DNA of 35,753 nucleotides from a virus (Duplodnaviria > Caudoviricetes), in IMG/VR virus record IMGVR_UViG_3300031578_000173, positions 1 to 35,753 of that record. The stretch is one strand, 5' to 3'. Positions 1 through 35,753 of the stretch are shown here, in pieces. The notes beneath the pieces were generated by a model. It ran no database searches. It saw only the letters and a list, made by a program, of their open reading frames with translations, and had not been told where the DNA came from. The number at the start of each line of letters is the position of its first letter. Positions within the stretch are counted from its first letter, which is position 1. The position numbers and the translations under genes are program-made.

Positions 1-233
1 GTGACATGCCAGCAGAGGTGGGCCAGGGTGCCTTCCGGGGGCAGGTGCGCCTTGGACCGGGCTCTGAGGCTGTCGAGGTCCATGGTCGGTACGAACATGA
101 GGGTCCATTTCGGGTGGGGCTCCCTCGAGCCCCACTCGTTCGCCACGACGAGCATGAAGCTGTGGTCCTTGAGGTGCTCCGATAGCTCGTCGAAGTACTC
201 CTTGAGCGGTTCTATTTTCGTATTCGGGATCAT
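1..233 (-). CDS. hypothetical protein (3'-truncated by window edge)
   Basis: Own translation of the minus strand from ATG at 233 (MIPNTKIEPLKEYFDELSEHLKDHSF...) is open to position 1. Codons are GC3-rich and it follows the 242..541 ORF. Not in the ORF track because it has no stop. Confidence 0.7.
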   Translation of the reverse strand, partial: MIPNTKIEPLKEYFDELSEHLKDHSFMLVVANEWGSREPHPKWTLMFVPTMDLDSLRARSKAHLPPEGTLAHLCWHV

Positions 234-241
234 ATGAGGTT

Positions 242-541
242 CTAAGACTCGTCTTCGGGTTCCCCGCAGAAGAAAGCGATTTCCAGGATGTCTTGCTGTA
301 GTGCCATCAGTAGGGCGATTGCTGCTGAGGAATCGATCACCTGCCCTTTTACGCTGTCGTTACCGCCCAGACCCACTGCTGGGTGCATCAGGTACCAGCA
401 ATAGCCGTCTTCAGGTTTCTCTGGATCTTTGAGAGCGAGGGACAAGAACAATCCATCTTGTAACGAAATTTCGATATCCACGCCTAGGATCGGGGCACCT
501 TTCGGTACGAGATTTGGATCTGCATATGCCTTCTGCGTCAT
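242..541 (-). CDS. hypothetical protein
   Basis: 99-aa ORF with AGGAG upstream, co-oriented with neighbours. Confidence 0.65.
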   Translation of the reverse strand: MTQKAYADPNLVPKGAPILGVDIEISLQDGLFLSLALKDPEKPEDGYCWYLMHPAVGLGGNDSVKGQVIDSSAAIALLMALQQDILEIAFFCGEPEDES

Positions 542-592
542 TGTTTCATCTCCTGTTGATCTGAACTTTGGTGGCTGTTTCTTTTGTGCTTC

Positions 593-865
593 TTAGACAT
601 ATGGCGTCTTCTCTCCCCAGAAGCGGTACAGCTCCGTGTAGGCCCAGGGGTTGCCGTCGTAGTTGACGGCTTTGTAGGAGACGTTGGGCCCTGAGGTGGT
701 GGGTTTGAAGATCACTATCTGCTTGTTGGGGGCTCCCATGATCAGGGTGTTCCTGGTGAAGCCCGATGCCACGGCCTCGTTGGTGGTCATCCGGCGCAGG
801 GTGCCTGGTTCTGGTGGTCCTAGCTGCTTGGGCTTGCCGCCGGGGTGCTCTATTCTCCCTGCCAT
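593..865 (-). CDS. hypothetical protein
   Basis: 90-aa ORF, GAGG upstream, tiles with the 850..1062 ORF. Confidence 0.65.
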   Translation of the reverse strand: MAGRIEHPGGKPKQLGPPEPGTLRRMTTNEAVASGFTRNTLIMGAPNKQIVIFKPTTSGPNVSYKAVNYDGNPWAYTELYRFWGEKTPYV

Positions 866-1062
866 GCTCTTTTAGCCTCCTCGAAGACCTTCTGTTCGTC
901 GATCTCAGCTGCGAAGTCTTTCAGCTGGGGCCAGCGCTTCTCCATCTCGTCCAGGACTCCTCCCAGCTCCTCTGAGGTTTCGTGGTCGTAGCCGAACACG
1001 GGTCCAGACCACATGACCTCGCGGACCCTGATCCACCGGTAGAATTCCTGCAGCTTCGTCAT
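850..1062 (-). CDS. hypothetical protein
   Basis: 70-aa ORF, AAGGAAG upstream, GC3-rich codons. Confidence 0.7.
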   Translation of the reverse strand: MTKLQEFYRWIRVREVMWSGPVFGYDHETSEELGGVLDEMEKRWPQLKDFAAEIDEQKVFEEAKRAWQGE

Positions 1063-1081
1063 CTACTCTTCCTTCTGTAGC

Positions 1082-1315
1082 TCACGGCGCCCACCTCCCC
1101 AACACGGTGACCTCCTCGGTGTAGGCGATGCGCTGAAAGTTAGTCAGCTTGCCATCGCACTTCTTGAGGTGTCGGTTGATCTTCCTCCGGGCCTCGGTAG
1201 AGGTCATGCCCCAGACGAGGCCGATCATGTGAGCGGCGTACGGAGGGGCCAATTTGACTGTGAACCGGAACTCGTAGAGCTTGGGCTGCTTGATGTTGAC
1301 GTGCTGGATGGTCAT
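1082..1315 (-). CDS. hypothetical protein
   Basis: Start MTIQHV at 1315 forms an ATGA overlap with the stop of the upstream ORF (translational coupling). Confidence 0.65.
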   Translation of the reverse strand: MTIQHVNIKQPKLYEFRFTVKLAPPYAAHMIGLVWGMTSTEARRKINRHLKKCDGKLTNFQRIAYTEEVTVLGRWAP

Positions 1316-1524
1316 TCTTTGATCTCCGTCACCCCCAGCTCCACCCACATGTTCTCGTCCTTTTTCGGCACCCGACACCCCATCTTCCGCCACTGCTTGC
1401 GGGTGAAGAGCATGAACCAGTCATGCGGGCAGTTCTCAGCTTCGCACATCGATTCGTAGATCACGACGTCCCAGGGCGACCGTGTACCGTCGCGGTTGTA
1501 GTACCTGGCTGCTACGCACTTCAT
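1312..1524 (-). CDS. hypothetical protein
   Basis: Start MKCVAARYY at 1524 preceded by AAAGGAGA. Confidence 0.65.
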   Translation of the reverse strand: MKCVAARYYNRDGTRSPWDVVIYESMCEAENCPHDWFMLFTRKQWRKMGCRVPKKDENMWVELGVTEIKE

Positions 1525-1543
1525 GGCGTCTCCTTTCTGAGTG

Positions 1544-1846
1544 CTAAAAAGAGAAGACTGCGCCGCAGTGGTCACATTCATCGATGCAGTCCTGGTTGGA
1601 ATCCTCGGTGCGGAAGTCAGCTCCGCAGATCATTATCGCGGACTCCATTTCATTGGCGTTGAATGGGACCGCTACCGTTTCGTCTAGGGTGACTCTGATG
1701 TAGGAGTCCTCTCCTCTAAATGTGATGTCTAGCCCATAGTTCAGGGCCCATGCGATCCACATTTTGGAACCGCAGTCCGGGCACTCCGGAAGGTCTCGGT
1801 CTGTTCCTATGAAGTTGTCCATGTCGACCTGTAATGGAAAGCTCAT
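1544..1846 (-). CDS. putative Zn-ribbon protein
   Basis: Start MSFPLQ at 1846 with GAGGAGGAG and an ATGA overlap. Contains CPDCG, ICGADF and CIDECDHCG Cys motifs. Confidence 0.65.
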   Translation of the reverse strand: MSFPLQVDMDNFIGTDRDLPECPDCGSKMWIAWALNYGLDITFRGEDSYIRVTLDETVAVPFNANEMESAIMICGADFRTEDSNQDCIDECDHCGAVFSF

Positions 1847-2364
1847 GTGGGCTCCTCCTCTTCGGTGAATTTTTCGATCAAACGGTTGGCTGCCTTGATG
1901 AACCCACCCGGGTTCGTGATCAGATTTTGGAACTCCCGCCTGAGGTCGCCGGACGGGTGGCAGCTGCACCAGAAGCTGTCGCAGGAGGTTGGGTGCTCGC
2001 AGTACATGTAGATCTGACAGATTCTCGGCCTGTTCCCATGGATCGAACAGAGGCCCGTCCTGGGGTTCAGAAGGTCACAAGTGTAGAAGTGGATCAACGG
2101 GTTGATCTCTGGGTCCTTGTGCTCGTAGCGGGCGAAGGAGGGTGGCCTGTACCCGATGTAGCGGAAATGTTCGATGTAGAATTCGACGTCTTCAATTGGG
2201 CCGCGGTCGAAGTCGTCTCTGGGAGGGTATCCTGGGTCGCACAGGTGATCTCCGAAACCTAGGATGACGTAGTGGTGGTAGTTCTCCCAGAGTTGCTCCG
2301 GAGAGAGTGGTAACGTGAAGCAGCGGCAGCAGAGGGCCGTTCTGGTGTTCTCTCGGATCATCAC
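1843..2364 (-). CDS. YkgJ/FliB-like (CxxCxxCC-type) Zn/Fe-chelating cysteine-cluster protein
   Basis: N-terminal LCCRCF and the family-typical C-x(9)-CSIH-x-NRP-x-IC-x-x-Y (CDLLNPRTGLCSIHGNRPRICQIY). Confidence 0.75.
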   Translation of the reverse strand: MMIRENTRTALCCRCFTLPLSPEQLWENYHHYVILGFGDHLCDPGYPPRDDFDRGPIEDVEFYIEHFRYIGYRPPSFARYEHKDPEINPLIHFYTCDLLNPRTGLCSIHGNRPRICQIYMYCEHPTSCDSFWCSCHPSGDLRREFQNLITNPGGFIKAANRLIEKFTEEEEPT

Positions 2365-2585
2365 CGCCTCCGATTAAGCAACGGGGAGATCACTTCTAGG
2401 TACTCCCAGATGTAGACCCCGTAGAAGATGGCCGCTTCGTAGTAGCCCATGGATCGGATTCTTCCGTTGGGCTGCCAACCTTTATTGATCCTGTCGACCC
2501 ACCATTGGCAGCGTGTGCTGCGTTCCGGGGGAGAGGTCGTCCAGTAATCCTCTGGGCGAACGGATGGGGGCTTTCCATCGGTCAT
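2361..2585 (-). CDS. hypothetical protein
   Basis: Start MTDGK at 2585 with AGGAGA; ATGA overlap with the downstream gene. Confidence 0.6.
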   Translation of the reverse strand: MTDGKPPSVRPEDYWTTSPPERSTRCQWWVDRINKGWQPNGRIRSMGYYEAAIFYGVYIWEYLEVISPLLNRRR

Positions 2586-2593
2586 CCGATCTC

Positions 2594-3112
2594 CTATACC
2601 CACTTTTTCGGGCGTCTGATTTTTGGATTCATAGGCTTGACTCTGGTTGGGTTGATGAGGTCTTCCTTTGCAGGATCAAACCCTAAGGGCTTGGTGTACT
2701 TCCTGGAGAGGGATTCCTCTTCTGGGATCAGCAGGGGCTGCACGATCTGGATAGTGAGATCGATGTTGTAGATCTTACGGTCTATTGGACTCAGGCCGAT
2801 ACGAAAGTCGACAGGGACGGCAGTCTCAGACCCAAGGTTGAGGGTTGTGGGTCCTCCGCTCCACTTGCGCATGATGCAACACTGAAGGTGCCAGGGAAGG
2901 CTTCTCTCGGGAGCTGTCGGAGTTCCGATCCTCGAGATCGCGACGATGTTGTCTGAGCTGGTTTCGATCTTCATCGAAACTTTGATGGTGTGATGGGGGT
3001 TGGACATCTGTGGCCACCCTGATTGGGTGGCGTCACTGGCCTCCATGTTGAGGACAGTGAACCCATAGTAGCTCAGGTTCAGGAGTTCCTGGTATGGGAT
3101 CAGGCTCACCAC
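2594..3112 (-). CDS. hypothetical protein
   Basis: 172-aa ORF, GGAGG upstream, overlaps the preceding stop. Confidence 0.65.
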   Translation of the reverse strand: MVSLIPYQELLNLSYYGFTVLNMEASDATQSGWPQMSNPHHTIKVSMKIETSSDNIVAISRIGTPTAPERSLPWHLQCCIMRKWSGGPTTLNLGSETAVPVDFRIGLSPIDRKIYNIDLTIQIVQPLLIPEEESLSRKYTKPLGFDPAKEDLINPTRVKPMNPKIRRPKKWV

Positions 3113-3294
3113 TTCCCTCCAGGGACTTCTTCTACATCGAAGGTGGTGTTGGCTGAGGCGGCGGTTCGGCAGATGTCTGCCCAGTCGTCAGCTTCCTTTT
3201 CATCGAAGAACCAGGCGATCAGCTCTCGATCGAAGGTGTGGTAGCCATCACCCGATTCCTTGACGACTACGTAGATCGTAGCGGGCTTCTTCAT
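3106..3294 (-). CDS. hypothetical protein
   Basis: 62-aa ORF, GGGGAG RBS, ATGA overlap with the KH gene. Confidence 0.65.
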   Translation of the reverse strand: MKKPATIYVVVKESGDGYHTFDRELIAWFFDEKEADDWADICRTAASANTTFDVEEVPGGKW

Positions 3295-3578
3295 CGCTTC
3301 TCCCCATCCGTCGTCTCGAGCGTCACCCGGATCTTCTCCTTGTAGGCCATCGTCCTCAGCAGGTGCCGGAGGGCCCCAACAGTCTGGCCTTTCTTCCCGA
3401 TGATTTTCCCCAGCTCTCCATTCACAGCTTCGATGGTGATCAGAAGGGTGGTCTTGGAGGCGCTCGAGGTGACCTTGACGTTGCTCCGATCGTCTACCAA
3501 CTCCTCTGCGATGTCGGTGGCGATCTCAACGAGGAACGTGTTCAGGTCAACTTCCTGGGCTTGTGCTGTGCTCGGCAT
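3291..3578 (-). CDS. khpA: KH-domain RNA-binding protein, KhpA/YlqC (UPF0109)-like
   Basis: Single-domain 95-aa protein with ELGKIIGKKGQTVGALRHLL (GxxG KH loop) and an N-terminal L-V-D...V-x-V pattern as in KhpA. AGGAG RBS. Confidence 0.8.
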   Translation of the reverse strand: MPSTAQAQEVDLNTFLVEIATDIAEELVDDRSNVKVTSSASKTTLLITIEAVNGELGKIIGKKGQTVGALRHLLRTMAYKEKIRVTLETTDGEKR

Positions 3579-3587
3579 GATGATCTC

Positions 3588-3887
3588 CTAGTAGTAGGTG
3601 GGAACCACGAAGTTCTTCGCGCAGTCTGTTTCCAACCATTCCAGAACCGGTTCTTCGTGGAACCATGTATTTCGGATCTTGTGCTTTCTGAACTTCGCCT
3701 TGAGCCATTCCACTGTGAGCGGTGGGATCGAATGATCGTAATTTTCGAAGATGCGGTACGACAGAACCTCGACCACCTCCAAGGGGTGGATGTTCCCGCC
3801 CTGCAGTACAGATATGGACCTTTGCACATTCGAGGTCTGACCGATCTTGATGCAGCGGTTGATCCTATCTCTGATGAAGTAGATCAA
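3588..3887 (-). CDS. GIY-YIG nuclease superfamily protein (T5orf172/MUG113-like)
   Basis: IYFI...IKIG-x-T...R...LQ-x-GN-x-x-PL...WF pattern typical of T5orf172. TTG start. Confidence 0.7.
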   Translation of the reverse strand: MIYFIRDRINRCIKIGQTSNVQRSISVLQGGNIHPLEVVEVLSYRIFENYDHSIPPLTVEWLKAKFRKHKIRNTWFHEEPVLEWLETDCAKNFVVPTYY

Positions 3888-4211
3888 CTACCTCCACCTT
3901 TCAGGAATGCTTTCAGTCAGGACCTTCAGCAGATTTCGTTCCCGCCTGGCCATGGCGTTGATGACCCGCTCGATTCGGTCCACCTTCGCTTCCAGAGTTT
4001 CCGGTGGTGTGGGAGGGTCCACATCGATGGCGGTGATCTTAAATTCCAAAGTAGCCCCCAACTCCCGCTCTGCATCCAGTCCCCTTTGAAGAATGGTCAG
4101 AACCTGCTGTCGAACGTCCTCCAAGGCGACCATGTCGTCCGTCTCGGCGCAGTGGGTGGTTTGAACCTTGAGGTGTAGTTTGAACACCTTGTGGTAGTAC
4201 TTTCTGCTCAT
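3888..4211 (-). CDS. hypothetical protein
   Basis: 107-aa ORF, ATGA overlap, C-terminal coiled-coil-like segment. Confidence 0.65.
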   Translation of the reverse strand: MSRKYYHKVFKLHLKVQTTHCAETDDMVALEDVRQQVLTILQRGLDAERELGATLEFKITAIDVDPPTPPETLEAKVDRIERVINAMARRERNLLKVLTESIPERWR

Positions 4212-4744
4212 TTCGGATCACCTTTCTCTGATGGAATGTACCCCAGGCGGTCAGCAAGCCACTGCCGAACGGCTTGGGCAGCCCCATGGTGCATGCTGGA
4301 GTCGGTCAAACAGTAGGTGTACCCATCCACCTCCAGGGTCAGTTCGACGCATTCGTTGTCCCGGTTGTCGTGGTCGTGATAGGTCCCTGCGGTCAGGCTC
4401 AGGATCTTGACCTTCGGCACCGAAGGATCCTCCTGGGGATCCAGGGCCGCGACGATGGCCTGACGCACCCGTTGGACGTTCCAGCTGGAAGGGTACCTGT
4501 GGAACTGGATGAGGGCGTTGTAGGCCTCCACCTTCCTGCGGTCCCCAGGGGTCACAGCAGCGACCGGGTCTCCCTGGTAGACGCCCTCATGCCGCCGGAT
4601 GGCCATCGGGTTGGGGGACCGGAGGAAGTGCTCTCCCACGAGCGTGAGCAGGGCCTCCAGCTGCTCCATGTCCAAGTCAGAGGCCCATTTGGCGTACTTG
4701 TTCAGCTCGACTTCAGGGATGAGGTCCTTCACACGCTGGGTCAT
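4208..4744 (-). CDS. hypothetical protein
   Basis: 178-aa ORF with strong AGGAGG RBS. Confidence 0.75.
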   Translation of the reverse strand: MTQRVKDLIPEVELNKYAKWASDLDMEQLEALLTLVGEHFLRSPNPMAIRRHEGVYQGDPVAAVTPGDRRKVEAYNALIQFHRYPSSWNVQRVRQAIVAALDPQEDPSVPKVKILSLTAGTYHDHDNRDNECVELTLEVDGYTYCLTDSSMHHGAAQAVRQWLADRLGYIPSEKGDPK

Positions 4745-4804
4745 GACATCCTCCTACATGTAGTACAGAAAAACGGGATCTTTGGACGTCTATATTGATC
4801 CTAA

Positions 4805-5098
4805 TTAAACCCATTGAGGCCTTCTGGTCATGAGGCCTCCGCTGAGGGCATTACGCCCTTCATGGGTCCGGCGGTAGAAGTGGAACTCTCCATCTCTCCC
4901 GCGGGGGAACTCAGTGGCTGCGACCATCCATCCGTTGTAGACGAGTAGGTCGAACACGATGTCTGCTGAGACGTCTGTTGGCGTCAAAATCGATTCGATG
5001 AGGTGCTTCACATCACTGCGACCGAGGGCCTCAGGGGTGTCTGGCAACCCCTTGAGAATGGCCAGGGTCTGTTCTCGAGACAGGATCACTTTGGACAT
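4805..5098 (-). CDS. hypothetical protein (possible winged-helix)
   Basis: Start MSKVILS at 5098 with AAGGAG. The ending L..GW...Y-x-x-T-x-EG-x-x-AL resembles a wHTH wing. Confidence 0.6.
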   Translation of the reverse strand: MSKVILSREQTLAILKGLPDTPEALGRSDVKHLIESILTPTDVSADIVFDLLVYNGWMVAATEFPRGRDGEFHFYRRTHEGRNALSGGLMTRRPQWV

Positions 5099-5175
5099 GG
5101 TTCTCTCCTTCGCACGCCATGGGTATGGCGGTTCTGAAATTCGCGAGAGGAGAGAGGGGGTCGGGGAGAGGGGGG

Positions 5176-5403
5176 CTAGTTGAGGGTCTTGGCGATCTTG
5201 CCGCCCTCGGCGGTGCGGGTGTAGCTCGTGATGTCGTCCCGGTCGGTCTTGGCCCGGAGCAGGCCCTTCTCGATCAGGCTGTTGGCCGCTCGGGCCATGG
5301 GACCTGCCTTGGAGTTGAACTCCTCGGCCAGCTCGCTGGCCGTCCAGGGCGTCTTGGCATCGACGGTGGTGAGGATTTCCTTCTGGGTCTCGGTGATCTT
5401 CAT
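5176..5403 (-). CDS. winged helix-turn-helix (MarR-like) DNA-binding protein
   Basis: ITETQKEIL...TASELAEEF...L-x-EKGLL...Y-x-x-T-x-EG pattern, AGGAGG RBS and strong codon bias. Confidence 0.75.
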   Translation of the reverse strand: MKITETQKEILTTVDAKTPWTASELAEEFNSKAGPMARAANSLIEKGLLRAKTDRDDITSYTRTAEGGKIAKTLN

Positions 5404-5454
5404 CGTGGTCCTCCTGTTGATGTCCGCCAGTTGTTGGCTGAACTACAAAGGGCC

Positions 5455-5482
5455 ATTGTAGATAGATCGGACTGTTTGTCCA
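5455..5482 (-). promoter_or_regulatory. candidate sigma70-type promoter for the wHTH gene
   Basis: Minus strand reads TGGACA-N16-TACAAT about 50 nt upstream of ATG 5403. Confidence 0.45.
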
Positions 5483-5486
5483 GACC

Positions 5487-5672
5487 CTATTTGATGAGAT
5501 CGAGTAATTCACCGAGTGGCCCATTTAGAAGGTCAGGATGTTCTTTGCGCAGTGCGTTGATCTGCTCCGCGAGTTCTTTGGCTCGCTGCATGGGCAGCAT
5601 GATGATCGTCTTGGTCACGAACTCCTTCTTCTCTTCTTTGGCGACTGGTTTCTTGGGGGGTGGATTTTTCAT
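5487..5672 (-). CDS. hypothetical protein
   Basis: 61-aa ORF with ATGA overlap. Confidence 0.6.
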   Translation of the reverse strand: MKNPPPKKPVAKEEKKEFVTKTIIMLPMQRAKELAEQINALRKEHPDLLNGPLGELLDLIK

Positions 5673-5941
5673 AGAGGGTCTGTCTTTCGCGCGGCTTGGG
5701 AGCGGGAGTAGGCAGCATTACGGGCAGCCCTGCGGATGAAGGTCTCCATCTCGTAGAGGACAGCTTGTTGCTCCCAGATTGGGAGGTCGTAGAATCGGTC
5801 AATGACGCGTCCCATATCAGATCGGTAAGGCCCTTCGGGTCTGTAGGCACAGGCGATCCAGATACGGACAAGGTCCAGGTCCGGGGCGTTTCGAATCGAG
5901 CTTATGAAGTCGGACACATTGGTTCGGTCGAAGTCAGCCAC
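5669..5941 (-). CDS. hypothetical protein
   Basis: GTG start (VADFDRT) immediately after the MazG-like stop, with AAGGAG upstream. Confidence 0.6.
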   Translation of the reverse strand: MADFDRTNVSDFISSIRNAPDLDLVRIWIACAYRPEGPYRSDMGRVIDRFYDLPIWEQQAVLYEMETFIRRAARNAAYSRSQAARKTDPL

Positions 5942-5942
5942 C

Positions 5943-6350
5943 TCAGCACTCCTTCCCGTGCCGGTAGGGGCGTTTCTCGTTCTTGGCCATCTTCCGGGCG
6001 ATGGAGTCCGAGATGTCGATGCCCAGAGATCCGACCATGTCCAGGAGGCGAATGAAGGTGTCCGCCATCTCCTCCGCGAAGTTCTCCACGATGGCACGCT
6101 GCCCTGAGTCAAGGTTCCCAGTGTAGAGCCCCATCTCTTCCGACACTGCCCCACTTTGAAGCAGGTCCAAGGTCTGCTCAGTTAGGTGACGGTAGGCCTC
6201 CATGGCCTCTGACAATTCCGTGACCACGAGCATGAGTTTCTCGGGGCAGTTCCCCCAATGGGTGTCGAACCCCTTCCGCGACCTCCAGTTGGCTATGGCG
6301 GCAGCTACGGAATTCAGATCGTTGCTCAAATACGAATCGTCGATTGGCAT
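5943..6350 (-). CDS. MazG-like all-alpha NTP pyrophosphohydrolase
   Basis: EKLMLVVTELSEAMEA...FAEEMADTFIRLLD...KMAKNEKRPYRHGK gives the ExxE...EExAD metal motif plus the typical phage C-terminus. Confidence 0.85.
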   Translation of the reverse strand: MPIDDSYLSNDLNSVAAAIANWRSRKGFDTHWGNCPEKLMLVVTELSEAMEAYRHLTEQTLDLLQSGAVSEEMGLYTGNLDSGQRAIVENFAEEMADTFIRLLDMVGSLGIDISDSIARKMAKNEKRPYRHGKEC

Positions 6351-6773
6351 GTGTCACTGCTCCTGGTTGTCTTACCTTTTGTACAGTTTCCGAGGCTCTA
6401 ACTAGCGCATGATTGCCATCGATTTCAGAGGTACCTGTAACTCCACAGGTTAATTTTTAGATAGCGGTTGGGAGTGCTCCAGGCAGCGCGGATGGCGTAG
6501 GATCAATGTTCTTTTTCGAAAATAGGGTGACAGAATAGGGGGCCTCGCTTGTACAAAGACTTTGAGGGCTTTGTTAAAGGTGTGTGCGAATGATATTTAG
6601 GATCACATGTCCGGACGGGGAGATTCTGTGTTCCAAGAACAATCTGCTTCGTACAGCGGAGTTACAGCTGGGAGCTAGCTCAGTAGATGTGATCAGGTTG
6701 ATCTCGTTTTTATCTACAGCGGTGGAGGGTCGATCGATAGATCTGACTTTTGGTACGCTGGAGAGGCTTTACG

Positions 6774-7391
6774 ATGACGACGAGCGCGGTAGGGATCTGG
6801 TTCTCAGCAGACCTTCACCTGTACCATCGCCTGGCGGCAACCATGCGAGGGTTCGAGAATGTGGAGGACATGAACGAGTCCCTGATCGAAAACTGGAACG
6901 AGAGGGTAGAGCGTACTCACCGAGTGTACCTCGTCGGGGACGTATCGATGGGGATCGCCAACGGGACAAGGAGTATTCTCGACCGACTAAACGGCCAGAT
7001 CTTTCTGATCCGGGGAAACCACGAGACGATAGCTGAGTCTTCCATTTGTAGATCCCGTTTTGTTTGGATCAAGGACGTTCACATGCTGAAAGTAGCATGT
7101 GAAGACGAGCAGTTCTCTCAGAAAGGAAAGGTACGGTTCTGGTTGTCCCACTACGCCCACCGCTCATGGCCTAGCTCCCATCATGGGTCTTTGCACCTTT
7201 ATGGGCACAGCCACGGTTTCCTACCGGATGACCCAAGGTCGTTGTCGATCGACGTTGGGATCGACGCAGTGGCGATGAGGGCTCCGGTATCTTTTGAATG
7301 GGTCTTGCGGACGATGAAGACGAGAAAGAAATGGGTACGTCCGGCAGATCGAAGAGATGAACTTCCTTCTTGGGATCTAAACAAGTTTTGA
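6774..7391 (+). CDS. calcineurin-like metallophosphoesterase
   Basis: Motifs DLH-x-x-H, GD, GNHE, SHY, HLYGHSH and DVGID in canonical order. GGAGAGG upstream of ATG 6774. Confidence 0.9.
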   Translation: MTTSAVGIWFSADLHLYHRLAATMRGFENVEDMNESLIENWNERVERTHRVYLVGDVSMGIANGTRSILDRLNGQIFLIRGNHETIAESSICRSRFVWIKDVHMLKVACEDEQFSQKGKVRFWLSHYAHRSWPSSHHGSLHLYGHSHGFLPDDPRSLSIDVGIDAVAMRAPVSFEWVLRTMKTRKKWVRPADRRDELPSWDLNKF

Positions 7392-7640
7392 ATGGAGGAG
7401 TTGATGGAAGATCAAGTGAAAGAAGAATTGGCCATCGTCCGCAGTGAGCTTCGTTGTGTTGGAGTGGACGTGCCTCTGAAGGTCATTGCCGAGTGGAGTG
7501 TCGAGGACCGCGCCAAAGCCGAACAGTGGGCGATCCACAAACGGTGGAGCAAGATTTCCCGACCCCCGTGCCCGCCGGATCACAAGGTTCCCGACAAGCT
7601 TGTCAGGCCTCGTATCCTGAATCGGTGGGTGGCAAACTGA
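7392..7640 (+). CDS. hypothetical protein
   Basis: 82-aa ORF; the start may be ATG 7404, after GGAGGAG. Confidence 0.65.
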   Translation: MEELMEDQVKEELAIVRSELRCVGVDVPLKVIAEWSVEDRAKAEQWAIHKRWSKISRPPCPPDHKVPDKLVRPRILNRWVAN

Positions 7641-7703
7641 TAGGGGGATCGGATTTACCCTTGACTTCTTGGCGGTCCTCGTTCACAACAATGAGTGGAA
7701 TGA

Positions 7704-7808
7704 CCGGTACTTACCTAAATCTGTGGAGTATACGGACCATGGGGATTCCAATAATTCCCAGTGGTTCCGTACCGGGTATCTGAAGGCCCACCAACGACAT
7801 GGTGGGCC
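7704..7808 (+). ncRNA. candidate structured RNA / leader (two stem-loops)
   Basis: Bulged ~17-bp stem at 7731-7771, perfect 9-bp stem GGCCCACCA/TGGTGGGCC at 7785-7808, and a CCGGTAC/GTACCGG pair at 7704-7710/7769-7775. Confidence 0.35.
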
Positions 7809-7828
7809 GCCGAACGAGGAGGCCTACC

Positions 7829-8050
7829 ATGCTACGCTGCGAAATCTGTTCAGGTTACGCGACTGCTGGTCTGGCACACCTTCACGGGTTGTCAGCCCAC
7901 TTGTGCGTGTCCTGCACGCGAGAGGCCCTGAAGCACAGGGAGAAGAACGAGGCGATCGACTCCTTCAAGGCGAGGTTGTCGCGCATCGGCTCTCGGCTGA
8001 CAGCTGGAAGATCGGATCGATCCATAAGACCTCAACGGCGCGTAGCATGA
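7829..8050 (+). CDS. small CxxC Zn-finger protein
   Basis: MLRCEIC...LCVSC with GAGGAGG RBS. Confidence 0.65.
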   Translation: MLRCEICSGYATAGLAHLHGLSAHLCVSCTREALKHREKNEAIDSFKARLSRIGSRLTAGRSDRSIRPQRRVA

Positions 8051-8148
8051 TCTGAAAAACCTCCTTCGACGTCTTCCCTCCGTTGGACCCATTTGAAATT
8101 TATGTGACAGATTGGGCCTTCCAGACTGTACAACAGTCTAGGAGGACA

Positions 8149-8451
8149 ATGATGAAGTGCGGATTGTGCGGCTGGGTGGGTGGAGACACCCTAGAATACG
8201 TGGATGGTAAAGGATCGACAACCCATGTCTGCATGGCTTGCCGAATGGGTCTCATCGCCACCGCTGAATCCAAGAATGTAGGAAAGCTGCCGCCCGTCTT
8301 CTTGGTACCTATCATCAGGGCGATTGTTGCTCAGTCAGTTGGGGCCATGCTCGCGCAGGTCGTTTCCGAATTCATCCAGGCCACTGGGAGGCATGAATTC
8401 AACACTCTGGTTGACATGCTAAAGAATACAGGTTCTACTGATCCCAATTAG
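8149..8451 (+). CDS. small CxxC Zn-finger protein
   Basis: MMKCGLCG...VCMAC with AGGAGG RBS. Confidence 0.7.
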   Translation: MMKCGLCGWVGGDTLEYVDGKGSTTHVCMACRMGLIATAESKNVGKLPPVFLVPIIRAIVAQSVGAMLAQVVSEFIQATGRHEFNTLVDMLKNTGSTDPN

Positions 8452-8460
8452 GGACGGGGC

Positions 8461-8661
8461 ATGTTGACTCCAGAGGAACGGTTGAACCGGATCCGATCTA
8501 TCATCCGACGGGTCGAATCTGAGATGGACTCTCCCGTGTGCGATCAGCTACCATTGCTTCGTTCTGCGTTTGTGGAGATAATCCAGGCGGTGGGCCCTCA
8601 GTGCAGCGGGGCTCGGAAGGTGGATCCCCATGGGCGACGGCACGATAGAAAAGCAACCTAA
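8461..8661 (+). CDS. hypothetical protein
   Basis: 66-aa ORF tiling between neighbours. Confidence 0.5.
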   Translation: MLTPEERLNRIRSIIRRVESEMDSPVCDQLPLLRSAFVEIIQAVGPQCSGARKVDPHGRRHDRKAT

Positions 8662-9268
8662 AGGGTTCATCCGCGGCGATGTCCTGAAGAATTACGCAGG
8701 GGCCATTGCGATCCTTTTAGGAGCCCTTCCAGCTGTCGGAAGCCTCGTCGTCAGTGTAGTGACCGCCTATCGCGGAGAACCTGTCGCCGAGAAGACTTGG
8801 ACGACCGTCCGAAGTCAACTAAATCGCCAAGCTGAAATGATCAACAAGCTGCACCTTCGCATGGTCCATATCCAGGCTCATGAGGAGGGTAAGACCTCGG
8901 CTGCGATCCAACTGAAGCTGGATGAGCTTCAGAAGAAATACGATCAGCTTCAGATCAACACTGAGGTTAGGGCCTCCGCTGTGGGACCCACTTCGCTGCC
9001 GGAATCTTCTGCCGATTGCCAAGTTGGCCACATAAAGATCGACAATAAGTGTCGTTCGGTGGCTAAGAGTGTCGCTGTCAAGGTGAAGGCTGACGAGCGT
9101 AAGACAGAGGTGATCCAGAAGAGTCTTGACGAGGAGAAGTTGCGGAGGTTGCGGGAGGAGAAGATTCGGCGGCAGGTGGATCAGAAAATACAGAAAGCTC
9201 AATCAGCACAGCCTATGCTGAAGCAATTGCCACCCAAGCTTGATGATGCCGCGAAAGGTAATCACTGA
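8630..9268 (+). CDS. membrane-anchored coiled-coil protein
   Basis: Hydrophobic segment YAGAIAILLGALPAVGSLVVSVVTAY followed by heptad-rich Q/K/E regions and a C-x10-C pair. Confidence 0.7.
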   Translation: MGDGTIEKQPKGFIRGDVLKNYAGAIAILLGALPAVGSLVVSVVTAYRGEPVAEKTWTTVRSQLNRQAEMINKLHLRMVHIQAHEEGKTSAAIQLKLDELQKKYDQLQINTEVRASAVGPTSLPESSADCQVGHIKIDNKCRSVAKSVAVKVKADERKTEVIQKSLDEEKLRRLREEKIRRQVDQKIQKAQSAQPMLKQLPPKLDDAAKGNH

Positions 9269-9591
9269 TGCAACTAGACATGTGTCCACTGTGCAAAGCG
9301 ATCCAGAATGGTCAGGATTCGCTGCGTGGGAAATTTTGTATCAAGGTGGGGTACGAGGTGGTGGAGTTGGCAGCAGGTATCGAGGTGAAGAAGATCAGAC
9401 CGGCTGTCGTTACGATCGAACACGGCTCTGATCCATCCCCAGAGACTGTCGTGGAGGCGATGGAGATGTTGGGGAGCCAGTCAGGGATGGTGGAGGACAT
9501 TCGGGGGGTAGCTGGTCATTGGGGGCTGTACGTGAAGGATGGGGAATGGTCGGCTGCCGGAAAGTCAAACGTCCACGACACGGAGAAGTAA
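9268..9591 (+). CDS. hypothetical protein
   Basis: TGATG overlap; N-terminal CPLC. Confidence 0.65.
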   Translation: MQLDMCPLCKAIQNGQDSLRGKFCIKVGYEVVELAAGIEVKKIRPAVVTIEHGSDPSPETVVEAMEMLGSQSGMVEDIRGVAGHWGLYVKDGEWSAAGKSNVHDTEK

Positions 9592-9592
9592 G

Positions 9593-9814
9593 ATGTCTTG
9601 TTTTCCGTGGGAGCAGGCCAGTGCGGTTAGGCCAGCGTTCACTTGTAGTCATTGCGGAGAAGAATTGAAGGAGGAGGGGAACAAGGTGATCGTCTGCTCT
9701 TGTGAAGGATCAATATCGGGGCAGAGGGAAGAGCGTCAGCGTAGAGCTAACTTTCACCGGGAGCGAGAGGAGGCGTTGGCGAAAAAGGATCGTGGTGCGC
9801 GCCATGGAACCTAG
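9593..9814 (+). CDS. small Zn-ribbon-like protein
   Basis: MSCFPW start with GGAG; CSHCG...CSC. Confidence 0.6.
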   Translation: MSCFPWEQASAVRPAFTCSHCGEELKEEGNKVIVCSCEGSISGQREERQRRANFHREREEALAKKDRGARHGT

Positions 9815-10412
9815 CTGGGTTGACAACAAGAGTAACTACCAGGACGTTGCCAGGGGTCTCCACCCTGGCGCTCGTCTCGTCACCAAGGACAGTTGGTTCT
9901 TCAAGGTGCTGGCGATTTTTGCGGCCCCATTCGTAGGGTACCGATACTGGCTCGAACACTATGCGATAGCCTTGGGTCCCGTTCAGGCCTATCCGCGGCA
10001 GTGGACTGATCTCCGTATGGGAACGATCATCCACGAATGTCGGCACAGCTGGCAGTGCGAAATGCTGGGTTGGTTGATCCCAATTGTAGGTTGGTTCTTT
10101 GGGCGTACTGTACGAACCTGGGCTGGGTTCCCACTGTTCTTGATCTTGTATTTCGTGGTCTTGTTACCGATCGGACTGAGCGTCTTCAAATGCTGGTTTG
10201 AGTTGGATGCGGATCGAGCAAAGTGGGCATGGATGCTCATTCAAGGTGAGGGTCCGCAGATCGTCGAACTTAGGGCGATCGATTTCGGCAAAACGGTGAA
10301 CGGGAGGGGCTACGGCTTCGCGTTTCCGTGGCTCGGCCGCAAGTGGTTCCGGTGGGCAGCCAAAAGGCTGATTTCCAAGTGGCAGGCTCGATCTACGACC
10401 CCCAAGAAGTAG
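9804..10412 (+). CDS. membrane protein with HExxH zincin-like motif
   Basis: Start MEPSW. IIHECRHSWQ, a downstream FELDA and several hydrophobic helices. Confidence 0.65.
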   Translation: MEPSWVDNKSNYQDVARGLHPGARLVTKDSWFFKVLAIFAAPFVGYRYWLEHYAIALGPVQAYPRQWTDLRMGTIIHECRHSWQCEMLGWLIPIVGWFFGRTVRTWAGFPLFLILYFVVLLPIGLSVFKCWFELDADRAKWAWMLIQGEGPQIVELRAIDFGKTVNGRGYGFAFPWLGRKWFRWAAKRLISKWQARSTTPKK

Positions 10413-10509
10413 TCAAATTGATCTTAGGTACGGATATCATTCCTCTTTAGTCTTCCCGCCTCGAGATTCTGGTCAAGCCCAGGCCTGTGAAGTAGACTGG
10501 GTTAGACAG

Positions 10510-10530
10510 CCGAATTAGTTGACAATTCGG
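10510..10530. promoter_or_regulatory. inverted repeat CCGAATT-N7-AATTCGG overlapping a TTGACA hexamer
   Basis: Seen directly in the intergenic region before the cupin/head operon; TTGACA at 10519-10524. Confidence 0.4.
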
Positions 10531-10600
10531 ATTGACGGCTGTAGTTCCTATGAATTGGAAGATCCCTCGGTCTGGCGAACCTCAGGAAAGGAACCCACCC

Positions 10601-11359
10601 ATGTCTTATAACCCCAACAGGCAGAGCGCTGGTGCCCGGCGAGCAAACAGGACCCGTAGGTTGGATCCCCGTGCCGGTCACAAAGCGAGCGACATCGTCC
10701 GTCTTCGCGGTCCTCAGGCGGCGACGATCAGCGATGTGCGCAACAAGCAGAACACCCCCCGTGGTTGGAAGGTAGACATTCACAAGGGGGATCAGTTCGA
10801 GATGGTGTACGAGTACATCTGTTCCCGTAACGCGTCTGGGATGATCCGGCACACGACGTTGGACCGTGCGTTGCGCGTTCTGTTCGGGGAGCTGTACATC
10901 ACCATCGGCGACGAAACGGCCGTGCTGAAGAGCGGGGATTCCTATTCCCTCACAGCGGGGATGGAATATCAGATCGGAACCTCGGGAAACTACGACACCG
11001 AAGTGATGTTCTGCCAGGGTCCGAACTACGAGGAAACGATCGAACAGCTGACTCCTCCGCAGGCGATCAACTCTGAATTGCTGATGAGGCTTCCTGAAGA
11101 GGATCCGCAGCAGTCTCTGTTCGATCCGGAATCCAGAGCGAGAGCCCAAGAGCACGCCACCCTGCTGGCTAAGGAGCGCCACCAGAGGGAAGTAGCCCGT
11201 CGTCAAGGCGCCACGGGTCAGGGTCACCAGGGGGCGCCCGGGGAGCCTGCGGTGGAAGTTGGCAAGACACCACCTCCGACTCGTAGATCCCCTCTGCCGG
11301 GTCAGCAGGTTCGTGGAGTGAATCCTCGTCCTGTCGGTGCTGGAGGCTACGGCGAATAG
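10601..11359 (+). CDS. cupin-domain protein with disordered tails
   Basis: RH...RVLFGELYITIGDETAVLKSGDSYSLTAGMEYQI matches the cupin beta-barrel pattern but keeps only one His. AGGAAAGGA upstream. Confidence 0.7.
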   Translation: MSYNPNRQSAGARRANRTRRLDPRAGHKASDIVRLRGPQAATISDVRNKQNTPRGWKVDIHKGDQFEMVYEYICSRNASGMIRHTTLDRALRVLFGELYITIGDETAVLKSGDSYSLTAGMEYQIGTSGNYDTEVMFCQGPNYEETIEQLTPPQAINSELLMRLPEEDPQQSLFDPESRARAQEHATLLAKERHQREVARRQGATGQGHQGAPGEPAVEVGKTPPPTRRSPLPGQQVRGVNPRPVGAGGYGE

Positions 11360-11374
11360 CGATCTGGAGGATCC

Positions 11375-12727
11375 ATGGATCCCAAATTCTTCTGTAGGGA
11401 GTTTCCCGTAGCACGCAGTCGGCGTGTCCAGCCGCTGGGGCTGTTCATTCAGCTCCCCGATTGCCCGGAGATGGCGAAGGCCAAGAAAGCGAAGGCTGCT
11501 CCGATCGTCGAGGGGGCGAAGCCCGCACTCCAGATCACAGATCGTCGGGCGGTTCATGCTGATCCTCCCAAGAAAGCGAAGGCTGCTCCGATCGTCGAGG
11601 GGGCGAAGCCCGCACTCCAGATCACAGATCGTCGGGCGGTTCATGCTGATCCTCCCAAGCCGTCACCATCTGAGGGTGGAACCCCTAAGACTCCCTTTTC
11701 TGAACCTCTGAAGATCATAGGAGAGCAGAAGGGGGCGAAGCCTGCCCCGTCGTTGGTGGGGCCAAAGGGCGAGTCACTCGCCAAGCCCACTGCTCCGACC
11801 ACGGATGTTCGGTCGTCTGCCCAGCCAAAGTTGTTTGGATCCTCAGGACAGCAGGTTCATGCTGATTCTTCGAAGCCGTCGCCTTTTGAGGGTGGACTTC
11901 CGGAGACACCATCTTCTGGACCTTCGAAGATCATCCAACCTGGAGCTAAGCCGACGTCCGGAGTGATTTCATCGTCGAAACCCTCTTCGAGTTCTTCAGG
12001 TTCCCTCGTTGATCCTTTTGGGGAGCCAATGTCATCCAGATTGACAGAGGGTCCGGGCGCTGCCCGACCGAAGCCGACGATCCACATGCCAGGTAGTGAG
12101 AAACCAGCAGGAGGTAAGATCGAAACTGTTAGTTCTGGATCGACTCCTAAGTCGACGATGACGGCGGACGAGCTTCAGTGGAACGCTGCCATCTCGTCTG
12201 CGAAGCAGCGTGAAGGTAAAGTGGCGCAGAATGAGGCTGAGTCTCGTCCCCTCGACTTCAAGCCAGGGACAACGCAAAAACCAGCTTCGTCACAGAAGCC
12301 TCTTGTGTCTCGTCCGGAAACTGCACCCATGTCATCTCAACAAAACAAGATGATGGCAGCTGCAGATGGTGGATCTAAAAAGGGGGAAGGGAAGCCGTCA
12401 GCAGGAGGAACTCAAGAAGGGGCACGCAAACCGGGCAGGGGTCCGAACGTCCTGGGGAGCTTCGGGACCGGATACCAGATCGGAATACAGGGTGATCCCG
12501 CAGCCACGGTTTCTCTTGTCGGGCATCGAGCGGCCGGGGCAGCGCACGGACTGCTGTCCCCCTCCACAGATCATGAACAGGGACGCATGCAGCGTGAGGC
12601 CTATCAGCAGAGGGCCGAGATGTTGAGGCAAAGCTCGCAGCAGAGCCAATCCTCGATGCAGAGATCTCTGTCGATCTCTGCGAGACCAGACACCCCTCCA
12701 GTGCGGTCTGGGTTGAGGCGGCCTTGA
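11375..12727 (+). CDS. low-complexity P/S/G/K-rich disordered protein with internal repeats
   Basis: 450-aa ORF, GGAGG RBS, TGATG overlap with the next gene. Confidence 0.75.
   Translation: MDPKFFCREFPVARSRRVQPLGLFIQLPDCPEMAKAKKAKAAPIVEGAKPALQITDRRAVHADPPKKAKAAPIVEGAKPALQITDRRAVHADPPKPSPSEGGTPKTPFSEPLKIIGEQKGAKPAPSLVGPKGESLAKPTAPTTDVRSSAQPKLFGSSGQQVHADSSKPSPFEGGLPETPSSGPSKIIQPGAKPTSGVISSSKPSSSSSGSLVDPFGEPMSSRLTEGPGAARPKPTIHMPGSEKPAGGKIETVSSGSTPKSTMTADELQWNAAISSAKQREGKVAQNEAESRPLDFKPGTTQKPASSQKPLVSRPETAPMSSQQNKMMAAADGGSKKGEGKPSAGGTQEGARKPGRGPNVLGSFGTGYQIGIQGDPAATVSLVGHRAAGAAHGLLSPSTDHEQGRMQREAYQQRAEMLRQSSQQSQSSMQRSLSISARPDTPPVRSGLRRP
11481..11659 (+). repeat. exact 87-bp tandem duplication (29 aa, KKAKAAPIVEGAKPALQITDRRAVHADPP)
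   Basis: Units start at 11481 and 11568 and are identical. Confidence 0.95.
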
Positions 12728-13803
12728 TGAAAGATCACATCAGGACGAAGAGCACCGTAAAACTGCCGTCCTTGTATTTGAATTCGAAACTATTCCATCG
12801 TCCGTGCAGGGACGATCGCGATACTACGAATATCGGAGGCCACAACAAAGGCCTCCCCGATCCACAATTTGAGTCACTCGAACCTGACGAAGATGAGCTG
12901 TCCGTTTCTAAGGGATCTGTTTCTGATCTCGAAATGGTCAACAAAGAGAAGTGGGACGACGGAACGACAGTGGTACACAGAAAGTCCCCTTTTCCGGCGG
13001 AGAGAAAACCAGTCGTTTCTAGCAAGCTTCATGACGCTGCCTCCGTCGAACATGTTCCTCTTTCTTCCTTGAGAGGTTCTCAATCTACGGTTGCAGAGCA
13101 TGGGGTGCAGCAGCACTTGGACAATCCTCCTTCCGCCTCTGCCGATCTTCCTATGGTCTATCGAACTCCTGAAGGGACCAACCATATCGCTGACGGTCAC
13201 CATCGACTCGCCGCTGCGCATCTGCGTGGTGACAAAACAGCAAAGGTTAAAGTTGTGGACCTTGGAAGTAGCGCCACTCGGAAAGCGATTCGTACGCTGG
13301 AGATGATCAAGGCTGGGGCGGCACAGGAGTCTGGTGAGTCCTGGATGCCTCAACCCGGGAAGCAGCGGAAGAGGGAGTACGACAGCAGCTTCCACAGGGA
13401 CGCCCAACCTGGGATCTCTGGGGGCGCCACTCCAGATCTCCCGGAACGTGGACGGGATTGGCACGGTACCGTACCTGGGGTTCCCGACGAGCCCGGGGCT
13501 CAGGGGAGCAAGATCGAGGACGAGCTTGATCACCCTCCAGCGAACTTGGTTGATGACAAATCTGACGCCAAGACGGTGCTCGAGGAGAAGAACGCGGAAG
13601 CAAAGAAGGCTCTTGCAGCGGCCCCTAGGTTTAGCCCGGGGCCGTTCATAGCGCCACCAGAGAGAGATTTTCTGCGCACGAAGGGGTGGTCGGACGAGGA
13701 CATCGAGAGGGGTGACAGACCGATGCCTCCGCGTCTGAGGGCAGAGTTTAACAGGTGGTTGACGTCCACCGTTCGAAAGTCGATTGAGAGGTTGGTACGG
13801 TGA
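12727..13803 (+). CDS. protein with central ParB/Sulfiredoxin N-terminal (ParBc) domain
   Basis: VPLSSLRGSQSTV...LPMVYR...IADGHHRLAAAHLRG...VKVV at about 13045-13260; flanks are disordered. Confidence 0.8.
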   Translation: MKDHIRTKSTVKLPSLYLNSKLFHRPCRDDRDTTNIGGHNKGLPDPQFESLEPDEDELSVSKGSVSDLEMVNKEKWDDGTTVVHRKSPFPAERKPVVSSKLHDAASVEHVPLSSLRGSQSTVAEHGVQQHLDNPPSASADLPMVYRTPEGTNHIADGHHRLAAAHLRGDKTAKVKVVDLGSSATRKAIRTLEMIKAGAAQESGESWMPQPGKQRKREYDSSFHRDAQPGISGGATPDLPERGRDWHGTVPGVPDEPGAQGSKIEDELDHPPANLVDDKSDAKTVLEEKNAEAKKALAAAPRFSPGPFIAPPERDFLRTKGWSDEDIERGDRPMPPRLRAEFNRWLTSTVRKSIERLVR

Positions 13804-15836
13804 CCGCCAAAGCTGCTGTGAACTACCTGGAGCTGGGAAAGTCGATCTCAGCCATGACCAGGCCAGACGACATCTTTTCAGCCGTCCAGGAGCTGAGGCA
13901 GATGACGTCACACCTCCCCGCTATGATAAAGGCGGATGATCCAATGCGCGGGATCAGTGGGGAGAAACCAGCGCGTGGACCCAGGGCGGTTTTTTTCGAT
14001 CCCCTTAGCCTGCAGTACTCGCTAGGGTACAAAGATCGACGGTATAGCCTGACGTACGACACGCTCCGCCGGATTTCCCATCAGGTCTCAATCATCGCGT
14101 CGATCATCAATACTCGAATCGCTCAGATCGCTTCCTTCTGTGAGCCGTACCGATTGACGAAGTCACTGGGGTTCCGGATCAAGCATAAGAGTCCCGATCA
14201 CCTGACGTCAGACTCGGAGCGGGAGTTCATCGAGCACCTTGAGGCGTTTGTCTTGAGTTGTGGTGAACCAGGCAGATCGAATCCGTTCATTCGTATGAAG
14301 CGTCCCAAGTTCGAGACGTTTCTGAAGTCGATCGTACGGGACACGCTTACGTTCGACCAACTGGGATTCGAGATCGTACCTCGTCGTGACAAGATCCCGT
14401 TCGAGTTCTGGGCCACGGATGCTGCCACTCTCAGGATCGCCTCTCCCGATCGCGACACCAGTTCTCATTTCAGCCACCATTGGCGTACTCCTTTAACGCC
14501 GACACTGCAGCCAGGGCGGTTCGATAACCTGTATGCGGGGGAGAGGTACGGAGATCGTTGGCCTGACAGCAACGAGAGAGCTGCGAGCTTCGTTCAAATT
14601 GTCAACGGGCAGATTGAGAACATCTACTCCAATGATGAGATGGCGTTCGGGGTTCGTAACCCCAGAACGGACATCTACATCCAGGGATACGGTTACGGTG
14701 AGCTGGAGCAGCTCATCACGATCGTAACGTCGATCATCTATGCCGAGGAGTACAATCGGCGTTTCTTCTCTCAGGGTGCGAACCCCAAAGGGCTCCTCAA
14801 CTTCAAGGGAGACAATTGGACTCCAGATCAGCTTGAGGGCTTCAAGCGTCAGTGGATTGCTCAGGTAGCGGGAACTGAGAACGCCTGGAAGACCCCCATC
14901 ACCCAGTCAGAGGGCATTGAATGGATCGACCTCCAGAGGTCGAACCAGGAGATGGGGTACCAGGGGTGGTTGGAGTATCTGATTAAGATCACTTGTGGTG
15001 TGTATCTCATCGATCCGGCGGAGATCAACTTCGACCTCCATGGGGGAGTTCAGCAAACCCCTCTGTTCGAGTCGTCCCAGGAATGGAAGCTCAAGGCGTC
15101 TCGTGATCGCGGGTTGAAGCCCCTTCTTCGATTCATCGCGGGCTTGATCAACGAATACATCATCGATAAGATCGACGATCATTTCATGTTCGAGTTCGCT
15201 GGTCTTGACGAGCTGACCGAACAAGAGAAGCACGAGTTGATCAAGGAGCAGATCGCTAGCTACAAGACGCTGAATGAGGCGAGGCGTGAACTGGACTTGC
15301 CGGAGATTCAGGGTGGTATCGGAGAGCTTCCTTTGAATCCGACTCTGGTCCAACTCCTTCAGATGCAGCAGCAGCGAGAAGACATGCTGAAGCAGCAGGA
15401 GGAGCAGAAGCAGCAGGAGGAAATGCAAGCTCAGCAACAGGGAGCGGAACAACAGCAGCAAGAACAGCAGGAGCCCCCCGACCCCGAGAAGGAACAGAAG
15501 GTTCGTCACGCGGAGGACAAGCATCCGCTCGAGATGGAGCTTCTTCAGCAGAAGGTGCAGCAAAGTGATCAGCAGATGGGCGGCGTTCCTGGTGCTCCGA
15601 TGGGGGCAGAAGGTGTAGCACCATCAGAAGGCGGATCGCCTCAAGAGGCAGTGCCAGGAGGAGCACCACCAGAAGGAGCAACGCCCCAAGGACCGGATGG
15701 TATGCCTCCCGAAGAGGCGTTGCCGCCGGGTCCCCCACCGCGTCCACAAGGTGATTCGAAGAAGCAGTATGCTGCCTTGTTCGGTAAGTCGATCACGTAT
15801 GACGACTTCATCGACTTCATGAGGAGTAGACGATGA
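13800..15836 (+). CDS. phage portal protein with Q/P-rich C-terminal extension
   Basis: RNPRTD...YGYGELE...YNRRFFSQGANPKGLL...LEGFKRQW...IDPAEINF...SRDRGLKPLLRFI...TLNEARRELDLP; SPO1/Twort-type portal motifs. Confidence 0.92.
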   Translation: MTAKAAVNYLELGKSISAMTRPDDIFSAVQELRQMTSHLPAMIKADDPMRGISGEKPARGPRAVFFDPLSLQYSLGYKDRRYSLTYDTLRRISHQVSIIASIINTRIAQIASFCEPYRLTKSLGFRIKHKSPDHLTSDSEREFIEHLEAFVLSCGEPGRSNPFIRMKRPKFETFLKSIVRDTLTFDQLGFEIVPRRDKIPFEFWATDAATLRIASPDRDTSSHFSHHWRTPLTPTLQPGRFDNLYAGERYGDRWPDSNERAASFVQIVNGQIENIYSNDEMAFGVRNPRTDIYIQGYGYGELEQLITIVTSIIYAEEYNRRFFSQGANPKGLLNFKGDNWTPDQLEGFKRQWIAQVAGTENAWKTPITQSEGIEWIDLQRSNQEMGYQGWLEYLIKITCGVYLIDPAEINFDLHGGVQQTPLFESSQEWKLKASRDRGLKPLLRFIAGLINEYIIDKIDDHFMFEFAGLDELTEQEKHELIKEQIASYKTLNEARRELDLPEIQGGIGELPLNPTLVQLLQMQQQREDMLKQQEEQKQQEEMQAQQQGAEQQQQEQQEPPDPEKEQKVRHAEDKHPLEMELLQQKVQQSDQQMGGVPGAPMGAEGVAPSEGGSPQEAVPGGAPPEGATPQGPDGMPPEEALPPGPPPRPQGDSKKQYAALFGKSITYDDFIDFMRSRR

Positions 15837-17605
15837 GGTTGTTCATCAAAGGTTTGGAACAAATACGGCCCTCCAAGGACATCAAAGAGTGGGGAGCTGG
15901 AGAACCACACGAGGATAAAAAGGCTATGGCTTCGTCAGATGAGACACGCAAAGGGGTACCGAGATACCTGGAGCAGACGGGTTCACTTTCGGTACATCCT
16001 TATAGCCAAGCTAGGGGGAGTGCCGCTGAGGCGGGACAAAGAGCGTCCTGGAACCGTGACAAAAATCCTGAGTTGCACGCGGTCGATGTAAGCTCTGGTC
16101 AGAGGCATCGTGCCCGAAGCTTGAGTCCTGAAATAACGTCTGCTCCCCAGACTGGTGTTCGTGTGGGGATGCCTCTTCCGAAGAAGGAGAAGAAGGTCAT
16201 GACCGCTGTGGAGAAAGCAGACGCCGAAAAGGCATACCCTCTCGGAGAGGGGCCAAAGGCCACAGCTGGTGGTGGCCAGGTTTGGGCACAGAAGATTCCG
16301 AATGAAAAGAAACCTCCTGAGAAAAAGAAGATCGACCTCGGTACCGCTCCAATGATGTCAGCTCAGAAGGCTATGGAGGCTCTGACGCCCTTTCTCAGCC
16401 CGAAGTCCGTGCTGGTTTCAATGATCAAAGGGTGCTCTGAGAAGGCTGCTCGTTTGGTCCCAGACGCGGCAGTCGTTAAAGGTGAGGAAGACAAGAAGGA
16501 AGCTCCCAAACCGGCTGACAAGCCTCCGGGTTCTTCATTCCAGGCTAAACTGTCTCAACCGACCAAGAGTCCAGTGAGCGTTCCTGGAAGCGGCAGTCAC
16601 TTGAAGTTTTCGTTCGGTAAGAGTGATCCTGTCCAGAAGGACATGGAACATCTGGCTGGCGAGAACAAGAAGGTGATGCCCTCTTCTCCTCCTGCAGTAG
16701 CAGCAGCGACACACAAGCTGGGCTGGGACACGCCAGCGATGTTCCAAGGCGGCGGGTCCCGTAAGCAAGCGCTATCAGGTGCGGCTCCGCAGCAGGGCGC
16801 CACAGGGGCCATGAAGAACAACCCTCCGGGTGTCCTATCCTCGACCTCGGTGAAGCCAAAAGCCAAGCCGTTAGCCGCCGGATCAACCATTTCTATGACA
16901 CCTGTTGCCTCGTCGAGGCCTTCACCCACACAGAAGGTGGCTAGCATGACCAAGTCAGCAATCGAAGTCCTCAAGGGGATGATCAACAGAGCCTCGAGCT
17001 TCCCTGGGAACCCTGCCAGGGCGAATTGGCGAGTACCCGGAACGGCTTTCGCTGGGAACAAGGACAACATGAGAGGTCCAGTTTCTGGGTCTGAAGGACC
17101 GGCGAACGATTCCCAGGAGAACAGCCCTGTTCGCGGGACGCCCTCTCCGGGCCGTGGGGCCAACGAGAACGGGCCCGTTCACGACACCCCCCATGGCGGC
17201 AAGGGCCCGGCCCAAACGTCTGTGAGTGGTACTGAGGGGCCTGCGAATGACAGCCAGATGAGCAAGGCGGTTGGTGCCTCTGCGGTCCCCAGGATGCCGC
17301 GGGCGATGGCTATGGCCATGGACACCTGGCGTTCGGCGACCCAGGTTCTCACCAGGGGGAATTCGGCGTTCGCAGAGCACGCGGGAACCGGGCCGCTGCA
17401 CGCAGAGATGGTCGACCATATCGACGAGGCCACGTACGATCGTGGGACTCGGCATGGTCCCGTCCTCAAATCCTGCAGCGGCTGTGGTCGTACCTACACC
17501 CTGATCAAGAGCACTGACGGGTGCCCCAGCTGCAAGAGCCTCCCGCAGTCGAACATGGCCAAGAGTCGAGGGGGGTACCTGATCCCGTCCTCGATCTCGG
17601 AGTAG
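15833..17605 (+). CDS. disordered putative internal head protein with C-terminal CxxC...CxxC
   Basis: 590 aa, ATGA overlap with portal, CSGC...CPSC, many hydrophobic-x-K-[SAG] motifs. Confidence 0.75.
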   Translation: MRLFIKGLEQIRPSKDIKEWGAGEPHEDKKAMASSDETRKGVPRYLEQTGSLSVHPYSQARGSAAEAGQRASWNRDKNPELHAVDVSSGQRHRARSLSPEITSAPQTGVRVGMPLPKKEKKVMTAVEKADAEKAYPLGEGPKATAGGGQVWAQKIPNEKKPPEKKKIDLGTAPMMSAQKAMEALTPFLSPKSVLVSMIKGCSEKAARLVPDAAVVKGEEDKKEAPKPADKPPGSSFQAKLSQPTKSPVSVPGSGSHLKFSFGKSDPVQKDMEHLAGENKKVMPSSPPAVAAATHKLGWDTPAMFQGGGSRKQALSGAAPQQGATGAMKNNPPGVLSSTSVKPKAKPLAAGSTISMTPVASSRPSPTQKVASMTKSAIEVLKGMINRASSFPGNPARANWRVPGTAFAGNKDNMRGPVSGSEGPANDSQENSPVRGTPSPGRGANENGPVHDTPHGGKGPAQTSVSGTEGPANDSQMSKAVGASAVPRMPRAMAMAMDTWRSATQVLTRGNSAFAEHAGTGPLHAEMVDHIDEATYDRGTRHGPVLKSCSGCGRTYTLIKSTDGCPSCKSLPQSNMAKSRGGYLIPSSISE

Positions 17606-17617
17606 GCGGAGGAACCG

Positions 17618-18367
17618 ATGAGTTTCGAACGGCAAAGAATTGGGCTATTCGTGTCCGGCGAAACTCGTCGGGGGGCGCCTCTGTTCGTCCGTTTGAGCCC
17701 AACCGATCTTCGGAAAGCTGTGGGACGGGACCGTATTCCCGGGGGCCTGGCCGACGATAAGTGTCCTGGGTCTTTTGATCCCCAGGCTGTGAAGGTTGGA
17801 GCCAAGGTGGAGCGGGAGCATTCGTCTGATCCCGCCATACAAGAGGAGATCACTCGGGATCACCTGACGGAGGACAAGGAATACTACAAGAAGCTGGCCA
17901 GGATGGAGGGAGATTCAAAAAAGGTGATCGACAAAGGTGCCGCCAAAAACCTGGCTCGCAAGGTCAATTTTGGATCTCCGGAACCGTTTGTCCACCACTC
18001 CATGACGAAGCCCTCTGTTGACTTTTCGAAGCCCAAGGCGGCAAAGAATCAACAGGAAGCACAAAAGGCGATTCCGGGTCAGGTGAGTGCCAGTGATCCA
18101 TCTGTGACCCAGCCTAGGGTTTCTAACCCGCAGGCCGAGCAGAACAAAGTGAATGCAGCCGGACACTACATGCTGGCAGATCACTTCAGTCGTCAGCCTG
18201 GGCCCGAGGCCCAGGCCAAGGTCAAGTTTCACAACGATCAGTTTCATGCCCATCTTCAAGCAGGGCACAAACCGGAGGCACCGCATTTCGAAAGAGCCCG
18301 GTACCAGATGCCGAAGCATGTGGCCTCTGCTCTCGGGAAGTCAGACGCTTTGTACGTTAGACTCTAG
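17618..18367 (+). CDS. putative head-associated protein with DUF5661-like segment
   Basis: GAKVEREH...EITRDHLTEDKEYYKKL resembles, from memory, the phage DUF5661 motif. GGAGGA RBS. Confidence 0.7.
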   Translation: MSFERQRIGLFVSGETRRGAPLFVRLSPTDLRKAVGRDRIPGGLADDKCPGSFDPQAVKVGAKVEREHSSDPAIQEEITRDHLTEDKEYYKKLARMEGDSKKVIDKGAAKNLARKVNFGSPEPFVHHSMTKPSVDFSKPKAAKNQQEAQKAIPGQVSASDPSVTQPRVSNPQAEQNKVNAAGHYMLADHFSRQPGPEAQAKVKFHNDQFHAHLQAGHKPEAPHFERARYQMPKHVASALGKSDALYVRL

Positions 18368-18381
18368 CCTAGGAGAATTCT

Positions 18382-18630
18382 ATGAAGCCGCTTATGATCT
18401 TTGTTGTTGCCCTCACCCTGATTTCAGTGTTCGGTTGCAGTTCCGACGATCCGAAAGTAGACTTCGCCGTGGACGGAGGCGTATCGGATGTCGTGGTGGC
18501 GGACACATCTTTCGACGTTGTCGAGGTTCTGGACGCCGCAGATGCAGGTGTGGCCGACGAAGCAGTCACGGACAGTTCCGATGATGGGGAAGTTGTCGAC
18601 GCTGTCGTGGACACGACCCCGTCTGAGTAA
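18382..18630 (+). CDS. small acidic lipoprotein
   Basis: MKPLMIFVVALTLISVFG-C signal peptide II/lipobox followed by a D/V-rich tail. AGGAGA RBS. Confidence 0.75.
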   Translation: MKPLMIFVVALTLISVFGCSSDDPKVDFAVDGGVSDVVVADTSFDVVEVLDAADAGVADEAVTDSSDDGEVVDAVVDTTPSE

Positions 18631-18641
18631 GGAGTTCACCA

Positions 18642-19121
18642 ATGTCGAACAACCCATTTTCTGGCCGTGTACCTCTCAATCTCCGGAAGAGCGGGGCGGA
18701 GGAAGTGATCAAGTCGGCCACCAGCTACCGACCCGGTGAGACTCACAACCCTCGGGTGAGAGATCAGTACACCGATCCCCACTTGGCTCCAAGGAACGTG
18801 GGTTGTACGCCGCTGCGTCGGTACCCCAATGGGAAGCTGGACGTGAAGTATGTGGCGTCGGCGATCATCGATCTCATTCACAAAGCCCAGGACATCGGGA
18901 AGTTGACGGAGTTCGAGAAGGCGCTCCTGACGGTGATCTTGCCGAAGCAGTTCCAGTTTCACGGGATGGATGCACGCCTGGCGGGCACGCATGCTCATCT
19001 CTCCGACGAAGAGAAGATTCTGGTCGCGATGGTGGTCAGTGGTCATCTCAAGGAGGAGGAGAACTGGAACGCCGGAGCCGGAGGCGGTAGTGTCCCGGGA
19101 CGTCACACCACCCGTAGTTAG
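18642..19121 (+). CDS. hypothetical head-module protein
   Basis: 159 aa, AAGGAG RBS. Confidence 0.75.
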   Translation: MSNNPFSGRVPLNLRKSGAEEVIKSATSYRPGETHNPRVRDQYTDPHLAPRNVGCTPLRRYPNGKLDVKYVASAIIDLIHKAQDIGKLTEFEKALLTVILPKQFQFHGMDARLAGTHAHLSDEEKILVAMVVSGHLKEEENWNAGAGGGSVPGRHTTRS

Positions 19122-19329
19122 CATCTCTGTTCCTGTCGATCGCCTTGATGACCTCTACGAGGCGATCGACAAGGCAGAGAAGAAAGACCTCCCTGGTGGT
19201 TCCCGGGAGCAGGAGGATTTCTTCGTCCAGCAGAATGCAGCTACGAAGAAGATGGGGAGTATTGTGGGGGAGACGTATGACGCCATGGCAAAAAGCCTGG
19301 CGTCTGAAATTGCGAAGGTCCTGAAGTGA
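19090..19329 (+). CDS. hypothetical head-module protein
   Basis: GTG start after GGAGG, in frame with the tracked 18970..19329 ORF. Confidence 0.6.
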   Translation: MSRDVTPPVVSISVPVDRLDDLYEAIDKAEKKDLPGGSREQEDFFVQQNAATKKMGSIVGETYDAMAKSLASEIAKVLK

Positions 19330-19472
19330 TCAAGACAGATCTCACGGCAGAGGGTCGTCGCGTTTTGAAGATGCTCGTGGCCAAGTACGGCATGGCTGAG
19401 GACAAGGCTCTTCAGTTGTTGAAGGATGGTGGTGCAGCACTTGCCGTTGCACTGCTGGCCATCACAAGGTAG
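19326..19472 (+). CDS. small hypothetical protein (48 aa)
   Basis: Own translation MIKTDLTAEGRRVLKMLVAKYG...ALLAITR. GTGA overlap; fills the gap and is below the ORF-track cutoff. Confidence 0.55.
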   Translation: MIKTDLTAEGRRVLKMLVAKYGMAEDKALQLLKDGGAALAVALLAITR

Positions 19473-19479
19473 ATCGACT

Positions 19480-20562
19480 ATGACCAGAGCTGACATGATC
19501 GGTCCCCGTCCTCTTCGGCCCGCGGCCAATCCCCCGCTCGCCATCGACAGCCAGGTTCACTATCGTGGAGAGCATTCCGCGCCAATGAGCCGATCTGGAA
19601 TGGTTGGAAGCGTGATGCCTGGTTGTCGGCCTGCTCCTCCTCCTCCGCGTCCACAACCAGCGTTGGTCATCAGGGACGACCTGTCGAAGTCGTTGTTCAG
19701 TGACGACTCGATGATCAAGGCCCACAGCGAGATCTTGTCTCGTCTGCGTTCCATGGTTGGCAGGGCGCCACATGATTCCCATCTGGGATCTCCCAAGCCG
19801 AGGGCTGGGAGGAAGTCGGGGGGCACCGATGTTATGTCCTCTGGAGAGTTTAGAGGATCGGATTTCTCCCCTAGTGGGGCCCCTCCTATTGATGTTAGTA
19901 CCCCAAAGCATGAACATGCACGGCTCCAAGCGAAACAGGTTCACTTGCAAGATCTGATGACTCATCACCAGAACGCTGGTCATCATCCGGATCATCCAGA
20001 CGTCAGAGGACATGCCGAGGCTTTGGAGTCTGTAACGAGCAAGATCAAAAACTTGGAAGCAGCTGGACATACATCTGGCCCTGAGCATCACGGGGACTGG
20101 ATGAGCCATCTGGTGGCAAATCCAAAGAGCGAGCATGCAGGCGGAAATACAGACGCTACCCTTTCGGCTCACTTCGCTATGCTCAGACCAGAGAAACAAC
20201 AGCAGCGCAAGGAGATGGGTGTTTCCACTGTCCGGCGGCACCTACCTCGAACGAAGGAAGTTCCCGCAACGCGTGCTACGGCATCCCCTTCCTCGGAGAA
20301 GGAAACCAGGGTCATGCCCAAGCCTGATGCCCCCACGCGCAGCGTCTCAACCGGTGGTCCTCAGCTGTCTCTCATGCGCTCGATGAGGGCTCTTCTGGAC
20401 ATGGCGAAGTCCAAAGAGAAGGGAGACAACTGGATCAGTGAGAAGATCAGGTTGCTCATGCATGAGGGGAAGCCTCAGAAGCAGGCAATCGCAATCGCCC
20501 ACAGCATGGCCGGGCGCTCTCAGGTGAAGAAGTCAAGTCCACCTCTGATCGTCACGGCGTAG
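19480..20562 (+). CDS. His-rich disordered protein with short conserved-looking C-terminal module
   Basis: Start MTRAD. The C-terminal ISEKIRLLMHEGKPQKQAIAIAHSMAG resembles a small, widespread phage domain. Confidence 0.7.
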   Translation: MTRADMIGPRPLRPAANPPLAIDSQVHYRGEHSAPMSRSGMVGSVMPGCRPAPPPPRPQPALVIRDDLSKSLFSDDSMIKAHSEILSRLRSMVGRAPHDSHLGSPKPRAGRKSGGTDVMSSGEFRGSDFSPSGAPPIDVSTPKHEHARLQAKQVHLQDLMTHHQNAGHHPDHPDVRGHAEALESVTSKIKNLEAAGHTSGPEHHGDWMSHLVANPKSEHAGGNTDATLSAHFAMLRPEKQQQRKEMGVSTVRRHLPRTKEVPATRATASPSSEKETRVMPKPDAPTRSVSTGGPQLSLMRSMRALLDMAKSKEKGDNWISEKIRLLMHEGKPQKQAIAIAHSMAGRSQVKKSSPPLIVTA

Positions 20563-20580
20563 AGTTTGGGTTGTGGCCCA

Positions 20581-21759
20581 ATGGCGATCCTCACCAAGGA
20601 ACAGCTCGACAAGATCCGGGAGATCGTACAGCGCCATGTGAGTTGGTTCATCTGGCGTCTGTTCGGGGATGAGTTTGCTAGTTCCGATCCTTCTAAGGTC
20701 ACTGCCTCGAAGCATATTCAAGATCAGCTGCCGGTGTCGCTTACGAAGCTTTCTTTCGTCCTAGGACGCGAAGAAGCTCTCATGAAGGAGTCGGAGTGGG
20801 GGTCCTACACCTGGGACAACCTCGCCGAGGCTGCTGCCAAGCAGCTCACGCCTGTGGAGAAGCTGCAGGTTCAGGCGGCTGCCCTCTCGGCCTATTCGAA
20901 GTACCGTCGCCTAGGAGAGGACATCTCCAACGGTCTCTTCTCCCGTTTGGCAGATGAGACTAACCAGGCTGTGTCAGAGGGTCAGGTCCGGGGCATCATC
21001 CAGGACAAGATCGAGTTTGGTACGGAGACCACTCGCAAATACAGCGATGTTGCTAACGACCTATCTGGGGCTCTGAAGGAGAACAAACGGAATTGGACCC
21101 GAGTCGCGTCGACAGAGATGCACCAGGCGCGTCAGCAGGGGGTCGCCTCAGCGATCATCAACAAGGTCGACATCTACGAGCACGGTGAGGGTCCAGACAG
21201 TCTGGTTACTGTTGTACCAGCACCGGATGCGTGCATAGACTGCAACCGTTTGTACTTGAGTCGATCTGGGAACCCGAAGATATTCAGGCTATCGGAGCTG
21301 ATGGGTAATGCAGGATCAAACTATCAGCGACCGTGGAGAGAACACGCTCGGCCTGTCGTTCCACCACTTCACCCCCACTGCTTCTGCCGGTTGAGGTACG
21401 TGCCGCCGGGCTGGGGATGGAACAAAGAGGGGAGATTTACGTTGACCGATCCCAAAGCAGCATTCCCCGAGGTAGCCAAGAGCGAACCCCTCTCCAAAGG
21501 CATCGACCAGAACGCGCATTCGTTGCTGCACGCATCTAATGCAACGCTTCCGACGCGTGAGTACCTGATGCAGATCGAGGACCCTAAGGAATTGGAGCAC
21601 ATCGAGAGGCGTCTGAAGAAGCTGGAACAGCTCTATGTTCATGATGAGAAGATCCATACGCGTATTTCAGACCTGCTGCACTACGCTCGCGGTCTACACT
21701 TCCATATGCACATGACCGGACAGGTCACTCCTCCTGGAACGGAGAGCGACAATGGGTAA
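20581..21759 (+). CDS. MuF / SPP1 gp7-like head morphogenesis (minor head) protein
   Basis: RVASTEMHQARQQG...DACIDC...PPLHPHCFCRL. Confidence 0.8.
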   Translation: MAILTKEQLDKIREIVQRHVSWFIWRLFGDEFASSDPSKVTASKHIQDQLPVSLTKLSFVLGREEALMKESEWGSYTWDNLAEAAAKQLTPVEKLQVQAAALSAYSKYRRLGEDISNGLFSRLADETNQAVSEGQVRGIIQDKIEFGTETTRKYSDVANDLSGALKENKRNWTRVASTEMHQARQQGVASAIINKVDIYEHGEGPDSLVTVVPAPDACIDCNRLYLSRSGNPKIFRLSELMGNAGSNYQRPWREHARPVVPPLHPHCFCRLRYVPPGWGWNKEGRFTLTDPKAAFPEVAKSEPLSKGIDQNAHSLLHASNATLPTREYLMQIEDPKELEHIERRLKKLEQLYVHDEKIHTRISDLLHYARGLHFHMHMTGQVTPPGTESDNG

Positions 21760-24700
21760 GCTCCAGCTGATCGATGACATGATCTCCAAAGCTGATGACG
21801 AGTTTCGGGGCGGCGACCCTGAGGAGATCCGTCTGAAGAGGGAAGAGAAGGAGCTGGGGAAGGCTGTGAAGAAGACCCAACACGCTCCTGAAGGGCAGAA
21901 AGAGGCCAAGCAGTACTTGAGCCGTCAGCGTCGGCGTGCAGAAACGGGTCAGCACAAGAATCCTGTATCCAAAGCGCAGCCAGGTGAGGAGGCGGGAGCG
22001 TTCCGCGGGGGTGATCCGGAGGAGATTCGGATCAAGCGGGAAGAGAAGATGCAGGAAATGCAGGACGCTGGGGAAATGGATGACACGGGGGACACAGGTG
22101 ACGAGGTTACCCAGGACGAAGTTGAGGAAGCTCAACAAGAAGACGAAATGAAGAAGGAGGACCAGGGCAAGTCTATGGTGGCGAAAGCCGCGTCGATCTT
22201 GTCACAGGATAACCTTCATGCAGCTGGTGGGAGCCAGGTGTCGCCTGTGGACACCTTCGGGGACTACAACCCGCACGACGCCAACGGTACTCCCCTTGCT
22301 GTCAAGTACGCGTACCGATCTGATGAGGGACCGGAGCCTTACTTCCAGCCTGGACCGATTCGTGCTGGCAAGAACCAGCACAAGGATTGGTCAGACGTGC
22401 TTGGGATCCGCATCCCTCTGACTGGTGAACCTGTGCAGTACCTGCGTCGTTTCCTGAAGCAGGGTCAAGTCGGGAAGATGGCCAAGGAAGCAGACCTGCT
22501 TGTTCGATCTCTTGAAGGTCAGACGGGGATCCTCTGGTGCTGGCGCCCTGATTTCTACGGCGGGGAGTTTTACAAGGGGATGGGTTCCGATCCCCAACCA
22601 GGGCACAAGTACGTCAAGCGTTGGTGGGATGGCGGACGCTGGAACTACGAGTACTCCGAAGGAGTGCATCCTGAGCGTCACGGTATCGCGCACTCGAACA
22701 ACCCTGCCGGGTATACGATGCCCGTTCACGAAGAGTTCAAAGGCGGATCAGCCGAGAATGCGTACCACCATTCAGCCCACATGCAGGTCGCAGAGGGAGG
22801 TTCGCACCCGGTCCAGGTTTGGGACAACAAGACGAATAAGCCCGTGAAGAAGATCCTGCATATGCCAGGGTCGAAGAGGGACAAGGAAGGGAATTTCATC
22901 CGAGGTGAGGATGGAATGCCCGAGTTGGGGCAGCGGTCGATCTTTTTGCGTGATCCTGGATCAGATCAGGGTGGTAAGAGGATTTCTTCTATCAGTGCTC
23001 TACGGAAGAAGTTGTCTCCCGTCACCACTGAGCATGACGCCCACGGGGATCCGTGGATGCATTGGAGATCAGCCGGATCGGGTGAGGGCAAGCCGTACGT
23101 CATGTTTGATCCCCGCAGCAAGCTGAACGCCAACCACCCCAAGGTAGGGGAATGGCATCAGCGTACGCGCAATGTCGACAATCTTCGTGAATGGGTTGCG
23201 AACCAGCAGTCGATGCAACGGATGATGAAGGATGAGGAGGAGCGGGCTGGGGACCATGTTCCTCCGGAGGAGCGGAAGTCGGCAAACGAATGGGAGCCGA
23301 CCCACCATCAGGTGTGGGAACCCCACCCTACTCAGCCTGGAATTATGCAGGTTAAGAGAGGTGAAGACGGAAATCCTGTGACGTCCGAGATGAAGACGTC
23401 CAACGCTCTGGAACGGGGAGATTTGGGACGGTGGAAGTGGGGCGATGAAGTAACCCGGCATTCTGTTCAGCACGAAGATGGAAGTACAAAACACATCGTC
23501 AAGCAGCAGCCTGTCTTGCAGTTTGACTCGATCCATGATCGAAACGACGTACAGTCCAAAGTGCTGCAGGAGAACTATGGTCCGTTGATGCGACAAGCCG
23601 AGAATCATCTGAGGGCCGCTGGGGTTTTGCGGATGGAGAATGGTCAGCTTTCTCCCGATTCCCACAGAGAAGCTGCTTCTCTGATCCATTCAGTAATGCC
23701 CAAGGCCTTTGAGAGGGCGGCGAATACCTACAACCCAAATCATCCATCCAAGGCACGATTCTCCACTTATTTGATCGGTCATGTCCGGAGAGAAATGCGG
23801 GATCAGATGCCTCATCTGATCGAGGATGAGGGTCGTCGGCAAGGGTGGACCGAGAGACGAGAAGCGGCCCGCTCCGGAATTCCTGTACCGAAGGAGGGTG
23901 AGGGGGCCGCTGAGATCACTGCGAAGCCAAAATCCAGTAAGACGGCACTGCAGACAGCCTACAGGGAAGGTGAACCTGGACTCGAGGGCCGGGAGTCCGG
24001 GGGGATGGCTCAGCGTTTTGAGTCACCCTCAGCTGGTGTAGAAGGGAAGCCCGAGGCAGAGACTCCTGAAGCACCAGAATCTCCCAAGGTGGATCAGTCT
24101 GCTCAACAGCAGTTCTTGAAACAGTTCCAGCAACAGCCACCAGAGTCACAGAAGCAACTTTTGGATCAGCTCAGATCTTCTGCCATAGGTCGGGAGAAGA
24201 TGTTCTCTGCCCATCCGCACATGCGTTACGTCTACGAGACACTGACCGGCGAGAAGACGAGAGCGTTGAAGTCTCTTGCTGAGGCGTGGCACGATGCGGC
24301 CGATGCTGTGGAGGCAGTTACCATTCTTCGGAAGGCGGCTGAGGACGAAGCCGATCTCGGTGCAAGCCCTGACATGAAGTATCTCTGGAGGGATGGTGAG
24401 CCTGGTGCTCACAAACACATGTGGGAGGACCCCCAAGGGAACGTGGTACGGGGAACGAATGCTCCGCAGGGTCATCCGCACCATGACCCAGAGGCTGGGC
24501 CTCCACAGGTTCATCCTCAGGAGCCTACTCCGGATGTTGCTCCACACATGTTCGACAATCGGGGGAGAAAGCTTCACCGCCCAGCTCCAGAGGGCGTGGA
24601 GACAGAGGGCAACCCAGGATACGATCCCGATATGATGCACTGGGCGCGGAAGTACACAGATCCAGAGACGGGGAACGAGGAGCATATTGCGTTTCACCGT

Positions 24701-26278
24701 GACCGCGCCAAGAACCATCGGTACGCGTTGAACGAAGATCTCCGGCAGGTGGACTCACAGCTCGAGAAGATCAGATCGTGGTACGGGAGCCTTTTCGAGA
24801 AGCCTGACCTGCGGTCCAAGGCTACGGGTCTTGTGCTGGCTCTGGTCGATCAGGGTAGGGCGATGCTGGATGGCCTCATGGGGATGCGCGTCAAGGACGT
24901 GTCGATCCATGGGAACACCTACAAGCTGTCGTACACTGATCCGGAAAGCGGTCCCCACACGGTGATGGTCGTTCTCGACTCCGCGGCGTCTGCTGTTCTC
25001 CATGCTCTGGCGCAGGGGAAGAAGGCCGTTGACCCTCTATTCGACGTGGAGGGACAGCCTCTGACTCGAGAAGAGGTGGCTCAGGCCCTGGATGAGAAGT
25101 TCGGAGTGACCCCGAAGCAGTTCCGGGTCTACCACGGCACGGAGCTGTTCTCGAAGGAGTTCCAGAGGCTGGTTTCGAGGACACCCAACCTGAAGCCAGA
25201 GATGCTTCCTCGCATCGCGGACCAGGCCTACGGTCGCGTGATGAGGATGCTGGGACATCAGAAGGTTGATGCCAAGACCGCACAGAAGATGTATGTGGAC
25301 CCCATCGTGGTGGAAGCCCTGTTCATGGCGGCAGTTCACCATCACGACGATGAGATCAACAAGAGCCTGGAGAAGTCCTACCGACTCCAGGGGAAGGTGA
25401 TCTTCCAGGGCCTGCCGGTGTCCATCGAGAACCGTAAGGGTTCTGTCCGTCGTTGGTATGATCCCCACGAGAAGCGTGAGGGCACCACGAAGATGCACCA
25501 CGCCTACGGTTACATCCGTGGGACGAAGGGCACAGACGGAGATCATGTCGACGTCTACCTTGGGCCCGACAAGAACTCCGACAAGGTGTTTGTGATCCAC
25601 CAGAAGAAGGCTCCTGCCTTCAAGGAGTTCGACGAAGACAAGTGCATGCTGGGGTTTGGCTCAGGTGCAGAAGCGAAGGCTGCATATATAAAGCAGTACG
25701 ACAAGCCTGGGTTCTTCGGCGGTATGACCCCGTTGTCTTTGGGCGACTTCAAGCGGAAGGTCGCGGCTACCAAGACGCGGCCTCAAATGATCAAGGCTTC
25801 TGGGTCTCAATACTGTTCCAAGTGCAACAAGGCTTGGGGTGAGTGTGATCACTCGAAGGAGATCGAAAAGTCGTTCAAAGGAAGTGCCGACGCCGGACCA
25901 ATCGTGTGGACTGTGTCCGTGTCGCACCCCGACCGAACTCCGGATGAGAGGTTGTTCGGTGAGTGGGTCCACAGCCATCCGATGCATGAGCATGATCAAC
26001 ATTGGGCTGCATTCAAGCAGGCCACGAAGGTAGAAGACCTACCGGAGCCAGCCGTGGATCGTGAGTACGCCCATGGCGGCAATGAGCCTATGCCGGATGA
26101 CAGTGATCTGGATGACGATGAAACGGGTCACCAACCACCCGCGGGAGCTGAGGTTCCACCAGCTCCAGATGATCTGGAAGGGGGGGATGACCTCGCAGGA
26201 GATCAGGGACTGGAACCTCCTGCTCCAGAGAAAGCTGCTAAGTCGATCATGGACGATCTTATGCGGATGGTCGGCTAA
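21752..26278 (+). CDS. 1508-aa polyvalent protein (sigma70 region-2-like + topoisomerase IB-like + inorganic pyrophosphatase-like segments)
   Basis: AFERAANTYNP...ARFSTYLIGHVRREM (~23560-23810); TPKQFRVYHGT...LGH...YVDP (~24640-25330); SIEN-x-KGS-x-R...YGYIRGTKGTDGDHVDVYLGP...FDEDKCMLGF (~25375-25765). Confidence 0.8.
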   Translation: MGKLQLIDDMISKADDEFRGGDPEEIRLKREEKELGKAVKKTQHAPEGQKEAKQYLSRQRRRAETGQHKNPVSKAQPGEEAGAFRGGDPEEIRIKREEKMQEMQDAGEMDDTGDTGDEVTQDEVEEAQQEDEMKKEDQGKSMVAKAASILSQDNLHAAGGSQVSPVDTFGDYNPHDANGTPLAVKYAYRSDEGPEPYFQPGPIRAGKNQHKDWSDVLGIRIPLTGEPVQYLRRFLKQGQVGKMAKEADLLVRSLEGQTGILWCWRPDFYGGEFYKGMGSDPQPGHKYVKRWWDGGRWNYEYSEGVHPERHGIAHSNNPAGYTMPVHEEFKGGSAENAYHHSAHMQVAEGGSHPVQVWDNKTNKPVKKILHMPGSKRDKEGNFIRGEDGMPELGQRSIFLRDPGSDQGGKRISSISALRKKLSPVTTEHDAHGDPWMHWRSAGSGEGKPYVMFDPRSKLNANHPKVGEWHQRTRNVDNLREWVANQQSMQRMMKDEEERAGDHVPPEERKSANEWEPTHHQVWEPHPTQPGIMQVKRGEDGNPVTSEMKTSNALERGDLGRWKWGDEVTRHSVQHEDGSTKHIVKQQPVLQFDSIHDRNDVQSKVLQENYGPLMRQAENHLRAAGVLRMENGQLSPDSHREAASLIHSVMPKAFERAANTYNPNHPSKARFSTYLIGHVRREMRDQMPHLIEDEGRRQGWTERREAARSGIPVPKEGEGAAEITAKPKSSKTALQTAYREGEPGLEGRESGGMAQRFESPSAGVEGKPEAETPEAPESPKVDQSAQQQFLKQFQQQPPESQKQLLDQLRSSAIGREKMFSAHPHMRYVYETLTGEKTRALKSLAEAWHDAADAVEAVTILRKAAEDEADLGASPDMKYLWRDGEPGAHKHMWEDPQGNVVRGTNAPQGHPHHDPEAGPPQVHPQEPTPDVAPHMFDNRGRKLHRPAPEGVETEGNPGYDPDMMHWARKYTDPETGNEEHIAFHRDRAKNHRYALNEDLRQVDSQLEKIRSWYGSLFEKPDLRSKATGLVLALVDQGRAMLDGLMGMRVKDVSIHGNTYKLSYTDPESGPHTVMVVLDSAASAVLHALAQGKKAVDPLFDVEGQPLTREEVAQALDEKFGVTPKQFRVYHGTELFSKEFQRLVSRTPNLKPEMLPRIADQAYGRVMRMLGHQKVDAKTAQKMYVDPIVVEALFMAAVHHHDDEINKSLEKSYRLQGKVIFQGLPVSIENRKGSVRRWYDPHEKREGTTKMHHAYGYIRGTKGTDGDHVDVYLGPDKNSDKVFVIHQKKAPAFKEFDEDKCMLGFGSGAEAKAAYIKQYDKPGFFGGMTPLSLGDFKRKVAATKTRPQMIKASGSQYCSKCNKAWGECDHSKEIEKSFKGSADAGPIVWTVSVSHPDRTPDERLFGEWVHSHPMHEHDQHWAAFKQATKVEDLPEPAVDREYAHGGNEPMPDDSDLDDDETGHQPPAGAEVPPAPDDLEGGDDLAGDQGLEPPAPEKAAKSIMDDLMRMVG

Positions 26279-26496
26279 TGGATCACTTGCTGACATGCAA
26301 GTGCGGCGAGGTCGTGGTCAAATCGGCCAACGGAACCACCAAGATTCGCAACAAGATGATGGTCTTCAAAGGGGGCCAAAGCTACGCGGTCTGCAAGGGG
26401 TGTGGAGCGGAGATCCCGGTCCCAGTGAAGCTGGAAGATGCTGAGATCAGTGGAATTGGCAGGCAACCACGCCTTTTCTTGCGGGATCGCGAATAA
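26278..26496 (+). CDS. small Zn-ribbon protein
   Basis: CKCG...CKGCG; TAATG overlap. Confidence 0.75.
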   Translation: MDHLLTCKCGEVVVKSANGTTKIRNKMMVFKGGQSYAVCKGCGAEIPVPVKLEDAEISGIGRQPRLFLRDRE

Positions 26497-26514
26497 TACA
26501 TTAGGATCTTGAAC

Positions 26515-26544
26515 TTGACAGGGCCTGATCCAACGGGGTATAGG
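26515..26544 (+). promoter_or_regulatory. candidate sigma70-type promoter
   Basis: TTGACA (26515-20)-N18-TATAGG (26539-44) in the intergenic region before the protease gene. Confidence 0.45.
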
Positions 26545-26577
26545 CTCTAAAGTATCTGAAAACTGGATGACTCCAAC

Positions 26578-26619
26578 AAAGGGAGATCAGGCTTCGGCCT
26601 GGCCTCCCTTTTTCTGTTT
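26578..26619 (+). terminator. intrinsic terminator-like hairpin
   Basis: AAAGGGAG-ATC-AGGC-TTCG-GCCT-GGC-CTCCCTTT followed by TTCTGTTT; cUUCGg tetraloop. Confidence 0.7.
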
Positions 26620-26629
26620 CAGGAATCAC

Positions 26630-27589
26630 ATGCTGGATCTTCTCAGCGAAAGCGGATTCGAATTCTGGGTGCCCATCACCCTACAGAAATCGAAGACCGC
26701 CTCCGAGAGGGCAGACGGCAAAAGGTGGATCGAAGGCATTGCCTCCACCATAGATGTCGATCTTCAGAAAGAGATCGTTGAGCAGAACGGGATCGACTTC
26801 TCCTACTTCGTAAAGCACGGCTACTTCAACAACGACCACAAGCCTGGGTTCGAGAACAAGATCGGTGAGCCAACTGAGTGCCGCGTCACAGCCAAGGGTC
26901 TCTACGTCAAAGGCTTCCTCTACAAGGACAAGAAGGTTGCCAACGACGTTTGGGAGATGGCGAACTCGCTGGAGGCTTCCGGCGCCAAGCGCAAGCTTGG
27001 GTTCTCCATCCAAGGCAAGGTGCTGCGCCGGAACGGTAAGACGATCGTCAAGTGCTGGATTCAGGACATCGCGATCACTGCCGCTCCGATCAACACCAAC
27101 ACCTGGCTGGACGTAGTCAAGGGCCTCAACGCTCTTCCCCAGGACATGTGGTGTGATGAGAACGGTTGTTACCTTGTCACGCCCGACATCGCTTTCAAGT
27201 CGATGCGCGAGTCTGAAGGTAAGTGCTGCGGTGCATGTAACTGCTCTGGCGGTTCTCGAGATCAAGCACGCAAGGCGGCGCTGTCGATTCAAGAAGAAGG
27301 GATGGACCTCAGAAAGAGGGAGTCAGAGAAAGACGATCCCGAGAAAGCTCTGGCTGCCGGAAGTGATAGTGGGCGTGCTCTGACGGTTGAAAGCCTCGAA
27401 GGCCGGATGGCAGACCAGAACTTCGGGCGCACCGATCCCGAACACGAGAAGACCAGAAAATCGATAGTGCCTGATGTGCTGAGTTTCGAAGAGTCCGTTG
27501 CTTGGCTGCAGGCCTACAGAAATCTCTCTCAGCCCGAAGCCCACATCGTGGCCAAGGCTGTCTTTCACATGAACGGACTCATCAACTAG
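26630..27589 (+). CDS. prohead (capsid maturation) protease, HK97/SPO1-type
   Basis: IEGIAST...DLQKE...FNNDH...IGEP...GLYVKGFLY...LGFSIQG...IAITAAPIN gives the catalytic His and GFS Ser; lies between portal and capsid. Confidence 0.9.
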   Translation: MLDLLSESGFEFWVPITLQKSKTASERADGKRWIEGIASTIDVDLQKEIVEQNGIDFSYFVKHGYFNNDHKPGFENKIGEPTECRVTAKGLYVKGFLYKDKKVANDVWEMANSLEASGAKRKLGFSIQGKVLRRNGKTIVKCWIQDIAITAAPINTNTWLDVVKGLNALPQDMWCDENGCYLVTPDIAFKSMRESEGKCCGACNCSGGSRDQARKAALSIQEEGMDLRKRESEKDDPEKALAAGSDSGRALTVESLEGRMADQNFGRTDPEHEKTRKSIVPDVLSFEESVAWLQAYRNLSQPEAHIVAKAVFHMNGLIN

Positions 27590-27599
27590 GAGGATGAAA

Positions 27600-28574
27600 A
27601 TGGCGGACAAGGCCACGATCACGCAGGAGAGCTTCTACAAGAGCTTGTCCAAGCTCGAAGCACTGGCTGGCGGGGGGCAGGAAGATCTGGACAAGAGCCA
27701 GATCTGCACTGGTCCCAACAGCGAGAAGAAGGAATGGGCGGGTAGCCGCTGGAAGGACGTTCCCGGCGACGGACCCGGCGCGGACATGATCCGCCCCGAC
27801 GGCACCGACTACAACGAGCGCGGTGTCCGAAAGTCGATCCAGGAGAAGGTCGCGAAGGGTATCCCTCTCAGCTCGATCGAGCTGTCGCTCCTGAAGAGCG
27901 ACATGGAGAAGGCGGACAAGGACGACGACAAGGACGAGAAGGGCGAGAAGGAAGTCGAGTTCAAGTTCGGCAAGGGCCAGGGCGACGACGACGACAAGGA
28001 GAAGTACGCTCGCGAGATGGGCAAGTCCTTCGACGGCGCTGTCCAGGGCAGCGAGACCCTGCAGAAGGGCATCGAGGTCAGCCAGTTCCTGGCGGAGCTG
28101 AGCAAGGCCTTCGCAGCCGGTCTCGAGGGGATCGAGACCCGCGTCAACGCCAACATGGAGCAGATGGGTCAGCAGCTGTACTCCGTGCTGAGCGGCTTCG
28201 CTGGTGAGCAGGGCGAGTTCAACAAGTCGCTCGCTGATGCGCTGGTCAACATCGGTCACGGCGTGGCCGGGTCGATCCAGCAGGTCGAGCAGGTTTCCCA
28301 GCAGCCTGCCGGTCCTCCGCGTAGCCAGGGTCTCCAGATGGTGCCGGGCGGGCAGCAGGGTGCGCCACAGGGCTTCGTTCAGAAGTCTTTCGCGGGGCAG
28401 CAGCCGGGCGAGAACCTGTCCAAAGCGGTGGTCGCGGACGCTCTCACCGACATGCTCGAGAAGGGCGAGTCGGGGATCTCCCCGATCGAGATCATCAAGT
28501 TCGATACCACTGGAGAGCTTCGTCCCGACCTGCAGCAGCGGGTGGCGGCGCGAGTCCAGGGAGCTGGCCGCTAG
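27600..28574 (+). CDS. putative capsid scaffolding protein
   Basis: Lies between protease and major capsid protein; acidic/helical, strong codon bias, AGGAGG RBS, about 14 hydrophobic-x-K-[SAG] motifs. Confidence 0.7.
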   Translation: MADKATITQESFYKSLSKLEALAGGGQEDLDKSQICTGPNSEKKEWAGSRWKDVPGDGPGADMIRPDGTDYNERGVRKSIQEKVAKGIPLSSIELSLLKSDMEKADKDDDKDEKGEKEVEFKFGKGQGDDDDKEKYAREMGKSFDGAVQGSETLQKGIEVSQFLAELSKAFAAGLEGIETRVNANMEQMGQQLYSVLSGFAGEQGEFNKSLADALVNIGHGVAGSIQQVEQVSQQPAGPPRSQGLQMVPGGQQGAPQGFVQKSFAGQQPGENLSKAVVADALTDMLEKGESGISPIEIIKFDTTGELRPDLQQRVAARVQGAGR

Positions 28575-28588
28575 GCCCACAACAAGTA

Positions 28589-28618
28589 GGGGTGATGGAT
28601 CCTAACGGATCCTGACCT
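28589..28618 (+). promoter_or_regulatory. stem-loop in the capsid gene leader
   Basis: GGATCC-TAAC-GGATCC core with extended GGGT/ACCT pairing, just upstream of the AAGGAG RBS. Confidence 0.4.
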
Positions 28619-28639
28619 CTCGCAACGAAGGAGACGAAC

Positions 28640-30079
28640 ATGTACGGACAGATCTCGTTGCGTCACTACGAGGGCCTGAATGGCTTCGGCACGGCCCCCG
28701 CAGGTGACGTCCATGAGTTGAGCAAGGCGCTCGAAGCGGGCTATCAGGTGGTCAACCAGACGGGCGGCAGCGCCCTGAGGGTGGAATCCCTGGAAGCCAG
28801 CCTCAAGGTGGTGTCGTACACCAACCACCACATCAAGATGTGGAAGAAGATCCCAAAGTCCCCAGCCTATTCCACGGTTGAGGAGTACAACCAGCTGATT
28901 TCGTACGGGAATAACGGATTCGCCTTCACTCAGGAAGGCGAGCTTCCTCCCAGCACCGACACGAGCTACGCGCGGCGCACGCAACTCGTGAAATTCATGG
29001 GGACAACCCGTGAGGTGACCCACCCGGCCACCCTGATCCACCCTGCCCATGGCGACATCATCGCGCTCGAAAACCAGAATGGTATCCTCTGGTTGCTGGA
29101 GCGCGTGGAGAACGCCCTCTTCACCGCCGACAGCTCCCTGGCCTTCGATGGCGAGGCAGAGCAGTGGGATGGGCTCGACGCCCTGATCGATCCCACCAGC
29201 TTCCTGGACCTCCAGGGTCAGCCGCTCTCCGAGACCCCGGTCGAAGAGGCGAGCAACATCCTGGTCGAGAACTACGCCTACCCGACGGACATGTTCCTCG
29301 GGACGCGTGTGCTCAGCGACCTCGTCAAGACCATGTACCCTCGCGAGCGCATCAGCCTTCCCGCGCCGGTCAACGGGGTCATCGGTCAGGCGATCAACTC
29401 GATGGCGACCCAGGCGGGCCACATCGAGTTCAATCCCGACGTCTTCATCAAGCGTCTCCCGTCGCCGCCCGCGGCGACCACCTCCCCGAACGCTCCGGCG
29501 ACTCCGGCTTCGATCACTTCGGCGATCTCCGGCGTCAACGGCGACTTCAACAAGGGCGCCCCGGCGGGGATCAACGAGTACGCTTTCGCGGTCACGGCCT
29601 GCAACCGTTTCGGCGAATCGGCTCCGGTCATCATCGTGGCCAACCAGGCCCTGTCCCAGGCGAACAAGGACGGCGGTCTTCACATCGATCTGACGATCAC
29701 CAACGCGGTCACGATCGGCGCGTTCCCGCCCGAGTACTTCCGGATTTACCGTTCGGCTCCGCTGGCTTCGGGTGCGGCGGTTCCGTCGGCGGTTGGCGCG
29801 TTCAGCCTGATCATGCAGGTTGCGGCGGCTTCGCAGGCTGCAAGTCCGGCGACGACGGTGGTGGCGGATGTCAACTTCCTGCTGCCGTTCACCAACATCG
29901 CCTACATGGGTGAGTTGACCCCGCAGGTCATCACCTTCCGTCAGCTCGCGCCGATGATGCGGCTCGATCTCGCGGTGCTCGCGCCCGCCTACAGGTGGCA
30001 GATCCTGCTCTACGGGACGCCGATCCTGTTCGCGGCACGCAAGTGGCTGCGCATGATCAACATCGGGCAGCTGACGTAG
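28640..30079 (+). CDS. major capsid protein, SPO1/Twort (Herelleviridae)-like
   Basis: LSKAL-x-AGY...GGSALRVESLE...IPKSPAYSTVEEY...EGELP...VKFMG...FTADSSL...WDGL, an inserted beta domain (YAFAVTACNRFGESAP) and LAPMMRLDLA...LLYG. Extreme GC3 bias. Confidence 0.92.
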   Translation: MYGQISLRHYEGLNGFGTAPAGDVHELSKALEAGYQVVNQTGGSALRVESLEASLKVVSYTNHHIKMWKKIPKSPAYSTVEEYNQLISYGNNGFAFTQEGELPPSTDTSYARRTQLVKFMGTTREVTHPATLIHPAHGDIIALENQNGILWLLERVENALFTADSSLAFDGEAEQWDGLDALIDPTSFLDLQGQPLSETPVEEASNILVENYAYPTDMFLGTRVLSDLVKTMYPRERISLPAPVNGVIGQAINSMATQAGHIEFNPDVFIKRLPSPPAATTSPNAPATPASITSAISGVNGDFNKGAPAGINEYAFAVTACNRFGESAPVIIVANQALSQANKDGGLHIDLTITNAVTIGAFPPEYFRIYRSAPLASGAAVPSAVGAFSLIMQVAAASQAASPATTVVADVNFLLPFTNIAYMGELTPQVITFRQLAPMMRLDLAVLAPAYRWQILLYGTPILFAARKWLRMINIGQLT

Positions 30080-30091
30080 TCGGAAGGACAA

Positions 30092-30169
30092 TCGTAGGTA
30101 CCCTCAGCCAGTACCTGCGACCCTCCTCGTGAGGGGAGGGCCCTTCGGGGCTCTCCCCTCCGGGTTTTT
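30092..30169 (+). terminator. double hairpin and intrinsic terminator after capsid gene
   Basis: TCGTAGGTAC/GTACCTGCGA stem, then GAGGGGAGGGCCC-TTCG-GGGCTCTCCCCTC (30131-30160) followed by CGGGTTTTT. Confidence 0.8.
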
Positions 30170-30374
30170 AGAATAGGTCCGCAAGTTTGCGGTGGGTGTG
30201 ATGTCCGAAGACGGCGACGAAATTAAGATCGACGACAGTAACCTGAAGGTCCACCAATTGGTGGATCGCAGGGGTCAGAAGTCGGCAAAAGGAAAGGGAT
30301 TAAGTAACCTTTTCCCGTTGACGGTTCAGGCGTCCATGACGCCGTTGGAAAAGGACCCTTGGAAGGATATGCCC

Positions 30375-30755
30375 ATGATCACTCTGAAACATCGGTGGAT
30401 GAAGAGTCGAAACCTCGTGGCTGGAGTCACGGTCGTGTCCTTCAACCACGAGGGCATCGCCAAGGTCCAGGACAGGGGGAACGCACGGCTGGATGTCGAC
30501 AGCCTCGTGCAGCATGCGGGGGGTCTGATCGAGATTCTGGACGAGGATGCGGCCTCTCAGCCGCTCCCAGAGCCTGCGAAGGTTCTGACGCCCCCTGCGC
30601 CCGCGAAGCCGCAGCAAGCGGCCCCTGAGCCCGCTGAGGAGGCCCCAGAGCCAGAAACCGCCGAGGATGAGGACGAGGGCGAAGAGTCCCTCGAAGAGGG
30701 TGGCGACCCCTCCCTGCAGCCGAAGCGCAAAGCTCCTCCCAAGAGGAAGAAATAA
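30375..30755 (+). CDS. hypothetical protein with acidic/Pro-rich tail and basic tip
   Basis: GGAAGGA 7 nt before ATG 30375. The frame is open back to 30192, so the start is uncertain. Confidence 0.65.
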   Translation: MITLKHRWMKSRNLVAGVTVVSFNHEGIAKVQDRGNARLDVDSLVQHAGGLIEILDEDAASQPLPEPAKVLTPPAPAKPQQAAPEPAEEAPEPETAEDEDEGEESLEEGGDPSLQPKRKAPPKRKK

Positions 30756-30767
30756 CAGGAGAAAACG

Positions 30768-31013
30768 ATGGCATCGCTCAAGACGCAGAAGGTTTACGGC
30801 GATCTGGGTTCCCAGGAGCACGCGCAGCTGCAGGCCAGCTACAACGAGCTGCTGGACGTCCTCGGGGACCTGATCACCGGTATCAAGGGGTCAGCTGACC
30901 ACGCAGCGCTGGTGGTCGTGGCAACCACGGCCGAGACGGCCATGGAGGCCAACGTCAAGAAGCTCGAGTCGATTCCGAACATTCCGCTGCAGAGCGCCCC
31001 TGCGGCGCAGTAG
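30768..31013 (+). CDS. hypothetical (likely virion) protein
   Basis: 81 aa, AGGAGA RBS, strong codon bias. Confidence 0.75.
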   Translation: MASLKTQKVYGDLGSQEHAQLQASYNELLDVLGDLITGIKGSADHAALVVVATTAETAMEANVKKLESIPNIPLQSAPAAQ

Positions 31014-31124
31014 CGGTCCTGCAGTACGATGTGGCCAGCGCCCCATTGGGCGTTCGGATATGTGACCTCTTCGATGTGCCCCTCTGCCTGAATGCCTTAG
31101 GGGTCCAAAACTAGGAGCCAGCTG

Positions 31125-31439
31125 ATGAAGCCAGGGAAGCCTGTGCATCCATCGAACGGCACCGGGACCGCACCCGACGCAGCAACCTTGCCGGGTGGGA
31201 TCCAAGTCTCGTTCGATGAGGGGCCAAACAAGGCCGCCCGTGCGTCCACGCTGCAGGTGGTCATCACCAACAGGGAAGCTGCTCAGAACCTCGAGGTGAG
31301 CTTCGCTGATGGTCGAGACGGGTATTGGTTCGCAATCGCCCCCAACACGACGTTGCCGTTCCCTGTGAGCGTCTTTCGTCTGTACCTGCGGGGGGCGTCG
31401 GGAGGGACAGCGGCGTACTCGGTCATCGGTGTGGTGTAG
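31125..31439 (+). CDS. small beta-rich putative virion decoration protein
   Basis: 104 aa, AGGAG RBS, alternating hydrophobic strands. Confidence 0.7.
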   Translation: MKPGKPVHPSNGTGTAPDAATLPGGIQVSFDEGPNKAARASTLQVVITNREAAQNLEVSFADGRDGYWFAIAPNTTLPFPVSVFRLYLRGASGGTAAYSVIGVV

Positions 31440-31442
31440 TTT

Positions 31443-31760
31443 ATGATCCTGCAACCGGTCGGGGGAGGCGCGAAAGCGGCTGGGATCCTTCTCGGTCGTT
31501 TTCGTTGGAATCAGGACCTCCAAGGTACGAAGGATGGCGTGAACGCCACCTTTGTCTTGCCTGGTGGAGATCAGTTTACCCAATCGGGGGAGTTGGTGAT
31601 TCGGGTTTACCGAAACGGCCAACGCCTTCGACTTGGATCTTTGAATGACTACACGGTGTCTGAAAGTGGCGGTCCAGGCACTGGGTATGACACGATCCTA
31701 TTTCTAGGTCCGGCCCCATTGCCGTACGAAGAGTTGACTGCCGACTACTTGGTTCCGTAA
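31443..31760 (+). CDS. small beta-sandwich putative virion protein
   Basis: GTKDGVNATFVL...VYRNGQRL...DYTV...F-x-x-PAP...TADY pattern, common in phage fibre/decoration repeats. Confidence 0.7.
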   Translation: MILQPVGGGAKAAGILLGRFRWNQDLQGTKDGVNATFVLPGGDQFTQSGELVIRVYRNGQRLRLGSLNDYTVSESGGPGTGYDTILFLGPAPLPYEELTADYLVP

Positions 31761-31779
31761 ACCAACAAGGAGAAGTAAA

Positions 31780-33741
31780 ATGGGCCGATCGATCTTCAGA
31801 CAAGAAACTCAAATCCGCAAGTCGGACACGTATGACGACACCGTCGTACCGAGTCTGGCGAACTACGAAACCAATCCGGCAGACCTGGAGGACGATCTCA
31901 ATACACTGAGGTCGGCAGTCCAGAACATGATCAACCGTTCTGGGGCGTCGTTCCCGTCCGGGAACTGGTATGACGACCTCACGGCGCCGTCGACATTTGA
32001 GAACGGCACGCAGCGTGGTGTGGATGCGGTCAACTCCGACCTCCATGACCTGGAGCGCAAGCGCGTTCTCGTGACGGCCTACAACCTCGAGGACATCACG
32101 GTCCCCAGCGATGTCGAGGCGACCGGAACTCTCACGGCTTCGTCCAACTTCGGCAACGGTGAAACCGTCACCATCGACACGAAGGTTTACACCTTCGAGA
32201 CGTCACTCACCAACGTCGATGGTAATGTGCAGATCGGTGGCACCCTGACCGCCTCCCTGCTGAACCTCCTGAACGCCATCAACCTCACGGGTACTCCGGG
32301 TACGGACTACGCCGCCCTGATGACCATCCACCCGACGGTCACTTCCACAGCGTCCGATGCCACGACCCTCTCGGCCGAGGCGAAGCTGGGTGGTACCCAG
32401 GGTAACCTGATCGCCACGACAGCCTCCGGTGGAGCTTCTTCCGCTGCGTGGGGTGCTGCAACCCTGACGGGTGGTGCTGGTGATGCTGTGATTCTCGCCC
32501 TCAGCGAGATTCCCACGCAGACCACCGCGGCCATCGGTGCGGTCACGACGCTGGGCACGGTCGCAGCCTACAACGCTCTCTTCGGCAACGTCTCTCTGGC
32601 CCTAGTCGCTGGCACGAACGCCCTGACGCCCAAGAACCTGGGCTACATCGAGGACACCACGACGCACGACCCAATCCTCTCTGGTGGTCGCATCGTCTAC
32701 GTCCTCTTCCAGACGGAGTCGAACACCGATGGCAGCACGATGTCGGGTACCACCCCGAATCGTGCCCAGCTCTCGTTCGTCCGCATCAACACGGGCGGCA
32801 CCGCCCTGGAGTTTGTACCCAGCACTGACATCGCCGGGTTGACGGTCCACTACTCGTCCAACGCCCGCAAGGGCCTCGACGATCTCAACGAGCAGGATTT
32901 CCTGCGTGGTGCCGTGATCGACATCCCCGCTTCCGTGACGGTCACTCGTCAGATCGGTTACGACAACCAGGGAACGTCTCCGGTTGATCTCATCACCAAC
33001 GCGATCTTGGATCTCGAGGGTGCTGGGCTCGTATGGAAGATTCGTGACGATCTCCAGGCGGACTTGTTCGTCATCACTGAGGGTTCCGCTGGCGGAACCA
33101 GCGTGATCCAGATCGGTGGCGACGTGGACACGTTCGACGTGAACGCTGTCGTCAACGACTTCCTCAATGGTGCCAGCTTCGACTCAGGTGCGGCTGGCAC
33201 GAAGATCAACGTCGGCGTGACTGCCAACCAGATCGACAGTGGTGGGACTCTAGATCTCGTCACTGCGGCAGCGTCACAGCTGAAGTTGGCGTCCGGTGGT
33301 CGACTGGCCTTCACGGACACCTACGAGCCTGCGGGTTGGTCCCTTGACGGAATCGCCCTGTCGGATTCGGCCCAAGAATGGACCGACTTCGAAACGGCGT
33401 TTGGTGAGGTTTCTATCCTCAACGCCATCAAGAAGGCCTACGAGTCGGCTCATCGTCGTCGTGTGTTCTCGGTGGTGACGGCAGCCAACATCGCGGCCAA
33501 CAACAATGCGTCGGGCCCGTCCGACGACAACAATCTGGATACCGATCTCGGTGACCTGTCGGGTGGGACGTTCGTGGATGACTACGACGTGTACCTGAAC
33601 GGTCAGCTCCTGCGTCCTGGTGTGGATGCCGCAGCGAACAACGACTACTACCCGGGGACCGCTCTGGCCAACGGGCAGCTCAAGTTCGAGTTCGTTCTGA
33701 AGATCAACGATCAACTCTGCGTGGTGGATCACGTAGCGTAG
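31780..33741 (+). CDS. putative virion structural/fibre protein
   Basis: 653 aa, T/A/G/D-rich, strong codon bias, C-terminal DVYLNGQLL...NDYY module. AAGGAG RBS. Confidence 0.75.
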   Translation: MGRSIFRQETQIRKSDTYDDTVVPSLANYETNPADLEDDLNTLRSAVQNMINRSGASFPSGNWYDDLTAPSTFENGTQRGVDAVNSDLHDLERKRVLVTAYNLEDITVPSDVEATGTLTASSNFGNGETVTIDTKVYTFETSLTNVDGNVQIGGTLTASLLNLLNAINLTGTPGTDYAALMTIHPTVTSTASDATTLSAEAKLGGTQGNLIATTASGGASSAAWGAATLTGGAGDAVILALSEIPTQTTAAIGAVTTLGTVAAYNALFGNVSLALVAGTNALTPKNLGYIEDTTTHDPILSGGRIVYVLFQTESNTDGSTMSGTTPNRAQLSFVRINTGGTALEFVPSTDIAGLTVHYSSNARKGLDDLNEQDFLRGAVIDIPASVTVTRQIGYDNQGTSPVDLITNAILDLEGAGLVWKIRDDLQADLFVITEGSAGGTSVIQIGGDVDTFDVNAVVNDFLNGASFDSGAAGTKINVGVTANQIDSGGTLDLVTAAASQLKLASGGRLAFTDTYEPAGWSLDGIALSDSAQEWTDFETAFGEVSILNAIKKAYESAHRRRVFSVVTAANIAANNNASGPSDDNNLDTDLGDLSGGTFVDDYDVYLNGQLLRPGVDAAANNDYYPGTALANGQLKFEFVLKINDQLCVVDHVA

Positions 33742-33747
33742 TGACCC

Positions 33748-33786
33748 GTAGGGAGGGGGAGATCGCTCTCCCCCTCCCTCTCCTAC
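33748..33786 (+). terminator. GC-rich stem-loop (no U-tract): terminator or mRNA-stabilising hairpin
   Basis: GGGAGGGGGAGA-TCGC-TCTCCCCCTCCC perfect 12-bp stem after the 653-aa gene. Confidence 0.6.
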
Positions 33787-33799
33787 TGTGAGGTGAGCT

Positions 33800-34366
33800 G
33801 TGAATCTGGCGGACAAGATTGGGTTGAAGAAGGATGTTTTGTTGTCGGTGGGGGTCAAGGTGGAGGAGTTGTTGGAGGGAGCTGAACAGCAGTGTCATGA
33901 GGCGCGTGGAGGGAAGAAGGCTCTTCGAGCCCACATCAAAAACCTGATGGGGATCATTGTAGCCACTGATGAAGATGTTGGTAAGTCGATCCCAGATCTG
34001 GAGACACTGAGTATTGTCAAGGCGTGGTTGTCCAAGATGGTGATATCGACGGAAAACGCATCGAAGCATCTGGAGAATGTAGAGATCCAGATGGCAGGGG
34101 AGGTGGCTGGGCATCGTGGGACGCATGACATGATCCAGAAGATGATGGGGGACGCGGATCGGAAACTGGGAGAAGTGGAGGCGGCGGTGAAGGCTGGGAC
34201 AGCCACTGTAAACCGGGATGGGACGGTGGAAGCGGCTCCGGGGGAGCGTCGTCCTGCCGGAGTACGACCGGGGATGTCAATCAAAGATCAGCGTCTTGCT
34301 GAGGAGGCTCAGGCCGTAGAAGCGGGAAAGAAGAAACCAGTACGTCGCAGGAAGGCGAAGAAGTAG
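33800..34366 (+). CDS. helical/coiled-coil hypothetical protein
   Basis: 188 aa, GTG start with GAGGTG, basic C-terminus. Confidence 0.7.
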   Translation: MNLADKIGLKKDVLLSVGVKVEELLEGAEQQCHEARGGKKALRAHIKNLMGIIVATDEDVGKSIPDLETLSIVKAWLSKMVISTENASKHLENVEIQMAGEVAGHRGTHDMIQKMMGDADRKLGEVEAAVKAGTATVNRDGTVEAAPGERRPAGVRPGMSIKDQRLAEEAQAVEAGKKKPVRRRKAKK

Positions 34367-34846
34367 ATGCCCCTGACCCCCGATCGTTCGCCAGGTCCTC
34401 GTCAAGAGGAGAAGCTGACCCTATCAAATGATGGGTACACAGCTGACTCCCCAGGGGACATGGTGTTCGATGGGACGTCGTTCAAGTTTCGGGATACGAC
34501 AGGAGAATTTGATCCTAGGACTGGGGGTACAGGCCTCACAGAGGCTGCTCACAAAGTTCTGCGCCAGCTCATTCATTTCATTGATGATGGACCTGCTGAG
34601 GGATTCGCTTCAGGAGCTTATCGCGAAGTTGCAGGTACTGTGTTTCCCACTGCGATCGTGTGGTGGGAATCTTCTTCTAAGCTAAAGAAGATCGTTGAGA
34701 GATTGATAACCTGGACAGGCGTCAACCCAACTACTGATCAGTGGAAAGTCTACGCCACCGATGGTAGCACGGTGCTAGCAACAGTGACGGACGCGATCAG
34801 TTACAGTGGGATCTTTGAGACGAGTCGCACAAGGACGATCGCCTGA
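34367..34846 (+). CDS. putative virion protein
   Basis: 159 aa, abuts both neighbours (TAGATG, TGATG). Confidence 0.7.
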   Translation: MPLTPDRSPGPRQEEKLTLSNDGYTADSPGDMVFDGTSFKFRDTTGEFDPRTGGTGLTEAAHKVLRQLIHFIDDGPAEGFASGAYREVAGTVFPTAIVWWESSSKLKKIVERLITWTGVNPTTDQWKVYATDGSTVLATVTDAISYSGIFETSRTRTIA

Positions 34847-35753
34847 TGGGCCTCTCTCCAGCAGCCATCCTGTACGACCTTGCCGGGAATGCTATCAAGA
34901 GCGTTCAGGATGGTGCTGACTATCTTCTGGGCGTAGCAGCGAAGATCCGCAACGCTGCCGGTACTGTCGTCAACCCCGCCACAGAGGACACGCTCGCAGG
35001 GGTAGCAACCGAGACGAAGCTCGAAGCTGTCCGTGCCCTCCTGGCCACCATCGATGCTGACACGGGCCACCTCAACGTAGACCTGTCCACCATCGCTACG
35101 GAGACGAAGCTCGAAGCAGTCCGCGCTCTCCTGGCTACCATCGACGCCGACACCTCGAACCTGGACGTAGCCCTATCGACGAGGGCCACCGAAGCCACGT
35201 TGGCCACGGCCGATGGCCGCCTCACCACGATCGATGCTGTTTTGGATTCCATCAAGGACACAGATGGCATCAAGAAGATTGTCGATGCGCTTCCGATCGG
35301 TGACAACATCATCGGTCGCGTGAAGGTGACGGACGGCTCGTCCGTTGCAGCCGTACAGACGATCGATGGTGTGGAGCACCTGGCTGCTGGCAAGGCAAAC
35401 ATCCTCGACGCCAGCAACAGCTCCGTGGCGCAGCTTGCGCCAGCTGCCGAGTTCGCACCGAGCGGGACCGACGTTTCGCAATTCGCATCCGTGGCTATCA
35501 CCGTCCATTCAGACAAGGACAGCGCCGTCGATGGGATGGCCTTCGAGTTCAGCCAGGACGGGACGAATTGGGATGACGTGTACCCGTTCAACTTGGCTGC
35601 CGCTTCCTCGCAGACGAGGCGTTTCCAGTTTCCGGTGTGTGCCAGGTACTTCCGCGTTCACTACACCAACGGTGCCACGCTGACCACGCAGTTCAGGGTG
35701 CAGACGATCCTTCAACGGAACAACATACTGACCTCGATCCATCGCATCGAGGA
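34846..35753 (+). CDS. putative fibre/whisker protein (3'-truncated) with 30-aa repeats
   Basis: Own translation MGLSPAAILYDLAGNAIKSVQDG... is open to the window end and ends in a FSQDGTNWD...ARYFRVHYTNG beta domain. Absent from the ORF track because it has no stop. Confidence 0.8.
   Translation, partial: MGLSPAAILYDLAGNAIKSVQDGADYLLGVAAKIRNAAGTVVNPATEDTLAGVATETKLEAVRALLATIDADTGHLNVDLSTIATETKLEAVRALLATIDADTSNLDVALSTRATEATLATADGRLTTIDAVLDSIKDTDGIKKIVDALPIGDNIIGRVKVTDGSSVAAVQTIDGVEHLAAGKANILDASNSSVAQLAPAAEFAPSGTDVSQFASVAITVHSDKDSAVDGMAFEFSQDGTNWDDVYPFNLAAASSQTRRFQFPVCARYFRVHYTNGATLTTQFRVQTILQRNNILTSIHRIE
35005..35202 (+). repeat. 90-bp-period coding repeat (ATETKLEAVRALLATIDADT...)
   Basis: Units at 35005 and 35095, partial unit at 35185; synonymous differences between copies. 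Confidence 0.9.

Follow-up and report, generated by a model that had tools for sequence, protein, structure and literature searches.

A polyvalent head-module protein of an SPO1-like phage with sigma-2-like, topoisomerase IB-like and pyrophosphatase-like domains: likely a decayed transcription kit

A window of 35,753 nucleotides of viral DNA encodes a 1508-aa protein in which an earlier, sequence-only reading had recognised sigma-region-2-like, topoisomerase IB (TopIB)-like and pyrophosphatase-like domains, each bracketed by lysine motifs. That reading proposed that the protein is cut at these motifs and releases an injected kit to start early transcription: a promoter-melting factor, a supercoil-relaxing enzyme and an enzyme that removes pyrophosphate. 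Is the protein processed in this way, and are its parts still active in this copy? The analyses presented below indicate that it is likely a decayed, and not an active, transcription kit.

A polyvalent gene within an SPO1-like head module

The reading frame was borne out in position, strand and length (Table 1). It lies behind a MuF-like gene and ahead of the protease, scaffold and capsid genes, which is the order of an SPO1-like head module. The source is an uncultured SPO1/Herelleviridae-like phage, whose major capsid protein is 40-44% identical to those of Bacillus/Lysinibacillus phages, SPO1L1 among them. A direct Pfam search with the MuF-like ORF gave no match; a profile of its 38 homologues matched nine of 11 PF04233-bearing proteins (E 1e-12 to 1e-9). 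Of 14 related loci, 11 have the MuF-like gene ahead of the polyvalent gene and the other three are cut short; in all 14 the polyvalent gene is followed by the Zn72, protease, scaffold and capsid genes. A scan for promoters and terminators stayed at chance level. Together with the InPase domain (PF18823), the MuF-like gene upstream supports the earlier assignment as a polyvalent head protein with a MuF neighbour. The phage polyvalent proteins of Iyer et al. 2017 (PMC5512222) are likewise large and multidomain, lie among head genes beside MuF and carry PF18823, and passages of that paper predict that they are packaged and injected. In the main text 'topoisomerase' occurs once and 'sigma' not at all, while the supplementary files could list such architectures; where processing is discussed, the passages deal with metallopeptidase autoproteolysis and with P1 DarA/DdrB rather than with lysine sites of a head protease.

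Among 245 matches, 27 further proteins contained both the TopIB-like and the InPase part, giving an alignment of 28 rows. Mean identity was 55% for the N-terminal region of the TopIB-like part (aa 900-990, a candidate clamp domain), 54% for the tail and 27% for the sigma-2-like segment. Homologues carry additional DUF5661, SAM lyase, ART-PolyVal and rhodanese domains. No full-length relative was found in cultured phages, of which one record matched the TopIB part; with homologue P0020 as query, cultured phages matched InPase or TopIB pieces only, and 80% coverage was reached in none of 473 records. A search for shorter homologues of the TopIB-like part returned one partial protein, and an NCBIfam search named nothing above cut-off.

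Table 1. Positions in the window of the polyvalent gene, its parts and neighbouring head genes
Feature	Position	Strand	Basis
Portal protein	13800..15836	+	phrog_12 E 4.6e-49; PF04860
MuF-like minor head protein	20566..21759	+	profile of 38 homologues
Polyvalent protein ORF, 1508 aa	21752..26278	+	ORF call
Acidic leader aa 1-145, four motif sites, two FRGGDP repeats	21752..22186	+	sequence
Lead domain aa 146-275, conserved, with FYK↓G (K275) at its end	22187..22576	+	sequence conservation
Basic beta-hairpin 1, aa 286-303, start of piece predicted to be released after K275	22607..22660	+	model, profile comparison
Beta-rich domain aa 305-500	22664..23251	+	model pLDDT mostly above 85
Sigma-region-2-like domain aa 596-690	23537..23821	+	VIA structure matches; Sigma70_r2 in homologues
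Poorly conserved linker ending at LRK↓A (K861)	23849..24334	+	13% mean identity over aa 700-830
Basic beta-hairpin 2, aa 876-895, start of TopIB-like piece	24377..24436	+	hhalign to hairpin 1
TopIB-like N-terminal region and core aa 900-1196; M1038, P1064, R1125, H1169, Y1181	24449..25339	+	Pfam, Foldseek, VIA
INK↓S and LEK↓S (K1204, K1208), predicted cut sites, low-confidence linker	25355..25378	+	pLDDT<50 at aa 1201-1212; motif in 27/28 homologues
InPase (PF18823), inserted in TopIB-like fold, acidic residues intact	25376..25771	+	Pfam, Foldseek, alignment
MIK↓A (K1348), CxxC-x6-CxH knuckle (aa 1355-1367), IEK↓S (K1373)	25787..25873	+	sequence; pLDDT<50 at aa 1341-1355
Tail aa 1380-1435, closing strand and helices of TopIB-like fold	25889..26056	+	VIA, complex prediction, relatives
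72-aa two-CxC/CxxC protein (Zn72), between polyvalent gene and protease	26278..26496	+	syntenic, 14/14 related loci
Head maturation protease, inferred cutter	26567..27589	+	phrog_1028 E 1.6e-56
Scaffold protein, 326 aa	27594..28574	+	phrog_15087 E 0.0018
Major capsid protein, SPO1-like	28640..30079	+	phrog_752 E 5.7e-93

Cut motifs and predicted processing

The cut motif was defined as hydrophobic-x-K↓S/A/G. The 11 other ORFs of the head module contain 53 such motifs where shuffled sequences average 16.2 (53 was reached in 0 of 2000 shuffles), and the scaffold protein has 14 in 326 aa against 1.9 in shuffles; the SPO1L1 scaffold has 11 in 251 aa. The 17 left-arm ORFs hold five (4.6 shuffled), so there is no enrichment outside the head module. 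Enrichment in the 1508-aa protein itself is modest (11 versus 4.9, with 19 of 2000 shuffles reaching 11). Four of its junctions, on the other hand, show positional conservation among the homologues: the motif is present before hairpin 1 in 25 of 27 and before the TopIB piece, between TopIB core and InPase, and after InPase in 27 of 28 each. It is absent from the InPase domains (none across 3282 aa), the tail and the lead domain, and occurs 18 times in 6064 aa of TopIB core, i.e. so short a motif is found within folds too.

The major capsid protein carries LSK↓A (aa 27-30) at the position of the VVKS maturation site of a solved relative. The chain of PDB 5lii has 463 aa with VVKS at 22-25, and PDB 9row holds this sequence from Ser25 onwards, with 439 aa, which implies, but does not prove, a cut at VVKS; a literature search found no paper stating the Herelleviridae capsid cut site. 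Because the motifs are conserved at four junctions and match this inferred capsid maturation site, processing and packaging of the 1508-aa protein are likely, in support of the proposed cutting at K↓S/A/G. The prohead protease of this phage probably makes the cuts, which judging from the sequence would fall at K275, K861, K1204/1208, K1348 and K1373. The lysines listed earlier (24269, 24332, 25361, 25373 and 25793) are all where they were said to be, FYKG and IEKS have theirs at 22574 and 25868, and in the models the linkers on either side of InPase are of low confidence (Table 1). Bracketing of each domain by motifs, as proposed, holds for InPase and fails for the sigma-2 segment and the end of the TopIB-like domain (see below). 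Two candidates were rejected as conserved cut sites: ALKS (K840), where lysine occurs in one of 28 rows and hydrophobic P3 is not satisfied, and MPKA (K651, inside sigma-2), with lysine in two of 28.

The acidic leader is likely a propeptide, and 21 of the 28 homologues have one or two copies of FRGGDP. The lead domain is a separate upstream ORF in loci L011, L013 and L041. Both large pieces begin with a basic hairpin, the second matching the first in hhalign (probability 72.8, E 3.2e-5), and this hairpin follows such cut sites in many cargo proteins: the motif lies within 30 aa upstream of 190 of 259 hairpin stretches and downstream of 17 of 256 (background 20%). The same hairpin fronts ART, Nudix, RelA/SpoT, SNF2 and methylase domains, a Pfam family being found in 27 of 49 scanned proteins; the hairpin itself has no convincing match in Pfam or PHROG. 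For the beta-rich domain we obtained a weak PH-domain match over part of its length (Z 5.3, 50 residues), and a Foldseek search with aa 276-703 against pdb and viral structures gave no match at E<=0.001.

A capsid-targeting sequence is known from T4. Ejection proteins of T4 and SPN3US (PMC10052503) are packaged, trimmed by a head protease and leave the capsid together with the DNA, a course predicted for the present pieces as well. The 1508-aa protein differs in its lysine-based motif, in several internal cuts predicted per chain and in having, instead of just a removed leader, a conserved hairpin behind the cut site.

Three folds, two of them with losses

The Pfam search of the 1508-aa protein gave no match at aa 596-690. 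Sigma70_r2 was found in five of 28 homologues (best E 3.5e-4), and 20 of 21 structures matched in VIA at Z>=5 were sigma factors or sigma-containing transcription complexes, the best being middling (Z 6.4, rmsd 3.9, 88 aligned) and 7d7d_F being matched at Z 5.4. TIGR02937 on homologue P0002 fell below cut-off (E 2.7e-4), and the ESM Atlas gave a weak Sigma70_r2 lead (0.90, 33% of members). None of these lines is strong alone; the fold and sequence pattern of region 2 are present, and the proposed sigma-2-like fold is upheld. The segment resembles sigma-70 region 2 and T4 gp55, a region-2-only phage sigma, in its helical arrangement and region 2.2-2.3 pattern. It differs from sigma-70 in that no region 4 was seen (no region-4 Pfam family at E<=0.5 in the 25 of 28 homologues shown), in lacking the region 2.3 Trp, in being joined to a beta-rich domain and in being predicted virion cargo. 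Region 2.3 has two aromatic residues (F and Y kept) and no Trp, compared with five to seven aromatics including two or three Trp in the six TopIB-intact homologues; the comparison covers 27 of 28 rows, as P0028 could not be anchored. ECF sigmas likewise lack this Trp pair. These features make the proposed promoter-melting role doubtful. Nor is the segment bracketed on its own by FYKG and ALKS/LRKA: its ~95 aa lie within a 586-aa piece (aa 276-861), with a motif directly before it in 0 of 27 homologues and directly after it in one of 28, and the linker downstream is of low complexity.

The TopIB-like fold was confirmed by Pfam (Topoisom_I, aa 995-1179, E 2.7e-8), Foldseek (E 4.5e-12) and VIA (Z 20.7, rmsd 2.5-2.7, 216-218 aligned; ranges start at model residue 92-94 for three chains and 155-157 for most). 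In PDB searches the single sequence of the region found nothing real and the 28-row profile obtained real matches; for aa 862-990 the ESM Atlas had no usable match. The catalytic pentad of poxvirus TopIB is Arg130, Lys167, Arg223, His265 and Tyr274 (PMC2943603, Table 1), where Lys167 is the general acid and Arg130 a transition-state and leaving-group residue according to the same paper. Like Deinococcus TopIB (PDB 2f4q, 3m4a) and poxvirus TopIB, the 1508-aa protein has the catalytic-domain fold and the equivalents of Arg223, His265 and Tyr274 (R1125, H1169, Y1181). Unlike type IB topoisomerases, it has Met1038 and Pro1064 in place of Arg130 and Lys167, P1064 aligning with variola K167 and M1038 with the arginine of Deinococcus FRVG, and its fold is interrupted by InPase and cut motifs. 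Because of these two replacements the proposed supercoil relaxation is not supported for this copy, and the piece likely binds DNA without relaxing it, a role suggested by the modelled fold alone; residual chemistry may persist since three pentad residues are kept. TopIB also occurs in the jumbo phage PaBG and its kin (PMC7824862). In PaBG it is a stand-alone 562-aa gene; here the domain is fused in a head polyprotein.

The pyrophosphatase-like domain proposed earlier is well supported (PF18823, aa 1209-1337, E 4.8e-38; 130.5 bits against a curated cut-off of 26.8), with a Foldseek match to M. tuberculosis PPase (4z70, E 5.9e-4). E1226, R1233, Y1252, D1262, D1267, D1294, E1295, D1296 and K1297 occur in 28 of 28 rows and D1264 in 25. 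We take the conserved acidic residues to match the metal-binding residues of E. coli PPase one-to-one, and the piece is likely an active pyrophosphatase-fold enzyme. Where PMC5512222 discusses InPase, its substrate is left open, clearance of pyrophosphate or nucleotides being proposed and nucleotide-signal processing being one role offered. The same family occurs in a solved head protein, the gp19 portal of PDB 9b41 (E 3.7e-25), where it is fused to the portal; here it sits inside a TopIB-like fold, with cut motifs on both sides. The CxxC...CxH knuckle behind it is present as described but appears lineage-specific, since the pattern was found in five of 28 homologues.

INKS-LEKS is not the end of the TopIB-like domain, as had been supposed. 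The strand and helices that close it (aa ~1380-1435) follow after MIKA and IEKS, so that, although the folds sought were matched, the TopIB fold straddles InPase and its flanking motifs. The VIA alignment extends to model residue 581 (aa 1412). In InPase-less relatives the tail lies 19-48 aa behind the core in seven of eight. Complex prediction of core and tail scored 0.77, against 0.00 for the best of three controls, with 94% agreement of contacts and a partner pLDDT of at least 80; the pass mark of this test was reached by 116 of 157 solved pairs and two of 215 mismatched pairs. According to these models the tail completes the TopIB fold, InPase being inserted between core and tail, and is predicted to stay docked on the core. 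Three-sequence alignments of C-termini of bacterial or phage TopIB showed no sequence likeness to the tail (hhalign 0.24% and 0.06%). The core-tail score may stem from likeness to solved TopIB structures.

A probably decayed kit and competing explanations

All five catalytic residues are kept in six of 28 homologues, and in L013 and L041 besides. The 1508-aa protein falls in a 24-row clade (support 97/95) in which none has the full pentad, and its nearest relatives P0005 and P0006 lack the catalytic tyrosine as well. The tree omitted eight locus ORFs (duplicates of stored proteins), three short ones and one plasmid TopIB that failed the profile cut.

On balance we favour the explanation that this head-module polyprotein is packed and protease-cut into three main capsid pieces, the TopIB-like one being non-relaxing. 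The polyprotein would be packed into the prohead and cut there by the prohead protease after hydrophobic-x-Lys. Piece 1 would be a hairpin-tagged beta-domain with the sigma-2-like domain, piece 2 the hairpin-tagged TopIB-like DNA binder and piece 3 the probably active InPase. InPase would be excised from a surface loop, TopIB core and tail remaining together as a two-chain unit, and the pieces would be delivered along with the phage DNA. The ancestral form, still in the sister clade, was probably a working sigma-2 and topoisomerase kit; in this lineage both domains would have decayed to DNA-binding or polymerase-binding roles, with InPase left as the one enzyme, to clear pyrophosphate or a nucleotide signal at an early stage of infection. 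The starter kit proposed earlier conflicts with the sigma-2 and TopIB losses of this gene and fits the intact sister clade better.

It is unlikely that the pieces are instead structural inner-head proteins which serve in prohead assembly or in ordering the packed DNA, stay in the head or are broken down instead of being delivered, and keep vestigial binder folds. The acidic leader with its repeats and many cut motifs is indeed scaffold-like, and the non-catalytic TopIB N-region and tail are conserved where catalytic residues are lost, but the catalytic-type residues of InPase are invariant and the hairpin also precedes enzymes whose site of action is the cell. Slightly less probable is a kit that is active in this copy, melting early promoters, relaxing supercoils and removing pyrophosphate: against the three folds, the intact InPase residues, the remaining TopIB tyrosine and its two companions, and the full pentad of the eight related sequences (with a Trp-rich region 2.3 in the six homologues) stand the loss of the residues with the roles of Arg130 and Lys167 (PMC2943603) and a sigma-2 segment with neither a visible region 4 nor a region 2.3 Trp. 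We give a little less credence still to delivered decoys for counter-defence or takeover, in which sigma-2 blocks host sigma, dead TopIB shields DNA and InPase destroys a nucleotide signal, a role among those offered in PMC5512222; low sigma-2 conservation and variable extra cargo would fit an arms race, but no target was identified, and this reading differs from the favoured one in purpose only. That the protein is neither processed nor packaged, its motifs reflecting composition, agrees with its own modest enrichment and is very improbable given the conserved junctions, the motif-free InPase, tail and lead domain, the lack of enrichment outside the head module and the capsid site match.

Returning to the favoured reading, a tentative and less probable extension would be that a large uncultured group of SPO1-like phages loads its capsid with modular, protease-released cargo, with the N-terminal hairpin of each piece as handle, a TopIB loop as cassette slot for enzymes to be excised and a region-2-only sigma redirecting host polymerase, one clade injecting a working topoisomerase and this one a pseudo-topoisomerase of two chains for clamping or bridging the genome as it enters. 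A literature search found neither a virion-delivered sigma-like factor nor a phage pseudo-topoisomerase. If the proteins are packaged, the intact and dead clades, which share one layout, are a natural pair for testing what topoisomerase injection gains. The nested enzyme-in-loop design and the post-cut hairpin can serve as rules for recognising capsid cargo in the sequences of uncultured phages, and they offer a handle, which can be tested, for loading Herelleviridae-type heads with proteins. As a statement on activity, the annotation 'topoisomerase' probably misleads for 22 of the 28 proteins. One clade split, and so a single event, underlies the case for parallel decay of sigma-2 and TopIB.

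Folds and gene context

The Pfam scan matched Topoisom_I and InPase in the polyprotein and found no sigma family. A homologue search with aa 880-1345 as query found 245 proteins, and the top 28 matches, polyprotein included, each spanning the TopIB-like and InPase parts, form alignment A1. Topoisom_I and InPase were both matched in 28/28 A1 homologues, and Sigma70_r2 in five (best E 3.5e-4). The AlphaFold model of aa 832-1453 (pLDDT 81.2) matched TopIB (Foldseek E 4.5e-12; VIA Z 20.7, rmsd 2.5-2.7, 216-218 residues) and family I pyrophosphatases (Foldseek E 5.9e-4). The model of aa 276-703 (pLDDT 86.5) gave no Foldseek match at E<=0.001; sigma factors made up 20 of its 21 VIA rows at Z>=5. The best Z (6.4) is middling taken alone, and the sigma-2-like assignment is made because sequence (Sigma70_r2 in homologues) and structure (VIA) agree. 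Pfam, Foldseek and VIA support the three folds proposed in the sequence-only reading, and the K|S/A sites that it had named were found at their positions. The Lys motif counted below is hydrophobic-x-K-[SAG], with a predicted cut after Lys.

The head module runs portal, MuF-like gene, polyprotein gene, 72-aa Cys protein (Zn72), maturation protease, scaffold and capsid. Capsid proteins of SPO1-like Bacillus and Lysinibacillus phages share 40-44% identity with the one encoded here; in SPO1L1 portal, protease, scaffold and capsid genes are adjacent as a head module, but without such a cargo gene. Among 80 loci retained out of 186 confirmed matches, 14 besides the window's own contig have the TopIB-plus-InPase form. 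Zn72, protease, scaffold and capsid lie downstream in 14/14, and a MuF-like gene upstream in 11, the other three loci ending too early to show it. Additional large ORFs occupy the polyprotein slot in four loci, two of these being SNF2-type. The 16-aa leader repeat, kept in 21/28 homologues and placed in a separate upstream ORF in loci L011, L013 and L041, is a candidate prohead-binding signal.

Locations of features in the window, the polyprotein (aa) and related loci (L handles)
Feature	Location	Remark
Polyprotein ORF	21752-26278	1508 aa
Acidic-leader repeat	21803-21850; 22001-22048	two copies, 16 aa
Sigma-2-like segment	aa 596-690	within 586-aa piece
Topoisom_I (Pfam)	aa 995-1179	E 2.7e-8
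InPase (Pfam)	aa 1209-1337	E 4.8e-38
72-aa Cys protein	26278-26496	no family match; immediately before protease, position conserved in 14/14 full loci and in many less closely related loci
Low-complexity ORFs around portal	11375-20562	six (450, 359, 590, 249, 159, 378 aa), rich in Lys motifs; probably more processed head cargo
ParB-like match	12724-13803	weak
DUF5661	17618-18367	domain recurs inside polyprotein homologues
212-aa ORF beyond head cluster	8630-9268	three Lys motifs, predicted membrane segment
Stem-loop	30131-30170	strong, 13 pairs, T-run, just 3' of capsid gene; likely terminator
Large ORFs between polyprotein and Zn72, TopIB-intact clade	L013:11754-16106; L041:13411-18807; L010:6173-11872	two SNF2-type helicases; one (1900 aa) without Pfam match
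MuF-like protein fused to C39 peptidase domain	L041:5648-7048	
InPase-less TopIB-like head-module proteins (distant)	L024:17194-18723; L032:7175-8428; L040:3918-6875; L045:11028-14174; L065:8026-10785; L071:15145-16677	
Stand-alone TopIB-like ORF (301 aa)	L046:2263-3165	between portal and InPase gene
PaBG TopIB gene	L083:5356-7044	

Lys motifs, beta-hairpins and predicted cutting

The polyprotein holds 11 Lys motifs vs 4.9 in shuffles (11 reached by 19/2000), the 11 other head-module ORFs 53 vs 16.2 (reached by 0/2000), and the scaffold 14 vs 1.9. Neither the 17 left-arm ORFs nor 11 other plus-strand ORFs hold more motifs than chance predicts. Across homologues it precedes the first hairpin in 25/27 and the TopIB piece in 27/28; it lies between TopIB core and InPase in 27/28 and follows InPase in 27/28. 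No copies fall in the InPase, tail, lead domain or TopIB N-region, and folds hold four in sigma-2 and 18 in the TopIB core. Contrary to the sequence-only reading, the sigma-2-like segment is not flanked by motifs of its own: one stands just before it in 0/27 homologues and just after it in 1/28.

The capsid LSKA aligns with VVKS (22-25) of 5lii, a solved relative of 463 aa; deposit 9row has 439 aa, giving a start at Ser25. We take 5lii to be the Staphylococcus phage 812 capsid and 9vel that of SPO1. From these deposit lengths and the motif conservation we infer that the prohead protease cuts after hydrophobic-x-Lys; a literature search found no statement of a Lys cut site for Herelleviridae.

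A related basic beta-hairpin opens both large pieces, 10-14 residues past the predicted cut (hhalign 72.8%, E 3.2e-5). Searching the loci with a hairpin pattern blind to the cut site gave 34 distinct copies, of which 32 have a Lys motif <=30 aa upstream (background 16-18%). When 1.84 billion proteins were searched with a profile lacking upstream residues, 168 matched. In 144 new proteins among the best 150 of these, some duplicates of loci behind the profile, the motif lay upstream in 190/259 hairpin stretches and downstream in 17/256 (background 20%). Cargo downstream of the hairpin in these 144 forms 188 clusters, among the matches listed, and 27 of 49 scanned hairpin proteins have Pfam families, including ART, Nudix, RelA/SpoT, SNF2, ParB, zeta and MuF. 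No Pfam or PHROG family, both searched, describes the hairpin. Among hairpin copies lacking a Lys motif (examples include those in proteins P0185, P0207, P0226, P0238, P0241 and P0264), many come after an L-x-H close to the N-terminus and two after L-x-E-A. The hairpin may serve with head proteases of other specificities.

A nested InPase and missing catalytic residues

The TopIB-like segment had been read as ending at INKS-LEKS, before a separate pyrophosphatase segment, but the fold resumes behind the InPase: VIA alignments to TopIB run past it as far as aa 1412 (model residue 581). When core (aa 876-1201) and tail (aa 1378-1436) were folded as two chains, the pair scored 0.77 vs 0.00 for the best control (shared contacts 94%, partner pLDDT >=80); the mark was reached by 116/157 solved pairs vs 2/215 mismatched pairs, and resemblance to solved TopIB structures may have raised this score. 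In the model, core strand 1073-1074 is the pairing partner of tail residues 1386-1388, and tail helices pack against aa 1188-1192. Comparing the tail with TopIB C-termini at the sequence level did not support the insertion. The tail stands 19-48 aa behind the core in 7/8 distinct InPase-less relatives, and behind the InPase in 24/28 homologues, from which as much as about 430 aa of further cargo may separate it; the other four end on a short strand directly past the closing site. In L010, L011 and L041 the next ORF encodes the tail. The InPase is an insertion within the TopIB-like fold, the independent support being comparative, from tail position in relatives. Cutting at both of its ends would release the InPase, and the TopIB-like unit would remain as two chains.

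The poxvirus TopIB pentad is R130, K167, R223, H265 and Y274, with K167 as general acid (as given in PMC2943603). In a 43-row alignment that took in three cultured-phage and two plasmid TopIBs, the polyprotein reads M, P, R, H, Y; by profile alignment P1064 takes the place of variola K167, and the arginine of Deinococcus FRVG corresponds to M1038. The pentad is complete in 6/28 homologues, plus L013 and L041. The clade holding the polyprotein (24 rows, support 97/95) has no complete pentad, and the sister pair P0005/P0006 (support 88/65) has also lost the catalytic tyrosine. Since these residues are present in the outside TopIBs, loss is more parsimonious than gain on this tree, which is not formally rooted. 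The topoisomerase is thus likely dead in the present copy, judging from these residues, and not the supercoil-relaxing enzyme previously proposed. Mean identity among homologues is 55% in the TopIB N-region, 43% in the core and 54% in the tail; this conservation of non-catalytic parts fits a retained binding role. The six distant InPase-less proteins keep 0-2/5 of the pentad residues, which may reflect another decay that arose independently. The L046 ORF stops shortly past the catalytic tyrosine motif, without a tail.

No region 4 was detected behind sigma-2 by family scan of homologues, and the linker there has 13% identity. Region 2.3 of the polyprotein has two aromatics and no Trp; in the six homologues with intact TopIB it holds 5-7 aromatics and 2-3 Trp, and Trp occurs in 0/21 other rows (27/28 rows read). 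The two apparent decays coincide, yet amount to one clade split.

Proposed role and known comparators

The direct results are the folds, gene context, motif pattern, missing TopIB residues and InPase nesting. The polyprotein would co-assemble into the prohead and be cut there, and hairpin-tagged pieces would be retained, then ejected. We consider it fairly probable that the InPase is the sole working enzyme, that the TopIB-like unit binds DNA but does not cleave it, and that the sigma-2-like piece has been reduced to a module for binding polymerase or DNA. A purely structural role for all pieces is unlikely. Slightly less likely is an active transcription kit, the headline claim of the sequence-only reading, which fails for this gene with the Arg130 and Lys167 equivalents missing. 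A decoy or counter-defence role is more doubtful again, and an unprocessed polyprotein is very improbable.

The architecture is real, and a variant on already known virion polyvalent proteins; the polyprotein shows those of their features, as set out in PMC5512222, that are open to testing. The main text of that paper has no occurrence of 'sigma' and one of 'topoisomerase', and its supplements may list such fusions. A literature search at listing level found no description of this architecture. The unexpected part is the nested layout bracketed by protease sites, together with the pair of intact and dead clades. Head-packaged cargo in general is treated in PMC9503650, and trimming of ejection proteins by the prohead protease is reported as established for SPN3US (PMC10052503). 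PaBG and its jumbo-phage relatives are described as having a stand-alone TopIB (PMC7824862). In PaBG the TopIB gene is on the same strand as the major head protein gene, four genes upstream of it.
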